Source: an uncultured beta proteobacterium
GTDB lineage: Bacteria > Pseudomonadota > Gammaproteobacteria > Burkholderiales > SG8-41
Direction: 5' to 3'
Assembly: GCA_902825845.1 (NCBI GenBank)
Contig: CADECM010000022.1
Location: forward strand, 160-64,159
Length of the DNA: 64,000 bases
Part shown: piece after piece, positions 1 to 64,000 of the stretch
Layout of the letters: every line of letters starts with the position of its first letter
Numbering within the stretch: the first letter of the stretch is position 1
Position numbers and translations under genes: made by a program
The notes under the pieces: model-generated
The model's input: the letters and a program-made list of their open reading frames with translations, nothing else
Told to the model about the DNA's origin: nothing
The model's database searches: none

Positions 1-21
1 CACACTGCAGGAGTCTCTCAA

Positions 22-915
22 GTGAAAATCGGTTTCGCAGGCACCGGCCGCATGGGCGCCGCAATGGCAGAACGGCTACTGGCACATGGCCATGAAGTGG
101 TGGTATGGAACCGAACAGCGGCCAAGACGCGGCCACTGGCGGAAGCCGGCGCACAGATCGCTGCGACGCCTGCCGAGGTCTCCACGCGCAGCGAACTGAT
201 CATGACCATCTTGACCGATGCTGACGCCATACAAGCCACCTACAGCGGAGCGCGAGGCCTGCTTGAAGGCGCGGTGACAGGCAAATTGTTCGTTGAAATG
301 AGCACCGTACGGCCCGAAGTCGAGCGCCAGCTGGCGCAAGCGGTCAATGCAAAGGGTGCTTTCATGATTGATTGCCCGGTGGGGGGCACGGTCGGCCCCG
401 CACGCGACGGCAAACTGCTGGGGCTTGCCGGCGGCGATGCCCTGCACGTGGCCCGCGCCAGGCCGGTGCTCGACCAATTGTGCCGGCGTGTGGATCACTG
501 CGGCCCGATTGGCGCGGGCGCCAGCATGAAACTGGCGATTAATCTGCCGCTGTCGGTATACTGGCAGGCGCTGGGGGAGGCACTGGTACTGTGTCAGTCG
601 CTGGGACTCGATCCCGCAAAACTGATCGAGATTTTTTCCGAAACGTCCGGTGGACCGAATGTGTTGAAAACCCGGGGCCCCGCACTGATCGGTGCATTGA
701 GCGGTGTCGCGCCGCACCCCGTAACCTTCGACATCGATTCCATCCGCAAGGACTTGCGCACCATGCTGGAAGAAGGACAGGCGCTGGGGCGGGAATTGCC
801 CTTGTCGGCGCGCTCGCTCGAATGCTATGACAAAGCCTCCGGCAACGGACTCGGGCCCGCCGACGCGGTGATGATGACAGTAGCGTTCGCGCAGCGCAGC
901 GCCAAGCGGACGTAA
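22..915 (+). CDS. NAD(P)-dependent oxidoreductase, 3-hydroxyisobutyrate/6-phosphogluconate dehydrogenase-like family
   Basis: 297-aa ORF with N-terminal Rossmann motif KIGFAGTGRMG and a GTG start. The opposite-strand 280-aa ORF is judged a GC shadow. Confidence 0.8.
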   Translation: MKIGFAGTGRMGAAMAERLLAHGHEVVVWNRTAAKTRPLAEAGAQIAATPAEVSTRSELIMTILTDADAIQATYSGARGLLEGAVTGKLFVEMSTVRPEVERQLAQAVNAKGAFMIDCPVGGTVGPARDGKLLGLAGGDALHVARARPVLDQLCRRVDHCGPIGAGASMKLAINLPLSVYWQALGEALVLCQSLGLDPAKLIEIFSETSGGPNVLKTRGPALIGALSGVAPHPVTFDIDSIRKDLRTMLEEGQALGRELPLSARSLECYDKASGNGLGPADAVMMTVAFAQRSAKRT

Positions 916-939
916 CAAAAGCGATGGAGACGGGCTACG

Positions 940-1596
940 CTACCGCTTGTGCAAGGCATCCAGTAACGGGTCTTTGGTATCCAGAATGCCGGACACCGTG
1001 CACGCGTTCTTGCGCCCTCGCGTGATCGTCATGGAACCGTTGATTTCCCCAGGCATGCCGCAGAATCTGCCGCGTTGTACCTGTTCGAATTCAAACACGT
1101 AGGCATCGGACCGGGTACGGATCAAGAACCGCCCCTCAGGCGTATGCACGCGCGTCGCGCCGTCCCGTGTCAGCCGCCACTTGGTTCCAGGCGAGTTGCG
1201 CGCAAAATCGAAGGCGCAGGTACGCGGTTTCCATTTACTGTAATACGCAAAATTGGCGATTTGACCGCCGCGCGCCTCGAACGCCATGCGTGCGTGCAGA
1301 TCCTCTACACCATGCTTGCAGTCGATGCGCTCCAGCGCGCCCTTCCCCACTGCCACGGGTGCGGGTCTGTCGCCGGGCACATCGGCCATCGGATCGATTC
1401 TGGGCAACGCAGGCTCTTCAGCCACTGCCGGCGGTTCAGCCGGTGCCTCGGGCTCGGCAGCCGGTTCAGGACGCGGCGTTGCAATAATTCCACCCTCCTC
1501 TTTTGATACCAGCGGTGGCGGCGCGCACGCACCGACCAAAACCGCAACCAGCATCACCGAGAATAGCGTTTTAAACGGGATACGCTGCATGTGCAT
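940..1596 (-). CDS. putative lipoprotein, unknown function (paralog A)
   Basis: Signal peptide plus lipobox LVGAC, a Pro/Glu/Ala-rich linker, then a ~130-aa domain with 4 Cys. Clearly paralogous to the next gene (RIDPMAD..ERIDC..ARGGQ..FAYY.KW..RTC..FARN.PGTKWR..DGATRVHTP.GRF). Confidence 0.6.
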   Translation of the reverse strand: MHMQRIPFKTLFSVMLVAVLVGACAPPPLVSKEEGGIIATPRPEPAAEPEAPAEPPAVAEEPALPRIDPMADVPGDRPAPVAVGKGALERIDCKHGVEDLHARMAFEARGGQIANFAYYSKWKPRTCAFDFARNSPGTKWRLTRDGATRVHTPEGRFLIRTRSDAYVFEFEQVQRGRFCGMPGEINGSMTITRGRKNACTVSGILDTKDPLLDALHKR

Positions 1597-1663
1597 TTCC
1601 TTTCAAACGATAGTTCACCGCGTGCCGGCCGTGTCCCTGCCGATACCAAGCCCTGATCTTTCG

Positions 1664-2254
1664 TCATTCATTGCCGGTATTGGCAAACCCTGTCGTCGAA
1701 CACGCGCGATTCCTTGCGCCGCGGCCAATGGTCATGGTGCCGTTCATCCAGCCGCCGCTACTGCAAAAACTGCGTCGGGACACATCCTGAAACTCCAGCT
1801 CATAAGCATTGGCGACCGCGCGAATGACAAACCGCCCCTGCGGCGTATGCACGCGCGTGGCCCCATCCGGTGTCTGCCGCCACTTGGTACCCGGGGCATT
1901 GCGGGCAAATTCGAGCGAACAGGTGCGTAGCTGCCATTTGTTGTAGTAGGCGAAATAGGTAACCTGTCCGCCGCGCGCCTCGATGCCCAAACGATGCTTG
2001 TCGTCCGTTCCAGTCGAGCAATCGATCCGTTCGCCGGCGCCCTTGAGCGCCGGCAGCGGCACATCGCCGGCGATATCGGCCATGGGGTCAATCCGCTTCA
2101 CGGCCGGTTCCGCCCTGGCAACTTGCACGGCCTGAGGTGCGGGCTGCGCCACCGCAGGCTTTGGCGCCGGCGCCGGGCCACTCTGAGCACAGGCACCCAA
2201 CAACCCTGCACACAGTGCCAGTGCTGTGTAACGTAACTCCCCGGCTGCTCGCAT
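1664..2254 (-). CDS. putative lipoprotein, unknown function (paralog B)
   Basis: Lipobox LLGAC. Same conserved C-terminal domain and Cys pattern as 940..1596. Confidence 0.6.
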   Translation of the reverse strand: MRAAGELRYTALALCAGLLGACAQSGPAPAPKPAVAQPAPQAVQVARAEPAVKRIDPMADIAGDVPLPALKGAGERIDCSTGTDDKHRLGIEARGGQVTYFAYYNKWQLRTCSLEFARNAPGTKWRQTPDGATRVHTPQGRFVIRAVANAYELEFQDVSRRSFCSSGGWMNGTMTIGRGARNRACSTTGFANTGNE

Positions 2255-2474
2255 ATATTCTCCTCGTTATTGTATTGAACGCTGCCGTTGGCTCGCGACA
2301 GCCGCGTAAGACTGCCCGCGCAATCCACTGTGCCGGTCGGTGCGCCAAGCCGCTTCATCAACACGCCGGCATCCGCAACAATCACCCGGCGCTTTGCAGC
2401 CAACCCGCACCGCGGCCAGCAAACGCCCGAAACCGTAACCGCATCGCCATGCCTTGTCAAACGCGCGTGAAAAT

Positions 2475-3161
2475 TCAGCTGCAAAAATGCCGCTGCGCAA
2501 TCATCAAATCGTCGGGCCAAGTCACTTTCAGGTTGCCCGGACTGCCCAAAACCAGCAATGGCTTGAGTCCCAATTGCTCCACCGCGCCGGCCTCATCGGT
2601 TACCCGTGCCGGGTCGGCCCTGCGCAGCGCCTCCAGCAACAAGCGGTAGCGGAACATTTGCGGCGTCTGCGCCTGCCACAAGTGCTCGCGCGGCGTTGTC
2701 TCGACAACGCGTTGCGACGCGTCCGCGCGCTTGAGTGTGTCAGCCACGGGCAACGCGAGCAGGCCGCCAACATTGTCTGCCGCGAGTTCATTCACGAGCC
2801 GGTCGATCAGCGCGGACGTCAGGCAAGGGCGCGCTGCGTCATGCACCAGGATCCAGTCGTCGGGTTCCACCACTTCGAGCAGGGCGACCAGCCCATTCAA
2901 CACGCTGGCGGCACGAGAAGCACCACCGCAGTACAGCGGCTCCAGTTTGCCGTCGAAGGCGCTCCAGTCGTAGCGCCTGAACCAATCATCCTGCGGCGCC
3001 AGCACCACGAAAACCTGCCGCACGTTCGCATGGGCGGACAATACATCCACGGCATAATGCAGCAGTGGCTTTCCGCCAAGTGCTTGATATTGTTTTGGAA
3101 TCTCCCCGCCGAGGCGGCTGCCAGCGCCAGCGGCGGGAATCAGGGCGTAAAAATCGGGCAT
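2475..3161 (-). CDS. ispD: 2-C-methyl-D-erythritol 4-phosphate cytidylyltransferase
   Basis: N-terminal ALIPAAGAGSRLGGEIPKQY motif and IspD-like length (228 aa) from ATG 3161. The longer 301-aa ORF N-terminus has no IspD-like sequence. Confidence 0.85.
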   Translation of the reverse strand: MPDFYALIPAAGAGSRLGGEIPKQYQALGGKPLLHYAVDVLSAHANVRQVFVVLAPQDDWFRRYDWSAFDGKLEPLYCGGASRAASVLNGLVALLEVVEPDDWILVHDAARPCLTSALIDRLVNELAADNVGGLLALPVADTLKRADASQRVVETTPREHLWQAQTPQMFRYRLLLEALRRADPARVTDEAGAVEQLGLKPLLVLGSPGNLKVTWPDDLMIAQRHFCS

Positions 3162-3291
3162 CGCTGCATGCTTCACAAAATCTTGAGCCGACGGCCATTC
3201 TAACAGGCGTGTTCCCTCTATAATGGCATCCGTTGGCGCGCCGTGTGACGAACCTGCGCCACGGAAATCAACCTGAATGAAAGGATTTACC

Positions 3292-3756
3292 ATGGGCTTA
3301 CTCGACTCCATACTCGGTTCCGTGCTGGGTGGCGGGCAAAACCAGAATTCTGGACAGGCTGCGCTGATCAATGCCGTCATTCAGATGATTGCCAACAAGG
3401 GCGGCAGCGGTGCCATGGGCAACGCCATGAACAGCGGCGGTGGCGGTGGCTTGGGTGGTCTTGGCGGGCTGATCGGTGCATTGACACAGGGCGGCCTTGG
3501 CAATGTGGCAAGTTCCTGGGTCGGCACGGGCCAGAACCTGCCGATATCACCGGAGCAACTGCAAAATGCACTGGGTGGAGGCGGCGGCGGCCTGCTGGCA
3601 CAAATTGCGCAGCAGGCGGGCATGTCCCACGGCGACGCTGCTTCGGGCTTGTCGCAGGTTCTGCCCGGGCTGATCGACAAACTCACACCGGACGGCCAGT
3701 TGCCGCAGCAGGACACCCTCGAAAACCTGCTGGGTTCGCTCAACATCGGCAGATAG
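3292..3756 (+). CDS. YidB/DUF937 family protein
   Basis: MGLLDSILGSVLGG N-terminus, Gly-rich middle, C-terminal VLPGLIDKLTPDGQLP. AAGGA lies upstream of ATG 3292; an alternative ATG is at 3277. Confidence 0.7.
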   Translation: MGLLDSILGSVLGGGQNQNSGQAALINAVIQMIANKGGSGAMGNAMNSGGGGGLGGLGGLIGALTQGGLGNVASSWVGTGQNLPISPEQLQNALGGGGGGLLAQIAQQAGMSHGDAASGLSQVLPGLIDKLTPDGQLPQQDTLENLLGSLNIGR

Positions 3757-3767
3757 TTGCCACACGC

Positions 3768-4595
3768 ATGGCCAGCGTACGCCCGGCGGCAATTGCGGGG
3801 ATGTTTTACCCCGGGTCCGGCGCAGCGCTGGCACGCGATGTGGATGCCCTGCTGGCCGGCGCGCAATCTGACGCGGCGGCTGCGACACGGCGTGCCCCCA
3901 AGGCCATCATCGCACCGCACGCCGGATTCATTTATTCCGGGCCGATCGCAGCCCGCATCTACGCACTGATCGCACCGGCGCGCGCGTGCATCCGGCGCGT
4001 GGTATTGCTCGGACCGACACACCGCGTGGCGATACACGGCATGGCGTTGCCCGGCGTCGACGCATTTGCCACGCCACTGGGCACGGTGACTGTCGATACC
4101 GGCGCCGTCGATGCGCTAATGCAATTATCCTTTGTCGGTGTCAGCGCCGAGGCGCACCGGCTGGAACATGCGCTCGAAGTGCAGCTGCCGTTTCTGCAGA
4201 CAGTCATCGACGACTTCACACTGGTGCCGCTGGCGGTGGGACGCGCCAGCGCGCAGCAGGTGGCCGATGCCATCGACCTGCTGTGGGGCGGCGACGAAAC
4301 ATTGATTGTCGTCAGCTCCGATCTGTCGCATTACCTGCCCTATGCCGAGGCGCAGGCGACGGATCGCGCGACGGCACAGGCGATCATCGGCCTGCGTACC
4401 GATATCACCCACCATCAGGCCTGTGGCGCCACACCCGTATCGGGGCTGAACCTGCTCGCCCGGCGGCACGGCCTCACACCGCGGCTCATCGATCTGCGTA
4501 ACTCGGGCGATACCGCGGGCGACCCATCGCGCGTGGTGGGCTACGCCGCGATTGCCTACGACGCACCGGCGCCCGATGGCACCTCTGCACACTGA
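3768..4595 (+). CDS. AmmeMemoRadiSam system protein B (MEMO1-like)
   Basis: 275 aa with RPAAIAGMFYPG and APHAGFIYSG motifs typical of Memo-like proteins. First gene of a 3-gene cassette. Confidence 0.8.
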   Translation: MASVRPAAIAGMFYPGSGAALARDVDALLAGAQSDAAAATRRAPKAIIAPHAGFIYSGPIAARIYALIAPARACIRRVVLLGPTHRVAIHGMALPGVDAFATPLGTVTVDTGAVDALMQLSFVGVSAEAHRLEHALEVQLPFLQTVIDDFTLVPLAVGRASAQQVADAIDLLWGGDETLIVVSSDLSHYLPYAEAQATDRATAQAIIGLRTDITHHQACGATPVSGLNLLARRHGLTPRLIDLRNSGDTAGDPSRVVGYAAIAYDAPAPDGTSAH

Positions 4596-5145
4596 GGCCG
4601 CCGACACCCTGCTGCCGATCGCGCGCGCCGCGATTGGCGCGCAGCTGGGCAAGGCGCACCCTGCGGACGAAAGCGCCGCGTGGCTGCGCGAGCCTGGCGC
4701 CTCGTTCATTACGTTGAATCTCGATCACAAGCTGCGCGGCTGCATCGGCTCGCTGCGCGCACATCGCCCGCTGCTGGACGACATCAAAGCCAATGCGCTC
4801 GCCGCCGCATTCAAGGATCCGCGCTTCAAACCGCTCAGCGCCATCGAATACGACAGCATCGTCGTTGAAATTTCGCTGTTGTCGGATTTAACGCCGCTGA
4901 GCTTCAGCGACGAAGGCACCGCATTGGCGCAACTTCAGCCGCACGTGCATGGCGTGATCTTCGAATACGGCCACCACCGCAGCACCTATCTGCCGCAGGT
5001 GTGGGAAAGCTTTGCCGATCCCGCCATGTTCCTCGCCACGCTCAAGCAAAAAGCAGGGCTGCCGCCCAACTTCTGGGAGCCCGGGGTGAAGTTGCACACC
5101 TACACCGTCGCCAAGTTCAGCGAGTCGCCGCCGCAGCTAGGCTGA
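4576..5145 (+). CDS. AmmeMemoRadiSam system protein A (AMMECR1 domain)
   Basis: LRGCIGSL core motif of AMMECR1. ATG 4576 overlaps the upstream stop by 20 nt. Confidence 0.8.
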   Translation: MAPLHTEAADTLLPIARAAIGAQLGKAHPADESAAWLREPGASFITLNLDHKLRGCIGSLRAHRPLLDDIKANALAAAFKDPRFKPLSAIEYDSIVVEISLLSDLTPLSFSDEGTALAQLQPHVHGVIFEYGHHRSTYLPQVWESFADPAMFLATLKQKAGLPPNFWEPGVKLHTYTVAKFSESPPQLG

Positions 5146-5147
5146 CA

Positions 5148-6254
5148 ATGGACGCCTATCCCGCCCGCTGGTGGCATCTGCTCGACGACGGGCGCATGCA
5201 GTGTGACCTGTGCCCGCGCGATTGCAGGCTGCATGACGGCCAGCGCGGCGCGTGTTTTGTGCGCGAGCGCCACGGCAACCAGATGGTGCTCACCACCTAC
5301 GGCCGTTCCTCCGGCTTTTGCATCGATCCCATTGAAAAGAAACCGCTGAATCAGTTTTATCCCGGCTCCAGCATACTGTCGTTCGGCACCGCTGGCTGCA
5401 ACCTCGCCTGCAAGTTCTGCCAGAACTGGGACATCAGCAAATCGCGCGACATGGATCGCCTTGCCGATCGGGCCACGCCCGAAGCCATTGCGCAGGCGGC
5501 GGTCAGGGGCGGCTGCAAAAGCGTGGCCTTCACCTACAACGATCCGGTGATTTTTGCCGAATATGCGATGGACATCGCCGATGCCTGCCACGCGGTCGGT
5601 GTGCAAACCGTCGCTGTCACCGCGGGCTACATCCACGATGCGCCGCGGCGCGCGTTCTTCGCCAAAATGGACGCTGCCAATGTCGATCTCAAGGCGTTTA
5701 TCGATGCGTTCTATTTCAAGCAGTGCGCGGCGCATCTGCAGCCGGTGCTGGATACGCTGGTATATCTGAAGCACGAAACGAATGTGTGGCTTGAAATCAC
5801 AACGCTGCTGATTCCCGGCAAAAACGATTCCGACGAAGAACTCACCACACAGTGCCAATGGATCATGCGGCACCTCGGCCCCGACGTGCCGCTGCACTTC
5901 ACCGCATTTCATCCGGATTACAAAATGCGTGATATCCACGCCACGCCGCCGGCCACGCTCACGCGCGCGCGCGACATCGCGTTAAAGGCGGGCTTGCATT
6001 ACGTGTATACCGGCAACGTGCACGACGAGCACGGCGGCTCGACGTACTGTCCCGGCTGCCAACAGCCGCTGATCCTGCGCGATTGGTATCGCATCGACGA
6101 ATACCGCATCACCGCCGACGGCAACTGTCCCCATTGTGGCGCTGCGATCGCCGGACGGTATGCGGAAAAGTTCGACAAGCCGTTTGGTCCGCGGCGCGTC
6201 CCGCTTGGCATCGGCCGCCAATCACCTCCAGGGCATTTTAATAAATTTGTTTAA
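5148..6254 (+). CDS. AmmeMemoRadiSam system radical SAM enzyme
   Basis: CNLACKFCQNW radical-SAM cluster motif plus N-terminal Cys-rich CDLCPRDC..GAC. ATG 5148 starts 3 nt after the upstream stop. Confidence 0.85.
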   Translation: MDAYPARWWHLLDDGRMQCDLCPRDCRLHDGQRGACFVRERHGNQMVLTTYGRSSGFCIDPIEKKPLNQFYPGSSILSFGTAGCNLACKFCQNWDISKSRDMDRLADRATPEAIAQAAVRGGCKSVAFTYNDPVIFAEYAMDIADACHAVGVQTVAVTAGYIHDAPRRAFFAKMDAANVDLKAFIDAFYFKQCAAHLQPVLDTLVYLKHETNVWLEITTLLIPGKNDSDEELTTQCQWIMRHLGPDVPLHFTAFHPDYKMRDIHATPPATLTRARDIALKAGLHYVYTGNVHDEHGGSTYCPGCQQPLILRDWYRIDEYRITADGNCPHCGAAIAGRYAEKFDKPFGPRRVPLGIGRQSPPGHFNKFV

Positions 6255-6270
6255 AATCCATTACTTATAA
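6240..6270 (+). repeat. AT-rich boundary motif, copy a
   Basis: AATAAATTTGTTTAAAATCCATTACTTATAA. Contains the TAA stop of the rSAM gene, and the convergent gene's stop lies 2 nt beyond it. Confidence 0.65.
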
Positions 6271-6271
6271 T

Positions 6272-6934
6272 CTACTCTCCGCCACAACCGCTGCCGCCGT
6301 CCGAACCGCCGTCACTGCTAAAGCCGAGATCGCCAAAGCCGCCGCTGCCCCCAAATTCGGTGGCACAGGTAACGCTAAGCGTGTTAGCGTCCCCCGGTTT
6401 ATCGCGTAATGCATCGCAATCAGGCGCGTAGCGAAAACCGTTTTCGATGTTGAGCTTGCTGTCGAGCGCAAACAACAACGGCAGGCGCGAGGGCGTCAAT
6501 GGATGGATGGTTTCATCGCGGCACGCCAGCACCCAGGTGCGCCGCAGGCCCTGATTGGCGACGGATTGCGACCCCAGCACCACCGCCGGCGTGTGATGCA
6601 AAAACTTGCCGAACGCCTTTTTGCAGAATGCATCGTAGTGTTTGGTGAACAGTATAAATTCGTGCCACAGGTCATCGACGACCTTGGACGGCATCGACAC
6701 GAACTCGCCCTTGGCCATCAGGTTGCACAAGAAGAATTTGCGCAAGCCGCGCGCGACCAGTTGCTGTTGTTTCAGGGTGAGATCGGGATATTTGGCCGCA
6801 AGCCGCGCCAGCAAACCCTGTGGAAATGAATACGTGCGTATGAATTCCGTACGCCTCATGCGTTGCAGCGCCTGGTACAGGCCGCCCGCAATGATGAAAG
6901 CCATGAAGGCGACAAAAAACGCGACCATCGTCAT
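6272..6934 (-). CDS. hypothetical membrane protein with Gly/Ser/Asp-rich C-terminal tail
   Basis: N-terminal TM helix MTMVAFFVAFMAFIIAGG, a conserved-looking DDLWHEFILFTKHYDAFC..HHTP block, and the tail GGSGGFGDLGFSSDGGSDGGSGCGGE. GGGGGA lies upstream of ATG 6934. Confidence 0.55.
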   Translation of the reverse strand: MTMVAFFVAFMAFIIAGGLYQALQRMRRTEFIRTYSFPQGLLARLAAKYPDLTLKQQQLVARGLRKFFLCNLMAKGEFVSMPSKVVDDLWHEFILFTKHYDAFCKKAFGKFLHHTPAVVLGSQSVANQGLRRTWVLACRDETIHPLTPSRLPLLFALDSKLNIENGFRYAPDCDALRDKPGDANTLSVTCATEFGGSGGFGDLGFSSDGGSDGGSGCGGE

Positions 6935-6998
6935 TGTTATTCCCCCTGTCGGCGGCCCTTGACGCCAGCGCCCGCCGGTATAATAGAGCCTTTTTATC

Positions 6999-9900
6999 AT
7001 GCCGTTGTTAGCACCACCACGGCCCGGCGAACGCGCCCGGGCCGGCCCCTTTCACGGCTCCAGCGATGCGCTTGCCATCGCCGAGTTGGCGGGCTCGGTG
7101 CGTCCGCTGCTGGCTATCACCGCGGACGCTACCACCGCGCAGCGGCTGCAAGGCGAGATCGCGTTCTTCGCCCCCGCGCTCAAAACCTGCGTCTTTCCTG
7201 ACTGGGAAACGCTGCCCTACGACACGTTTTCCCCGCATCACGATCTGGTGTCGGAACGGCTGGCCACGCTCTATGAAATGATGCGCGGCGCCTTCGATGT
7301 GGCCATCGTGCCGGTGACCACCGCGCTGACGCGCCTGATGCCGGTCGAGTACCTCGCCGCCAACACGTTTTTCTTCAAGCAGGGCGGCAAGCTCGCGATC
7401 GACGCATTGCGGCACCAATGCACCATCGCCGGCTACACCCATGTGACGCAGGTGGTGGCGCCCGGCGAATACAGCATCCGCGGCGGTCTCATCGATATTT
7501 TCCCGATGGGCAGCGCCCTGCCCTACCGCATTGATCTGTTCGACGAGGACATTGATTCCATCCGCAGCTTTGATGTGGATTCGCAGCGCTCGATCTACAA
7601 GGTGAACGAAGTGCGCCTGTTGCCCGCGCGCGAATTTCCGATGAACGAGGCTGCGCAGACACTGTTCCGGCAGAATTTTCGTATCAAGTTCGAAGGCGAC
7701 CCGTCGAAAAGCCGCGTCTACAAGGACGTCTCCAAGGGCGTGCCCAGTGCCGGCATCGAATACTACCTGCCGCTGTTCTTTGAAAGCACCGCACGCTTTA
7801 CCGACTACCTGCCGGCCGGCACGGTGGTCTGCGCCGTGCATGGGCAAGCCGCTCTGCAGGCAGCCGTCGACGCGTTCTGGCAGGACACCCACAGCCGCTA
7901 CGCCACCCTGCGCGGCGACCGCGCCAATCCGGTGATGCCGCCGCACGATCTGTTTCTGGCGCCGGACGAATTCTTCGGTTCCATCAAACCCTTTCCGCGG
8001 CTTGAATTTGTGCCGGCCGTCGCCGCGCCGGCGGAAGCAACCGGAGTCGTGGCGGATGCGCCCACAGCAGTGCTGCCCGCGCTGGGCGTGGAGCGCCGCG
8101 CTGACAATCCGCTGCACCGGCTGCACCAGTTCCTGGCGAGCTACTCCGGCCGCGTATTACTGCTCGCCGACAGCCCGGGCCGGCGCGAAACCATGCAAAC
8201 GTTTCTCGCCGAATATGATTTGCGTCCCGCGGCCGCCGCCAGCTACGCGGAATTCACCGCATCGGCCGAGCGCGTCATGCTCGGTGTGGCACCGCTGCAG
8301 ACCGGCTTTACGCTGGCGGATCACAGCCTCGCCATCATTACCGAAAACGAGCTGTATGCCACGCAGGCACGCAACCGCAATACACGCGAGGGTCGCAAAA
8401 CCACCGCCGAGGGCATGCTGCGCGACCTGTCCGAGGTCAAGACCGGCGATCCGGTGGTACATGAGCAGCACGGCATCGGCCGGTATCTCGGCCTGCACAG
8501 CATGGATCTGGGCGACGGCCCCGGCGGTCAACTATGCGAGTTCCTGACGCTGGAATACGCGCGTGGCGACAAGCTCTACGTGCCGGTGTCCAGCCTGCAT
8601 CTGATCAGCCGCTACAGTGGCGCCTCGCCGGAACAGGCGCCGCTGCACAGCCTCGGCGGCGAACAGTGGGAAAAGGCGAAAAAGAAGGCCGCCGAACAGG
8701 CGCACGACACCGCGGCCGAACTGCTCAACCTGTACGCGCAGCGCGCAACGCGCAAGGGCCACGCCTTCGCGCTCAAGCATCACGATTACGAAGCCTTTCG
8801 CGAAGGCTTTCCGTTCGAGGAAACCCCCGATCAGGCAGCCGCCATCAAGGCCACGCTCGACGATCTCACCAGCGGCAAGCCGATGGATCGCCTGGTATGC
8901 GGCGACGTGGGATTCGGCAAGACCGAAGTGGCATTGCGCGCGGCGTTCGTTGCCGTTGCTGACGGCAAACAGGTGGCGGTGCTGGTGCCCACCACCCTGC
9001 TGGCTGAGCAGCATTTCACCAGTTTCAGCGACCGCTTTGCCGACTGGCCGGTGAAGATCGCCGAGCTGTCACGCTTTCGTACGGCCAAAGAACAGACCGA
9101 GGCGTTGGCCGGGCTTGCCGCGGGCAGCGTCGACATCGCCATCGGCACCCACAAACTGGTGCAGCGCGGCGTCAAATTCAAGAACCTTGGCCTCGTCATC
9201 ATCGACGAGGAGCATCGCTTTGGTGTGCGCCACAAGGAGCAGTTGAAGGCGCTGCGTGCCGAGGTCGACGTGCTGACGCTGACCGCCACGCCGATTCCGC
9301 GCACCCTGGCGCTGTCGATGGAGGGCATGCGCGATTTTTCGGTGATCGCCACCGCGCCGCAGCGGCGTCTGGCGATAAAAACCTTCGTCACACGCTACTC
9401 CAAGGCGCAGATCCGCGAGGCCGCGCTGCGCGAACTCAAACGCGGCGGGCAGATTTATTTTTTGCACAATGACATCGACACCATCCGCCACGTCGAGGAA
9501 ACATTGACGCAGCTGCTGCCCGAAGCGCGCATCCGCGTGGCGCACGGGCAGATGCGCGAGCGCGAGCTGGAACTGGCGATGCGCGATTTCCATCAGCAGC
9601 GTTTCAACATTCTGCTGTGCACCACCATCATCGAAACCGGCATCGACGTGCCCACCGCCAACACTATCATCATCAACCGCGCCGACCGTTTCGGGCTGGC
9701 GCAATTGCACCAATTACGCGGGCGCGTTGGACGCTCGCACCATCAGGCCTACGCCTATCTGTTGCTGCCGGACGAGGGCAACATCACCACGCAGGCGAAA
9801 AAGCGCCTCGAAGCCATTCAGATGATGGAAGAACTGGGCTCCGGCTTCTTCCTCGCCATGCACGACCTGGAAATCCGCGGCGCGGGTGAAGTGCTGGGCG

Positions 9901-10448
9901 AATCGCAAAGCGGCGAAATGCAGGAGGTGGGCTTTAACATGTACGCCGCCATGCTCGATACCGCGGTGCGCGCGCTGAAGCAGGGCAAGGAGCCCGATCT
10001 TGCCGCGCCGCTGGGCGTGACCACCGAAATCAACCTGCATGTGCCCGCGCTGCTGCCCGCCACCTACTGCAGCGATGTGCATGAACGGCTGGTGCTCTAC
10101 AAGCGCCTCGCCAATTGCGAGAACGATGACGAACTGGAACGCCTGACCGAAGAACTGATCGACCGCTTTGGCGAACTGCCGGGCGCAACCCGTGCCTTGC
10201 TTGAGTGCCACCGGCTGCGCCTGGCAGGCAAGCCGCTGGGCATCTCAAAAATCGATGCCAGCGATGCAGCGATACAATTGCACTTCATTCCCAAACCGCC
10301 GATTGATCCGATGAAAATCATCAAGCTCATTCAGACCCGGCGCAATTACAAACTGGCGGGACAGGATCGTTTGCGTATCGAAATTGGCACCGATGACGTC
10401 GCCGCCCGCGTCGGCGTGATCCGCGACGTGTTTCGCGCGCTATCCTGA
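6999..10448 (+). CDS. mfd: transcription-repair coupling factor
   Basis: 1149 aa with helicase motifs GDVGFGKTE, IIDEEHRFG and LTATPIPRT, plus Mfd-like length and architecture. Confidence 0.95.
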   Translation: MPLLAPPRPGERARAGPFHGSSDALAIAELAGSVRPLLAITADATTAQRLQGEIAFFAPALKTCVFPDWETLPYDTFSPHHDLVSERLATLYEMMRGAFDVAIVPVTTALTRLMPVEYLAANTFFFKQGGKLAIDALRHQCTIAGYTHVTQVVAPGEYSIRGGLIDIFPMGSALPYRIDLFDEDIDSIRSFDVDSQRSIYKVNEVRLLPAREFPMNEAAQTLFRQNFRIKFEGDPSKSRVYKDVSKGVPSAGIEYYLPLFFESTARFTDYLPAGTVVCAVHGQAALQAAVDAFWQDTHSRYATLRGDRANPVMPPHDLFLAPDEFFGSIKPFPRLEFVPAVAAPAEATGVVADAPTAVLPALGVERRADNPLHRLHQFLASYSGRVLLLADSPGRRETMQTFLAEYDLRPAAAASYAEFTASAERVMLGVAPLQTGFTLADHSLAIITENELYATQARNRNTREGRKTTAEGMLRDLSEVKTGDPVVHEQHGIGRYLGLHSMDLGDGPGGQLCEFLTLEYARGDKLYVPVSSLHLISRYSGASPEQAPLHSLGGEQWEKAKKKAAEQAHDTAAELLNLYAQRATRKGHAFALKHHDYEAFREGFPFEETPDQAAAIKATLDDLTSGKPMDRLVCGDVGFGKTEVALRAAFVAVADGKQVAVLVPTTLLAEQHFTSFSDRFADWPVKIAELSRFRTAKEQTEALAGLAAGSVDIAIGTHKLVQRGVKFKNLGLVIIDEEHRFGVRHKEQLKALRAEVDVLTLTATPIPRTLALSMEGMRDFSVIATAPQRRLAIKTFVTRYSKAQIREAALRELKRGGQIYFLHNDIDTIRHVEETLTQLLPEARIRVAHGQMRERELELAMRDFHQQRFNILLCTTIIETGIDVPTANTIIINRADRFGLAQLHQLRGRVGRSHHQAYAYLLLPDEGNITTQAKKRLEAIQMMEELGSGFFLAMHDLEIRGAGEVLGESQSGEMQEVGFNMYAAMLDTAVRALKQGKEPDLAAPLGVTTEINLHVPALLPATYCSDVHERLVLYKRLANCENDDELERLTEELIDRFGELPGATRALLECHRLRLAGKPLGISKIDASDAAIQLHFIPKPPIDPMKIIKLIQTRRNYKLAGQDRLRIEIGTDDVAARVGVIRDVFRALS

Positions 10449-10463
10449 GTCACCACAAAAATT

Positions 10464-10493
10464 AAAATACCATTTAAAAACAGATACTTATAG
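10464..10493 (+). repeat. AT-rich boundary motif, copy b
   Basis: AAAATACCATTTAAAAACAGATACTTATAG, 16 nt after the mfd stop. Confidence 0.7.
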
Positions 10494-10555
10494 ATATTCC
10501 GATGGAACCCAAGGCACGCAGACGCCACATCCCGCCGCCAGTGTCAGGATTCGAC

Positions 10556-10912
10556 ATGCTGGCCGAACAACGCATTCGCGAGGCGCAGGAACAGGGCGTG
10601 TTCGACAATCTGCCGGGTGCAGGGGCGCCGCTCAAGCTCGATGACGACGCTATGGTGCCGGAAGAACTGCGCGCCGCATATCGCATTCTCAAGAATTCCG
10701 GCTATGTGCCGCCGGAAGTGGCCGCGCTGCACGATCTGCGCGAAGTGGAGCAGATGCTGGAACACGCCGTCGACGATGAAGAACGCCGTGTGCTCGCCGG
10801 CAAATTCAGCGCGCTGATGGCGCGCGCCGGCGTCCTGCGCGGGCGCCACTTCGCCATCGACAACGACTACTTTCAGAAAGTCGCCGAAAAGCTGGGCAGC
10901 CGCCGGCGCTAG
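10556..10912 (+). CDS. DUF1992 (DnaJ-C28-like) domain protein
   Basis: MLAEQRIREAQEQGVFDNLPGAGAPL N-terminus typical of the family. AGGA lies upstream of ATG 10556. Confidence 0.7.
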   Translation: MLAEQRIREAQEQGVFDNLPGAGAPLKLDDDAMVPEELRAAYRILKNSGYVPPEVAALHDLREVEQMLEHAVDDEERRVLAGKFSALMARAGVLRGRHFAIDNDYFQKVAEKLGSRRR

Positions 10913-10920
10913 CCGCGCGC

Positions 10921-11586
10921 TCAGCCGTTGGCGGCCTTGCGCGGCTGCATAGACTGCAGCATTGCGTCCACCAGCGTTTCCGCCTCCTGCGCGCCGGACA
11001 CACCCACCGCGCGGTTGAAAATGAAAAACGGCACGCCGTTGATGCCCGCGTTGCGCGCCTCAATGTCGGAATTTGCCACCACATCGCGATCGGCATCGCT
11101 CGCCAGGTACGCCTTCGCGGCGGCTTCGTCCAGACCGGCCCGTTGGGCGATCGCGGCCAACGCGTCGATGTCGGTGAGGTTGACGCCTTCAGTGAAGTAG
11201 CCATTGAACAACACTTCCGCGACTTCGTCCTGCCGTCCGTGTTGGTCGGCATAGTGCAGCAGGCGATGGGCGTTCAGCGTGTTGGGCTGCACCGCGATCC
11301 TGTCGAAAGCGAATGGTATTCCCACGGTTTCACCGACCTTGCGCACGCGTTCGTAGGTATTGCCACGCGCGCCGAACTTGCGCGCGATGTATTCCGCGCG
11401 CGGAATGCCCTCGCCGGGCAGATCGGGATTCAACTGAAATGGCAGCCAGCGCACGGCCGGCTTGACATCGGGACGCTGCTCGCTGAGCAGCTTTAACGCG
11501 GCTTCAAGCCGGCGGCTCCCGATGAAGCACCAGGGTCAAACCACGTCGGAAACGATGTCGATCTGCAACTCGAATTGCTGGCTCAT
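10921..11586 (-). CDS. DsbA/FrnE-like thiol:disulfide oxidoreductase with an in-frame TGA at the first active-site position (U-P-W-C); candidate selenoprotein, or otherwise a nonsense pseudogene
   Basis: ATG 11586 has GAGG upstream and lies 12 nt after the acyl-CoA ligase stop. It reads MSQQFELQIDIVSDVV-TGA-PWCFIGSRRLEAALKLL...VRWLPFQLNP in frame with the ORF 10921..11454. The TGA is at 11536..11538. The family normally has VCPWC at this position. Confidence 0.6.
11497..11514 (-). promoter_or_regulatory. candidate SECIS-like hairpin downstream of the DsbA-like TGA
   Basis: mRNA CGC(C)GGC-UUGAA-GCCGCG, 22-39 nt after the UGA. GC-rich stem with one bulge; the loop contains U and G. Confidence 0.3.
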
Positions 11587-11597
11587 GGCGGCCTCGC

Positions 11598-13208
11598 TCA
11601 GGTTGTGAACAGGTTTTGATATTGTTCGCGTAGTGTAGCCTTGAGCATCTTCCCAGTCGAGGTTTTCGGGATCGCCTCAACGAACTTCACGGCGTCGGGC
11701 AGCCAGAATTTGGCAAACATAGGCGCCAGATGCGCGGTCAGTTCGTCAGCGGTGGCGCTGGCGCCGGATTTGAGCACTACCACGGCCACCGGCCGTTCGT
11801 CCCACTTGGGATGCGGCACCGCGATCACCGCCGCCTCCTGTACCGCAGGATGCGCCATCAGAGCGTTTTCAAGGTCGACCGAGCTGATCCACTCACCGCC
11901 TGATTTCACCAGATCTTTCACGCGGTCAGTGATTTTCATGTAGCCGTGCGCATCCATGATCGCGATATCCCCAGTGCGAAACCAGCCGTCGTCGGTCCAC
12001 TTGTCCTTTTCCGACGGCAGTTCGTGATAGCCCGCGGCCACCCACGGCCCGCGGATTTGCAACTCGCCCATCGACTTGCCGTCCCACGGCGCCTCGCCCG
12101 CTTCCGCCATGGTGCGCAATTCGACAAACGGCAGCGGCATGCCCTGTCTGGAACGCACGGCGTATTCGTCATCGGGCGTCGAAGACGCCACGTCACGCTT
12201 GATGAAGCCCACGGTACCCAGCGGTGAAGTCTCGGTCATGCCCCAGCCGTGAATCACCCGCATGCCGAATTTGTCGAGCGCGCGGATCATCGATTCCGGC
12301 GCCGCGGCGCCACCACACACCATGCGCAATCCCGGTTGCAGCTGCCAGCGCGAGGCTTCCTTTTCCAGCGCCTGCAGGATGCCCATCCAGATCGTCGGCA
12401 CACCGGCCGACATGGTGACCTGCTCCGACGCATATAAATCGAGCAGGTTGGCCGCGTCCAGGTGCGGTCCGGGAAAGACCAGTTTGGCGCCCACCATCAC
12501 CGCCGAGTACGGCAGCCCCCAGGCATTTACATGAAACATGGGCACCACCGGACACAGCGTGTCGCGATTGCTGAGCGCGAGGCAATCGGTGGTGGCCGTC
12601 ACCATCGAGTGCAGCACCGACGAACGATGACTGTAAACCACGCCCTTGGGCTTGCCAGTGGTGCCCGAGGTGTAGCACATCCCGGCTGCGTCGTTTTCAT
12701 CGAGCTGCGGGGGAGCGAATGCCGGCGCGTCCGACAGCAGTTTTTCGTAGTCGTCAAAACCTGCCGGTACCGGCTGTCCGGTCAACGGCACCACGATCAC
12801 GCGCTCGAAATGGGTCTGCGATCTGAATTTCTCGTAGAGCGGCAGCAGCACGTCGTCGACGATCAGGAAACGGTCCTGCGCGTGGTTGGCGATATAGGCG
12901 ATGTCATCGGGATGCAACCGCAAGTTCAGGGTATGCAGCACGCCGCCGGCACAGGGCGCGGCAAAATAGGTTTCCAGATGCGCGTAATGATTCCACATCA
13001 GGGTTGCCACGCGCTCGCCCTTTTGCAACCCCAATTTTTGCATCGCGCCGCCGAGCGCGCAGGTGCGGCGGTGAAATTCGCGATAGGTCTGGCGATGCAG
13101 CGATTTATCCGGCAGGCGCGTGACAATTTCCGATGCCGCAAACAGCTGCCCCGCGCGCCGTAACAAATGCGTCAGCGTCAGCGGAAAATTCATCATCGTG
13201 CTGTGCAT
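11598..13208 (-). CDS. AMP-dependent acyl-CoA synthetase (long-chain fatty acid-CoA ligase-like)
   Basis: 536 aa with AMP-binding signature YTSGTTGKPKGV and a later GWFRTGD motif. Confidence 0.9.
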   Translation of the reverse strand: MHSTMMNFPLTLTHLLRRAGQLFAASEIVTRLPDKSLHRQTYREFHRRTCALGGAMQKLGLQKGERVATLMWNHYAHLETYFAAPCAGGVLHTLNLRLHPDDIAYIANHAQDRFLIVDDVLLPLYEKFRSQTHFERVIVVPLTGQPVPAGFDDYEKLLSDAPAFAPPQLDENDAAGMCYTSGTTGKPKGVVYSHRSSVLHSMVTATTDCLALSNRDTLCPVVPMFHVNAWGLPYSAVMVGAKLVFPGPHLDAANLLDLYASEQVTMSAGVPTIWMGILQALEKEASRWQLQPGLRMVCGGAAAPESMIRALDKFGMRVIHGWGMTETSPLGTVGFIKRDVASSTPDDEYAVRSRQGMPLPFVELRTMAEAGEAPWDGKSMGELQIRGPWVAAGYHELPSEKDKWTDDGWFRTGDIAIMDAHGYMKITDRVKDLVKSGGEWISSVDLENALMAHPAVQEAAVIAVPHPKWDERPVAVVVLKSGASATADELTAHLAPMFAKFWLPDAVKFVEAIPKTSTGKMLKATLREQYQNLFTT

Positions 13209-13220
13209 GGCTCTTCCCCC

Positions 13221-13410
13221 CCTAGTGTCCTGAGTCAGAAATTCGTAGCTGAATTCTTTTGCCCGTTTGCCGATACTTTGTCGCGCTCCTCACCGGGTGC
13301 CCAACCCTGTCTCGTCGCGCTTCGCGTCTCGTCAAACAGGCAAAAGAATTCGGAGAGTCCATCTTTCTGCCCTAATAGTGTTCTACGAATTTCTGACTCA
13401 GGACACTAGG
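13221..13410. repeat. MITE-like / nested-palindrome intergenic element
   Basis: Perfect 28-bp terminal inverted repeats: CCTAGTGTCCTGAGTCAGAAATTCGTAG at 13221..13248 and its exact reverse complement at 13383..13410. An inner 19-bp inverted repeat lies at 13251..13269 and 13333..13351 with 1 mismatch. No ORF is inside. Confidence 0.6.
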
Positions 13411-13421
13411 ATGATCCGGGA

Positions 13422-15101
13422 TCAAGCGTCCCGCGCCAAAAGCGATGCGTCCTCGCTGCGCATGGGCGTCAGCCGGTTGACCCCGTGCGCTGCAAAGCGC
13501 CGCGCTGCTGCCACCGCGCGTGCATCCTGCTCGTGTTCCAGCGTCCATTGCGCGTGGCGCAGCAACAGCGCCAGTTCCATCGCCCGCCCCAGCGTCATCG
13601 CGAAGCGGCGCGCACCCGCTTCGACGGCTTCGGTGCTGTTTCGTGCGGCATCGGCCAGCCATTCCGCCGCCTGCTCCAGCACCCGTTCGACCTGTGCGGA
13701 ATAGCGCAGCAGCGCGGGTTCGCGCACGCCTTGCTGCAGAAAGCTCACTTCGCGCTGCAGCAGCGGCAGCCCGGCGGTGTCGTGCAGCGCGCGCAACAGG
13801 TCCAGCGCCAACACATTGGTAGTGCCTTCCCAGATCGGCAACACCTGCGCGTCGCGCAATAGCTGCGGCAAGCCGGTGTCTTCGACGTAGCCGGCGCCGC
13901 CAAAGCATTCCACCGCCTCCGACAGCACGGCGACCGCCTGTTTGGCGGTCACCAGCTTTGCCACGGGCGTCAACACGCGCAGCAATTCGAGCTGCTCAGC
14001 GCTCGCATTGCCTGCCTCATCGCGGCCCAGCAGTTCCGCCACGAAAAAAGCGAGATGAAAGGCGCCCTCGTATTCCGCCTGCATCCCGGCCAGCGTGTCG
14101 GCGTGCAGCGGCTTGTCGATCAGCTTCGCGCCGAATGCCATGCGCCTGCCCGCGTAGTCGCGCGCGAGCGCGATGCCGCGCCGCATCAGTGCCACCGCGT
14201 TGATCGCATTCCACACGCGCGTGACGTTGAGCATGGGCGCAATATGGCGCACGCCGTCGCTGGTGCCATACACCAATTGCGCCGGTGTGCCATCCAGTTC
14301 CAGCTCCGCCGTGGGCACCTTGCGGGTGCCCAGTTTGTCTTTAAGGCGATTGACGACAATGCGGTTGGGCATTCCGCCCGCATCGCGCGTTTCCACGTAA
14401 AACAGCGCCAGTCCCGCGCCGCCCGGCGCATTGCCCACGGGACGTGCCAGCGTCAGCGCCATGGGCGAGGCAATGGCCGAGGTAAACCACTTGCGCCCAT
14501 ACAGGCGCCAGGCGCCGGTTTCGTTGCGTGCCACGGTTTCAGACAGGCCCACGTCGGAACCGCCGCTGGCCTCGGTCATCCACTGGCCGCTGCTCCAGAA
14601 CGCGCTCGGATCGCGGCTCAGCAGATGCGGCACCGCGTGTTCGATCAAGGCCTTGTTCCCCGACACGCTCAAGGATTTCGCCGCCCCATCCGTCATCGCC
14701 AGCGGACAGGTGTAGATATCCGACGACGGCGCGAACAAGTACACCAGCGCAAACTGGTGCACGCGTGAAAACTCGCCGTGGCGCCTTTCGTGGGCAATGG
14801 CCACCAGCCCCTGTTGCGCGGCAATGCGTTCGGCCTCGCGCCACAACGGCGACACCTCGATACGGTCGATGCGATTGCCCCACGCATCCCACGGCACATG
14901 CCGTGGTTCACTGGCGCGGTCGGCGAGCTGCAGACGATAGAGTTCTCCGCCGGCAAGTTCGCCCATGCGCTGCAATGCCGGCTCGATGTCCATCAGCATG
15001 TCCGGCGGCAGCGTGCGTGACAAATAGCTACGCAACACACGATCAGCCGCATACTGATTGCTTAGTTGCGGCGGCACCTGCACGAAAGGTGCGTTAGGCA
15101 T
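13422..15101 (-). CDS. acyl-CoA dehydrogenase family protein (AidB-like)
   Basis: 559 aa with an acyl-CoA dehydrogenase middle and C-terminal domains (LPIWEGTTNVLALD). The length is typical of the AidB subgroup. Confidence 0.85.
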   Translation of the reverse strand: MPNAPFVQVPPQLSNQYAADRVLRSYLSRTLPPDMLMDIEPALQRMGELAGGELYRLQLADRASEPRHVPWDAWGNRIDRIEVSPLWREAERIAAQQGLVAIAHERRHGEFSRVHQFALVYLFAPSSDIYTCPLAMTDGAAKSLSVSGNKALIEHAVPHLLSRDPSAFWSSGQWMTEASGGSDVGLSETVARNETGAWRLYGRKWFTSAIASPMALTLARPVGNAPGGAGLALFYVETRDAGGMPNRIVVNRLKDKLGTRKVPTAELELDGTPAQLVYGTSDGVRHIAPMLNVTRVWNAINAVALMRRGIALARDYAGRRMAFGAKLIDKPLHADTLAGMQAEYEGAFHLAFFVAELLGRDEAGNASAEQLELLRVLTPVAKLVTAKQAVAVLSEAVECFGGAGYVEDTGLPQLLRDAQVLPIWEGTTNVLALDLLRALHDTAGLPLLQREVSFLQQGVREPALLRYSAQVERVLEQAAEWLADAARNSTEAVEAGARRFAMTLGRAMELALLLRHAQWTLEHEQDARAVAAARRFAAHGVNRLTPMRSEDASLLARDA

Positions 15102-15195
15102 GGCGGTTGCGTCTACAGAGTGCTTTGCTGCCCATTATCGACCAATGCCCGCTCGGGGCGCCACACGGCATTGCAATCCCCTGCAGCAGATAATT

Positions 15196-15222
15196 CTTAA
15201 GTATTTGTTTTTATTGTATTTT
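15196..15222 (-). repeat. AT-rich boundary motif, copy c
   Basis: The minus strand reads AAAATACAATAAAAACAAATACTTAAG. It overlaps the PrpD-like stop codon and lies ~95 nt upstream of the acyl-CoA dehydrogenase start. Confidence 0.7.
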
Positions 15223-16597
15223 ATTTACGAAGCGCCGTAACGGATACCGCACCGTCGAAGAACCCCGGTACCGATTTCAGAAATGCACTCAGTTGCGCCT
15301 CGTCCCATCCGCCAAACAGCGCATTGCGGCGGAACTTGTCCTCGATCTCGGCGCGCGTGAGCGGCTCCTGCGCGCCACCACGAATATGATTTTGCCGTTC
15401 CTCCACCACGCTGCCGTCTTTCAACGTCATGCGCACGTGGCCGGTGTAGGCCTTGGGATACGGATTGTTGGGGTCCACGACATAGCGCACCTTGGACGAC
15501 AGCGCAAGAATGCGCTCATCGCGCACGGTGTCCTCGGTAAATGCCGCAAGCCCCGCGCCGCCGGTCACAAACGCCACCGCGATATTGAACGGCGCGCTGA
15601 ACTTGGCCGCATAGTCGTTGGCCGGACGATGCTTGGACGGCAGCGGATCCCACAGCCGATGCACATAACCTTCGGCGGTTTCGCACAGGATGTCGGTCAC
15701 GTCTTCCGGCTTGATACCCTTTCTCGCAAGACGCAACGCGCAATCGACATAGGGCTGGTTCATGGTGCCGGTGGCATAGGGCTTGAAGGTAATGACATCG
15801 GTGTACCACTGTTTGCCGAAACCCTCGGTGAGCACGCCGTAATCGCCTTCCGCATTGCGCGCAAACGCATAGTAAAACCCATGCGTGCCCTCGAACACGG
15901 TGCGCGGCCCGAGAAACCCCTGCTGCCCGAAGCGCGCAGCCTGGATGCCGATCTTCGCCGCCCACCCCGCATGCAGGCGCTTGGTCCAAGCGCCCTCGGC
16001 CAGGTACTCGATGATGCCACCCGCCATGCTGCCAGCGATGCCCAGCGCATCCACGGTCTGCCTGCGATTCAGGCCCATGGTGACGCTCACTGCGAGCGTA
16101 GCCGCCATCGCGCCGAGAACGCCAGTCGGATGGAAGCCCGACTTGTGTATCGCCTTGGGGATCACCATCGACAGCCGGCACAGGGTTTCAATCCCCGCCA
16201 CCATGCCCTTGAACGCCGCCGTGCCATCGCAGCCAAAGCGCTCACACGCTGCCAGCACTGCGGGCATGATCACCGCGCTCGAGTGCACCGGACCACCCTC
16301 GAAGGTATCGTCAAAGTCTTCGCCGTGCGCCGCGCAACCGTTGATCATGGCCGCGGTTTCCGCTGCATAGGTCGCGCGATGTCCGATGGCGGTTGCCGCA
16401 CCGCCGCTGTCGACGCCCGCGACAACCGCCTTGATGTAGTCGGTATTGCGCGCCGCAACGCACAGGCCCACCACGTCGATCAGCAGTTCTTCGATGCGCG
16501 TGCGCACCGCCGCGGGAACGGCACTGACCTCCAGCGCCAGCGCCTGATCGGCGATGCGCTCTGCAACAGCCATCGTTTCATTCCGGGTCACAGTCAT
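15221..16597 (-). CDS. MmgE/PrpD family protein
   Basis: 458 aa from ATG 16597, 10 nt after the upstream stop. PrpD-like N-terminal regulatory and helical domain sequence. The 589-aa ORF extension overlaps the upstream gene and was rejected. Confidence 0.85.
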   Translation of the reverse strand: MTVTRNETMAVAERIADQALALEVSAVPAAVRTRIEELLIDVVGLCVAARNTDYIKAVVAGVDSGGAATAIGHRATYAAETAAMINGCAAHGEDFDDTFEGGPVHSSAVIMPAVLAACERFGCDGTAAFKGMVAGIETLCRLSMVIPKAIHKSGFHPTGVLGAMAATLAVSVTMGLNRRQTVDALGIAGSMAGGIIEYLAEGAWTKRLHAGWAAKIGIQAARFGQQGFLGPRTVFEGTHGFYYAFARNAEGDYGVLTEGFGKQWYTDVITFKPYATGTMNQPYVDCALRLARKGIKPEDVTDILCETAEGYVHRLWDPLPSKHRPANDYAAKFSAPFNIAVAFVTGGAGLAAFTEDTVRDERILALSSKVRYVVDPNNPYPKAYTGHVRMTLKDGSVVEERQNHIRGGAQEPLTRAEIEDKFRRNALFGGWDEAQLSAFLKSVPGFFDGAVSVTALRK

Positions 16598-16607
16598 GGC
16601 CTTACGG

Positions 16608-18380
16608 TTACCAGCCCAGCACGTAGGCCGGACGCCGCAAATCGGCGCCACCGTGCATGACACCGTTTTTGTGGTCATTGACAATGGTGCACACCGCGCC
16701 CGCGAGCCAGGTGAAATCCGGCCATTCGCGCACGTCGTGTCCGCGCGCCGCGAGATTGTCGTTAACCGACTTGTCGATGCGTGATTCAAGATACAGCCGA
16801 TCCGGAAAATACGCATGCGGTTCGAACGATCCCGGGTAACTGTAGGTCGAAAAGCGCGGCGCCTCGATCGCATCCTGCGCCGACATGCCGAACACGTTGA
16901 CGTTAAGGAACACCTGCAGCATCGCCTGCGTCGGCACATCGCCGCCCGGTGTGCCGAACGGCATGTACGCCTTGCCGTTCTTGAACGCAAGCGCGGGGTT
17001 GGGCGTCAGTCGCGGCCGTTTGCCCGGCGCCACCGAGGACGGATGCGAGGGATCGCTCCACGACTGCGTGCCGCGGCCCGAACACAGAATGCCCACACCG
17101 GGAACGATCGGCGTCTGATCCGAACCGTCGCTCGGCGTGCACGACATGGCATTGCCGTCCTTGTCGATCACGCAAAGGTACGAGGTATCGCCCGGACCCG
17201 GTTCGCCCGCGCCCTGTGCGGGCGACATGGCGCGGTTGTCAATTTCGGTCATGGTTTTCGGATCGCCGCCGCGCGGCATGCCGGCACAGGCGGCATCCAT
17301 GCGAATGCGCGTGCGCTGCCACGCCGCGTATTTTTCCGACATCAGGCCGGCCATCGGCACTTTGACAAACCGCGGATCGCCGAAATGATTGTGGCGGTCG
17401 GAGAACGAGAGTTTCAGCGCTTCGGTCAGCAGATGGATGTAATCGGGCGTGTTGTGTCCCAGCGCACGCAGATCGTAGCCTTTGAGAATATTCAGCGCCA
17501 TCGGCAGCGCTGGCCCCTGCGACCACGGGCCGCAGGCATGCAGTTCGATGCCTTCGAAGCGCGTTTTCACCGTGGGCTCGTGGCGCACGCCAAATTCGGC
17601 GAAATCCGCGAAGCGCATGAGGCCGCCCTGCTTTTCGATCCAGCGCGCCACCTCGCGCGCCACGTCGCCTTTGTAGAACGCATCGCGCGCAGCCTTGAGG
17701 CCGGCCTTGCGGCCCTTCTTGCGCGCCACCTTGCGTTCTTCGTCCGCCAGAAACTGCAGCGTGCGGCCCAGTTCGGATTGCACAAACACTTCGCCCACCT
17801 GCGGCACCCGGCCCCTCGGCAAAAATACCCGCGAGCTCGACGGCCAGCGTTCGTAGTCCTTGCGGTGGTTCGTAATGAATTGCGACAGCAGCCCGTAGAC
17901 CGGGAAGCCCTTGCTCGCAAAGCGGATCGCCGCGGAGGCCACCTCGCCAAAACTCATGGTGCCGTAATTCGCCAGCGCGGTGATCCACGCGTCGGGGGCA
18001 GCCGGTACCACGCAGCGTTCGACACCCGGTGGAATCTTGCCGCCGTGCCGCTTTTGGAAGTAGTCCGGTGTGATCAATTTCGGCCACACGCCGAGGCCAT
18101 CGATGCAGTGCACTTTTTTGTCCCTGGCGGTGTGAATGATCATCGGCGCGACGCCGCCGAAATTGACTTTGTCCGTCTGCACCACGCCGATGGTGATCCC
18201 CGCCGCCACGCCGGCGTCGATGGCGTTGCCGCCGGCCTCCAGAATTTCAAACGCGGCGTGGGCCGCCAGATAATGTCCGGCCGCGACGACATGGCGCGTG
18301 CCCATGATGGTGAGGCGCGGCGAGGATTGGGTCTGCTTGACTGCGGGTAACGCATTGGGTGGCAAATCGCGTGGATTCAT
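16608..18380 (-). CDS. gamma-glutamyltransferase family protein (paralog 1)
   Basis: 590 aa from ATG 18380. HVVAAGHYLAAHAAFEILEAGGNAIDAGVA N-terminus and an autoprocessing-type Thr context, GPGDTSYL. Confidence 0.85.
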   Translation of the reverse strand: MNPRDLPPNALPAVKQTQSSPRLTIMGTRHVVAAGHYLAAHAAFEILEAGGNAIDAGVAAGITIGVVQTDKVNFGGVAPMIIHTARDKKVHCIDGLGVWPKLITPDYFQKRHGGKIPPGVERCVVPAAPDAWITALANYGTMSFGEVASAAIRFASKGFPVYGLLSQFITNHRKDYERWPSSSRVFLPRGRVPQVGEVFVQSELGRTLQFLADEERKVARKKGRKAGLKAARDAFYKGDVAREVARWIEKQGGLMRFADFAEFGVRHEPTVKTRFEGIELHACGPWSQGPALPMALNILKGYDLRALGHNTPDYIHLLTEALKLSFSDRHNHFGDPRFVKVPMAGLMSEKYAAWQRTRIRMDAACAGMPRGGDPKTMTEIDNRAMSPAQGAGEPGPGDTSYLCVIDKDGNAMSCTPSDGSDQTPIVPGVGILCSGRGTQSWSDPSHPSSVAPGKRPRLTPNPALAFKNGKAYMPFGTPGGDVPTQAMLQVFLNVNVFGMSAQDAIEAPRFSTYSYPGSFEPHAYFPDRLYLESRIDKSVNDNLAARGHDVREWPDFTWLAGAVCTIVNDHKNGVMHGGADLRRPAYVLGW

Positions 18381-18559
18381 GGCGGCTCTCCAGACATTGC
18401 AAAATTTTTGCGGGGCTCCGGGATTCCCGCCCCCTTTCGATTTTAGTCTCAATTGCGCTTGCGCGGCAGGCACCCAACGCCTGCTGCGATCCCTGAATCG
18501 ACGCCCAGACGCCAGCCCCTGTAAAATCCGCGTTTCCTGCAGAAAAAGCGAGAACCGCC

Positions 18560-20155
18560 ATGGACATGTTCGACTTTCAGTTTCCCTATCCGTCACAGCG
18601 TATGCCCGTGCTTGCGCGCAACTGTGTCGCGACCTCGCAACCGCTGGCGGCGCAGGCCGGCCTGCGCATGATGCTGAAAGGCGGCAACGCGGTGGACGCC
18701 ATCCTTGCCTCGGCCATCTCGCTGACCGTACTGGAACCCACCAGCAATGGCATCGGCAGCGACGCGTTCTGCATCATGTGGGACGGCAAACAGCTGAAGG
18801 GTCTGAACGCCTCGGGCCGCTCGCCGGCCGCGTGGACGCCCGACCGGTTCAAGGGCAAAAGTGCGATGCCGGCGCGTGGCTGGGATTCGGTGACGGTGCC
18901 CGGCGCGGTATCGGCATGGGTCGAGATGTCGGCAAAATATGGAAAGCTACCCTTCGCCGACCTGTTCGAACCCGCCATCAAGTACGCGAGCGATGGTTAC
19001 ATGGTTTCGCCAACGATTTCCCGCCTGTGGGCCGGTGGCGTCGCCGAGTTGAGCGCACAGCCGGGCTTTGCCGAGGCATTCATGCCGCATGGCCGCGCGG
19101 TGCAGGCCGGCGAAACCTTCGTGGCCAAGGCGCACGCGGCAACGCTTCAGCGCATTGCCGAGACCAAAGGCGAGGCTTTTTATCGCGGCGATCTCGCTGA
19201 AAAAATCGCGGCTTTCGCCAAACAACACGGCGCTGCGCTGACGCTCGAGGACCTGGCAACGCACACCCTCGACTGGGTGGAGCCTGTCGGCATCGATTAT
19301 CGTGGCTACACGCTGCACGAGATTCCGCCCAACGGCCAGGGCATCGCGGCGCTGATCGCGCTGGGCATCCTCGAAAACTTCGATGTCGCCGCGCTGCCGA
19401 TCGATTCCCCCGACTGCATGCACCTGAAAATCGAGGCGATGAAACTCGCGTTTGCAGACATCAACGAATACGTGTCGGACATATCCACCATGCGCGTGAC
19501 GCCGGCGCAGATGCTCGACAAGGCCTATCTGAAGGAGCGCGCCAAACTGATCGACATGAAAAAGGCCGGCACGCCGTCCTTCGGCACGCCCAGCAGGGGC
19601 GGCACGGTGTATCTCACCGCTGCCGACGAGTCGGGCATGATGGTGTCGTACATTCAGTCCAACTACTCCGGTTTCGGATCGGGCGTGGTGGTGCCCGGCA
19701 CCGGCATCAGCCTGCAGAATCGGGGCTATGGCTTCAGCCTGAAACCCGGCCATGCCAACGTCGTCGCGCCGAAGAAGCGCCCGTTTCACACCATCATTCC
19801 CGGCTTCCTGACCAAAGCCGGCCAGCCGCTGATGAGTTTCGGCGTGATGGGCGGCTCAATGCAGGCGCAGGGCCATATGCAGGTGGTTTCGCGCATGGTC
19901 GATTACCACCAGAACCCGCAGGCAGCCAGCGACGCACCGCGCTGGCGCATCGACAGCGGGGTCACGGTCGGCATCGAGCACGGCGTGCCCGCCGCGACCA
20001 TTGCCGCGCTGCAGGCGCGCGGCCATGACATGCCGCAGGCGGATCGCTGGAGCACGGACTTCGGCCGCGCGCAATTGATTTACAAGATGGAAAACGATGG
20101 CGGCTACTTCGCCGCTTCGGAACGGCGGGCCGATGGCCAGGCGGTAGGTTACTAA
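18560..20155 (+). CDS. gamma-glutamyltransferase family protein (paralog 2)
   Basis: 531 aa with the GGNAVDAILA motif and the nucleophile context GGTVYLTAAD. Divergent from paralog 1. Confidence 0.85.
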   Translation: MDMFDFQFPYPSQRMPVLARNCVATSQPLAAQAGLRMMLKGGNAVDAILASAISLTVLEPTSNGIGSDAFCIMWDGKQLKGLNASGRSPAAWTPDRFKGKSAMPARGWDSVTVPGAVSAWVEMSAKYGKLPFADLFEPAIKYASDGYMVSPTISRLWAGGVAELSAQPGFAEAFMPHGRAVQAGETFVAKAHAATLQRIAETKGEAFYRGDLAEKIAAFAKQHGAALTLEDLATHTLDWVEPVGIDYRGYTLHEIPPNGQGIAALIALGILENFDVAALPIDSPDCMHLKIEAMKLAFADINEYVSDISTMRVTPAQMLDKAYLKERAKLIDMKKAGTPSFGTPSRGGTVYLTAADESGMMVSYIQSNYSGFGSGVVVPGTGISLQNRGYGFSLKPGHANVVAPKKRPFHTIIPGFLTKAGQPLMSFGVMGGSMQAQGHMQVVSRMVDYHQNPQAASDAPRWRIDSGVTVGIEHGVPAATIAALQARGHDMPQADRWSTDFGRAQLIYKMENDGGYFAASERRADGQAVGY

Positions 20156-20184
20156 AAATAGTTGTTTAAAAACAAATACTTACA
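20155..20184 (+). repeat. AT-rich boundary motif, copy d
   Basis: AAAATAGTTGTTTAAAAACAAATACTTACA. Overlaps the stop codons of both convergent genes (20153..20155 and 20180..20182). Confidence 0.7.
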
Positions 20185-20908
20185 TTCTAAGCGTTGAAGC
20201 GTTGTCTTCCTCCAGCAGCGCTTGTAATGTCCTGGACTTGAATTCGCGGTGATACAACACCGCGATCACCCACGCCGTTGCCACCACCATCAGCACCGGA
20301 TGCAGGAACCAGCCCATCGCCGCCACGGCGAAATAGTACGAGCGCAAGCCGTGATTGAAATTCGACATCGCGTAAGACGTGATGCGGGCGATGCGATTGA
20401 TTTGTGCGGCGAATTGCTCCGGGTTTTCCTTGGGCATCTTCGGGCCGGCCGCCACCAGAATGCCTGCGAAATTGACCTGCCGTATCGACCAGGAAAACTT
20501 AAAGAACGCGTGCACGAAAATCAGCACCAGCAGCAGCATCTTCAGTTCCAGCAGCCGCGATGAGGCCTTGACCGTAAACGGCAGTCCCGACACCAGATCC
20601 TGCGCCTGCTGCACATAGCCCATTGACGCCAGCAACGCACCGAGAATCAGCATGGTGGTGGAGGCAAAAAACTGCGAACTGCGCGTAATGTTGCGCATCA
20701 CGTTGACATCGACCATGCGGTTGTCGCGCCCGATCATCTGCACCATCCACTCGCGGCGAAAGTGGTCCATTCTCGTATGCAGGCTGGGCACCCGCCTGCC
20801 GTGCCAATCCGCGAATACCACGTAGCCGACCCAGCCCGCCGCGAATAGCAACACGGCGGCAAGGTCGGACCAGGTGAGACTGAGTTCAGTAAATATTCTG
20901 CCGAGCAT
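20180..20908 (-). CDS. DUF599 family membrane protein
   Basis: Multi-TM protein whose N-terminus WSDLAAVLLFAAGWVGY and overall pattern resemble DUF599. Start ATG 20908; an alternative is 20929. Confidence 0.6.
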   Translation of the reverse strand: MLGRIFTELSLTWSDLAAVLLFAAGWVGYVVFADWHGRRVPSLHTRMDHFRREWMVQMIGRDNRMVDVNVMRNITRSSQFFASTTMLILGALLASMGYVQQAQDLVSGLPFTVKASSRLLELKMLLLVLIFVHAFFKFSWSIRQVNFAGILVAAGPKMPKENPEQFAAQINRIARITSYAMSNFNHGLRSYYFAVAAMGWFLHPVLMVVATAWVIAVLYHREFKSRTLQALLEEDNASTLRM

Positions 20909-21024
20909 GATGCCGCGATTGTAAAGCAATCATCCGCGCGCCGGTCCGGGCGTTTACATTACAATCCTGCTCCACAATACTCGAACCGCCGACAAACGCT
21001 GCCTTTACCCGGCAAGGAATCGCC

Positions 21025-21705
21025 ATGACGTCGCCCAACACCGGCATGCTGCTGGCCATGCTGGAACTGCAGGACAGCATGAACCGCAAGATCGACAACG
21101 ACTGGTTGTCAAAGCGCCACGCCTATCTGCGCGCGGTGCTGGTCGAAGCCACCGAAGCACTGGAGCACTACGGCTGGAAGTGGTGGAAAAAGCAAACGCC
21201 CGACATGGCGCAATTGCGCATTGAAATGATCGACATCTGGCATTTTGTGCTGTCGGAGTACCTGTTGCGTGCGGGCGGCAACAAGAACGCTGCGCTACAA
21301 GCAATGCTAAGCGACTGGCATGCCGGCGCCACCGTTGACTTGGATGGCACGCACTACGAACTGGATACACTCGACATGCGCCGGCAACTTGAACTGCTGG
21401 CCGCGCTGGCAGCGGTACGGCGGCTGTGCCTGCCACTGGTGGCGCGGCTGTTTGCCGCCAGCGATTTGCCGCCGGCCGCGCTGTTTCGCGACTACGTATC
21501 GAAAAACGTGCTCAACCACTTTCGGCAGGATCGCGGCTACAAAAGCGGCACCTACAAAAAATTCTGGGATGGTGCCGAGGACAACGTGCACATGGCACAA
21601 CTGCTGGAATCCATCACCGTGCCTGATGAACACCTGCCCGACGCTTTGTATCATGCACTGGCGGCACGCTACGATCAATTGTCGGCGGCGGGCAGGCTGG
21701 GCTGA
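21025..21705 (+). CDS. dimeric (all-alpha) dUTPase-like NTP pyrophosphohydrolase
   Basis: MLELQDSMNRKI..LRAVLVEATEALEHYGWKWWKK..IEMIDIWHFVLS pattern resembles the dUTPase_2 family. Confidence 0.55.
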   Translation: MTSPNTGMLLAMLELQDSMNRKIDNDWLSKRHAYLRAVLVEATEALEHYGWKWWKKQTPDMAQLRIEMIDIWHFVLSEYLLRAGGNKNAALQAMLSDWHAGATVDLDGTHYELDTLDMRRQLELLAALAAVRRLCLPLVARLFAASDLPPAALFRDYVSKNVLNHFRQDRGYKSGTYKKFWDGAEDNVHMAQLLESITVPDEHLPDALYHALAARYDQLSAAGRLG

Positions 21706-21755
21706 ATTCCGCGAGGCGAACACCGGCTCGCGCGAGGGCGCGGCCCACGCAACCG

Positions 21756-22733
21756 CTACTGATCCAGCTTGATGTTGGCGGCCTTGATCGCGTGGGCATA
21801 TCGCGCCGTCTCAGCCTTGATCCTGGCGGCGAATTGCGCCGGATTCGAAACGTAAGGTTCGGCCCCCACCGTGGCCAGCCTTTCCCTGACATCCGGCATC
21901 ACCAGAATCCTGCCGATCTCATCCGACATTTTGCCGATGAGCGGCTTCGCGACGCCGGCGGGGAACACCACGCCCTGCCAGTAGTTCACGTCGAAATTCG
22001 GCAGGCCGCCCTCGCCAAAGGTCGGCAGCTGTGGCAAGGCCGCCAGGCGCGACTCCCCCGTAATGGCCATGGCCTTGAGCTTGCCGCTCTTCACATGACC
22101 AATCAGGTTGATCGGAACGTTCAGATGCGCCTGCACCTGACCACCGAGCAGATCCACCAGCGCCGGACCGCCACCTTTGTACGGCACGTGCTGCAGCTTG
22201 ATGCCCGCCAGGATGCTCAATACTTCCATCGCGACATGGCCCTGACCACCGCTGCCGGACGAGGCGTAGTTGAGTTTCCCGGGACGGGACTTCGCATACG
22301 CAATCCACTCCTGCAGGTTGCCCACCGGTATCGAGGAATGCAAGACCAGCATGAACGGAATGCGCGTCAGGGAGGCTACCGGCGCGAAATCGCGCAGCGT
22401 GTCATATGGCAGCCTGGGGTACAGATTCGGCAGAATCGCCAGCGTGCTGTCCACGAATAACATGGTGTAGCCATCCGGCGTGGCACGGGCGCCAATTTCA
22501 GTTCCGATAATGGTATTGCCGCCGCCACGATTATCCACCAGCACCTGCTGGCCCCAGCCATCGGTCAGCTTCTGACCGATGATGCGTGCCACCACCGTGG
22601 TACCGCCGCCTGGCGGGTATGGCGTAATGAATCGAATTGGCTTGGCAGGATAGGATGGCTGGGCGGCGGCACCGGTGACAGCCAACATCACGCCTGCAGC
22701 CAGCACGCTCGTCCATGCGATTGAGCACCTCAT
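21756..22733 (-). CDS. Bug family tripartite tricarboxylate transporter substrate-binding protein (TctC-like)
   Basis: Signal peptide followed by the YPAKPIRFITPYPPGGGTT motif. Start ATG 22733. Confidence 0.85.
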   Translation of the reverse strand: MRCSIAWTSVLAAGVMLAVTGAAAQPSYPAKPIRFITPYPPGGGTTVVARIIGQKLTDGWGQQVLVDNRGGGNTIIGTEIGARATPDGYTMLFVDSTLAILPNLYPRLPYDTLRDFAPVASLTRIPFMLVLHSSIPVGNLQEWIAYAKSRPGKLNYASSGSGGQGHVAMEVLSILAGIKLQHVPYKGGGPALVDLLGGQVQAHLNVPINLIGHVKSGKLKAMAITGESRLAALPQLPTFGEGGLPNFDVNYWQGVVFPAGVAKPLIGKMSDEIGRILVMPDVRERLATVGAEPYVSNPAQFAARIKAETARYAHAIKAANIKLDQ

Positions 22734-22918
22734 TGCCTGACCTCCCGGACTTCGGGTTGAACATTCGGTCGCACTACTGGTGCAAGCCCGCGCGACATTC
22801 CGCAGGATGTGCGACAGGTTACACAAAATGCACCGACCACGGCTAATGCTATCGGTGTGGCTGCTATCGACAACACGGGGTTATGCACACGGACTGCGCC
22901 AGTCGCGCTTTCGCCGCG

Positions 22919-22953
22919 CCGAAAACACAGCGGCCACCCGCAGGTGGCCGCTG
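22919..22953 (-). terminator. candidate intrinsic terminator after the UGSC gene
   Basis: 11-bp perfect stem CAGCGGCCACC / GGTGGCCGCTG with a 4-nt loop, followed on the minus strand by TGTTTTC. Confidence 0.5.
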
Positions 22954-22970
22954 GCCGGCGCACACCACAA

Positions 22971-23507
22971 CTAGCCCTTCTGCCCTTCCAGCAGCAACTT
23001 AGCCACTTCCGGCGCAATGGCCGCCGCGCGCTCGTCGAGTTGCTTGTCCGTCAGATTCGCAATCGGATGCGGCATTTCGAGGAAACGGAAGCCCTCCAGT
23101 CCCCAGGTGCGTGCCATGGCATTGCCGGTGGCGCGGAACACGTGGGTGATGATCGAGGCCGAGGGAATCCCTTGCTGTTCAAACACGATGCTGTCGAGCA
23201 CACTGCCCGAGCTGCATGACCCTCAGTCGCCGACGCCGGCAACAATGACGTCGACGTTGCCTTTGTATTCCTCGATGATCTCGGCATGCGGCGCCGAACC
23301 CGAACTCTTCTTGCGGCGGATCACGCGCGACTTGGTGCCGTGTTCCTTTTCCAGTATGTCGGCAATACGCATCAGCAACTGGTCAGAGTTGTGCTTGGTG
23401 TTGTCGATCAGACCGACCCGCAGGCCGTTGAGAGACTTGGGACGTGGCGCGTAATTGATGCGCCGCCCCGCTATCTCGGTGGTGGGATCCAGAATTTGCA
23501 CGGTCAT
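22971..23507 (-). CDS. UGSC-type (GrdB/PrdB-like) candidate selenoprotein with an in-frame TGA
   Basis: ATG 23507 has AGGAG upstream. ORFs 23223..23576 and 22971..23201 are in the same frame and are joined by the TGA at 23223..23225. Read-through gives ...VDVIVAGVGD-U-GSCSSGSVLDSIVFEQQGIPSASI...EMPHPI. Confidence 0.7.
23194..23210 (-). promoter_or_regulatory. candidate SECIS-like hairpin downstream of the UGSC TGA
   Basis: mRNA UCGGGCA-GUG-UGCUCGA, 13-29 nt after the UGA. The loop contains G and U. Confidence 0.3.
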
Positions 23508-23595
23508 ATGATGTGCTCCTTTCGATGAAAACAAACAAAAAAACCTTTGCCACAGATTAACGCAGATCAAAACCAAAGGGGTTTGCGACTCACGC

Positions 23596-24627
23596 CTACT
23601 TGATCTCCCGCGTCACGCTTTGCGAGCCGTTTTTGCCGCCCCAGCCCGGGATAAAACACGATTGCACGCCGGCAATGCCGCCCGCCGCGATCACCAGGAA
23701 ATCCTGCGGGGTTTCCACCAATGTCACCATGTTCTTTTCGTCATCCGCGGTCACCTCGCCCGGGGCGACGTGAATGCGCTTCAATTCCGCCAGCGACGTC
23801 CTGGAATGCTCGAAACAGAAATTCTGCACCTGCTCGCGCGTCCAGCCGGCTTTCTTGATGGTCAACTGATGCTCGCCCGGAAACACCATAGCATACTGCG
23901 GCTTGCGATTGCTGCCCGCGGATATACGCATGCTCGCGCACATGGTTTCCAGTATGCCGTCAGGCGTGGCGCTCAACTGGTTGGAAATCTGGTGCGGGGC
24001 CAGTGCCGCGAACACGGTCACCGCGTTCTGCTCCCTGCTGAAGCCGCGCGTGGTATGGAACGGCGGCCACGGACTGCTGTCCGTCTCGTTCTCGGCGATG
24101 CAGTAGGAATACTTGCCGCCGTGTCCCATGCTGCTGCGATCCAGTTCGCCGGGCAGCGTACCAATCACATTGCGCATTACCAGCCGCACTGCGCGGCCGA
24201 TGGTGGCGTTCGCGCGCCAGCCGGGGCCGAACAGGTTGTCGCCGGAATTCATGTCGAGCTTTTTGGCAATGGGGCCGTTTACCAGCATGAATACCGCCGA
24301 TCCGCCGGTGCTGGTGGCCGGGCCATGGTAACCATACTTGGGGTCCGCCAGCGCTTCGATCGCGGCGGCCACCACCGGCATGTATTCGGGCTTGCAGCCG
24401 GCCATCACAGCGTTGATCGCCACTTTTTCCGCGGTCACTTTCACCTGGCGGTTTTCGATAAACGCCAGCTGGTGCTGCGGATCGAGTTTGGCCGCCGTCA
24501 GCATCGCTTCGACTTTTTCCGCGGTCGGCGGTATCACCGGCAGACCGTCGGTCCATCCGTTCGCGTAGCAAAGTTCCAGCGCATCCCCCACATCCTTCGC
24601 GTCATGCCGCCGTGCTTTCAGTTCCAT
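23596..24627 (-). CDS. conserved-looking hypothetical protein (343 aa), family not recognised
   Basis: AGGAAAG lies upstream of the ATG. Sequence blocks GWTDGLPVIPPT and AINAVMAGCKPEYMPVV. Sits immediately upstream of the UGSC gene. Confidence 0.65.
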   Translation of the reverse strand: MELKARRHDAKDVGDALELCYANGWTDGLPVIPPTAEKVEAMLTAAKLDPQHQLAFIENRQVKVTAEKVAINAVMAGCKPEYMPVVAAAIEALADPKYGYHGPATSTGGSAVFMLVNGPIAKKLDMNSGDNLFGPGWRANATIGRAVRLVMRNVIGTLPGELDRSSMGHGGKYSYCIAENETDSSPWPPFHTTRGFSREQNAVTVFAALAPHQISNQLSATPDGILETMCASMRISAGSNRKPQYAMVFPGEHQLTIKKAGWTREQVQNFCFEHSRTSLAELKRIHVAPGEVTADDEKNMVTLVETPQDFLVIAAGGIAGVQSCFIPGWGGKNGSQSVTREIK

Positions 24628-24679
24628 GTTGGACTTTCCTGATGGTGATATTTATTAACAGCCTCTCGCGATTTCAGCG

Positions 24680-25765
24680 TCAAGTCAAGACGTATTTCGC
24701 GTCACAACGCGCGCAGATGTCGCGAATGTGCCGATCCAGCTTTTCCGGTATCGGGATGCCATTCTTGAGCCGGCTTTCGCGCTCGGCGGCCTCCGGATCG
24801 CCCGCCACCAGCACCGGGCGCTCGGGGTCCAATGGCGGCGTGGCATGCAAAATGTCGATCACCTCGTCCAGATCGTTCTCAAACTCCCCTTCTCCGCGAA
24901 AGGCCCTGGGATCGATGGCCAGAAAAAAATGCCCGATGTTGTCCGGATCCTTGTCGCCCTGCGATTTTTCGCGAATGGGTGAAAAACTGCCGCCGTTCAG
25001 GGTACCGCCGAGAATATGCGCCATCATCGCCAGGCCATAGCCTTTGTAGCTCGCCATCGATTCCATGCCGCCCACCGGCGTGATGCCGCCCGCCTTGTTG
25101 CCCTCGCGCATCATCGCCAGGGCCTTGCCCGCATCGGTAACCGTCCTGCCCTCGCCGTCAATCACCCAGCCTTCGGGCAATTTCTTGTTGTTCAGGTCGT
25201 AGACCTTGACCTTGTTGGCGGCGGAGGTGGTGGTCGCCATATCGAGCGTGAACGGCCGGTTGCGTTTTGCCGGCGCGCTGAAGGCGATGGGATTGGTGCC
25301 CAGCACGGGAATTTTGCCGCGCGTGGGCACCATGGTAATCCCGCGCGTGGCGCTGGTCACCATGCCGATTACGCCGCGCCTGGACGCGATGCGCGCGTAG
25401 ACGCCAGTGGCGCCGAAGTGATGCGAGTTGCGCACGCCCACGCCGGCAACACCAATTTTCAGCGCCTTGTCCACCGCGAGGTTCATGGCGAACACCGACA
25501 CCGGATGGCCCAGACCAGCCTGTCCGTCGACCAGCGCCATCGCCGGCGTATCTCGAACAATGGTGGGCTTGGCATGCAGGTTGAGCTTGCCCTCGAGTTT
25601 GCGCGCCTCGTACGTCATCAGCATCGAAATGCCATGCGAATCCACGCCCAGCAAATCGGTTTCCACCATCGCATCGGCGGTGATGGCGACCAGATCGTCC
25701 GCCATACCCCAGGCACGAAGGATGTTGACGATTTGCTGGCGCACGCGGTCGTGAGTGATGTTCAT
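24680..25765 (-). CDS. Ldh_2 family (malate/L-lactate/sulfolactate dehydrogenase-type) oxidoreductase
   Basis: 361 aa with MVETDLLGVDSHGISML and RNSHHFGATG motifs. Confidence 0.85.
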   Translation of the reverse strand: MNITHDRVRQQIVNILRAWGMADDLVAITADAMVETDLLGVDSHGISMLMTYEARKLEGKLNLHAKPTIVRDTPAMALVDGQAGLGHPVSVFAMNLAVDKALKIGVAGVGVRNSHHFGATGVYARIASRRGVIGMVTSATRGITMVPTRGKIPVLGTNPIAFSAPAKRNRPFTLDMATTTSAANKVKVYDLNNKKLPEGWVIDGEGRTVTDAGKALAMMREGNKAGGITPVGGMESMASYKGYGLAMMAHILGGTLNGGSFSPIREKSQGDKDPDNIGHFFLAIDPRAFRGEGEFENDLDEVIDILHATPPLDPERPVLVAGDPEAAERESRLKNGIPIPEKLDRHIRDICARCDAKYVLT

Positions 25766-25872
25766 GAAGGCTCCGTTCTGTGATGGTCAAACAACCGGCA
25801 AACGTATTCGGAACAGAAAAAGCACCCGGCGCAGCTTGCATCCGCAGGCGCCCGCCCGGATCAACACGGCAC

Positions 25873-26634
25873 TTATATCATGGTCGCGCCGCCGTTCACA
25901 TCCATCGTCACGCCGGTCACGTAGGAGGCCTCGGGACTCGCCAGAAACACCACCGCCGCCGCGATTTCTTCCGGCCTGGCGAGGCGGCCCACCGGCGTGG
26001 ATTTTTCGATGTGCGCAATACGCTCCGGCGTGCGTATGCCAAGGGTGCGCGGCGTCAGCACATTGGCCGGCGCGACCGCATTCACGGTGATGCCGTATTT
26101 ACCCAGATCGAGCGCCGCCTGCCGCGTCAGCGCCAGCACGCCGCCCTTTGCCGCGGTGTAGTGCGGCGGATTGGGATTGACCCCGCTGCGTGCCGCCATG
26201 CTGGAGAGGGTGACAAAGCGGCCGTAGCTTGCGCCCATCATCAGCGGCGCGGCGGCCTTCAGCAGGTAGAACATCGAACGCAGATTCGAATTGACCACCG
26301 TATCCCACGCTTCCACCGGACAGTCGATCAGATTCACGTACTGGGGAAAGCCGCCGGCGCTGTGCACTACGATGTCGAGTCGTCCCGCGCGCGCGTGCGC
26401 GTCCTGCACCGATTTCTGCGTCGCTTCCCAGCTCAGCAAATCCGTGACGCACGGCCAGGCCTCGCCGCCTTCGGCAACGATCGAATCAGCAACGCGCCGC
26501 GCGCCCGCGGCATTGATGTCCATCACGCCAACACGGGCGCCACGGCGCGCCAGTTCGCGCGCGGTGGCTTCCCCGATGCCGGTTGCCGCTCCGCTCACCA
26601 ATGCAAATTGCCCGGCAAAACCACTGGTAGTCAT
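25873..26634 (-). CDS. SDR family oxidoreductase
   Basis: VSGAATGIGEA cofactor motif and the YxxxK context SAYGVSKAG-type (YTAAKGG). Start ATG 26634. Confidence 0.85.
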   Translation of the reverse strand: MTTSGFAGQFALVSGAATGIGEATARELARRGARVGVMDINAAGARRVADSIVAEGGEAWPCVTDLLSWEATQKSVQDAHARAGRLDIVVHSAGGFPQYVNLIDCPVEAWDTVVNSNLRSMFYLLKAAAPLMMGASYGRFVTLSSMAARSGVNPNPPHYTAAKGGVLALTRQAALDLGKYGITVNAVAPANVLTPRTLGIRTPERIAHIEKSTPVGRLARPEEIAAAVVFLASPEASYVTGVTMDVNGGATMI

Positions 26635-26711
26635 CGATCTTCCCCTCGCGATTATTGGTTTCAAATCAATCGCTGCAGCAGCGGTGAACCCCGCCACAAC
26701 ATCGCGGCGCG

Positions 26712-27701
26712 CTACTTGGCCTCAAGCTTCGCGTCACGCACCACCTTCGTCCAGCGTGCAATTTCGGATTGCACATGCGCCATGAATCCCTCGGGCGTGG
26801 CGGTGTCGACATCGACAGCCTGTTCTTCCAGGCTTTTCCACAGTGGGCTGCCGTCGGCCAGCAGCTTGTTCATGTCGGCATTGATTTTGGTGATGACAGG
26901 CTGCGGCACCTTTGCCTGCGTGCACAGGCCGTACCAGCCCGTGACATCAAAACCGTTTACGCCCTGCTCCTGAAACGTCGGCACCGCCGGCAAGCGAGAG
27001 TTTCGTTTCGCCGACGTCACGCCCAGACCGCGCAGGCGACCGGATTTGACCGCGGACAGCGGTCCACCCGCAAGATTGCCGACCGACGATTCGATGTGCC
27101 CCGCCATCACGTCAGCCAGCGCCAGCGCCGCTCCCTTGTACGGCACATGCACGATTTTGATGCCGGTGATATTCATCATCAGTTCGACCGACATATGCGG
27201 CGATCCACCCACCCCGGAAGAACCAAAGTTGACCTGACCGGGGTGTGCCTTGGCATAAGCAATGTATTCGCGCAGGGACTTCGCCGGCATGGACGGATGC
27301 ACCATGAAAATATTGGGCACGCCGCCGATCTTCGCGGCAAACGCAAAGTCCCGGATGGGATCGTATTTCAGGCGTTTGCCAAAGCGCGCGGGCGTGACAC
27401 TGTGCGACCCGATATTGCACAACACCAGCGTATAACCGTCAGGCGGCGCGGCCGCCGTGATCTCCGTGGCAATATTGCCTGCCGCGCCGGGCCGGTTTTC
27501 CACCAGTACCTGCGTGCTCCACGCTTTGGTCAACGCCGATGCCACCAGGCGCGCGGTGGTGTCGACGCCGCCCCCCGGGGCGTAACCGACCAAAATGCGC
27601 ACGGGCTTCGACGGATAATTTTGCGCGGTGGCGGGTGGCACGAAACAGGACGTCGCTGCCAACAACGGCAGGGCAATGGCACGCGATCTGAAATACATCA
27701 T
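26712..27701 (-). CDS. Bug family tripartite tricarboxylate transporter substrate-binding protein (TctC-like)
   Basis: Signal peptide followed by the YPSKPVRILVGYAPGGGVD motif. GAGGAG lies upstream of the ATG. Confidence 0.85.
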   Translation of the reverse strand: MMYFRSRAIALPLLAATSCFVPPATAQNYPSKPVRILVGYAPGGGVDTTARLVASALTKAWSTQVLVENRPGAAGNIATEITAAAPPDGYTLVLCNIGSHSVTPARFGKRLKYDPIRDFAFAAKIGGVPNIFMVHPSMPAKSLREYIAYAKAHPGQVNFGSSGVGGSPHMSVELMMNITGIKIVHVPYKGAALALADVMAGHIESSVGNLAGGPLSAVKSGRLRGLGVTSAKRNSRLPAVPTFQEQGVNGFDVTGWYGLCTQAKVPQPVITKINADMNKLLADGSPLWKSLEEQAVDVDTATPEGFMAHVQSEIARWTKVVRDAKLEAK

Positions 27702-27790
27702 GGTCTCCTCGGGTCATGGCGCGCGACACGCCTTGTTTTGAAAAATCCGGCGGCGGCCTGACCCTGATTGTATCGTCATCGCTCATCGCC

Positions 27791-28075
27791 TATTTCTACT
27801 GGCTGGACACCGACGCCAGGCTGGAAGCCGCGCAACTCGTCAACGATGGCATCGCGAACATGGCCGGCGCGTTTCCGGAGCGCCCGATGGGCATGGGCAC
27901 AATGCCGATGTAGCATCCCGATGCCGCGGTGGCGGAACTGGAACGCATCGTCAAACAACACGGGGCGAAGCCCACCCCATCGCGATAATCTCCAAAGTAG
28001 AGGGCTTGAGCGCTCGTGAGCGGGAACAGATTTTCAGCGGCTCGGCGTTGCGCCTGATGGCGCGAAAATTTATAA
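27791..28075 (+). pseudogene. amidohydrolase (ACMSD-like) gene remnant
   Basis: Fragments LVNDGIANMAGAFPERPMGMGTMPM-TAG-HPDAAVAELERIVKQHG. In another frame, a C-terminal-like EGLSAREREQIFSGSALRLMARKF. About 285 nt remain of a gene that is normally ~1 kb, and the N-terminal metal-binding region is absent. Confidence 0.5.
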
Positions 28076-28099
28076 GATATTGTTTTTAAACAATTTTTT
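28072..28099 (-). repeat. AT-rich boundary motif, copy e
   Basis: The minus strand reads AAAAAATTGTTTAAAAACAATATCTTAT. Lies between the amidohydrolase remnant and the tagF stop. Confidence 0.65.
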
Positions 28100-28133
28100 A
28101 AAATACCATTGATGCGGCCAGCGGGCTGCGCGC

Positions 28134-28859
28134 TTATACCGGATCGCGTTGCGGCGCGGCGCGCAGCAGCGCGCTGTAGTACGCCGGCTGCGGCAGTCCG
28201 CTGAAGGACGCCAACTGGATCGGTCCTGACGCATCCGCTTCGCGCCACCACAGCGTCTTGCCATGGGCCATTGACTCCCATCCGTGCACAGCGGCCATGT
28301 GTATGAGACGCTGCATGTCGAGCCCGGCCGGGATTGCCATTTCAAAGTTGCCGGACGGCGCCTGCCACCAGGCCGCCAGCGCGGCGACTGGCGCATCGTG
28401 CGCCGCGGCAGCCGCCGCCGGAAACGGCATGGAGGCCAGATGTTCCTCGAATCGCTGCAGACTGAAATCAACACTCAAGGTTGCCAGCGCGGTTTCTTCC
28501 AGGTCACCGTACCAGTCGCGCGCGCTCAGGAACGCACTGACAGCTCCCGCGCAAACCGGCATCGCGACGGCTATCGTCAGCGGAAAATGTCGTCCCACCT
28601 TGTCAACACTGGGCATCATGACGCCGCCCCACAAGGTGTCGCCGATCACACCGGGCATCAACACAAATCGCCATACGGGACTATTCATGTAGATATCGAG
28701 CCATTTCTGACCCAGCAGGTCGCGGCTAGCCGTCATCGCCTGTTGCAGCCAGCCGTCCCAGATGGATATAAACGGCTGGCTCAGGCGGCGCGAGGCAAAG
28801 TCGCCGAGCGACGGTATCTTGCCGTACCAGCCCGGTACCCGCTCCGCGTCCGCCGCCAT
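28134..28859 (-). CDS. tagF: type VI secretion system-associated protein TagF (DUF2094)
   Basis: VPGWYGKIPSLGDFASRRL N-terminus. The ATG overlaps the tssM stop (ATGA). Confidence 0.8.
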   Translation of the reverse strand: MAADAERVPGWYGKIPSLGDFASRRLSQPFISIWDGWLQQAMTASRDLLGQKWLDIYMNSPVWRFVLMPGVIGDTLWGGVMMPSVDKVGRHFPLTIAVAMPVCAGAVSAFLSARDWYGDLEETALATLSVDFSLQRFEEHLASMPFPAAAAAAHDAPVAALAAWWQAPSGNFEMAIPAGLDMQRLIHMAAVHGWESMAHGKTLWWREADASGPIQLASFSGLPQPAYYSALLRAAPQRDPV

Positions 28860-31800
28860 CAGAGTCCGCCCGGACAGCGAAACTGTTCCAGGTCCTGCAG
28901 GCGGAACGGATTGCGCACGCTGCTCGCGGTCACCTCGAACTGCGCCTGCCGCCCGTCGATCACGAAGGTGGCCAGGAACTTCTCCGCCTGCGGCGTCGCT
29001 TCGATCTTGACCTGATCGAACATGCGGAACAACGCCCACGGCCCTTCGAACGGGCCAAAGCCGCGCGTGGCCGGCGGTGTCAGCTGTACGCGCACCTGGG
29101 TACTGCCGCGCGGGCCCGGCCACTGCACCGCCTGCGGCACCTGCGGACCGTGGCTGTATTTGACGATCTGGCCGTCCACATCGAGGATGAATTGCGAGAT
29201 CGCGACATCCATCGACAGCGGTTTGAAATCGAGCCGCAGGCTGGGCGTCGCGCCGCCGCGAAAGAACACCTCGCGGATGGTCTGGGCGCGCTGGAACTGC
29301 AGCAACGTGCCGCCGTCACCGCCCATGCTGGCGTCGCCCACCTGGCGGAAGCGCCAGGGTTGCGCGGCGGTGTCCACCAGTGAGGCAAGATTCTTCTGGA
29401 AAAAACCGTCCATCAGCCGTCCGGAACCGAACAACTGCGCAAAATCTTCCTGCGTCACATTGCTCGCGCTGCCTTTGGCGAACGGATAGCGCCCGCCGAT
29501 CGCCTTGCTGCAGAAGCCGTAAATTTCAGCCTGCACCGCCTTGGATAAATTGTATTTCATGCCTGAAAGCGCCTGATTCTGTCCCGCCAATGCGAGCGTG
29601 CTCAACAAGGATTTGACGGGCTCGGGCAGGCGCCCGGCCTCCGCCTTGGCCTTGATCGGCAAATCGGTGGGCGGCGGCGGATTGCCGCCCTTTACCGCCA
29701 GTTCGGTGGCCGTGAGCTGGGCATAGAGTTCGCCGATCAGCGACAGCGTTCCGTCGATGGGCGCGGGTTGTCCCTGGCCCGCGCCTCGCACATACTCGCG
29801 CAACGCAGTAAAGCGGTCATCGACGATCAGTTCGGGCCGCGACAGCGTATCGGCCGCGGGCGCCGCGGCGCGCTGTGAGCCGCCCATCAGGCGTCCCATC
29901 GTTTCCTTGGTCTTGGCGATCACGTCTTCCGCTTTGCGCACCACGTCCTTGTCTGCATCCGCCACGCTCACCAGCGTCACCTCCTTGACGATGGCCTGCA
30001 GCAGCCGGCGCAACGGCGAATCGGGCGCGGCCAGCACGCGCGTCTGCTGGATCGTCTGCGACAAACCGCCGCCGTGCTGCAACCGTACGTCTTCGACAAA
30101 CGCGCTCCAGGTATTCGCGTAATCCGTCAGATACAGACGCTTGACCTCGTTGAGCAGCGCTTCGCGGGTCTTGAGATCGCCGGGATTGATGCGTTCCGCC
30201 TTGGGCAAATCCAGCACCCAGCCCTCCTCGCTGGCGAGCTGATTGGTGACCACCAGCGAGTCCTTCAGGAAACTGCCGTGGTATGCCTGATAACTGAACA
30301 GACCGGGCACCCCCGAGTTCAGCGGCTTGCCGCTGGCGCGCGCGAACACCAATGCCGCCGATGGCCCGGCCGCCGTGGCCAGCTTGAACTCCGGCTGTCC
30401 CTTGCCGATGCCCAGGCGCTTCAGGCGGCTGTAGACGCGTTCCGCCAGCGGCATGCGTGCCAGTGCGGCGCGCGCTTCAGCCAGCAGACTGGCGTCGGCG
30501 GGCACCGGCGAGGCAACGGCGCCCTGGCGGAACAATTCGGCGAGGTGTTCGCGCAAGGCCACGCGCTGCTCGCTGGTGACACTCTGCGGCAGATTGCGTT
30601 CCCAGTCGGATTCGATATACCCCTGCAATGCGCCGGCATCGAAGTGTTCGACATCGTGCAGCATGATGTAGGCCTTGAGCGTTTCGTAGAGAAACTCGAC
30701 GCTCTGATCACCGCGATTGCGCAACTGGGATTCGATGCGCCGCGAAAGACTCGGCAGGAACGCACTCTGCAGCACCCTGCGGTAGGCACTGTTGGCAGCA
30801 CCCTCCAGCTTGTCACTTTGCGACAACCCCAAGCCCATCAACAGGCCGTCGCGATTGGCGTCGGTGGACGGCAGATCGCGGATCGATTGCAGCAGCGGCA
30901 GCAGCCTCACCACGTCGCTTTCGCCGGCCGGATTGAGCGCTGCCACCTGTTTGGCCAGCGGCGGCACCTTCGCCTGCACCGCGGCGACGTGCGCCTTGTT
31001 GCGCGTGTAACTGATGGTCCAGGCGGCCACGCTGCCGAGGGTGACCGCCGTGGCCAATCCCAGTCCCGTCCACTGCAGCAAGGTTCGGCGGCGCTCCCAG
31101 CGCAGGTTGGCGCCCGCCAGCCCGGCCTCGTTGAAAATCACCGAATCCAGCAATCGCGTCAGGAAATAGCTGCGGCCGCTGGGTTGCTGCGGCGCGAGCA
31201 TGCGTGCCTCCAGGCGCAGCGCGCGGCCGAGACTGCCGATGACGCGGTCGATCGCGCTGCCTTCCTGGGTCCCACTGGTGAAGTAAACGCCGCGCAGCAT
31301 CGGCTGTTCCACAAAGCGCGACGGCGCAAACACCTTGCCCACGAAGTCGTCCAGAATGCCCTTGAGACTGCTGAATTGCTGCGGAAAGGCGTAAATCAGC
31401 GCGCGCAGATTGGGGGTGCGCTCATCCTGCAACAGGTCGATGACGCGATCATTGAGGCGCTGTTCCAGCGCATCGAATTCGGACCTGAACGCGGGTGCCG
31501 CCGGCCCCGCCTCGGCCGCCTGAAACGCGAACGTGGTGCCCCAAACCTGCGCGCGCTCTTCCGCGCCGAGCTTCTGGAAGAACTCCACGAACCCCGCCAG
31601 CAAATCCATCTTCGTCACCAGCACGTAGATCGGGAAGCGGATGCCCAGCTGTTCATGCAACTCTTCCAGGCGCTGGCGCAGGATGCTGGCGTGGTGTTCG
31701 CGCTCCGCGGCCGATTGCTGCAGCAGATCGCTGACACTGATCGTCAACAGCGCGCCGTTGATGGGGCGCCGCGGGCGGAATTTCCGCAGCAGGGAAAGAA

Positions 31801-32446
31801 AGCCGCTCCACGCCGCGCGATCGACCTCGACATTCGCTTCATGCGTGGTGTAACGGCCCGCGGTATCGATCAGTACCGCCTGATCGGTGAACCACCAGTC
31901 GCAATTGCGCGTGCCGCCGACGCCGCGGATCGCCTCCTGCCCGAAGCGCTCGGCCAGCGGAAACTTGAGGCCGGAATGAATCAGCGCGGTGGTCTTGCCC
32001 GAACCCGGCGCGCCGATGAAGATATACCAGGGCAACTGATAGACATAGCGCCTGGACAAGCGCGCGGCGAGGCCGGGTGCCTTGTCGCTGCCGCCCAGCC
32101 GCGCCTTGCTCAGAATCTTCATCGCGTCTTCAAAACGATTGCCCAGCGTGGCAATCTCGTCCGCGCCGGGCGCGTCCTGCGCCGGCCTGGCGGGCGCTTG
32201 TTTCAACAGCGTTTCGAACAGCCGCGCATTGTTCAGTTTCGCCCGCAGCGCACGCCAGGCGATTCGGCCCAGGAACAAGCCCCACACCACGGCAATGGCT
32301 ATCCAGCGCGCCGTGGCGGACTCCAACGGCCGGTACTCGCCAAGCGCAAGCAGCGGCCCGCCGTACCAGATGACCAGACTGATCAGCAGCAGGCCCAGTG
32401 CCGTCATCGTCCAGCGATTGAAGATCCAGCCCAGAAGCTTTTTCAT
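28859..32446 (-). CDS. tssM: type VI secretion system membrane subunit TssM (IcmF)
   Basis: ~1195 aa with N-terminal TM helices, Walker A GAPGSGKTT and an IcmF-like C-terminal region. Confidence 0.9.
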   Translation of the reverse strand: MKKLLGWIFNRWTMTALGLLLISLVIWYGGPLLALGEYRPLESATARWIAIAVVWGLFLGRIAWRALRAKLNNARLFETLLKQAPARPAQDAPGADEIATLGNRFEDAMKILSKARLGGSDKAPGLAARLSRRYVYQLPWYIFIGAPGSGKTTALIHSGLKFPLAERFGQEAIRGVGGTRNCDWWFTDQAVLIDTAGRYTTHEANVEVDRAAWSGFLSLLRKFRPRRPINGALLTISVSDLLQQSAAEREHHASILRQRLEELHEQLGIRFPIYVLVTKMDLLAGFVEFFQKLGAEERAQVWGTTFAFQAAEAGPAAPAFRSEFDALEQRLNDRVIDLLQDERTPNLRALIYAFPQQFSSLKGILDDFVGKVFAPSRFVEQPMLRGVYFTSGTQEGSAIDRVIGSLGRALRLEARMLAPQQPSGRSYFLTRLLDSVIFNEAGLAGANLRWERRRTLLQWTGLGLATAVTLGSVAAWTISYTRNKAHVAAVQAKVPPLAKQVAALNPAGESDVVRLLPLLQSIRDLPSTDANRDGLLMGLGLSQSDKLEGAANSAYRRVLQSAFLPSLSRRIESQLRNRGDQSVEFLYETLKAYIMLHDVEHFDAGALQGYIESDWERNLPQSVTSEQRVALREHLAELFRQGAVASPVPADASLLAEARAALARMPLAERVYSRLKRLGIGKGQPEFKLATAAGPSAALVFARASGKPLNSGVPGLFSYQAYHGSFLKDSLVVTNQLASEEGWVLDLPKAERINPGDLKTREALLNEVKRLYLTDYANTWSAFVEDVRLQHGGGLSQTIQQTRVLAAPDSPLRRLLQAIVKEVTLVSVADADKDVVRKAEDVIAKTKETMGRLMGGSQRAAAPAADTLSRPELIVDDRFTALREYVRGAGQGQPAPIDGTLSLIGELYAQLTATELAVKGGNPPPPTDLPIKAKAEAGRLPEPVKSLLSTLALAGQNQALSGMKYNLSKAVQAEIYGFCSKAIGGRYPFAKGSASNVTQEDFAQLFGSGRLMDGFFQKNLASLVDTAAQPWRFRQVGDASMGGDGGTLLQFQRAQTIREVFFRGGATPSLRLDFKPLSMDVAISQFILDVDGQIVKYSHGPQVPQAVQWPGPRGSTQVRVQLTPPATRGFGPFEGPWALFRMFDQVKIEATPQAEKFLATFVIDGRQAQFEVTASSVRNPFRLQDLEQFRCPGGL

Positions 32447-32526
32447 GCGCGACTCCGGCCGCAAAACCGCCCGCGGCGCGCGCGCAGCGTCCGGCAGCGG
32501 CATTCCCGCGTCAAGGCGCGCATCGC

Positions 32527-33837
32527 TCAGGTCCCCTTGCTGGCGGCAAACAGCGTGATCTCGATGCGCCGGTTGCGCGAACGGCCGTCCGCGCCGGCGT
32601 TATCGGCGATGGGCTCGGCATCGGCGCGTCCTTCGGCGGACAGACGCTCCGCGGGCACCACCTGCGCAATCAGACGCAGCACCATGCGCGCGCGTTCCTC
32701 CGACAAATGCCAGTTCGACGGGAAGCGTGCGGTGCGTATCGGCTGGTTGTCGGTATGGCCGATCACCTGAACCTTGCCGGGGACGCCCTTCAATGCGTCC
32801 GCAATGCGCTGGATCAGTGGCAGATAGCGCGCGGAAATGGTGGTGCTGCCAGGCTCGAAAAGACCGTCGCCACGAATCGTAACCACGCTCATGGTGCGTT
32901 CGTCGCGCACGGCCACCAGTCCTTCGGCGATCTCCGGCGCGAGGAAAGTGGCCAGACGCGGCGGCACCGGTAGCGGCGCGGCCGCGGCAGGCGCCGGTGC
33001 CGGCGCGGTGACACGAAGGGCCTGAATCCGCGCATACGTCTGATCCGACAGATCGCCCAGCTTGTAGCGGTAGACAAAGTACACGCTCAGCATGATCGCC
33101 GTCGCAAGCGTTCCGGCAATCCACAGCGGCAGCGCATCGAGAATTTTGGAACGCGCCGCGACCACGCCTTTCCAGCGCGGAGACAGGTCGCGCTCATAGT
33201 CGCCGGCGGCCTTGTGCAATATCTGCGCAAGGCGCTCGCGCAGCACTTCCAGCTGCGAGCGCCCATTGTCAATCACCCGGTAGCGGCCCTCAAAGCCGAA
33301 GGCGAGGCACACATACATGAGTTCCAGCAGCGAACGGTTCGCCGCGGGATTTTCCGCCAGCTTGGACAGCAGCTGAAAAAACTTCTCGCCGCCCCAGGTC
33401 TCATTGTGAAACAGCACCAGCAGGCTGTTGCGTGCCCACATGCCCGATCCGCCCCACGGCGTGGAGGCAGCCGTCTCGTCCACCACCGTGCACAGCACAT
33501 AGCGGGCAGCAATGATGTTTTCCGCGGAAACGCCGGCCTCGCGCGCGCGCATTTCGAAGCGCTTGATTGCTTCCACCAGATAATCGCGCAGGGCCGCGGC
33601 ATCCGGATGATTGAGCGTGGTGCGCAACTGCGGAATAACATCGAGCAGTGGGTTGGCCGCGGCCACCAGCGGATTCATGCCGGCAACCACCGGGGGATCG
33701 GCCACCTGCGCCGGCGCACCAGTATCCGCGGCCGCGCGGGCCGCGCCTTGCCCGGGGATACTGCGCCCGCCCGGCGTGGGCATGATCACCGTCCGTCCGG
33801 CTTCCGGCATCGCAAAGGGATCGTCGTTGTTGCTCAT
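32527..33837 (-). CDS. tssL: TssL/DotU with a C-terminal OmpA/MotB peptidoglycan-binding domain
   Basis: DotU-like N-terminal domain, a TM helix, and a C-terminal OmpA-like region (HTDNQPI..NWHLSEERA..NRRIEI). Confidence 0.9.
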   Translation of the reverse strand: MSNNDDPFAMPEAGRTVIMPTPGGRSIPGQGAARAAADTGAPAQVADPPVVAGMNPLVAAANPLLDVIPQLRTTLNHPDAAALRDYLVEAIKRFEMRAREAGVSAENIIAARYVLCTVVDETAASTPWGGSGMWARNSLLVLFHNETWGGEKFFQLLSKLAENPAANRSLLELMYVCLAFGFEGRYRVIDNGRSQLEVLRERLAQILHKAAGDYERDLSPRWKGVVAARSKILDALPLWIAGTLATAIMLSVYFVYRYKLGDLSDQTYARIQALRVTAPAPAPAAAAPLPVPPRLATFLAPEIAEGLVAVRDERTMSVVTIRGDGLFEPGSTTISARYLPLIQRIADALKGVPGKVQVIGHTDNQPIRTARFPSNWHLSEERARMVLRLIAQVVPAERLSAEGRADAEPIADNAGADGRSRNRRIEITLFAASKGT

Positions 33838-33848
33838 GGCGCGGCCGC

Positions 33849-35189
33849 CTAACCCCGTATGGCCCAGAATTCGATTTCAAGTCCCGGAAATTCACCGGCA
33901 ATATGCATCGCCAGACCGCCGGTGCGTTCCAGCTGCTTCCACAAATCACCGCCGCGCTCCATTTCGAAGTAATTGAAGCCGGCATGGTAGGGAATCTGCC
34001 GCGGCGCCACCGGCAGCGAGTGCAGTGGTATGCCCGGCAGCTGCAGATTGACCAGATCGCGGATGCGCTCTGCCGGCCCGATCTTGACCTGTGCCGGAAA
34101 GCGCGTGCGCAGGGCGTCGGCGGGCAACTGCGCATTGACGGCAAATACGAAGCTCGCGCTCTTGAGCAGTTCCAGATCCGCGATGGTGGCCACGCGCACG
34201 CCGTACTGGCGATCCAGCAACTCGATGGCGATGGCGCTCTGCTCGAGCACCATGCTCAATGCACGCCGGATTTCGGCAATCAGCGGCGTGAAGCAGGCGC
34301 GCAGATCGTCGTGATGATACGGCGGGAGCCGCGCCGGGCGCCGTGTGCCGGTGCTGAACGTCGCAAAATCGCCGGCCACCGACAGGCATAACGCAAACAG
34401 GCGTTCCGGATGCAACAATGTCACCATGCCCAGATGCGCGAACAGCGGCTCATAGCGGTTGATGGTCTGCAGCATCAGAAAATCGGCGATTTCCGCGACG
34501 CCGCCGCGCCCGGGCTGGGACAGCCGCGACGCCAGCGCGTCTCCGCGCTGATGCAACAGCCCGTGCAGATCGCGCACATGCCGCGCCAGCAACGGCTGCG
34601 CGCCGGCATGCAGCGTCGGCGGAATGTAGGTATTGTCGAGCACGACCTGGTTGTCGGCGCGGCGCTCCAGCACGCGCACCACGCCGAGCGTGCAGTAGGC
34701 GTCGGTCACCTCGCTCTCGCGAAACAAACGCAGGCGCAAGCCGCCCAGTTCAACCAGGGCGCTGGCATCCGACGTCGAATGGGTATCGGGCACATCGGCA
34801 TCGACCACCGCAAACCGCGCCAGCGTGTCCGGATCGCCGGCGGCAGTGGTCGATTCGATGCTGCCGGCACGCCGTACCGGCAGTGCCAGTACAATCAGCT
34901 CGTCCCTGACTTCGGCGCCGATTTCAAGGGGTTCGGGCGCCGCATCCTCCTCCGGGAAATGAAATACGGTGCCGTCCGGCAACACGCCTCGCGCCGCCGC
35001 GATCTGCACCTTGCCCAGCGCCAGCGCATCGGCGTCGAGTTCCAGCTGCAGATAACCCCAGCCGTAGGGCGCGATCGCACCTGCGCGGTGTTCGATGATG
35101 CGTTCGAGGTAGCGGTCATGCTGCTGGAAATGCTGGGGCTGCAAAAACATGCCCTCTGACCAGATGACGCGATTACGATGCATTGACAT
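33849..35189 (-). CDS. tssK: type VI secretion system baseplate subunit TssK
   Basis: 446 aa with the VIWSEGMFLQPQHFQQHDRY N-terminus typical of TssK. Confidence 0.9.
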   Translation of the reverse strand: MSMHRNRVIWSEGMFLQPQHFQQHDRYLERIIEHRAGAIAPYGWGYLQLELDADALALGKVQIAAARGVLPDGTVFHFPEEDAAPEPLEIGAEVRDELIVLALPVRRAGSIESTTAAGDPDTLARFAVVDADVPDTHSTSDASALVELGGLRLRLFRESEVTDAYCTLGVVRVLERRADNQVVLDNTYIPPTLHAGAQPLLARHVRDLHGLLHQRGDALASRLSQPGRGGVAEIADFLMLQTINRYEPLFAHLGMVTLLHPERLFALCLSVAGDFATFSTGTRRPARLPPYHHDDLRACFTPLIAEIRRALSMVLEQSAIAIELLDRQYGVRVATIADLELLKSASFVFAVNAQLPADALRTRFPAQVKIGPAERIRDLVNLQLPGIPLHSLPVAPRQIPYHAGFNYFEMERGGDLWKQLERTGGLAMHIAGEFPGLEIEFWAIRG

Positions 35190-35259
35190 TCATCCGTCGG
35201 CGGTTGCGGGCGCGAGGGGAAGACCGGGCCTGTGATGGAAAGACACGTGTCATCAGCCG

Positions 35260-35733
35260 TTAGCGGTTAAGGACCGTCACGCTGCTGCGCTCGATCACCA
35301 CCTGCAGGTTATTGGATTGGTGGGGAACAAAGGTCGCTACGCGGCGCCACTCGGAACGCTCGAGGTCGCGGAAAGCGGCAAACAGGCCCAGATAGACGAC
35401 CTCGGGCGGCAGCTGTTTATCCAGCGTCCTGGATTCATTCGGCAGCAACTGGAATTCCTCCTTGAATACGAGGTCGCCGCCGAGTGTTTCCTTGTCCTTC
35501 TCGTAAAGCGCGAAAAAATCGGCGGTATCGTACGCGGCGCGGGATTTCAGTCCGTACATGCGCACCGTCACCGGCGACGGACGGCCACGCGCATCCGGGT
35601 TGACGTTCGCCTGCGCATTAAACACGACCTTGACCAGGGTCGGCTTGGGTGGCGGCGGCGGCTTCGCGCATCCCGCCGCCACGGCCAGCGCCGGCAAGGC
35701 AAACAACAGCCGGCGGCGCAACAAAAAGCTCAT
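35260..35733 (-). CDS. tssJ: type VI secretion system lipoprotein TssJ
   Basis: 157 aa with lipobox AAGC and TssJ-like sequence NVNPDARGRPSPVTVRMYGLK. Confidence 0.8.
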   Translation of the reverse strand: MSFLLRRRLLFALPALAVAAGCAKPPPPPKPTLVKVVFNAQANVNPDARGRPSPVTVRMYGLKSRAAYDTADFFALYEKDKETLGGDLVFKEEFQLLPNESRTLDKQLPPEVVYLGLFAAFRDLERSEWRRVATFVPHQSNNLQVVIERSSVTVLNR

Positions 35734-35854
35734 TGAATTCTCCTGATACGGACGCCGAACGTGTCGGCCTGACGCGCCGCCCCGCGACGTTTTTTCCCGC
35801 GATATCACGGCAGGGATGCAGTATAGAGTATCTGTACGCCGCGCGCGGGCCCGT

Positions 35855-37510
35855 TCACGGCGCGCCGCCGCCGTCGCGCGAGAGCTTGGCAATCTGCGCC
35901 TCATAGGCGCGCACGAACTCGCGCCCGAACATCTCGTGAAAATTGTCCTCCGCTTCCCGCGACACATCGCCGTAGAGCGCGGAAAACAAATCCCACATCC
36001 TTGCCTTGCGGCTGCCCGGCAGCAGCGTATCCAGCACGCTCTTGTCCTTCAGGCGTTGCTCCAGATGATCCGGATTGAAGCGTTGCAGAATGCCCGTCAG
36101 CGCCGCGCGCATGCCGGCCATGAACGCGAACTGGTTCGAGCGCAAATCGTTGCACGCGTCCCGCACCGCCTCCAGCGGCTGCATATAGCCGCGCTGCGGC
36201 GACAGCAGATGCATCAGCGCGGCCTCGACGTTGGGCGAGAATTTGAGCGGATTGTTCTCCTGCGCCACGATCATGGTGACGTCCGCGCGCATCTCGCGCT
36301 TGAGCATGGCGCGCGCCAACAGCAGATCAAGCATGGCCTGCACGGTCTCGCGCAACACCTGCCCCAGCAGATTCATGGTCTGCGGCGTCAGGCCCGCCGG
36401 AAAACTGAAATTGGCGATGCCCGCACCTTCAAGAAACGCTTTCGCCAGCGCATCCGCGCCGGGCCTGGCGACGGCAACGCGCTGGGTTGACGCCAATGCG
36501 GCGTCGTCATCGGGAATGCCGGCGGGCGGTTCAGCCGCGGCCAGGGCCGGGGCCGCGGCTGGGGCGCCCGCCACGGCTGGGACAACCGCCGCGGCTGTTG
36601 CCACCAACGCGGCGGGCGCCACGGGCGCCGCGGGCTTGGCAGGTTCCGGATCCGGGATCGCCCGTGGCGGCACATACGATGCGGACCATTCGGGCGCATC
36701 GTTGCGCTGGGTCGGCGCCGCCGCGGCAGCCGGCGCGGCCATGAACGCGTCGAGCGGATCCAGGCTGGGGCCACCTTTGAACGGGCCCGCGTCCGCGGGC
36801 GCGGCCAGCGCTACGCCTGCGCCCAGCGGATCGCCGACTGTCGCCGGGCCCAGACCAAACAACACATCCAGACTCTGGCTTTGGGGCGACACGCCAAAGC
36901 CGGGCGTGCCCGGCACTGGCGGTGTGTAAGGCGACGGCGTGGAAGGCTTAGCCGGATGGGCAAATGGATCGAAGTCGGCTGGTATCCCGCCTTGTGGGCG
37001 ATTGTCGGGCATGGCGAACGGATCCGCCGCAGGAGCGGCCGACGGATACAGCGGTGCATTGCCGGCCGGCGCAGCCCTCGGTATCAGATCGGCGAAGGGG
37101 TCCGCACTCGAGGCAGTCCCGAACATGGCCATTGGGTCGCCTGGCGCGCTGCCGCCCGCACGTGTATTTGCCGCCGCGGCATCGGGCGCGACCACCAATT
37201 GCACAATGGCGCGCAGCTGGTATTCGCCGATGGTGAGTTCGTCGCCGTGCGCGAGGCCCGCTTCGCTCCCCTTGCCCAGTGCACGGCCGTTGACCATCAC
37301 CGGGGTGCTGGAACCATGATCCTCGATCACGTAGTGCCCGGCGTGAAGCTTGATCCTCGCGTGCGTGCGCGATATGAAACGCTCCGCGTCCGGCAGCACC
37401 AGGGTATTGGCGTCCGCGCGCCCTATGGTCCCGCCCTGCGCGCCAAATTCCGCCGCAAGGACACGCGGCGGTACCGCGCCCTTATAGTGAATCACCTCAA
37501 GCTTGAGCAT
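35855..37510 (-). CDS. tagH: type VI secretion system-associated FHA-domain protein TagH
   Basis: N-terminal FHA domain (GRADANTLVLPD..ISRTHARI), a long Ala/Pro-rich linker, and a conserved TagH-type C-terminal domain. AAGAGGA lies upstream of ATG 37510. Confidence 0.85.
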   Translation of the reverse strand: MLKLEVIHYKGAVPPRVLAAEFGAQGGTIGRADANTLVLPDAERFISRTHARIKLHAGHYVIEDHGSSTPVMVNGRALGKGSEAGLAHGDELTIGEYQLRAIVQLVVAPDAAAANTRAGGSAPGDPMAMFGTASSADPFADLIPRAAPAGNAPLYPSAAPAADPFAMPDNRPQGGIPADFDPFAHPAKPSTPSPYTPPVPGTPGFGVSPQSQSLDVLFGLGPATVGDPLGAGVALAAPADAGPFKGGPSLDPLDAFMAAPAAAAAPTQRNDAPEWSASYVPPRAIPDPEPAKPAAPVAPAALVATAAAVVPAVAGAPAAAPALAAAEPPAGIPDDDAALASTQRVAVARPGADALAKAFLEGAGIANFSFPAGLTPQTMNLLGQVLRETVQAMLDLLLARAMLKREMRADVTMIVAQENNPLKFSPNVEAALMHLLSPQRGYMQPLEAVRDACNDLRSNQFAFMAGMRAALTGILQRFNPDHLEQRLKDKSVLDTLLPGSRKARMWDLFSALYGDVSREAEDNFHEMFGREFVRAYEAQIAKLSRDGGGAP

Positions 37511-37664
37511 CCGGATCCTCTTTCCTACCGCCAGCCAAATTACGTCCCCAAAACAATCACTTGCAGCCCGCAGCCATTTTATACCTTGCGCAGCAGCTGC
37601 CACACCAGGCACTGCGACGCGGAGCGCGGCGCCGTCAAATATGCAACCCGATACGACATGAATA

Positions 37665-37694
37665 TCATAGCTTATTGATTTTAAATTATATTTT
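37665..37694 (-). repeat. AT-rich boundary motif, copy f
   Basis: The minus strand reads AAAATATAATTTAAAATCAATAAGCTATGA, ~155 nt upstream of the tagH start. Confidence 0.65.
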
Positions 37695-37933
37695 ATAAGA
37701 GTACGTTACGGCGGCGGCGTTGCGATGGTAGACCTGCGCGCCGGGCAGCACACCTCAAGTTGCTGCCTGCGCCCGCCGATAGATTGATTATGAAGGAAGG
37801 TGTTGCCAACCGTGGCAGCCTGCGGCGGTTAGCGGCACACGCGAGACACCGTCGCCGGCCGGGAAACGCCGGATTCACGGGCAATCAGGCGCAAGCGCGT
37901 CAAAACAGGAATCGCTGTAACAATCAAATCGTT

Positions 37934-38239
37934 ATGTCAAACCTCGGCGATATCGGCAAGGACACGCTGCGCGGAATCGCCGGCATGTACGCGGCGGCGA
38001 CGCGCGAGAAGCGGCGCGTGCTGGATGAAATGAGCGCCGTCAGCGGCCTCTTGCCGCTGCTGATGAAGCCGCGCAATCATCAACGATGGACGCGCGCCGA
38101 GAAAGTACTGCTGCGCCGGCACATGAAACGGGTGTCGCGCCTGAGCCCGTACCTGGTATTGCTGGCCATGCCCGGCGGATTGCTCGCGCTGCCGGCCGTG
38201 GCGTGGTGGCTGGACCGCCGCCGCGCGGGCTCGCGTTAA
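37934..38239 (+). CDS. hypothetical small protein with a C-terminal TM segment
   Basis: 101-aa ORF from ATG 37934 with hydrophobic SPYLVLLAMPGGLLALPAVAWW. No clear Shine-Dalgarno sequence. Confidence 0.35.
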   Translation: MSNLGDIGKDTLRGIAGMYAAATREKRRVLDEMSAVSGLLPLLMKPRNHQRWTRAEKVLLRRHMKRVSRLSPYLVLLAMPGGLLALPAVAWWLDRRRAGSR

Positions 38240-38413
38240 CCCCCACGCGATCCCATCCGCGCCGGCGGCGTCGCGTCATAAACGCCCCGGCTTGCGGCGC
38301 GCATCTGCGGGTATCGCGATGAGCTGTGCATTTTCTGCGCTGTTCGACGCCTCACCGTGCACCGCGTGGCGCTATAGTGCACGCTCGATTATCTCTCCAG
38401 TTCGAGCCCCTCC

Positions 38414-38755
38414 ATGCCCTATGTAATCCGCGACAGCAGCGGCAGAATCCTGCAGGTGATTGAAGCCAGCGTATCCGGCGCCAACGAAAACCTGCCGGCC
38501 GATTGCCCGGAGCTTCAGGATTACCATGCCGGCCGCGAGCTGGGCCCCAATACCCTGCGCATGCAACTGGTGGAAAGCGATCAGGGCATGGCACGGCTGG
38601 TCGAGGATCTGATCGACATACTGATTGCCAAGCACCTTATCCAGTTCACTGATCTGCCGCACGCGGCCGGCGCCAAGTACCTGCGGCGCCAGGGCAAACG
38701 TGAAAAGCTGGAGGCGATCAACAATCTCGTCGAGGACAGTGGCGGACTGTTCTGA
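38414..38755 (+). CDS. hypothetical protein
   Basis: 113-aa ORF with non-shadow-like composition. No clear Shine-Dalgarno sequence. Confidence 0.4.
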   Translation: MPYVIRDSSGRILQVIEASVSGANENLPADCPELQDYHAGRELGPNTLRMQLVESDQGMARLVEDLIDILIAKHLIQFTDLPHAAGAKYLRRQGKREKLEAINNLVEDSGGLF

Positions 38756-38966
38756 GCGCCGCTGCTGGACGCCTTCACCGCTACACCGCGGGCCAATAGC
38801 GGCGGCGAAAACCCGCGCACGGCCATCCGTAGTGCGCGCGCCGCCCCAAAATAGGTGTATTTCCTACACCAGGCCGGGCATAACGTTTCTTTCGCGCGCG
38901 CCGTTGTGAAATTAGAGTGGGAACTGTCCTGAACAGACGGATTTCACGCAACCCAACGGAGGCTTT

Positions 38967-39170
38967 ATGGAACAGATCGAATTCCCGCAATACAGTTTCG
39001 CCCAGTTAATCGAGCCGGCTGTCGTACAGGCGGCGGCTGAACGCGCCGCACAGTGGAATCTGCCGCGCCGCATTTGCCGCCCGCTTGACCGCCGCATGGT
39101 GGTGCCGGTCAGCGCCGATGTGGCAGCCTACGACGCCACCATCGAAGCGTCGCCGATCGATGAGGAATAA
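38967..39170 (+). CDS. hypothetical small protein
   Basis: 67-aa ORF with GGAGG 7 nt upstream of the ATG. Confidence 0.45.
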   Translation: MEQIEFPQYSFAQLIEPAVVQAAAERAAQWNLPRRICRPLDRRMVVPVSADVAAYDATIEASPIDEE

Positions 39171-39298
39171 GCGCCGGACGTAACCTTGCCGCGGCAGTGC
39201 AACGCCATTGCCGCGGCGCGCAGTGCTGGCACGCGTGCAGCACCGCCGCACACCCGCCTGACATTGCCGAGCAAGCACCGCACCCGGTAGTGGAATCT

Positions 39299-39328
39299 AT
39301 ATAAGTTATTGTTTTTATTGAATATTTT
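39299..39328 (-). repeat. AT-rich boundary motif, copy g
   Basis: The minus strand reads AAAATATTCAATAAAAACAATAACTTATAT, 12 nt from the GGDEF gene stop. Confidence 0.7.
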
Positions 39329-39339
39329 TATTTCAACCC

Positions 39340-40440
39340 TCAATGCCGTACGATGGTCTGCCGGGTTCCCGTGTCGCCCATGCGGGAAGCCGACGCGTAC
39401 CTGCCGCTGGCACTGTTCACCGCATCGACTGTCACCCGGTTGCGTCCGCCCGATTTTGAGGCGTACAGCGCCTTGTCGGCGCGTGCCAGATAACTTTCAA
39501 TGCTATCGCTGGCGCGATAGTCGGTAAGGCCCAGCGATATGGTGATCTTGCCCACTTCGCCGGTCGTCGCGGTACTGATGCGGCCCTTGGCAATGGTGGC
39601 GCGAATGTGCTCGGCGAGTTTTTCCGCGCCTTCGATCGGCGTATCCGGCAAAAACACCACAAACTCCTCGCCGCCGATGCGCGCGGCCGTGTCCTGTCCC
39701 TTGATCATCTTGCGCAGAATTTGCGCCACGCTGCGGATCACCTTGTCGCCAAACAAATGGCCATAGTCGTCATTGCATTTCTTGAAATGATCGATGTCCA
39801 CCACGATCAGGCATGAATCGCCGAGCCCACCGGCATTGGCGGCCTGAATGGTCTCGATGGTCTTCATGAAACCGCGGCGATTGGCGATACCGGTCAGCGG
39901 ATCCGTCAACGCCTCGCCCTTGGCGCGTATCAGTTCGGCACGCAGCTTTTCAACCTCGCGGCTGCTGAATTGCAGCTGCAATTCCAGCTCACTGGTGCGC
40001 GCACACATCTGCTCGGTCTTCTCCAGCATGGATTGCACGGCGGTTCTGAGATGTTCCGGATCAATGCCGGGCTTGAGTTGCTCGCCGAAGCCGCCCAGGG
40101 ATTTGCTGTAGTCCGAAGCATGCCTGCCGGTGTCACTGGCGGTACGCGACAAATCCGCCAGCATGCGTTCCAGTTCAGCGCGCAATTGCAGCGCCACCGC
40201 ATCGTCGCGTTTGGCAATATGCTGTTCATGCAACTGGGATACCATGTGGTCATCCAGTGGCGTGCCCGACGCCAGAAACTTGTCCACATCGGTCTTGAGG
40301 GCGGGATTCATGCCCGCGGCGTATTCATACCAGACGGCATAGCTGACCGGATGAAATCCTGCAGCCTGCTTTGCCAGCAGCGGCAATATCATGCGCAGCA
40401 GTTCGCCGCTGGCTTCGCGTGTTTCGGAGTAGCGTTGCAT
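39340..40440 (-). CDS. diguanylate cyclase (GGDEF domain) with a coiled N-terminal sensor region
   Basis: The GGEEF active site lies in a C-terminal GGDEF domain, with an RxxD-type context upstream. Confidence 0.85.
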   Translation of the reverse strand: MQRYSETREASGELLRMILPLLAKQAAGFHPVSYAVWYEYAAGMNPALKTDVDKFLASGTPLDDHMVSQLHEQHIAKRDDAVALQLRAELERMLADLSRTASDTGRHASDYSKSLGGFGEQLKPGIDPEHLRTAVQSMLEKTEQMCARTSELELQLQFSSREVEKLRAELIRAKGEALTDPLTGIANRRGFMKTIETIQAANAGGLGDSCLIVVDIDHFKKCNDDYGHLFGDKVIRSVAQILRKMIKGQDTAARIGGEEFVVFLPDTPIEGAEKLAEHIRATIAKGRISTATTGEVGKITISLGLTDYRASDSIESYLARADKALYASKSGGRNRVTVDAVNSASGRYASASRMGDTGTRQTIVRH

Positions 40441-40651
40441 AGGGGTTAGTCCTTCACGAACAGCATCGATTGGCGTATTTTCATGGGGTATCCATGCATG
40501 TTCCGGGGCGCGCGGCGGCGCCTTGCCGGCACGCCGGCATCCCTGGTTTCACGTGCAAATATATCCGCGCCGGCGAGCTGCCATGGCATGGAGGAAAGGC
40601 TAAAAACCGAGTCATATCGGCGTTTGCCCGGGAATAATACTTTCAGCAACA

Positions 40652-42547
40652 TCATGCCGCCCGCGCGGATGGCGCGCACGGCCGCAGTCGCCCGGCCAGT
40701 TGATCCGGCGGCATGGGGCGGCCCAACAGATAGCCTTGCGCCTCGTCGCAGCCGATGTTGCGCAGGAAAGCGAGTTGTGATTCCGTTTCCACGCCCTCCG
40801 CCACCACGTTCAACCCGAGACTGTGGGCCATGGCAACCAGTGCCTTGGTGATGGTTGCGTCGTCCGCATCGTCCGGCAAATCCTTGACAAACGAACGGTC
40901 GATTTTGAGGGTCTGCGCCGGAAAGCGCTTCAGGTAGGCGAGTGACGAGTAGCCCGTACCGAAGTCGTCAATTGCAATGTGCACGCCCATTTGGTGCAAC
41001 TGCATCAGCGTCTGCAACGTGCGTTCCGGATTGGCCATCAGCAGGCTCTCGGTGATTTCGAGCTCCAGCGCGCTGGCGTCCAGTTGTGTCGCGGCCAGTG
41101 CCTGCACCACGTCGTCAACCAGGCCGTCGACATTGAACTGGCGCACCGACAGGTTGACGGCACAGCGCGGCGGCGTCAGACCGTCGCGGCGCCAGGCCTG
41201 AGCCTGCCGGCACGCCTCGCGGATCACCCATTGGCCGATGGGCGCGATGAGACCGCTGTCTTCCGCCAGCGTAATGAACTCGCCGGGACCGACCAGGCCA
41301 CGCGCCGGATGCTGCCAGCGGATGAGCGCTTCGACGGCAACCATCTCTCCGCTCACAATGTTGATCTTGGGCTGGTACACCAGCCGGAACTCCTCGCGCT
41401 CGATGGCCAGCCGCAGATCGGCCTCCAGCGCGAACTGCTGCTCGGCGCGGGCGGCGAGTTCCGCCGTGTAAAACTGATAGTTGTTCTTGCCCTTGCTCTT
41501 GGCCAGGTACATCGCCGCATCCGCGTGCTTCAGCATGCTCGCGGCGTCGTCGCAATCGTCCGGAAAGACGCTGATGCCGATGCTGCCGCTCACCTGAAAG
41601 CTGCAGTTCTCGATGCACAGGGGCTCATGGATTGCCCGCAGCGCGCGGCCCGCTATGTTCGCCAGCATCACCGCGTCGACACAGTTCTCCAGCAGCACCA
41701 CAAATTCGTCGCCGCCCAGCCGCGCCACCATATCGGTCTTGCGCAAGAGGTGCGTCAGCCGCGAGGCAACCACCTTGAGCAGCGTGTCGCCGGCCGCATG
41801 ACCCAGACTGTCGTTGATATTCTTGAAGCGATCCAGGTCGATGAAGAAAACCGCGAATGGCGAACCGGAGCGGCGCGAGCGCTCCAGCGCGCGCCCGACT
41901 TCACTGATAAAGGAACGGCGGTTGGGCAAGCCCGTCAGGCCGTCATAGCTTGCCAGATGCGCCACGCGCTCCTCGGCCAGGCGCGTCTCGGTGACGTCGC
42001 TGCCGACGCCGCGATAACCCTTGAATTCGCCGAAGTCGACTATGGGTTCGCCGCTGATGCGCATGTAATGGCGGTTGCGGTTGCTGTCCGTGTAGCCGAA
42101 CGTGAAGTCGCGAAAGGGTTTGCGCGCGCTGACGCAGTCATGGTAAGCGCACAATGCATCGTGTTCCGCGTGATAGGCCTCGCCTTCCATACAGCGCGTG
42201 CCCAGCAGCACGAACGGGTCGAATCCGGCATTTTCCGAATGCCGCTCGGAAAAATAGGTGAAGCGGCAATCGGCATTCTGCTCCCACACCCAGTCGGAGG
42301 ACAGCGACACCAGGCTTTTCAGCCGCCCCTGCGCAATACGCAATTCGCGGTTCAGTTCGTTCATCTCGTTGGACGACACCTCCTGCGAACGTTCCAGCAG
42401 GTAGCGGTCTTCCTCGGCTTCGGTGTAGGCGCGGCTGACTTTTTCCAGCAACCGCGGCCACGTGTCGGGCGCGGGCGGCGGGCCGCCCGCATCCAGACCC
42501 AGACGCTTCAATTGGCGCTTGAGCAGCGCGTTCAGGGAACCCGCCAT
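40652..42547 (-). CDS. PAS-GGDEF-EAL c-di-GMP turnover protein
   Basis: 631 aa with a PAS-like region, GGDEF (GGDEF motif present) and an EAL domain (EALIRW, DDFGTGYSSL). Confidence 0.9.
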   Translation of the reverse strand: MAGSLNALLKRQLKRLGLDAGGPPPAPDTWPRLLEKVSRAYTEAEEDRYLLERSQEVSSNEMNELNRELRIAQGRLKSLVSLSSDWVWEQNADCRFTYFSERHSENAGFDPFVLLGTRCMEGEAYHAEHDALCAYHDCVSARKPFRDFTFGYTDSNRNRHYMRISGEPIVDFGEFKGYRGVGSDVTETRLAEERVAHLASYDGLTGLPNRRSFISEVGRALERSRRSGSPFAVFFIDLDRFKNINDSLGHAAGDTLLKVVASRLTHLLRKTDMVARLGGDEFVVLLENCVDAVMLANIAGRALRAIHEPLCIENCSFQVSGSIGISVFPDDCDDAASMLKHADAAMYLAKSKGKNNYQFYTAELAARAEQQFALEADLRLAIEREEFRLVYQPKINIVSGEMVAVEALIRWQHPARGLVGPGEFITLAEDSGLIAPIGQWVIREACRQAQAWRRDGLTPPRCAVNLSVRQFNVDGLVDDVVQALAATQLDASALELEITESLLMANPERTLQTLMQLHQMGVHIAIDDFGTGYSSLAYLKRFPAQTLKIDRSFVKDLPDDADDATITKALVAMAHSLGLNVVAEGVETESQLAFLRNIGCDEAQGYLLGRPMPPDQLAGRLRPCAPSARAA

Positions 42548-42551
42548 GATT

Positions 42552-43694
42552 TCAGACTTCCGTGATGACCGTGACCGTCATGGTCTGATTGTGCAGATCG
42601 CTGGCGCCACCCTGAATCGTGGGCGAGATTTCGCCATAGGAATAAAAGCCGACGTGTTGCGCGCCGGCGGGCGCGCCATCGAGTATGGTCTCCACCTCTT
42701 CCTCGGTGCGCTCCCCCAGCACCAGTCTGCGCCCCACGCAACTGACCGAAATCACCAGCGCGCCGCCGCTGCCGGCGAGGTCGCGCGTGGCGCTCGCAAT
42801 GGCGTGACCGGCACTGCCGATGAGGCTGTCGTCCTTGGCGCGCATCAGCCGCGCAATGGCGCCCTGCGGCATGTCGCCGGCAAAGGTCATGGACTTCTGC
42901 GCTTCGTCGATGCCGAGTATGGTGCGCACCACCGGCGTCGTGTCGCCGGCATGGCGGCGAATGGCAAGCGGAAACAGCAGCGCATTGCCGGGCAGGCCCG
43001 CGGCCAGTTCGCCCAGATAGGTTTTGTACAGATCCAGCGCCGGCTTGCCATCCAGTTCATGCAAAATATTGCCCTCCGAGCGCGTAATGCGCCGCTCCGG
43101 ACCGAAATCCGACCAGCCATGGTCGCAGCCATGGCCGACGCGAAGGCGATCGCCGTAAAAGCCCACGGCGCAGATGTGATTGCGTTTCGCGGCCGCGCCG
43201 TCGAGCACCCAGGTGCTGGCGAAATTGCTGCCGTCGCCCGCGAGTCCGCCGAATATGGACACGTTCGCCGGCAACCCGCTGGACAGGCCCTCCACCAGCG
43301 CCGTGCCATTGACACAGGTGCCATCCGACAGCACCAGCACTGCGGCCAGATCATCGGCCTTCAGTTGCGCCGCCAGGTCCCGGCCAGCCTGCAGCGACCC
43401 ATTGGCATCGGCGATCGCGGTCAGCGCACGCCGCAGGCGCGTGTGGCTGAACTGCGTAATTGCCACGCTGACCGAGTCGTCATTGACGCAGTCACCGGCG
43501 ATTTCGCCGGAGGTCGAACAGCCGGCAATGATGGAACGGGGAAACGCAGCCGCCAGCGATGCAAAGGGGGCCGGCGCCGTTTCGAACGATTTCGCGCCAA
43601 ACGCCAGCACCAGGGTTTGCGGACCATCCAGTTCGCCCGGTGGCGGGACGGTCCAGCCTTCGTTCATTTGGAAGCTTGCCGATTGGGTGTGCAT
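42552..43694 (-). CDS. FIST N/C domain sensor protein
   Basis: 380 aa from ATG 43694 with FIST-like blocks (AGCSTSGEIAG, FYSYGEISP). Its stop is 4 nt before the PAS-GGDEF-EAL start. Confidence 0.8.
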   Translation of the reverse strand: MHTQSASFQMNEGWTVPPPGELDGPQTLVLAFGAKSFETAPAPFASLAAAFPRSIIAGCSTSGEIAGDCVNDDSVSVAITQFSHTRLRRALTAIADANGSLQAGRDLAAQLKADDLAAVLVLSDGTCVNGTALVEGLSSGLPANVSIFGGLAGDGSNFASTWVLDGAAAKRNHICAVGFYGDRLRVGHGCDHGWSDFGPERRITRSEGNILHELDGKPALDLYKTYLGELAAGLPGNALLFPLAIRRHAGDTTPVVRTILGIDEAQKSMTFAGDMPQGAIARLMRAKDDSLIGSAGHAIASATRDLAGSGGALVISVSCVGRRLVLGERTEEEVETILDGAPAGAQHVGFYSYGEISPTIQGGASDLHNQTMTVTVITEV

Positions 43695-43770
43695 TGTTTT
43701 TTTCCTTGCTCTGTTTACGCTATCCGGATGGGATTCCGGCATGAATGGCCGCGCTGGCACGGCATCACGT

Positions 43771-44631
43771 TTAGAAAATGCCCGACGATTCCATGGTTTC
43801 CGTCATCACGGCTTCAAGCGCCTCCATGGACGTGTTCAGGTCCGCCATGGCGAAAACGCAGCCATTGCTCCAATCCGGACTCTCGGTCCCGGTGGTCTGC
43901 TTGACGTAGATCCATTCCGCCACCAGCGCCAGTGCAATCCGTTTTGCATGCGCGGGATTAATCTTCTCCCGGCCCTGCAACAGGGTCGTATAGTCGTGAT
44001 GCCAGAGGATGGGTTCGTAAATTTCCTCCGGCAGCAGCCAGATCCTGGCAAGATTGGCGCCGACCAGCGCGTGATTCATGTTGTGCAGTTTGTTTTCGAG
44101 CGCGATGACGTTGCCGCCCGCGGGTGACGCCTCGCCGGGCAGTACCGGGTGATAGTCCTCATAGCTGTCCATCATCGCCAGCATGCCGCAGTCGCGGAAC
44201 AACGCGAAGGTGTAGGTCTCGTCGCGATCAAAGCCGCCGAGCCGGCCCGCCAGGAACGCGCTGATCTGCGCGATGGTGGCGGACGATTCCCAGTATTGCT
44301 CCATGCGCTCCGAACTGCCGTTGGCGAACGCATCGCGCAGCAGCACCCGGGTTGCGAGCCGTCTGACCTCGCGCAGTCCCAGCAGGATAATGGCCTGTTG
44401 CACCGACGTCGCCTTGGTGCGCAAGCCGTAAAAAGCCGAATTGACCGTTTGCAGCATGGCCGCGGAGAGGCTGGCGTCTTCGCTGATCAAGCCGCTGATC
44501 CGCGTGAAGTCCGGCTCGTCGCCGCGCATTTCCTTCATCAGCTTGGTCAATATGGCAGGACAGGGCGGAATACAGATTCCCGACAGCACCTGTTCGGCGT
44601 CTTTATCCGTGAAACTTGTGTTTTGATCCAT
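43771..44631 (-). CDS. HDOD domain protein
   Basis: CPAILTKLMKEM..ISGLISEDASLSAAMLQTVNSAFYGL..SVQQAIILLG is typical of HDOD. Confidence 0.8.
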   Translation of the reverse strand: MDQNTSFTDKDAEQVLSGICIPPCPAILTKLMKEMRGDEPDFTRISGLISEDASLSAAMLQTVNSAFYGLRTKATSVQQAIILLGLREVRRLATRVLLRDAFANGSSERMEQYWESSATIAQISAFLAGRLGGFDRDETYTFALFRDCGMLAMMDSYEDYHPVLPGEASPAGGNVIALENKLHNMNHALVGANLARIWLLPEEIYEPILWHHDYTTLLQGREKINPAHAKRIALALVAEWIYVKQTTGTESPDWSNGCVFAMADLNTSMEALEAVMTETMESSGIF

Positions 44632-44891
44632 GTATTCCCACCCCATTGATTGGTGCGCGCAAAATCCCGACACGGCGCCTGTCACAGACACCATCGGCAA
44701 AGTGATATGAATCTTAACGGCCGGGCGCAACGGCCAATCCGGCGAACAGGGCCTGGGTATGCATGCATTTCACGTCTTTGCCCCGGCACGCGCAACCACC
44801 CCTGCCGCAGGGTTGGCCACCCTGTGACAGGCGCGGCACGGCAGCGATAACCACGCAAGAGAATACCGCTGCACATTCCGGCCGCGGGACA

Positions 44892-46106
44892 TCAGTGCCG
44901 GGTCACCTCGAGGAAATGCATGGGGTCCACGCCCCATTGTTCGGGGGACTCGTCGGCGACGATGCGATAGTCGGGCTCGCGCGCCAGGTCGATTTCGACC
45001 GGGGCAATAGGGCCGCGCGCTGTGCTGCAGTAGAAGGCCCGCACCGCCGGCTTGAGCAGCACCGATGTATTTTGTTCCGTTACCACGGCGAGCCAGCCGT
45101 TGCTCAGCCGCACCAGCGTGCCGGTGGGATAAATGCCAATACAGCGGATAAACTGGCGCAGCAGCGTTTCATCAAAATGGCCGTTGCACCACTCCAGCAT
45201 TTTGCGCAGGGCCTCGGTGGGCGCGATGCCCTTGTGATAGGGCCGGTCCGAGGTGATGGCATCATAAACGTCGACGATCGCCGCCATGCGCGCGAGTTGC
45301 GAAATGCGATCGGCGGGCAGTTTTTCAGGATAGCCCTTGCCGTCCATTCGCTCATGGTGATGCAGCGTGATATCAAGCGGTGCGGCGCCCACATTGCTGG
45401 ATTTGAGCAGAATCGCATGCCCTTCGGCGGGGTGACGCTTGATCAGCAGAAACTCTCCTTCACTGAGCTTTCCTGCCTTGTTCAGGATCGCATCCGGCAC
45501 CAGTGTCTTGCCCACGTCGTGCACAAAGCCGCCGATGCCCGCCTGGCGCAGCGCCTCCCCGCTGAGTCCCAGCGCGCGGCCGAACGTCACCATCAGCGTG
45601 CCCACGCTCACGCAGTGCATGAAGGTATAGTCATCCTTGTTTTTCAGCCGCAGCATGGCGAGCAGCGCGCCGCTGTTGCGCACCACCGACTGGGTGATGT
45701 CATCCACCAGCCCGGCCACGTTCTCCACCTGCACCGCCTTGCCGAGGCGCCCGTCGCGCATCACGTCACGCACCACCGTGCCCGCGCGCTGATAGAGGAT
45801 GCGTGCGTTCCGTATCTCTTCGCTCACGGTAATGCGCATGGGGGGCGGCGATTCGTTCGCCACATCGCGCATGCGCGCATCCACTTCTGCGCGCACGTCG
45901 GCGGCGGTCGGCGCGTCGTGCACGTCATCGCCCTTGTCAGTATCGATGTAAACCGCCTGCAGGCCGGCCGCCATCAGTTCGGCGACCTGATCCTCCGACT
46001 TGAGCTTGAAGCGGTTCAGGGTGAATGGGTGGTCAGCCCAAGCCACGCCGAGGTCGTGCACGTACATGCCGGGCGCCAGCCGTTCTACCGATATTTTCTT
46101 TAGCAT
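44892..46106 (-). CDS. HD-GYP domain c-di-GMP phosphodiesterase (DUF3391-type N-terminus)
   Basis: HD..HDVGK and HHERMDGKGYP motifs. Confidence 0.85.
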   Translation of the reverse strand: MLKKISVERLAPGMYVHDLGVAWADHPFTLNRFKLKSEDQVAELMAAGLQAVYIDTDKGDDVHDAPTAADVRAEVDARMRDVANESPPPMRITVSEEIRNARILYQRAGTVVRDVMRDGRLGKAVQVENVAGLVDDITQSVVRNSGALLAMLRLKNKDDYTFMHCVSVGTLMVTFGRALGLSGEALRQAGIGGFVHDVGKTLVPDAILNKAGKLSEGEFLLIKRHPAEGHAILLKSSNVGAAPLDITLHHHERMDGKGYPEKLPADRISQLARMAAIVDVYDAITSDRPYHKGIAPTEALRKMLEWCNGHFDETLLRQFIRCIGIYPTGTLVRLSNGWLAVVTEQNTSVLLKPAVRAFYCSTARGPIAPVEIDLAREPDYRIVADESPEQWGVDPMHFLEVTRH

Positions 46107-46158
46107 AAGCGCTATATCGGCATTTCGAGCGCCATCTTGAGGCGTAGCGGATCAACAA

Positions 46159-46186
46159 AAAATACAATAAAAACATATACTTATGA
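46159..46186 (+). repeat. AT-rich boundary motif, copy h
   Basis: AAAATACAATAAAAACATATACTTATGA. Lies between the HD-GYP start and the SDR stop. Confidence 0.7.
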
Positions 46187-46225
46187 CTTTGGCCCCAGAA
46201 GACGCCGAGAGCGGCGCCACACGCG

Positions 46226-46984
46226 CTAGTACGATGTCAATCCGCCGTCGAGTGCCAGCGTCTGCCCGGTTACATAGGCGGCCGCCGGGCTTGCAAGGTA
46301 CGCAACCAGGGCCGCGACCTCGTCCATGTCGCACAGCCGGGCCAGCGGCACGCGCGCGATCATGTCGGAAAAACCCTTGGGGTCCGCGCCAAAAAACGCC
46401 ACCCGCGATGGTGTCGCGACCGTGCCCGGCGCCACCGCATTGACGCGTATGCGGTGGGCGGCCCACTCGATGGCCAGCATGCGCGTCATATGCGAAATGC
46501 CCGCCTTCGAAACGCCGTACGCCGAACGCTGCGCGAATCCGACCAGGCCGTGAGTGGAACTGAGGTTGACGATACAACCCGCGCGCTGCTGCGCGATCAG
46601 GTGACGCCCCATCTGCTGGCACATGAAAAACGTGCCGGTGAGGTTGACGTCGATGATTGCCTGCCATTCCTCGCGCGTAGTGTCCACCGCCGGCGAGCGC
46701 GTGGTGATGCCGGCATTGTTCACCAGCAGATCCAGTTCGCCAAACGCGCCGGCCACCGCGGCCATGGCCTGCTCGATACTGGCCTGCGCGCGCAAATCGA
46801 GGTCCACGCCAACCGCGCGTGCGCCGGCAGCTTCGAGATCTTTGGCGGTTGCCCCGAGCTTTCCCGCGTCCGTGCCGGAGATCGCCACATCGTAGCCATC
46901 CGTCGCCAATCGCCGGGCAAGCGCAGCGCCCAAGCCCTGCGTGGCGCCGGTCACGAAGGCGGTGGGTCTTCTTGCAGCCGTCAT
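46226..46984 (-). CDS. SDR family oxidoreductase
   Basis: VTGATQGLGAA cofactor motif and a YGVSKAG catalytic context. GGAGGAG lies upstream of ATG 46984. Confidence 0.85.
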   Translation of the reverse strand: MTAARRPTAFVTGATQGLGAALARRLATDGYDVAISGTDAGKLGATAKDLEAAGARAVGVDLDLRAQASIEQAMAAVAGAFGELDLLVNNAGITTRSPAVDTTREEWQAIIDVNLTGTFFMCQQMGRHLIAQQRAGCIVNLSSTHGLVGFAQRSAYGVSKAGISHMTRMLAIEWAAHRIRVNAVAPGTVATPSRVAFFGADPKGFSDMIARVPLARLCDMDEVAALVAYLASPAAAYVTGQTLALDGGLTSY

Positions 46985-47060
46985 GCACTCCTCCACGATT
47001 GCGGCAGGCACACGCGGCGATGCGCGTCACCCGCCATTCGCTGAACCCGGGCCGGCGGCC

Positions 47061-48050
47061 TCAGTACCCCTTGCGCCGGTCCACCACGCCCAGCAGCGGC
47101 TGGTCCTGCGCGAATCGACGCACGTTCTCACACCAGAAATCCACCACCGCATCACTGAGCTTCACTGACTCGGTGGCGATATGTGGCGTGATGATGGTGT
47201 TGGGCAGATCCCACAACGGGCTCTCTCCGGGAACAGGGTCCGCTGCCGTGACGTCCAGACCGGCCCCGGCAATGCCGCCCGCGCGCAGTACGGCAATCAG
47301 CGCGTCCTCATCGATCAACGCGCCGCGCGAGACATTGATCAACAACGCGCTGGATTTCATCGCCGCCAGCGCCGCGCCGTCGATGATGCGTCGCGTCTCG
47401 GCTGTGTGCGGAAGGCACAGCACCACAAAATCGGCCTCGGGCAGCACCTGCAGCAGTTCACTTCTGTCGAAACAACGGTCGACATGCGCAAGTCCGCGCC
47501 GCGTCCGGGACATGCCCAGCACAGTCATCCCGAACCCGGTTTTGCACACGCGCGCAAGATTCCCACCCGCGCTGCCGACACCCAGAATCGCAACGGTTTG
47601 ACCGTGCAGCGGCAGCCAGTCCTGCCCTTCGCGCCGCCACACGTGCTGTTGCTGATTCCTGAGATAAACCGGCAGATTGCGCGACAGGGCCAGCATCAGC
47701 AACACCGCGTGTTCGGCCATCAGTGGTCCCGGCGGGCCCTTGATGCAGGTGATCGTCACATGATCCGCGGCGAACAACTCTGCCGGCACGGCCTGATCCA
47801 CGCCCGCCGTGGTGGTCTGCACCCAGCGCAGCCGCCCGCCCGGCTTCAGCACATCGCCGGAAAACTTCAGATAGGGCCGGCTCCCGATCACGGCATCTGC
47901 CAGCGGCGCCTGCTTTGCAAACACCGCGGCATCGTGAACGATGCGCACCTGCACGCGGGGATGTGCCTGATGGAGCCTTTGAAACGCCGGTCCGCCCAGA
48001 CGGTAATTTTCCGGAACGCCCACCAGCAGCAGCAATGCATCTGACGCCAT
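47061..48050 (-). CDS. D-isomer-specific 2-hydroxyacid dehydrogenase family protein
   Basis: NAD-binding ILGVGSAGGNLA, and later NVSRGALIDE and TPHIA motifs. Start ATG 48050. Confidence 0.85.
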   Translation of the reverse strand: MASDALLLLVGVPENYRLGGPAFQRLHQAHPRVQVRIVHDAAVFAKQAPLADAVIGSRPYLKFSGDVLKPGGRLRWVQTTTAGVDQAVPAELFAADHVTITCIKGPPGPLMAEHAVLLMLALSRNLPVYLRNQQQHVWRREGQDWLPLHGQTVAILGVGSAGGNLARVCKTGFGMTVLGMSRTRRGLAHVDRCFDRSELLQVLPEADFVVLCLPHTAETRRIIDGAALAAMKSSALLINVSRGALIDEDALIAVLRAGGIAGAGLDVTAADPVPGESPLWDLPNTIITPHIATESVKLSDAVVDFWCENVRRFAQDQPLLGVVDRRKGY

Positions 48051-48343
48051 CACATCCCCCTCACACAAACCCGGCCGGTGCTGGCCGCCATCGGCCATAC
48101 AAGTTCCGCGTTTAAACGCCCTGCGTACGACTGTATGCGCCCGTCCGGCATCGGTCAATAGCGCACGCCGCGCCATGCGGCACGCCGCATGGCGTTGTGC
48201 GTTGCGCTTTGCCAAGGACATTGCGTGTCCAACCGCGAAATCAAAATGCTCAGCAACCGCGCGCGGAATATCGCCGATGTGTCGATCGAGATCGCTGTGG
48301 CGTGCCGCGAGGATAGCAACAACGCGTTCCGGGCCTACACGCG

Positions 48344-50845
48344 TTATTGGAGCCCACCCTGGCTCGCCGCAGTGCGAGCGCGAAACTGCCTGAAGACCTC
48401 GAACACGATTACACCGCTCACGCCGGCGACAAAAGCCATCAGAAGATCGGAGCCGGCGAGCGCATCAAAGCGGAACAGTTGGGAAACAGGCTCGACATAC
48501 AAAGCCGACGCCAGCGCCGTCAAGGTGCCCAGCAGGATCCACCCCAGCGCGGGCGTGGGATTCGCGAGGGCGAACGCAAGGGACTTTTCACCGGAACGGT
48601 TCATCAGGATCAGCCCCACGTTGCCAAACACGATGGCTGCAAACGCCAGCGCACGTGCTTCGCCGTCGCTGGCGCCGTGCGCGAGTGACCACGCGTACGC
48701 GGCACAAACCGCAATCAGCACCGCAATGCCGGCCAGCAGACTCTCGCCCACCGTGCGCACGTCGAACATCGGCTTGGCGGGATCGCGCGGCGGCTGCCGC
48801 ATCGACCTTTCGTCGGCGGCTTCCGCCTCAAACACGATGGCACAGGCCGGATCGATGATGAACTCCAGAAACACCACATGCACCGGAAACAGCACCAGCG
48901 GCCAGCCGAATGCCAGCGGCAGAAACGCCATCCCCACCGTCGGCACATGCACCGAGATGATGTAGCGCATGGCATTGCGGATATTGCGGTAGATGCGGCG
49001 TCCCAGACGCACCGTGTCGACAATGGAACCAAAGTCATCGTTGATCAGTACCAGCGAGGCGGCCTCGCGCGCCACATCGGTGCCGCGGCGACCCATGGCC
49101 ACACCAATATGCGCCGCCTTGAGCGCCGGCGCGTCGTTTACGCCGTCACCGGTCATGGCCACCACTTCGCCCGCCGCCCGGTAAGCCTGCACCAGACGCA
49201 GTTTTTGCCGGGGTGTAATGCGCGCGTAAATGTGCACGCGCGCGACCGCCCGTGCCAACGCCGCGTCGTCCATGGCCTCGATATCAGCCCCGCTGAGCGC
49301 GCCGTTTTCACAGCGAATGCCTGCCTGCTGCGCGATCGCCAGCGCGGTGCCGGGATGGTCGCCGGTGATCATGACCACCTGTATGCCCGCGCGCCGGCAC
49401 TCGGCCACCGCTGCCGGCACTGCCGCGCGCAGCGGATCGGCCAGTGCGACGAAACCGAGCCAGCGGAAGGGATATTGCGCGGGATCGGACAGCCAATTGG
49501 CGTCGTTCCACGCCGCGGCGGCCACGGCCAACAAGCGCAGGCCGCGCTGCGACGCCTGAGCAGCCTGTTCCGTTGCCGCGTCGCGCGAACCGGCATCGAG
49601 CCCGCACAAGGGCAGCACGGTTTCCGGCGCGCCCTTGATCGCAACGCGGCCGGCGCCCAACGGCGAACGCCAGCCATGACAGATCGCGAGAAAACCCGCC
49701 TGCAGTGGATAATCCGCCGCCAGCCGCCACTCGCGGCGGATGGCGGCGGCCGACCGCGCAACGCCCTCACCCGCCTGCAAGATCGCGCGCTCCATCGGGT
49801 CAAACGGGTCGATCTCGCAGGCCAGCGCCGCGGCATCAAGCAGCGCGGCCGACTGTGCATCGGGCGGGTGCCACAACCCGTTATCAAACACCTCGGCCAC
49901 GCGCATGCGGTTTTCCGTCAGCGTGCCGGTCTTGTCCACGCATAGCACCGTGGTGGCGCCCAGCATCTCCACCGCCGGAATGCGCCGCGTCAGCACCCCC
50001 TGACGCCCGATGCGCCACGCACCCAGCGCGAGGAACACGGTGAGCACCAGCGGAAATTCCTCGGGCAGAATCGCCATCGCGAGCGTGAGACCGGCCAGAA
50101 TCCCCGCCAGCCAGTCGTTTCTCAGCAGGGCATACGAGACGGCCAGCACCAGGCACAACGCAACGGCGACTGTCGCCACAATGCGCACCACACGGCCGGT
50201 TTCCGCCTGCAAGGCGGTGTTGCCGGTCTCGATGCCGGCCAGCGATACGCCGATGCGGCCCATCTCGGTGTGGCGACCGGTGGCGAATACCTCGGCCCGC
50301 CCGCGCCCTTTCACCACCAGCGTGCCGGAAAACACGCGACCCTCGCGCGCGTCCGGCGCCGACGGCAGCACCTGCTTCTCCACCGGCAGCGACTCACCGG
50401 TGAGCAGGGACTCATCGACGAACAAGTCGTGCGCGGCCAGCAGTCGCGCATCCGCCGGCACCCGGTCGCCTTCCGACAGGATCAGCAGATCGCCGCGCAC
50501 GGTTTGCGCGCCCGCGATACGCTGCTCGACGCCGTCGCGCACGACTTGCGCGCGCGGGCTGGACAGATCGCGCAGCGCTTCCAGCGCGCGTTCGGTCTTG
50601 CGCTCCTGATAGATAGTAAGGCTCATCACCACCACCACCGAGGCCGCCAGCACCAGCGCCTCGCGCACATCACCCAGCAACAGGTAAACGGCGGCACCGC
50701 CAACCAGCAGCAGAAACATCGGTTCCCGCAGCACTTCAAGCGCAATGGCCGGCGTATTGCGGGGCCGTGCTGCCGGCAGCGTATTCGGCCCGTCCCGCGC
50801 AAAGCGCCGTTGGGCATCGGCGCTGGAAAGTCCCGGCGTGCTCAA
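48344..50845 (-). CDS. cation-transporting P-type ATPase (HAD-IC, Ca/Mg-type architecture)
   Basis: 833 aa with CVDKTGTLTEN, MITGDH and MTGDGVNDAPAL motifs. Its TTG start overlaps the upstream stop (TTGA). Confidence 0.9.
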   Translation of the reverse strand: MSTPGLSSADAQRRFARDGPNTLPAARPRNTPAIALEVLREPMFLLLVGGAAVYLLLGDVREALVLAASVVVVMSLTIYQERKTERALEALRDLSSPRAQVVRDGVEQRIAGAQTVRGDLLILSEGDRVPADARLLAAHDLFVDESLLTGESLPVEKQVLPSAPDAREGRVFSGTLVVKGRGRAEVFATGRHTEMGRIGVSLAGIETGNTALQAETGRVVRIVATVAVALCLVLAVSYALLRNDWLAGILAGLTLAMAILPEEFPLVLTVFLALGAWRIGRQGVLTRRIPAVEMLGATTVLCVDKTGTLTENRMRVAEVFDNGLWHPPDAQSAALLDAAALACEIDPFDPMERAILQAGEGVARSAAAIRREWRLAADYPLQAGFLAICHGWRSPLGAGRVAIKGAPETVLPLCGLDAGSRDAATEQAAQASQRGLRLLAVAAAAWNDANWLSDPAQYPFRWLGFVALADPLRAAVPAAVAECRRAGIQVVMITGDHPGTALAIAQQAGIRCENGALSGADIEAMDDAALARAVARVHIYARITPRQKLRLVQAYRAAGEVVAMTGDGVNDAPALKAAHIGVAMGRRGTDVAREAASLVLINDDFGSIVDTVRLGRRIYRNIRNAMRYIISVHVPTVGMAFLPLAFGWPLVLFPVHVVFLEFIIDPACAIVFEAEAADERSMRQPPRDPAKPMFDVRTVGESLLAGIAVLIAVCAAYAWSLAHGASDGEARALAFAAIVFGNVGLILMNRSGEKSLAFALANPTPALGWILLGTLTALASALYVEPVSQLFRFDALAGSDLLMAFVAGVSGVIVFEVFRQFRARTAASQGGLQ

Positions 50846-53550
50846 TTGGCGCGAGCCTCGCCCGGGAGCGCCTCCCGCTGCGCCGCCAGCGACAGACTCA
50901 TTTGCGTGACGCCGGCATCGCTGTCATAGCTGAACTGGAATCCCAGTTCCCGCGCCAGCGCCAGCATGCGATCGTTGCCGCGCAGTGCCGTACCGTTAAG
51001 TGTCTCAAGGCCGCGCGCGTCACAGTAGCGAATAATCTTGCGCATCAGCAGCGAACCCAAACCGCGGCCCTTGATATCCGAACGCACGAGAATGGCAAAT
51101 TCGGCCTGGGTATTGTCGGGATCGGCGATCGCCCGCACGACGCCCCAGGTTTCCGCCGTGGCCTTGCCGTCGTCGACGCCGGCGATGAACGCCATCTCAC
51201 GGTCGTAGTCGATCTGGGTAAAGCGCGCAATCTGGCTATGCGTTGCAATGCGCACGGTGTGAAAAAACCGCAGCCGCAGATCCTCCGCATCCACCCGCTG
51301 CAGAAATTGCGCGTGTTGCGGCTCGTCTTCGGGACGGATGGGCCGCAGCACGAGCTCCCGCCCCATCAGCGTCACGCGCTCTTCCAGTTCACTGGGATAG
51401 GGCCGAATCGCCAGGCGTTGCGTGCCGGGCTGCCGCGATCGGGCCACGCGAATGCGCGCATCGAGCGCAATCGCGCCCTGATCGTCGATCAGCAACGGGT
51501 TGATGTCGATCTCGGCAATATCGGCAACGTCCACCATCAGCTGCGATACCTGCACCAGCGTCAAATGCAACGCCGCCAGATTCGCCGGCGGCCGGTCGCG
51601 ATACCCGGCCAGCAGTCGCGCCACACGCGTGTGCGACACCATTTCCGCGGCCAGCGCCATATTCAGCGGCGGCAGCGCCACCGCGCGATCCGCCACCACT
51701 TCCACCGCCACCCCGCCCTGCCCGAACAGGATCACCGGACCGAATACCGCATCGACGGCAGCGCCAACAATCACTTCATGCGCCTTGGGTTTCACCACCA
51801 TTTGCTGCACCGTGTAGCCCGCCAGTTGCGCCTGCGGCGCACGTACGCGCACCCGTTGCGCCATCGCCGCCGCCTCACGCAGCACGTCGTCGGCACTCGC
51901 CAGATTCAGCGTTACGCCGCCCACGTCCGATTTGTGTGTGATCTGCGGCGACAGAATCTTCAGCGCCACCGGAAAACCCATGTCGGCGGCAACCTGCGCA
52001 GCCTCATCCGCACTGCCTGCGCTGTGCGTGCGCACCTGCGCTACGCCATAGGCGCCGAGCACGCGCCTGGCTTGCGTTTCGCTCAGCCACTCGCGGCCCG
52101 CCAGCAATGCCGCATTTACAGCCTCGCGCGCTGCCGCCGTATCCGGCGCAAAATCGCCGGGAACGGACGCCGGTGTCTGCATCAGCACCTGCTGATTGCG
52201 TTGATACGCCACCCGTCGCATGAAGGCGCTGATCGCCTGTTCCGGCGTGTCGTAACAGGGTATGCCGGCCGACTCGAAAGTGCGTCGCGCCTCGGCCACC
52301 GCGTCGGCGCCCAGCCAGCATGCGAACACACGCCTGCCCTTGGCGAGCGGCGCGCAGGCACGGGCCACCTCCGCCGACGACACAATGGCCGTCGGCACAT
52401 GGATGAACAAAATTGCGTCGTGATCGCCATCCTCGAGCAACGCCCGCAGCGCATCGACATGGCGCGAGACGCCGGCGTCGCCGATCATATCCACCGGGTT
52501 GCCGTGCGACCAGGTGGCGGGCAGTACCGCATCGAGACGCTGCCGGGTGGACGCGGCCAGCGTCGCCAGCTGCCCGCCGTGCAGCGACAGCGCGTCCGCG
52601 GCCATCACACCCGGGCCGCCGCCGTTGGTCATGATGATCAGGCGGTTGCCACTGACCGGCTGCGCGCGCGCCAGTGTTTCCACCGTGTCGAACAGGTCCT
52701 GAATGGTGTCCACGCGCAGCATGCCCGCGCGGCGCAGCGCCGCGTCGTAAACATCGTCCGCGCCCGCGAGGGCGCCGGTATGAGACGCCGCGGCCCGCGC
52801 ACCTTCGGGAGCGCGTCCTGCCTTCACCACCAGCACCGGCTTGTTGCGGGCCGCGGCGCGCGCCGCCGACATGAATTTGCGCGCGGCGGTTATCGATTCG
52901 ATATAGAGCAGAATCGCCTGCGTTGAGCTGTCGCTGGCGAGGTAGTCGAGCACGTCGCCGAAATCCGCGTCCGCCGCGTCGCCCAGCGAAATGAAGTGCG
53001 AAAAGCCGATCCCGCGCGACTTGGCCCAGTCAAGCACGGCCGTGGTCAAGCCGCCGGATTGCGACACAAACGCAAGATTTCCCGGCAGCGCCGACGTGTG
53101 TGCAAAGCTGGCATTGATGCCGAGGCCGGGCACCAGCAGCCCCACGCAGTTGGGCCCCAGAATACGCAGCAGATAGGGCCGCGCGGCGGCGCACATCGCC
53201 CGATCAATGGGAATGCCCAGCGCATCGCGCACCCGCGCCAGCCCGCCGGTGATGACCACGGCGGCACGGGTGCCGCGCCGGCCGAGCGCATCGATGATGG
53301 ACGGTATCGTTGCCGGCGGCGTGGCGATCACCGCGAGGTCGGGCGTTTGCGGCAGCTGCGTCACGTCCGCGTAGGCGCGCTGGCCCGCCACCATCAGGTG
53401 CCCGGGATTGACCGCATGGATCGGGCCGCCGAAGCCGCCGGCCATCACGTTGCGCATCACGGTGGCACCCACGCTGCCGGCGCGATCGGATGCCCCGATC
53501 ACCGCAATCGATCGCGGGCGAAACAAATATTGAAGGTTTCGTACACTCAT
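50842..53550 (-). CDS. bifunctional ADP-forming acetyl-CoA synthetase-like / GNAT acetyltransferase (Pat-like protein acetyltransferase)
   Basis: 902 aa with N-terminal CoA-binding and succinyl-CoA-synthetase-like domains, ATP-grasp, and a C-terminal GNAT (RGRGLGSLLM). Confidence 0.9.
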   Translation of the reverse strand: MSVRNLQYLFRPRSIAVIGASDRAGSVGATVMRNVMAGGFGGPIHAVNPGHLMVAGQRAYADVTQLPQTPDLAVIATPPATIPSIIDALGRRGTRAAVVITGGLARVRDALGIPIDRAMCAAARPYLLRILGPNCVGLLVPGLGINASFAHTSALPGNLAFVSQSGGLTTAVLDWAKSRGIGFSHFISLGDAADADFGDVLDYLASDSSTQAILLYIESITAARKFMSAARAAARNKPVLVVKAGRAPEGARAAASHTGALAGADDVYDAALRRAGMLRVDTIQDLFDTVETLARAQPVSGNRLIIMTNGGGPGVMAADALSLHGGQLATLAASTRQRLDAVLPATWSHGNPVDMIGDAGVSRHVDALRALLEDGDHDAILFIHVPTAIVSSAEVARACAPLAKGRRVFACWLGADAVAEARRTFESAGIPCYDTPEQAISAFMRRVAYQRNQQVLMQTPASVPGDFAPDTAAAREAVNAALLAGREWLSETQARRVLGAYGVAQVRTHSAGSADEAAQVAADMGFPVALKILSPQITHKSDVGGVTLNLASADDVLREAAAMAQRVRVRAPQAQLAGYTVQQMVVKPKAHEVIVGAAVDAVFGPVILFGQGGVAVEVVADRAVALPPLNMALAAEMVSHTRVARLLAGYRDRPPANLAALHLTLVQVSQLMVDVADIAEIDINPLLIDDQGAIALDARIRVARSRQPGTQRLAIRPYPSELEERVTLMGRELVLRPIRPEDEPQHAQFLQRVDAEDLRLRFFHTVRIATHSQIARFTQIDYDREMAFIAGVDDGKATAETWGVVRAIADPDNTQAEFAILVRSDIKGRGLGSLLMRKIIRYCDARGLETLNGTALRGNDRMLALARELGFQFSYDSDAGVTQMSLSLAAQREALPGEARAN

Positions 53551-53574
53551 GGCTCGCCTTGGTTAACCCTCATC

Positions 53575-54189
53575 TTACAGCGGCGGGTACGGCAGTGACT
53601 CGGCCGCGCGCAACGCGGATTTCATTTTCCGCGGCGCCATCATCATGATGCGCTGGTAGAGCCGCGTGAACGCGAGGCGCTGATTGCGGCCGAACAGCGG
53701 ATCGTCGTTGGCCGCGAACGCCGCCGCGATCCGCGCCCAGTCGTCGCCGGTGAGCACCGTCTGCGCGTGTTGCATCAGCGCCTCTTCGCACGCCATGTGT
53801 TCGCGCATATCGGCGGCGTAACCGTCGACCGCCGCGCGAAAGTGCTCCAAGCCATCCGGCGCCCCGCCCTGATAGTGCACCAGCGCGCGATGCAGATGCG
53901 ACAGCGTAAGCGCGCTGCGTCCATGGTCGGCCTGCAATCGGTCCAGCACGGCGGCCGATTCGGCGCTGCGCAGGTGCATGGCCTTGAACAAATGCTCTTC
54001 TTCCCTGGGATGGTGACAGCGCTCGGGAAAACAATCGATGTAGTAAAGCGCCGCGGCGAACAGGCCGAAGTCCGCCACCGCATGATTGGCCGCGACCTTG
54101 TTCAGCAACGCCTGCAGCGTGTGCAGAACCATGCCCAGCGAACGGTGTTCCTGGTGGATGGTGTCTATCGCATGCTCACTTGCGTTCAT
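53575..54189 (-). CDS. hemerythrin HHE cation-binding domain protein
   Basis: 204 aa from ATG 54189 with His/Glu ligand patterns (IHQEHRSL, HHPREEEHLF, MREHMACEE). Sits 25 nt upstream of the Pat-like gene. Confidence 0.75.
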   Translation of the reverse strand: MNASEHAIDTIHQEHRSLGMVLHTLQALLNKVAANHAVADFGLFAAALYYIDCFPERCHHPREEEHLFKAMHLRSAESAAVLDRLQADHGRSALTLSHLHRALVHYQGGAPDGLEHFRAAVDGYAADMREHMACEEALMQHAQTVLTGDDWARIAAAFAANDDPLFGRNQRLAFTRLYQRIMMMAPRKMKSALRAAESLPYPPL

Positions 54190-54289
54190 GAATGCCCTCC
54201 TGATGACCCACGGGGCGCAACGCCCCCGCCCACTATCCATGGCGGAGCGGTTTTTGCGATTGATGCAGATCAATCAGGCATTCCGATAA

Positions 54290-54318
54290 AAAATATCAAT
54301 AAAAACAAATAGTTAAAT
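54290..54318 (+). repeat. AT-rich boundary motif, copy i
   Basis: AAAATATCAATAAAAACAAATAGTTAAAT, in the divergent region between the hemerythrin gene and the FNT gene. Confidence 0.7.
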
Positions 54319-54369
54319 TACATCACCTTATGCTCGACCGCGCGCCGGCGTGTGCCCCGCGGCAATCAT

Positions 54370-54383
54370 TTGATCTGCCTCAA
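54370..54383. promoter_or_regulatory. FNR/Anr-type box candidate
   Basis: TTGAT-CTGC-CTCAA, one mismatch to TTGAT-N4-ATCAA. Lies ~125 nt upstream of the FNT start in a divergent intergenic region. Confidence 0.4.
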
Positions 54384-54508
54384 GCGACCGCGTGCCCTTC
54401 GGTGATGTGATACGGCCATGCACAAACCATCCGCCGCCCGCTGCAAAACACAAGCAACGCCGGTTCAGCGCCGCCCCTGTACAAGCGCCATGCATTGCGC
54501 GCCGCGGC

Positions 54509-55333
54509 ATGACTGAACTCTTTGGTTCCGACGCGTTTTCGCCCAAGGAAGTTGCCGAGCGCGTGCAAAATGTCGGCGTCGCCAAGGCGCAGCTGCCGTT
54601 ACTGTCAATGTTCATGCTGGGCGTACTCGCCGGCGGCTTCATCGGGCTGGGTGCGCTCTACTATGTATTGGTCGTCAGCGATCACACGCTCGGCTTCGCC
54701 GCGGCACGCGTCGTCGGCGGCGTGTGTTTCTCGCTGGGCCTGCTGTTGGTCGTGGTCGCGGGCGCGGAATTGTTTACCGGCAACAACCTGCTGGTCATGG
54801 CGTGGGCCGACGGCAAATTGTCGACCTGGGCGGTGCTGCGCAATTGGGCAGTGGTCTGTGCCGCCAACTTCGTCGGCGCCGCTGGTCTCGCCGGCCTGGT
54901 GTTTTTGTCGGGGCACACCGGCATGAACGGCGGCGCCATCGCCCAGTCCTATCTCGACATCGCGCTGGCCAAAACCACCATGCCCCTGTGGACGGCTTTT
55001 TTTCGCGGCGTCATGTGCAATGTACTGGTGTGCATGGCGGTATGGATGGCTTTCGCCGGGCGCAGCGTGGTCGACAAATTCATCGCCATCGTGTTTCCCA
55101 TCTCGGCTTTCGTCGCGGCCGGATTTGAGCACTCCATCGCCAATATGTACTTGATCCCGCTCGCCATGATGCTCAAGGCGTCCGGCGCCGCATTGCCGGC
55201 CGCCTACGACGCCATCACTTTTGCCGGCATGCTGCGCAACCTGGTGCCGGTGATCGCCGGCAACATCATCGGCGGCAGCGTGCTGGTGGCGCTGGTGTAT
55301 CACATCATCTACCGCAGGCCGGGAGCGGAATAG
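54509..55333 (+). CDS. formate/nitrite transporter (FNT) family protein
   Basis: 274 aa from ATG 54509 with six TM segments and FNT-like blocks (ELFTGNNL, FEHSIANMY). Confidence 0.85.
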   Translation: MTELFGSDAFSPKEVAERVQNVGVAKAQLPLLSMFMLGVLAGGFIGLGALYYVLVVSDHTLGFAAARVVGGVCFSLGLLLVVVAGAELFTGNNLLVMAWADGKLSTWAVLRNWAVVCAANFVGAAGLAGLVFLSGHTGMNGGAIAQSYLDIALAKTTMPLWTAFFRGVMCNVLVCMAVWMAFAGRSVVDKFIAIVFPISAFVAAGFEHSIANMYLIPLAMMLKASGAALPAAYDAITFAGMLRNLVPVIAGNIIGGSVLVALVYHIIYRRPGAE

Positions 55334-55465
55334 ACCCTGAATCACACCCCATCGATCCAAAGAAAATTCAAACGATACGCACACGGGCGGCGGCGTTGTG
55401 CCGTGCGCGGGCCTGCTATATATTGAGGCGGTCCGCGCAGCCTTGAGCCATTCGATCCTGAACTT

Positions 55466-55495
55466 AAATTATCGTTTAAAATCAAATACTTATGG
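55466..55495 (+). repeat. AT-rich boundary motif, copy j
   Basis: AAATTATCGTTTAAAATCAAATACTTATGG. The ATG of the downstream hydrolase gene is inside the motif. AATCAAATACTTA fits WATCAANNNNTTR. Confidence 0.7.
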
Positions 55496-56673
55496 AAAAC
55501 GCACCGACGCACAGCGACGATCACTATTTCATGTATTTCCCCGGCAACTACCGCTGGTCGGCGGGGTTTCTCAGCATGTTGAGTTGCTCCACATGGGGCG
55601 GCGCCGACATCGGCGAAGTGGATCGCATCGGACAGATCCTCAAAGCCGCGCCCAAACAAACCGACGAAGCGTGGTTCGATGCCTGCGTCAAGGTGGCGCA
55701 GGAGACCCACGCGCATGCTGCGCGCTACGAAAAATCAGGCCACCGCGTGTCGGCAGCGCCGTTTTATCTGCGCGCCTGCAAGTACTACCAGATGGCCGAG
55801 CGTTTTCGCACACCCAAGGATGCGCGCGCGCTGGAAATTTATCAAAAAAGCATCGACTGCTTTCACGCGTTCACGCGCATGAGCGACGTCAGGATCGATA
55901 TCGTCGAAGTGCCGTTCGTCGACGGCAGCCTGCCCGGCTATTTCGTGCACGCGCAGAACAGCAATGCCGAACGCAAACCCGCGGTGGTGTTTTTTGACGG
56001 GCTCGACGTCACCAAGGAACTGCTCTACATGCGCGGCGTGCCCGACCTCATCAAGCGCGGCATTTCGGTGCTGATCATGGACGGCCCCGGCACCGGTGAA
56101 GCGATCCGCTTTCGCAAACACTATCTGCGCCACGACTACGAAGTCGCCGGCAGCGCCTGCGTGGACTGGCTGGAACAGCGCGCCGACGTCAATCCAAAAC
56201 GCATCGGCATCGTCGCCAACAGTCTCGGCGGGTATTACGCGCCGCGCTGCGCCTCGATGGAGCCGCGCTTTGCCGCGTGCGTGGCGTGGGGCGCGATCTG
56301 GGACTACTACGCGACGTGGAAGCGCCGCATCGACGCCGCGTTCAACGCGGCGATGTCGGTGCCCGGCCACCATATCATGTGGATCCTCGGCGTGGATACG
56401 CTTGATGCGGCGCTACAAAAGCTCGAACCGTTCCGCCTCGACGGCGTGGTGCAAAAGATGCGCTGTCCGTTCCTCGTCGCGCACGGCGCCGAAGACGAAC
56501 AGGTGCCGCTCGCCGATGCGCAGGCGCTCTACAACGCGTGCGGCGCCAGCGACAAAACCCTGCGCGTGTTCACGCCCGAGGAAGGCGGCGCGCAACACTG
56601 CATGCGCGACTACGCGGTGCTCGGCGTGGCGGAAATGTGGAACTGGTTTGAGGATAAACTGGTGCGCAACTGA
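55492..56673 (+). CDS. alpha/beta hydrolase fold protein
   Basis: 393 aa with the nucleophile elbow context VANSLGGYYA and later AHGAEDEQVP. Confidence 0.75.
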   Translation: MENAPTHSDDHYFMYFPGNYRWSAGFLSMLSCSTWGGADIGEVDRIGQILKAAPKQTDEAWFDACVKVAQETHAHAARYEKSGHRVSAAPFYLRACKYYQMAERFRTPKDARALEIYQKSIDCFHAFTRMSDVRIDIVEVPFVDGSLPGYFVHAQNSNAERKPAVVFFDGLDVTKELLYMRGVPDLIKRGISVLIMDGPGTGEAIRFRKHYLRHDYEVAGSACVDWLEQRADVNPKRIGIVANSLGGYYAPRCASMEPRFAACVAWGAIWDYYATWKRRIDAAFNAAMSVPGHHIMWILGVDTLDAALQKLEPFRLDGVVQKMRCPFLVAHGAEDEQVPLADAQALYNACGASDKTLRVFTPEEGGAQHCMRDYAVLGVAEMWNWFEDKLVRN

Positions 56674-56881
56674 TCCGCTGCGCGGACCCTTGCGGCCGGT
56701 GATGCCGGTGACATTACCTGTGCCGTCGTGCCGGCAGATGCGGCGCCTGTTCCTGGCGTCGACCTTTCGGGTGAGGCGGTTACGAAGGTCGTAGCCATTG
56801 TGCCTGGCGCTGTTGCCTGGAACGCGGGATCGCCCCCCGCCATCACGTATACACCGTCGCGCCACGCCTGGTGCGCGGCAT

Positions 56882-56911
56882 AAAATATCATTTAAAAACA
56901 GATAGTTATAA
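56882..56911 (+). repeat. AT-rich boundary motif, copy k
   Basis: AAAATATCATTTAAAAACAGATAGTTATAA, 6 nt from the stop of the 56917..57669 gene. Confidence 0.7.
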
Positions 56912-56916
56912 CGAAC

Positions 56917-57669
56917 TCACTGGGCTGTGTGCGCCGCTCCGGGCAGCACCAGACAGAGCAACCCCGCGTGTCGTGTCGACGCCGCGGGGTGCGTGGCCTG
57001 AATCAGGCTGAAGGCGCCAACGCCCGCCAGCACCACGACGGCGAACACGCGCGCCGCAGGCGACGCGATGGCGTTGCGCAATCGATCGAAGAACACCGCG
57101 ATCAACAGCACGTTGGGCAGCGTCCCCAAACCGAATGCCAGCATCACCAGCCCGCCTTCCAACACATTGCCCGTCGCCAGCGCGGTCAGCAGCATGGCGT
57201 ACACCATGCCGCACGGCAACCAGCCCCAGGCCAGGCCCAGCCCGTACGCGCGCCGCGCGTTATTGGCGGGCAAGAACCGGCGCGACCATGGCTGGACATG
57301 CCGCCACAGCGTCGCCCCCGCCGCCTCCAAACCCCGTTCCACGGGCTTGCAACCGGCGATGATCAGCGCGAACAAACACAGACTGACGCCCGCCGCGGCC
57401 ATCGCCAACTGCTGCACCACCGCGCCGCCACGCAAGGCGAGGCCGGCCTGACCCAGCGCGCCGGCAAGCATGCCGCCCGCCACGTAGCTCGAGATGCGCC
57501 CGCCGTTGTAGCCCAGCGCAAGGCGCCAGCGCGTTGGCGCCGCGCGCGCGCCGCAACGCGGTCCGCAGGCGGCGCCGATGATGCCGCCGCACATCGCCGC
57601 GCAGTGCACGCCGTTGAGCAGTCCGGCGGTAAACGCCGTCAGCACGATGATTTCGAGCCAGCCGATCAC
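56917..57669 (-). CDS. TauE/SafE- or DsbD_2-like membrane protein associated with cbb3 assembly genes
   Basis: 250-aa polytopic protein with an N-terminal GVHCAAMCGG motif and a second WLPCGMVY motif. GTG start. Confidence 0.65.
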   Translation of the reverse strand: MIGWLEIIVLTAFTAGLLNGVHCAAMCGGIIGAACGPRCGARAAPTRWRLALGYNGGRISSYVAGGMLAGALGQAGLALRGGAVVQQLAMAAAGVSLCLFALIIAGCKPVERGLEAAGATLWRHVQPWSRRFLPANNARRAYGLGLAWGWLPCGMVYAMLLTALATGNVLEGGLVMLAFGLGTLPNVLLIAVFFDRLRNAIASPAARVFAVVVLAGVGAFSLIQATHPAASTRHAGLLCLVLPGAAHTAQ

Positions 57670-57717
57670 CGGCTTGCCTGCAACCGTTGCGGCCCGTTGC
57701 CGCGGCGCGCCGTCGAT

Positions 57718-57957
57718 CTACCCATCAGCCGCTCCCGCGGTGTTGGCGCCCTGCTGCAGCCAGCAGGTCAGCGCGCTCGACAATGCACCCAGTGCCCAGA
57801 ACAGAAAAAAACCGATGGTATATATCGCGTTGCGGCTCAGCTCGAGCGGCTGACCGAATAAATTCAGATCCGACGGATCCAGCATGCTGAAAAAAATCCC
57901 TTCCGCCATGCCGCCCACCAGAAACGACGGCCACAGTATCCACATCGCGCGCTTCAT
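57718..57957 (-). CDS. small membrane protein, unknown function
   Basis: 79 aa with two hydrophobic segments and GGAGGG upstream of the ATG. Lies between the fixH-like and TauE-like genes. Confidence 0.5.
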   Translation of the reverse strand: MKRAMWILWPSFLVGGMAEGIFFSMLDPSDLNLFGQPLELSRNAIYTIGFFLFWALGALSSALTCWLQQGANTAGAADG

Positions 57958-57972
57958 CCCGATGCCCTCCGC

Positions 57973-58473
57973 CTATTGACCGGACGCGGTGAGATCAGTT
58001 GCCCCGGCGCCCGGCACCCGCAAGGTTCCGCTCAGCCGCCAGGTACGCTCGCGATCTTCAAGCACCACGTGCCAGCGGCCGGCGGCAAGCGGCGGCAATG
58101 CCGCCGCGAACTCGCCGTTCACGGCGGTCAACGGCAGTGCAAGGTCGAGTCCGGGCCGCGTCGGATGAACCACGCGCAACATCAGGTGCCCGGCGGCCGG
58201 TTCGCGATTCATGCGCACGCTCACGCGCCGCGCGTTCGCGTCAACCGTCACACGTGCGCGGTAGGCCAGTGTGCCGGCTGCCGCGTCGCGCGACAACACC
58301 TTGTTCACCGCCAACCCCTGCTTGTAGTAGTCATCCGCCACCAGGCCATCGTTGCTGGCCAGCGCCAGCCATATCGTCACCGCGCCGGCGACGATCACCG
58401 CCGCCGGCCCCGCCATCAACAGCCAGGGCCAGGGTTCGCCATACCAGGGTTTTACCGATGCATAGAGGGTCAT
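57973..58473 (-). CDS. ccoH: FixH/CcoH family protein
   Basis: 166 aa with the PWPWLLMAGPAAVIVAG..DDYYKQG N-terminus typical of FixH. Confidence 0.8.
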   Translation of the reverse strand: MTLYASVKPWYGEPWPWLLMAGPAAVIVAGAVTIWLALASNDGLVADDYYKQGLAVNKVLSRDAAAGTLAYRARVTVDANARRVSVRMNREPAAGHLMLRVVHPTRPGLDLALPLTAVNGEFAAALPPLAAGRWHVVLEDRERTWRLSGTLRVPGAGATDLTASGQ

Positions 58474-58483
58474 GGCGCTCCGC

Positions 58484-59938
58484 CTATCTCATGAAAAAAC
58501 GCGATTTTTCGTCCACACGCAGACCGGCATCATCGAGGTCAGCGACGTGAAAACGTATGTCGTACGATCCGCGTTTGACGTCGGCGGGATTGGCCCGCAC
58601 CGTTACCGTCACCATGCGGGTCGTCGCGCCGGCCACGGCCACCGGCTGCGCGGCGATCACCTGCAGGCCCGGCGCGCCGCTCGCGCCTATGGTGAGCCGG
58701 CGCGCGTGTTCGCTGGTATTCATGATCTGCAGGCGGTAGACGTTTTCGATCATGCCGTCACGCGTCTCGCGCGCGAGCGCGGCGCGGTCGCGGATCACGT
58801 CGACCTTGAGCGGCGTGCGCAGATACAGCGCGCCGAGCAGTGCCGCCACAATCCCCAGCAACAATGCGCCATAAATCAGCGTGCGCAGGCGCAGCACGCG
58901 CCGCCACATGTAGCGCGCATCCTGCTTTGCGGCAACGGCGTTCTGCGTCGAATAGCGAATCAGCCCGCGCCCATAGCCCATCTTGTCCATCACCTGATTG
59001 CAGCCATCGATGCAGGCGGCGCAGCCGATGCATTCGTACTGCAGCCCCTTGCGGATGTCGATGCCGGTTGGGCAGACCTGCACGCAAATGCCGCAATCGA
59101 CGCAATCGCCGACGCCCAGCCGTGCGCGATCGGCGGAGCGGCTGCGCGCGCCGCGCGGCTCGCCGCGCTGCGCGTCGTAGGTAATGGTCAGCGTGTCGCG
59201 GTCGAACATCGCGCTCTGGAACCGCGCATACGGGCACATGTACTTGCACACCTGTTCGCGCATCCAGCCGGCGTTGCCGTAGGTCGCGAAACTGTAGAAC
59301 AGTATCCAGAACGTCTCCCACGGCCCCAGTGACCACGCCGCCACTTCGGACGCCAGCACGCGTATGGGCGTGAAATAGCCGACAAAGGTGAACCCCGTCC
59401 ACAGCGCGATGGCGATCCACAGCCCGTGCTTGAGCGTCTTGCGTCCGAACCACGCAGCGCCCGCCGGGCCGCGGTCGAGCCGCATGCGCTGCAGGCGGTC
59501 GCCCTCGACCTTGTGCTCGATCCACATGAAAATCTCGGTGTACACCGTCTGCGGACAGGCATAGCCGCAGAATAGCCGCCCCGCCACCGCGGTGAACAGG
59601 AACAGCGACAGCGCCGATATCACCAGCAGGCCGGTGAGAAAAATGAAATCCTGCGGCCACAGCACCAGCCCGAAGATGTAGAACTTGCGCGCGGCCAGAT
59701 CGAACAACACCGCCGGCCGCGCGTTCCATGTGAGCCATGGCAAACCATAGAAAATCAGCTGCGTGGCCAGCACCAGCACCAGGCGCCAGCGCGCGAACCA
59801 GCCGTGCACCGCGCGCGGGTAAATCTTCTGCCGCACTTCATACAGCGAAGTCTCGGTCTCGCCGCCGGCGTCCACCGCGGTGCCCGCCGGTTTTCGCGCC
59901 CGCGCCGCCGCGCTGCCCGCCTTAACGCGGCAATCCAT
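58484..59938 (-). CDS. ccoG: cytochrome c oxidase accessory protein CcoG/FixG
   Basis: 484 aa with ferredoxin-type clusters CPYARFQSAM and CVDCGICVQVCP..CIGCAACIDGC. Confidence 0.9.
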   Translation of the reverse strand: MDCRVKAGSAAARARKPAGTAVDAGGETETSLYEVRQKIYPRAVHGWFARWRLVLVLATQLIFYGLPWLTWNARPAVLFDLAARKFYIFGLVLWPQDFIFLTGLLVISALSLFLFTAVAGRLFCGYACPQTVYTEIFMWIEHKVEGDRLQRMRLDRGPAGAAWFGRKTLKHGLWIAIALWTGFTFVGYFTPIRVLASEVAAWSLGPWETFWILFYSFATYGNAGWMREQVCKYMCPYARFQSAMFDRDTLTITYDAQRGEPRGARSRSADRARLGVGDCVDCGICVQVCPTGIDIRKGLQYECIGCAACIDGCNQVMDKMGYGRGLIRYSTQNAVAAKQDARYMWRRVLRLRTLIYGALLLGIVAALLGALYLRTPLKVDVIRDRAALARETRDGMIENVYRLQIMNTSEHARRLTIGASGAPGLQVIAAQPVAVAGATTRMVTVTVRANPADVKRGSYDIRFHVADLDDAGLRVDEKSRFFMR

Positions 59939-60815
59939 AGACGTAGGCGGTCAGCAGATGAATCTTGCCTTCGTCCAGGAAACCCTTGTGCGCGGGCATC
60001 ATGCCGCCGCGGCCCCTCGTGATGCTCTCGATAATCGACGCGTCGGAGGCGCCGTGCAGCCAGATATCATCGGTCAGATTGGGCGCGCCGATTTGTGGAT
60101 TGCCGGTGCCCTTGGCGCCATGGCAGGCCGCGCAGATGGTGTCGAATTTCTGCTTGCCGCGAAACGCGCGCAGCCCGTCATGGGCTCTGCCGCCCAGACT
60201 GAACACATAGTGCATCACATCACGCACATCGTCTTCGCTGCCCACCGAGGGCCCCATGGGCGGCATCAGGCCATTGCGTCCGCCGGCAATGCTGGCCCGT
60301 ATCGCTTCCGGCTCGCCCCCATACAGCCAGTCGCCATCGCGCAGACTCGGAAATCCGCGCGACCCGCCGGCGTCCGAGCCATGGCATTGCGCGCAGTAAT
60401 TCAGAAACAGGCGCTGCCCCATTTCCCGTGCCCGCGGATCGGCCGCCACCGTCTTGATGTCCTGCTTGAGATACTTGTCGATCAGGGGACCGTACTGGGT
60501 GGCCGCGCTCGCCTGCTCGGCCTGGTACTGCCCGTCGGAACCCCAGGACAGGTAACCCGCGTAGCGGCCCAGCCCCGGGTAGAGCGCCAGATACGCGAGG
60601 CTGAATACGATGGTGATCACAAACAGCCACAGCCACCAGCGCGGCAACGGATGGTTTCCCTCCTCGATATCCTCGTCCCATACGTGTCCCGTGGTTCCGG
60701 CATCCCCGGCACCGCGGCTCGACAAACCGAGCAGCAGCACCGCGCACGCCGCGATGCTGATCAGCGTGATCACCGCGATATAAAGGCTCCATGCATCATG
60801 GGTGAAATCGCTCAT
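59922..60815 (-). CDS. ccoP: cbb3-type cytochrome c oxidase subunit III (diheme)
   Basis: Two heme c sites, CAQCHG and CAACHG, plus an N-terminal TM helix. Confidence 0.9.
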   Translation of the reverse strand: MSDFTHDAWSLYIAVITLISIAACAVLLLGLSSRGAGDAGTTGHVWDEDIEEGNHPLPRWWLWLFVITIVFSLAYLALYPGLGRYAGYLSWGSDGQYQAEQASAATQYGPLIDKYLKQDIKTVAADPRAREMGQRLFLNYCAQCHGSDAGGSRGFPSLRDGDWLYGGEPEAIRASIAGGRNGLMPPMGPSVGSEDDVRDVMHYVFSLGGRAHDGLRAFRGKQKFDTICAACHGAKGTGNPQIGAPNLTDDIWLHGASDASIIESITRGRGGMMPAHKGFLDEGKIHLLTAYVYGLPR

Positions 60816-60982
60816 CGTACTCCCCCGCGGATTATCACGTCTTCTTCCTGATCATCGACCGCCAGCCGCGCGGCGGCATCGAAATCATCGCGCCGACGCG
60901 AACTCCATGCCCACAGCACGATGCCCACGAACGCCACAAAAAGCACTGCCGTCATGACCGACCTGAACCATCCCATATCCAT
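60812..60982 (-). CDS. ccoQ: cbb3-type cytochrome oxidase subunit CcoQ (small ORF absent from the 60-aa track)
   Basis: 56-aa ORF MDMGWFRSVMTAVLFVAFVGIVLWAWSSRRRDDFDAAARL... with GAGGTGA upstream. It starts 8 nt after the ccoO stop, and its stop overlaps the ccoP ATG (ATGA). Confidence 0.65.
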   Translation of the reverse strand: MDMGWFRSVMTAVLFVAFVGIVLWAWSSRRRDDFDAAARLAVDDQEEDVIIRGGVR

Positions 60983-60989
60983 CTTCGTA

Positions 60990-61610
60990 TCACCTCACGT
61001 TGCGCAGCAGCACGCCCAACCCCTGCAGGTAGGCGATCACCGCATCCATTTCACTCTTGCCCTTCGCGCTTTCGCCGGCCCCCGCGATATCCGCGTCGGT
61101 ATAGGGCACGCCCACGGCGCGCAGCGCGCGCATCTTCGCCGGCAGTACCGCCGCGTCCACCGCGACGTTCTGAAGCCAGGCATAAGCCGGCATGTTCGAT
61201 TCGGGCACCAGATCGCGCGGATTGATCAGATGCAGGCGGTGCCACTCGTCCGAGTAGCGCAACCCCACGCGCGCCAGATCGGGACCGGTGCGCTTCGACC
61301 CCCACAGGAACGGGTGGTCGTAAACGAACTCGCCCGCCACCGAGTAGTGGCCGTAGCGCTCGGTTTCGGCGCGAAACGGGCGGATCATCTGCGAGTGACA
61401 ATTGCCGCAGCCCTCGCGCACGTAGATATCGCGGCCCGCCAGCTGCAGCGCGGTATACGGCTTGAGCCCGGCCACCGGCTGCGTGGTCGATTTCTGAAAA
61501 TACAGCGGCACGATCTCCACCAGGCCGCCGACGCTGATGGTCAGTATGACCAGCACCATCAGCAAGCCGATGTTACGCTCGATAACTTGGTGTCCGGATG
61601 CAAAATTCAT
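60990..61610 (-). CDS. ccoO: cbb3-type cytochrome c oxidase subunit II (monoheme)
   Basis: 206 aa with heme site CGNCHSQ. Confidence 0.9.
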
Positions 61611-61643
61611 GATGGTCCTGTTCCTCGTGTTACCCGTTGAGCG

Positions 61644-63068
61644 TTAAGCGTGCGCCAGGCGCACGGCCGGTATCGGCGCCACGAAGGGACGCTGTCCGGC
61701 GACGGTTTTCCATACGTTCCACGCCATGATCAGCATGCCGCTGAAATACAGCAGGCCGCCCACCAGCCGGATTGCGTAATACGGATAGGTGGCCTTCACC
61801 GATTCGACGAAACTGTACGTGAGAGTGCCGTCGTCATTGACCGCGCGCCACATCAGGCCCTGCATCACGCCGGCGATCCACATCGATGCGATGTAGAGCA
61901 CGATGCCGATGGTGGCCACCCAGAAATGCACGTTGATCAGGTTCACGCTGTGCATCGTGGCACGGCCATAGAGGCGGGGAATCAGATAGTAGAGGCTGCC
62001 GATCGACACCAGCCCCACCCACCCCAGCGCGCCGGAATGCACATGCCCCACGGTCCAGTCGGTGTAGTGCGACAGCGCGTTGACGGTCTTGATCGCCATC
62101 ATCGGCCCTTCGAAGGTGGACATGCCGTAAAACGACAGCGATACCACCAGGAATTTCAGTATCGGATCGTCGCGCAGTTTGTGCCACGCGCCCGACAGCG
62201 TCATGATGCCGTTGATCATGCCGCCCCACGAGGGTGCAAGCAGGATCAGCGAAAATACCATGCCGAGGGATTGCGCCCAGTCGGGCAGCGCGGTGTAGTG
62301 CAGGTGGTGCGGACCCGCCCACATGTAGGTGAAGATGAGCGCCCAGAAATGCACCACCGACAGGCGATAGGAATAGATGGGGCGTTCCGCCTGCTTGGGA
62401 ATGAAGTAATACATCATGCCCAAGAAACCCGCGGTCAGGAAAAACCCCACCGCGTTGTGGCCGTACCACCACTGCACCATGGCATCCTGCACGCCGGCGT
62501 AGGCCGAATAGGATTTCCAAAAGGTCACCGGCACCGCCGCGCTGTTGACCAGATGCAGTACCGCGACAGTCAGAATAAAGGCGCCGAAAAACCAGTTCGC
62601 GACATAAATGTGCGGCGTCTTGCGTTTGGCGATGGTGCCGAAGAACACCACCGCATACGATACCCACACCAGCGTAATCAGGATATCAATCGGCCATTCG
62701 AGCTCGGCATATTCCTTGGCGGTACTGATACCCAGCGGCAGCGTGACCGCCGCCATCACGATCACCGCCTGCCAGCCCCAGAACGTGAACGACGCCAGCG
62801 CCGGCGCGAACAAGCGGGCATGGCAGGTGCGCTGCACCACATAGTACGACGTGGTGAACAGCGCCGAGCCGCCAAACGCGAAGATCACTGCATTGGTGTG
62901 AAGCGGCCGCAATCGCCCGTACGAGAGCCACGGCGTGACATTCAATTCCGGCCAGATCAGTTGCGCCGCGATCAGCACGCCCACCAGCATGCCGACGATG
63001 CCCCACACCACCGTCATCAGCGCAAACTGCCGCACTACCGTGTAATTGTAGGTTTCTCGCAAATCCAT
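61644..63068 (-). CDS. ccoN: cbb3-type cytochrome c oxidase subunit I
   Basis: 474 aa from ATG 63068. Polytopic, with His-ligand blocks typical of CcoN ([17 protein letters not shown]..). Confidence 0.95.
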
Positions 63069-63096
63069 GTACTCCCCTTTCGTTCTGCGTTGAATA

Positions 63097-63303
63097 TTAC
63101 GGGCGCAACACACGCGACACTTGACCTGGATCAACCGCAGGGGCGATGGGCAACCCGTCCGCCTCATCGCTGTCCATCAGGATGCGCTGCGCAGGGCCGT
63201 CAAAATCATCGAACTGCCCGCCTCGCAACGCCCACCAGAATGCAATGCCCAGCGGAATCACCAGCATCACCGACAGTGGAATCAGCAGATAGAGAATGTC
63301 CAT
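63097..63303 (-). CDS. ccoS: cbb3 oxidase maturation protein CcoS/FixS
   Basis: [42 protein letters not shown] is typical of CcoS. The ATG lies 3 nt after the ccoI stop. Confidence 0.8.
63121..63134. promoter_or_regulatory. FNR/Anr-type box candidate upstream of ccoN
   Basis: TTGAC-CTGG-ATCAA, one mismatch to the consensus. It is centred ~59 nt upstream of the ccoN ATG, inside the 3' end of ccoS. Confidence 0.55.
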
Positions 63304-63305
63304 GG

Positions 63306-64000
63306 TCAAGCCGCCGCCGGCCACGGCCGGTCTTTTTCCGCGACACGCGTCAGGCGCAGCGCGTTGGCCACCACCAGCAGGGAGGATATCGACATGCCGA
63401 CGGCAGCCGCGAGCGGCGTTACCTGGCCGCTCACCGCCAGCGGCACCGCCACCACGTTGTAGGCAAACGCCCACGCCAGATTCTGGTGGATCACCCGCAT
63501 TGTGCGGCGCGCCGTAAGCACCGCCGTCTGCAACGGCTGCAGGTTTCCCGAATACAGCACGATATCGGCAACCGTCTGCGCCAGTGCGGCGCCCGAACCC
63601 AGCGCAATCGACACCTGCGCCTGTCCCAGTACCGGCGAATCGTTGACGCCATCGCCGACCATCGCCACCACTGCGCCTTGCGTCTGCAGTCCGCGCACAT
63701 ATTCCAGCTTGGCGGTCGGCGTCGCCTCCCCGCGTGCCTCGCCGATGCCGAGTTGTTCAGCCACGCGCCGTACGTGGGCCTTGCGGTCGCCGGACAGCAG
63801 ACACACCGCGGCACCGTCCGCGGCGAGTGCGGGTACCACCCGCCGCGCGTCGCTGCGCAAGGGATCATCCAGCGTAATCACCGCAATCCAGCCGCGTTCG
63901 TCGCCCAGCGCGACACGCACGGCGTCACCGACTCCAGCCGTTGCACCGCCCGCCAGGGGTCGGCCATGCAACTGCGCCACAAACGCCAGCGCGCCGATGC
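63306..64000 (-). CDS. ccoI: heavy-metal (copper) translocating P-type ATPase CcoI/FixI, C-terminal part (5' end outside the window)
   Basis: VAMVGDGVNDSPVLGQAQVSIALG hinge motif and C-terminal TM helices. The ORF runs off the window edge. Confidence 0.85.
   Translation of the reverse strand, partial: IGALAFVAQLHGRPLAGGATAGVGDAVRVALGDERGWIAVITLDDPLRSDARRVVPALAADGAAVCLLSGDRKAHVRRVAEQLGIGEARGEATPTAKLEYVRGLQTQGAVVAMVGDGVNDSPVLGQAQVSIALGSGAALAQTVADIVLYSGNLQPLQTAVLTARRTMRVIHQNLAWAFAYNVVAVPLAVSGQVTPLAAAVGMSISSLLVVANALRLTRVAEKDRPWPAAA

Follow-up and report, generated by a model that had tools for sequence, protein, structure and literature searches.

A probable UGSC-family selenoprotein gene with an in-frame TGA codon and a closely linked partner gene

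Two small open reading frames, 23223..23576 and 22971..23201, lie in one frame on the minus strand of the 64-kb stretch of DNA analyzed here (the window), with a TGA codon and seven sense codons (GSCSSGS) between them. The first-pass annotation had proposed that reading through this TGA fuses the pair into a single gene, and its coordinates and descriptions of the two frames all hold. Read-through from ATG 23507..23505 to TAG 22973..22971 gives 94 residues, the TGA-encoded residue (U) and a further 83 residues, i.e. a product of 178 aa, in which Sec95 would stand in the context ...VAGVGD-U-GSCSSGSVLDSIVFEQQGIPSASIITHVFR. Translation and direct inspection of the sequence likewise confirm the proposed product length and start codon with its upstream AGGAG, and ATG 23507 matches the N-termini of homologues in the alignment. 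The features of the locus are collected in Table 1.

Table 1. Features of the UGSC locus (window coordinates).
Feature	Position	Strand	Details and basis
Partner gene A, 343 aa, immediately upstream of UGSC	23596..24627	-	large uncharacterized family
Shine-Dalgarno sequence AGGAG	23516..23520	-	8 nt 5' of ATG 23507; seen directly in the sequence
UGSC-family selenoprotein gene (probable)	22971..23507	-	178 codons including Sec; TAG stop 22971..22973
In-frame TGA, very probably read as Sec (U95, VGD-U-GSC)	23223..23225	-	Cys column in homologues; TGA in 120 genome loci
Extended context of the putative SECIS, lower imperfect helix around the core	23190..23215	-	26-nt fold, -8.9 kcal/mol
Putative bacterial SECIS core, 7-bp stem UCGGGCA/UGCUCGA, apical GUG (loop 23201..23203)	23194..23210	-	fold and comparison
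Intrinsic-terminator-like hairpin	22928..22953	-	11 bp, 9 of them G-C, then UGUUUUC; terminator scan

The terminator-like hairpin begins 18 nt past the UGSC stop codon, and a weak tail match to an sRNA terminator in Rfam coincides with it; it probably marks the end of the operon. As had been anticipated for standard gene callers, a public gene call on a 3.7-kb Logan contig, the single contig in which an identical A protein was found, divides the UGSC gene next to A into products of 94 and 76 aa. The same mis-call as two hypothetical ORFs (94 + 76 aa) recurs in every metagenomic contig inspected. Twelve further pairs of open frames separated by a TGA occur in the window, all resembling shadow frames or gene junctions, and a search of these twelve for a redox motif found none.

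When scored with Cys substituted for Sec, the product reaches 140.6 bits against NF041046, the NCBIfam equivalog model "UGSC family (seleno)protein" (curated cut-off 125), and 189.9 bits against Pfam PF24696 (cut-off 25), where it covers profile positions 1-171 of 172. The residues G91, G93, D94, C/U95, G96 and C98 are invariant across 43 family sequences, and the window protein carries the corresponding motif, VGD-U-GSC, at residue 95. The original proposal of a UGSC-type selenoprotein is thus upheld by a curated profile score above the cut-off, together with Cys at the TGA column of homologues, and on sequence grounds the window gene is a further member of the known UGSC family. This family, the "UGSC-containing protein" of Zhang and Gladyshev, goes back in the literature to 2008 or earlier, so that the window gene adds a member to a known kind; the literature presumes a Trx-like fold and gives neither a function nor a partner.

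Every full-length homologue with a [CU]G[ST]C motif, 47 among the first 50 matches, has Cys in the column occupied by the TGA. The nearest homologues, sharing 70-74% identity, are fragments that cover the N-terminal part and stop precisely after ...VAGVGD. Homologues terminating at this position had been named in the first-pass annotation as an observation that would speak against read-through; full-length homologues run past the position, and the proposal survives. A degenerate DNA search for G-[VI]-G-D-TGA-G-S-C-S-S-G returned 120 genome loci from several phyla, all 120 of them genuine family members with an open, conserved half after the TGA. When both halves of the gene were compared with eight orthologues, divergence was mainly synonymous; for the half after the TGA, 22-30 synonymous codon changes stand against 7-9 non-synonymous ones, a coding-like ratio. 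No tRNA-Sec, selA, selB or selD was found within the 64-kb window, nor was a tRNA-Sec found in any of the fetched loci, the nearest of which come from Burkholderiales/Betaproteobacteria MAGs with about 80% DNA identity to the window (about 81% at best). Based on the comparative evidence, the TGA at 23225..23223 very probably encodes selenocysteine.

We then consider the hairpin UCGGGCA-GUG-UGCUCGA, which occupies nt 13-29 after the UGA and places the G and U of its loop at nt 23 and 24, numbering from the U of the UGA. Its core has a minimum free energy (MFE) of -7.5 kcal/mol when folded alone (z = -3.1 versus shuffles), and the MFE of its 81-nt context is no better than that of shuffles (z = -0.9); folding energy alone therefore fails to single out the hairpin, and comparative evidence is needed. 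The published rules for bacterial SECIS elements (bSECIS) specify a loop of 3-9 nt, a stem of 4-16 bp, a G among the first two nucleotides of the loop, a UGA-to-loop distance of 16-37 nt, and an MFE of at most -7.5 kcal/mol. The window hairpin has a GUG loop (A-GUG-U fits N1-G-[G|U]-N-N2), a 7-bp stem and a spacing of 19 nt, and its energy lies right at the threshold (-7.5 kcal/mol for the bare core, -8.9 in context). The proposed position within the SECIS distance range is thereby confirmed, and the hairpin complies with the published rules. Rfam contains no SECIS or other relevant family that matches it, either in the whole window at gathering thresholds or in 22900..23600 at E <= 10; these scans gave only chance-level matches and a terminator look-alike.

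Sec-form and Cys-form genes were then compared. All seven base pairs are intact in 120 of 122 Sec-form genes versus 1 of 19 Cys-form genes encoding the same peptide, the entropy at wobble sites within the hairpin ranges over 0-0.33 bits for Sec forms and 0.9-1.8 bits for Cys forms, and the loop Ser codon is AGU in 121/122 versus 0/19; the Cys-form control is limited to these 19 sequences, the majority of them from other lineages. At pair 21-27 there are six double-sided (compensatory) changes and no breaks, and the other six of the seven stem pairs show no compensatory change. Since covariation is this thin, the case for a SECIS depends on the conservation of synonymous sites and on the contrast between Sec and Cys forms. 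The stem reaches 10 bp (UCG...CGG, -14.6 kcal/mol) in Methylomirabilota-type genes and is prolonged by a G-C pair across a bulge in Burkholderiales-type genes. A hairpin not conserved in orthologues had been named as an observation that would speak against the proposal; Sec-form orthologues of different phyla keep it, and Cys forms have lost it. Together, these observations support the assignment of 23194..23210 as a SECIS.

Partner gene A is directly upstream of UGSC in 91 of the 94 loci with enough flanking sequence (Sec-form 82/85, Cys-form 9/9). The A stop codon lies 278-287 nt 5' of the Sec codon and the inferred UGSC start about 282 nt 5' of it, such that the two often abut or overlap. 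Conversely, UGSC was found in the same gene cluster for all three A homologues checked on long contigs. Ten Cys-form clusters among the best 150 representatives encode the two proteins as one chain, in the order UGSC then A; no A-UGSC fusion was seen among the 120 Sec-form loci. Adjacency at this frequency, combined with fusion in ten clusters, is unexpected for an unrelated neighbor, and gene order and fusion identify A as an obligate partner of UGSC. Conserved neighbors other than A are all lineage-specific; examples from Methylomirabilota are two ORFs, one alpha/beta-hydrolase-like and one TPR-like, and an example from Burkholderiales is TctC. The Ldh_2 gene adjacent here is present in just one other of the 142 loci; in a further locus, an Ldh_2 gene lies about 2.3 kb from A.

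A has more than 8000 homologues (clusters), none with a functional name or a Pfam domain, and those that are named are called "hypothetical protein". The A protein of the window has no match in Pfam, NCBIfam or the PDB sequences, and PDB sequence searches with UGSC, A and the A profile gave none. Within the family, Cys78 is nearly invariant and four arginines are invariant. The AF2 model of A has a pLDDT of 90.4 and a pTM of 0.91; a fold search with it against the PDB found nothing at E <= 0.001, and every match (class I fumarate hydratase and cyanuric acid hydrolase among them) had a TM-score below 0.3. Two possible relationships were considered and rejected as too weak: AIRS_C, matched by 5 of 114 members with a best E of 1e-3, and ThiL, SelD and HypE, which appear only in the tail of the fold search at TM 0.12-0.15.

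For UGSC itself, the structure was modeled with AF2 on P0001, a Cys-form homologue that is 59% identical to the window protein (pLDDT 91.7). The model consists of five beta-alpha repeats, with the motif at the junction where strand 3 ends and helix 3 begins, a classic site for a redox-active selenol/thiol pair. The best matches of the model in the PDB are flavodoxin-like FMN reductases (TM 0.47), and there is no thioredoxin among the 50 PDB fold matches listed. We conclude that the predicted fold of UGSC is flavodoxin-like and not thioredoxin-like. In one representative, from a single cluster, UGSC is fused to a pyridine-nucleotide-disulfide oxidoreductase domain with a CGTC motif.

The first-pass annotation had also described the protein as GrdB/PrdB-like, a claim that stands in part. 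Pfam GRDB (PF07355) matches none of the 43 UGSC members at E <= 10, so that UGSC is not a member of that family; the model ends at the Sec column, which renders it blind to the region after Sec. Profile-profile alignment (hhalign) was performed with a set of 18 PrdB/GrdB-like selenoproteins from marine metagenomes (GOS), 14 of which match PF07355, and gave a score of 37.7 (E 8.3e-5, probability 60.6%), in an alignment that pairs the Sec columns as well as the E-x-x-G-I-P strand and the P-x-G turn. A column-shuffle null has a mean of 12.5 (sd 2.1, maximum 21.3), and the controls, Grx-like selenoproteins (20.9, probability 1.6%) and GST (10.8), fall far below 37.7, indicating that the weak resemblance to GrdB/PrdB is specific. 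It suggests distant homology, with membership not established. A has no similarity to the PrdB-like profile (probability 0.5%), and the conserved neighbor of UGSC is this protein, itself devoid of a Pfam match, instead of a recognizable pyruvoyl proprotein (GrdE/PrdA).

Family membership, the Sec/Cys pairing, conservation of the SECIS, and the linkage and fusion of A are features that the comparisons establish, and they allow a mechanism to be outlined. During translation, the UGA at 23225..23223 would be read as selenocysteine: the SECIS, 12 nt 3' of the UGA, would present G23/U24 in its apical loop, positioned as in fdhF, and bring SelB-GTP-Sec-tRNA(Sec) to the ribosome. The UGSC protein would then not act alone: paired with A in a two-protein module, it would be the small redox subunit, and A would bear the substrate site with Cys78 and the four arginines. 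Sec95 is probably the nucleophile or reductant, and Cys98 may resolve it into a selenenylsulfide, after which the oxidized Sec95/Cys98 pair could be re-reduced by a thioredoxin-reductase/thioredoxin-type system as the presumed electron donor. The logic of such a module parallels that of the selenoprotein B subunits GrdB and PrdB, of which UGSC is probably a distant relative.

In our judgment it is highly probable that the locus holds a functional, Sec-decoded UGSC-family selenoprotein gene whose product works as a module with A. The opposite view takes the TGA as a true stop, arisen for example by a TGC or TGT to TGA change in a Cys-form gene, and the locus as a pseudogene or two independent small genes, with only a 94-aa N-terminal fragment being made. 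Gene callers annotate it in this way, the window contains no Sec machinery and the hairpin energy is modest, but the same TGA recurs in 120 genomes across phyla, each time with an open conserved frame downstream; in this lineage, purifying selection acts on the part after the TGA; and synonymous sites are frozen only at the hairpin and only in TGA-bearing genes. In addition, the second ORF has no start other than an internal GTG, located midway through the conserved alpha/beta domain, and we consider a true stop extremely improbable. Somewhat less remote, but still quite improbable, is the suggestion in the 2008 literature of a stand-alone thiol-disulfide oxidoreductase with a thioredoxin fold, to which A would be functionally unrelated. 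The local geometry of a UxxC motif at a helix N-terminus is indeed Trx-like; the five beta-alpha repeats of the AF2 model with their flavodoxin-like matches (TM 0.47) and no thioredoxin among the 50 listed, the 1.6% hhalign probability against Grx-like selenoproteins, and the adjacency (91/94 loci) and fusion (ten clusters) of A all argue against it.

The third alternative shares the two-subunit organization of the module and the specific profile similarity to PrdB/GrdB-like selenoproteins with aligned Sec columns, and would make the pair a miniature glycine/sarcosine/betaine/proline reductase, in which UGSC is the equivalent of GrdB/PrdB, A is that of the pyruvoyl-bearing GrdE/PrdA, and a C-N bond of an amino-acid-like substrate is reductively cleaved. 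That some loci lie amid peptide ABC transporters, TctC binding proteins and Ldh_2 dehydrogenases is in keeping with this, but neighbors other than A are lineage-specific, and genes of the grdA, trxB and grdC/D type are not adjacent. Furthermore, Pfam GRDB is matched by no member, A is unlike both the PrdB-like set (0.5%) and every Pfam family, that of GrdE/PrdA included, and self-processing of A at Cys78 would be pure speculation. We regard such a reductase as unlikely.

Returning to the Sec-decoded UGSC gene acting with A, a broader interpretation is that the two proteins form a widespread two-subunit selenoenzyme that reduces an anionic small molecule, in which UGSC would be a stripped-down relative of the GrdB/PrdB Sec domain and A would have a fold without a solved relative; we judge the chances of this being correct to be about even. 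The pair is found in Burkholderiales, Methylomirabilota, Chloroflexota, Desulfobacterota and others, and the enzyme would work in both aerobes and anaerobes. With the TGA taken as Sec, the two hypothetical ORFs become a single complete protein of 178 aa. Partner A, the fusion to a disulfide-reductase domain, the predicted fold and the weak link to GrdB/PrdB replace an "unknown redox protein" with a testable hypothesis: a two-subunit selenol/thiol-dependent reductase that is recycled by a thioredoxin-type system. If UGSC and A do form such a selenoenzyme, a selenoprotein family that ranks among the most abundant in aquatic environments gains a defined enzymatic context, and family A (more than 8000 clusters, none of them covered by a Pfam model) is a new enzyme family. 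Because the SECIS is near-invariant across phyla and Cys forms with the same peptide serve as a natural control, the family also offers a clean system for studying the constraint that an RNA signal places on coding sequence.

Compared with known systems, the window gene shows no gene-level difference from the UGSC family (NF041046/PF24696), with which it shares a full-length score above the cut-off, the GD-U-GSC motif, a length of about 180 aa and the Sec/Cys dimorphism; habitat and taxa are consistent as well. What is added here to the literature on UGSC is the predicted flavodoxin-like fold and the obligate partner A. With flavodoxin-like FMN reductases, represented by MsuE (PDB 4c76), the UGSC model has in common a three-layer alpha/beta/alpha sandwich and five strands; at TM 0.47 and 16% identity, the likeness to MsuE extends to the general fold only, and no flavin-binding motif was identified in UGSC.

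For the fdhF element of E. coli, U17 and G23 are reported to take part in SelB binding. Both this element and the window hairpin lie within coding sequence directly after the UGA and present G23/U24 in the apical loop, and the window core (nt 16-32) is in register with the minimal fdhF element (nt 15-31). Unlike fdhF, the window hairpin lacks the bulged U in the 5' arm and has a G-U wobble pair instead; its apical loop has 3 nt (5 nt with the A-U pair open), and it matches no Rfam model.

Finally, UGSC shares with GrdB/PrdB (PF07355, TIGR04483) the U-x-x-C motif after a hydrophobic strand preceded by (V)D, the E-x-x-G-I-P/S motif with a strand about 12 residues further on and then a P-x-G turn, and a similar first strand, P-x-S-x-x-R-V-G-L; like them, it is probably the selenoprotein of a multi-subunit system. 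PrdB has about 240 aa and GrdB about 436 aa, compared with 178 aa for UGSC, which lacks an insert of roughly 90-110 residues between strand 1 and the Sec strand. The partner of UGSC is the unrelated family A and not a GrdE/PrdA pyruvoyl proprotein, and UGSC occurs in aerobic Burkholderiales and not only in amino-acid-fermenting anaerobes.

The selenoprotein candidate, hereafter UGSC, lies on the minus strand, and the first-pass annotation's description of the locus matches the minus strand of 22800..23700 exactly. Two short ORFs share a frame there, and translation through the TGA at 23225..23223 (U95), from 23507 to 22971, yields 94 residues, the TGA and 83 further residues before a TAG stop, the residues flanking the TGA being ...NVDVIVAGVGD*GSCSSGSVLDSIVFEQQGIPSASIITHVF...EMPHPIANL.... 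The proposed AGGAG and hairpin (UCGGGCA-GUG-UGCUCGA) are likewise in place. In the window lineage the gap between UGSC and its upstream partner, a 343-aa ORF that we call A, reads …CCTTTGG…CAAAGGTTTTTTTGTTTGTTTTC… and may be an internal attenuator or promoter region. The antisense ORF overlapping UGSC recurs as the same shadow ORF in 81 fetched loci; we rejected it as a gene and regard it as a by-product of G+C-rich codon usage. Elsewhere in the window, at least one gamma-glutamyltranspeptidase start is probably over-called, since the longest-ORF starts of the two paralogues overlap.

Features of the UGSC locus and of the surrounding window
Feature	Position	Strand	Remark
ORF, 117 aa, TTG start	23223..23576	-	ORF list; frame shared with 22971..23201
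ORF, 76 aa, GTG start	22971..23201	-	ORF list; frame shared with 23223..23576
AGGAG	23520..23516	-	8 nt 5' of UGSC ATG 23507
Hairpin	23210..23194	-	nt 13-29 past UGA
Terminator-like 11-bp G+C-rich stem, then T run	22953..22928	-	18 nt past UGSC stop
A-UGSC gap	23508..23595	-	88 nt, T-rich
A	23596..24627	-	343 aa, same strand as UGSC
Antisense ORF	23017..23454	+	145 aa, high GC3
Ldh_2 gene	24680..25765		beside A
MmgE/PrpD gene	15221..16990
TctC ("Bug") periplasmic binding-protein gene	21756..22826	-	flanks Ldh_2/SDR/A/UGSC block
TctC ("Bug") periplasmic binding-protein gene	26712..27701	-	flanks Ldh_2/SDR/A/UGSC block
Gamma-glutamyltranspeptidase paralogue	16608..18596	-	divergent pair
Gamma-glutamyltranspeptidase paralogue	18560..20155	+	divergent pair
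Type VI secretion cluster	28859..37612	-	TssM/IcmF (1214 aa), TssL/DotU-OmpA, TssK, TssJ lipoprotein, FHA-domain protein
Signalling genes, several c-di-GMP-related	39340..46106	-	GGDEF, GGDEF-EAL, FIST, HDOD, HD-domain (HD_5) with DUF3391

With Cys substituted for the TGA, the product exceeds the curated cut-off of NCBIfam NF041046, "UGSC family (seleno)protein", the label given in the first-pass annotation (140.6 bits, cut-off 125), and reaches 189.9 bits over the whole of Pfam PF24696, "UGSC family". A search of 5.8 billion proteins listed about 50 full-length homologues (176-192 aa, 50-61% identity), all but three with C-G-S-C at the TGA column, and ten nearer ones (70-74% identity) that stop precisely at ...VAGVGD, being Sec forms that gene callers have truncated. 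The full-length homologues do not end at this position. Automatic annotation breaks the gene in two, as had been anticipated: on a public contig encoding an identical A, it appears as 94-aa and 76-aa products, both with PF24696. Invariant across 43 sequences are P8, L33, N36, K38, L45, G91, G93, D94, C/U95, G96, C98, D105, E110, P115, F124, H147 and P148. Among 1.84 billion cluster representatives searched with the UGSC profile, 4745 relatives were detected at E <= 0.001.

The family was described earlier, as the "UGSC-containing protein" of Zhang and Gladyshev (PMC2398784), and the window gene therefore adds one more member to a family already on record. It was among the most abundant selenoprotein families in Global Ocean Sampling data (255 Sec versus 21 Cys forms) and commoner in non-marine samples; no Pfam or COG domain covered it at that time, a Trx-like fold was called "likely", and it was reported to occur fused to an "Unknown_1" domain (PMC2398784). 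Reviews of 2022 and 2026 still place it among proteins largely uncharacterised in function. The window gene is a real finding, rightly interpreted at first pass, and within this known family of selenoproteins it is an ordinary case; new here are the obligate partner A, the predicted folds and a graded answer on the relationship to GrdB/PrdB, the selenoprotein B of glycine and D-proline reductases.

Recoding of the TGA was evaluated by scanning one genome per GTDB species with a degenerate DNA pattern for G-[VI]-G-D-TGA-G-S-C-S-S-G, for which a rough estimate gives about ten chance matches. At least 120 loci match. Every one of the 120 listed truly belongs to the family, its downstream half being open and conserved; the taxa represented are Burkholderiales and other Betaproteobacteria, Methylomirabilota (Rokubacteria), Chloroflexota, Desulfobacterota and other deltaproteobacteria, Tectomicrobia, Nitrospinota, Acidimicrobiia and an Alteribacillus isolate. 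Between the window gene and each of its eight nearest orthologues, at about 80% DNA identity, there are 22-30 synonymous and 7-9 non-synonymous codon differences after the TGA, and third-position changes dominate as they do in the pre-TGA half, which argues that the downstream half is translated in that frame. The 64-kb window itself contains no tRNA or sel genes.

The 17-nt hairpin UCGGGCAGUGUGCUCGA is near-invariant in 122 Sec forms, despite the free wobble positions of the encoded S-G-S-V-L-D: wobble entropy is 0-0.33 bits at five sites inside the hairpin and 1.0-1.8 bits in the flanks. The search pattern left all positions beyond nt 20 unconstrained, so this invariance is not due to ascertainment. 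As a control, Cys-form genes were collected by the same pattern with TGY replacing TGA; in the 19 genuine cases, 13 of them with an identical SSGSVLD peptide, entropy at the same sites is 0.9-1.8 bits. The loop Ser codon is AGU in 121 of 122 Sec forms and in none of the 19 Cys forms, and all seven base pairs are kept in 120/122 versus 1/19. Among 77 distinct rows, pair 21-27 is formed in all 77 and changes on both sides six times (from C-G to U-A in four cases and to G-C in two), never breaking; each of the other six core pairs is formed in 76. Beyond this pair there is little covariation, since the stem is almost constant. The suggested bacterial SECIS element fits the published model (PMC13188914) in its apical loop (GUG; published 3-9 nt), upper stem (7 bp; 4-16 bp), loop pattern (A-GUG-U; N1-G-[G/U]-N-N2), UGA-to-loop distance (19 nt; 16-37 nt) and MFE (-7.5 kcal/mol for the core and -8.9 in context; <= -7.5 kcal/mol). 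Its register agrees with that of the minimal SECIS of E. coli fdhF (nt 15-31; PMC8659212): the UGSC hairpin occupies nt 16-32, and both present G23 and U24 in the loop. No Rfam family matches the hairpin and its 81-nt context folds no better than shuffles, and the case for a SECIS therefore rests on comparison rather than energy.

For protein A, neither Pfam nor NCBIfam nor the PDB sequences gave a match; its homologues form more than 8000 clusters at 90% identity, the named ones all "hypothetical protein", and none of the clusters listed carries a precomputed Pfam domain. A tblastn search detected A in 124 of the 142 fetched loci. Of the loci with 1150 nt or more of sequence upstream of UGSC, 82/85 Sec-form and 9/9 Cys-form ones have A as the next gene upstream, on the same strand; in the three loci where it is not adjacent, A is within about 2 kb. 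In many genomes the A stop abuts or overlaps the inferred UGSC start (278-287 versus about 282 nt before the Sec codon). Searching in reverse, from A, UGSC was in the same gene cluster for all three homologues on long contigs; one of these clusters (L146; ena:ERZ25039603:contig_21646, 396..9122) runs on one strand through a split UGSC, DUF2848, SBP_bac_5, two ABC permeases, two ABC ATPases and A. In ten of the best 150 of the 4745 relatives, one chain joins a Cys-form UGSC at its N-terminus to a full-length A at its C-terminus (P0335, P0363, P0367, P0384, P0398, P0413, P0432, P0437, P0448 and P0467), the reverse of the operon order; the A domains of these ten share 31-49% identity with the window A (E 1e-21 to 1e-80). 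No fusions were found among Sec-form genes. The fusions and the strict linkage indicate that UGSC and A would work as one unit.

No neighbour other than A is conserved across lineages. Aldedh, Ldh_2, HpcH/HpaI aldolase and MmgE/PrpD genes occur near the L146 cluster, and the window likewise contains Ldh_2 and MmgE/PrpD genes. TctC genes also lie close to UGSC in 28 further loci; most of these belong to Burkholderiales, an order in which the TctC family is greatly expanded.

The UGSC fold was predicted with AlphaFold2 on P0001, a Cys-form homologue 59% identical to the window protein, using 42 sequences. The model (pLDDT 91.7) has five beta-alpha repeats and places C95 and C98 between strand 3 (87-93) and helix 3 (96-111). 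Its best PDB fold matches are flavodoxin-like FMN reductases, at a TM of only 0.47, and thioredoxin is absent among the 50 matches listed. The AlphaFold2 model of A (114 sequences; pLDDT 90.4, pTM 0.91) gave no PDB fold match at E <= 0.001, every TM being below 0.3. Its invariant or near-invariant residues include the motifs G-W-T-D-G-L-P-V-x-P-P-T and M-A-G-C78 as well as R60, R138, R145, R164 and E179. AIRS_C (PF02769) weakly matches 5/114 A-family members (best E 1e-3), the tail of the fold search holds ThiL, selenophosphate synthetase and HypE at TM 0.12-0.15, and A is about as long as PurM-superfamily proteins; a PurM/AIRS_C relationship is far too weak to claim on these E and TM values.

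The Sec/Cys pairing, the SECIS conservation and the linkage and fusion to A are established. We propose that the U-x-x-C pair, at a helix N-terminus, would cycle between selenol/thiol and selenenylsulfide, and that A would hold the substrate of a reaction which this pair may serve, or in which it may act as nucleophile; to judge from the arginines clustered in A, the substrate may be an anionic small molecule. The oxidised pair could be re-reduced by a thioredoxin-type system. Supporting such re-reduction, UGSC is joined in P0406, a single cluster, to a Pyr_redox_2 (pyridine-nucleotide-disulphide oxidoreductase) domain with C-G-T-C, which hints at the electron donor, and several other representatives have an extra domain of about 90 aa with C-x-x-C-[LM]-[VL]-P. 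Six relatives are about 90 aa longer than usual (268-285 aa; P0324, P0342, P0350, P0369, P0408 and P0444), and the motif lies in the C-terminal extension of P0324 and P0342, the two sequences read; it also flanks two UGSC-A fusions, at the N-terminus of P0384 and the C-terminus of P0448. The sole match of the extension is a sub-threshold NifU (E 0.008).

Finally, we evaluated the resemblance to GrdB/PrdB that the first-pass annotation had suggested. No UGSC member matches Pfam GRDB (PF07355), even at E <= 10. The comparison set was 18 aligned PrdB-like and GrdB-like selenoproteins from Dataset S1 of the 2008 paper, 14 of which match PF07355; A is unrelated to the PrdB-like set. The 347-position PF07355 profile ends at the Sec column (its positions 222-345 align with residues 2-127 of a PrdB-like sequence in which Sec is residue 130), possibly because its seed sequences were truncated at the UGA, so that Pfam cannot see the conserved region after the Sec. 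Using hhalign, the UGSC profile aligns with the PrdB/GrdB-like set over 60 columns with a score of 37.7 (E 8.3e-5, probability 60.6%), compared with a mean of 12.5 (sd 2.1, max 21.3) for 200 column shuffles, 9.6 for the reversed alignment, and 20.9 and 10.8 for Grx-like and GST-like selenoproteins; given these much lower controls, the resemblance is specific. A permissive hhalign run extends the alignment colinearly to strand 1, RPKSLNGLRVGLIDNT against KPLSEARVGLVTTG. The suggested likeness is thus borne out in part, and it does not amount to membership in the GRDB family. The 60-column alignment pairs VD-x-V...U-x-x-C, the E-x-x-G-I-P/S-strand and the P-x-G turn, and the similarity of UGSC to GrdB/PrdB probably reflects distant homology.
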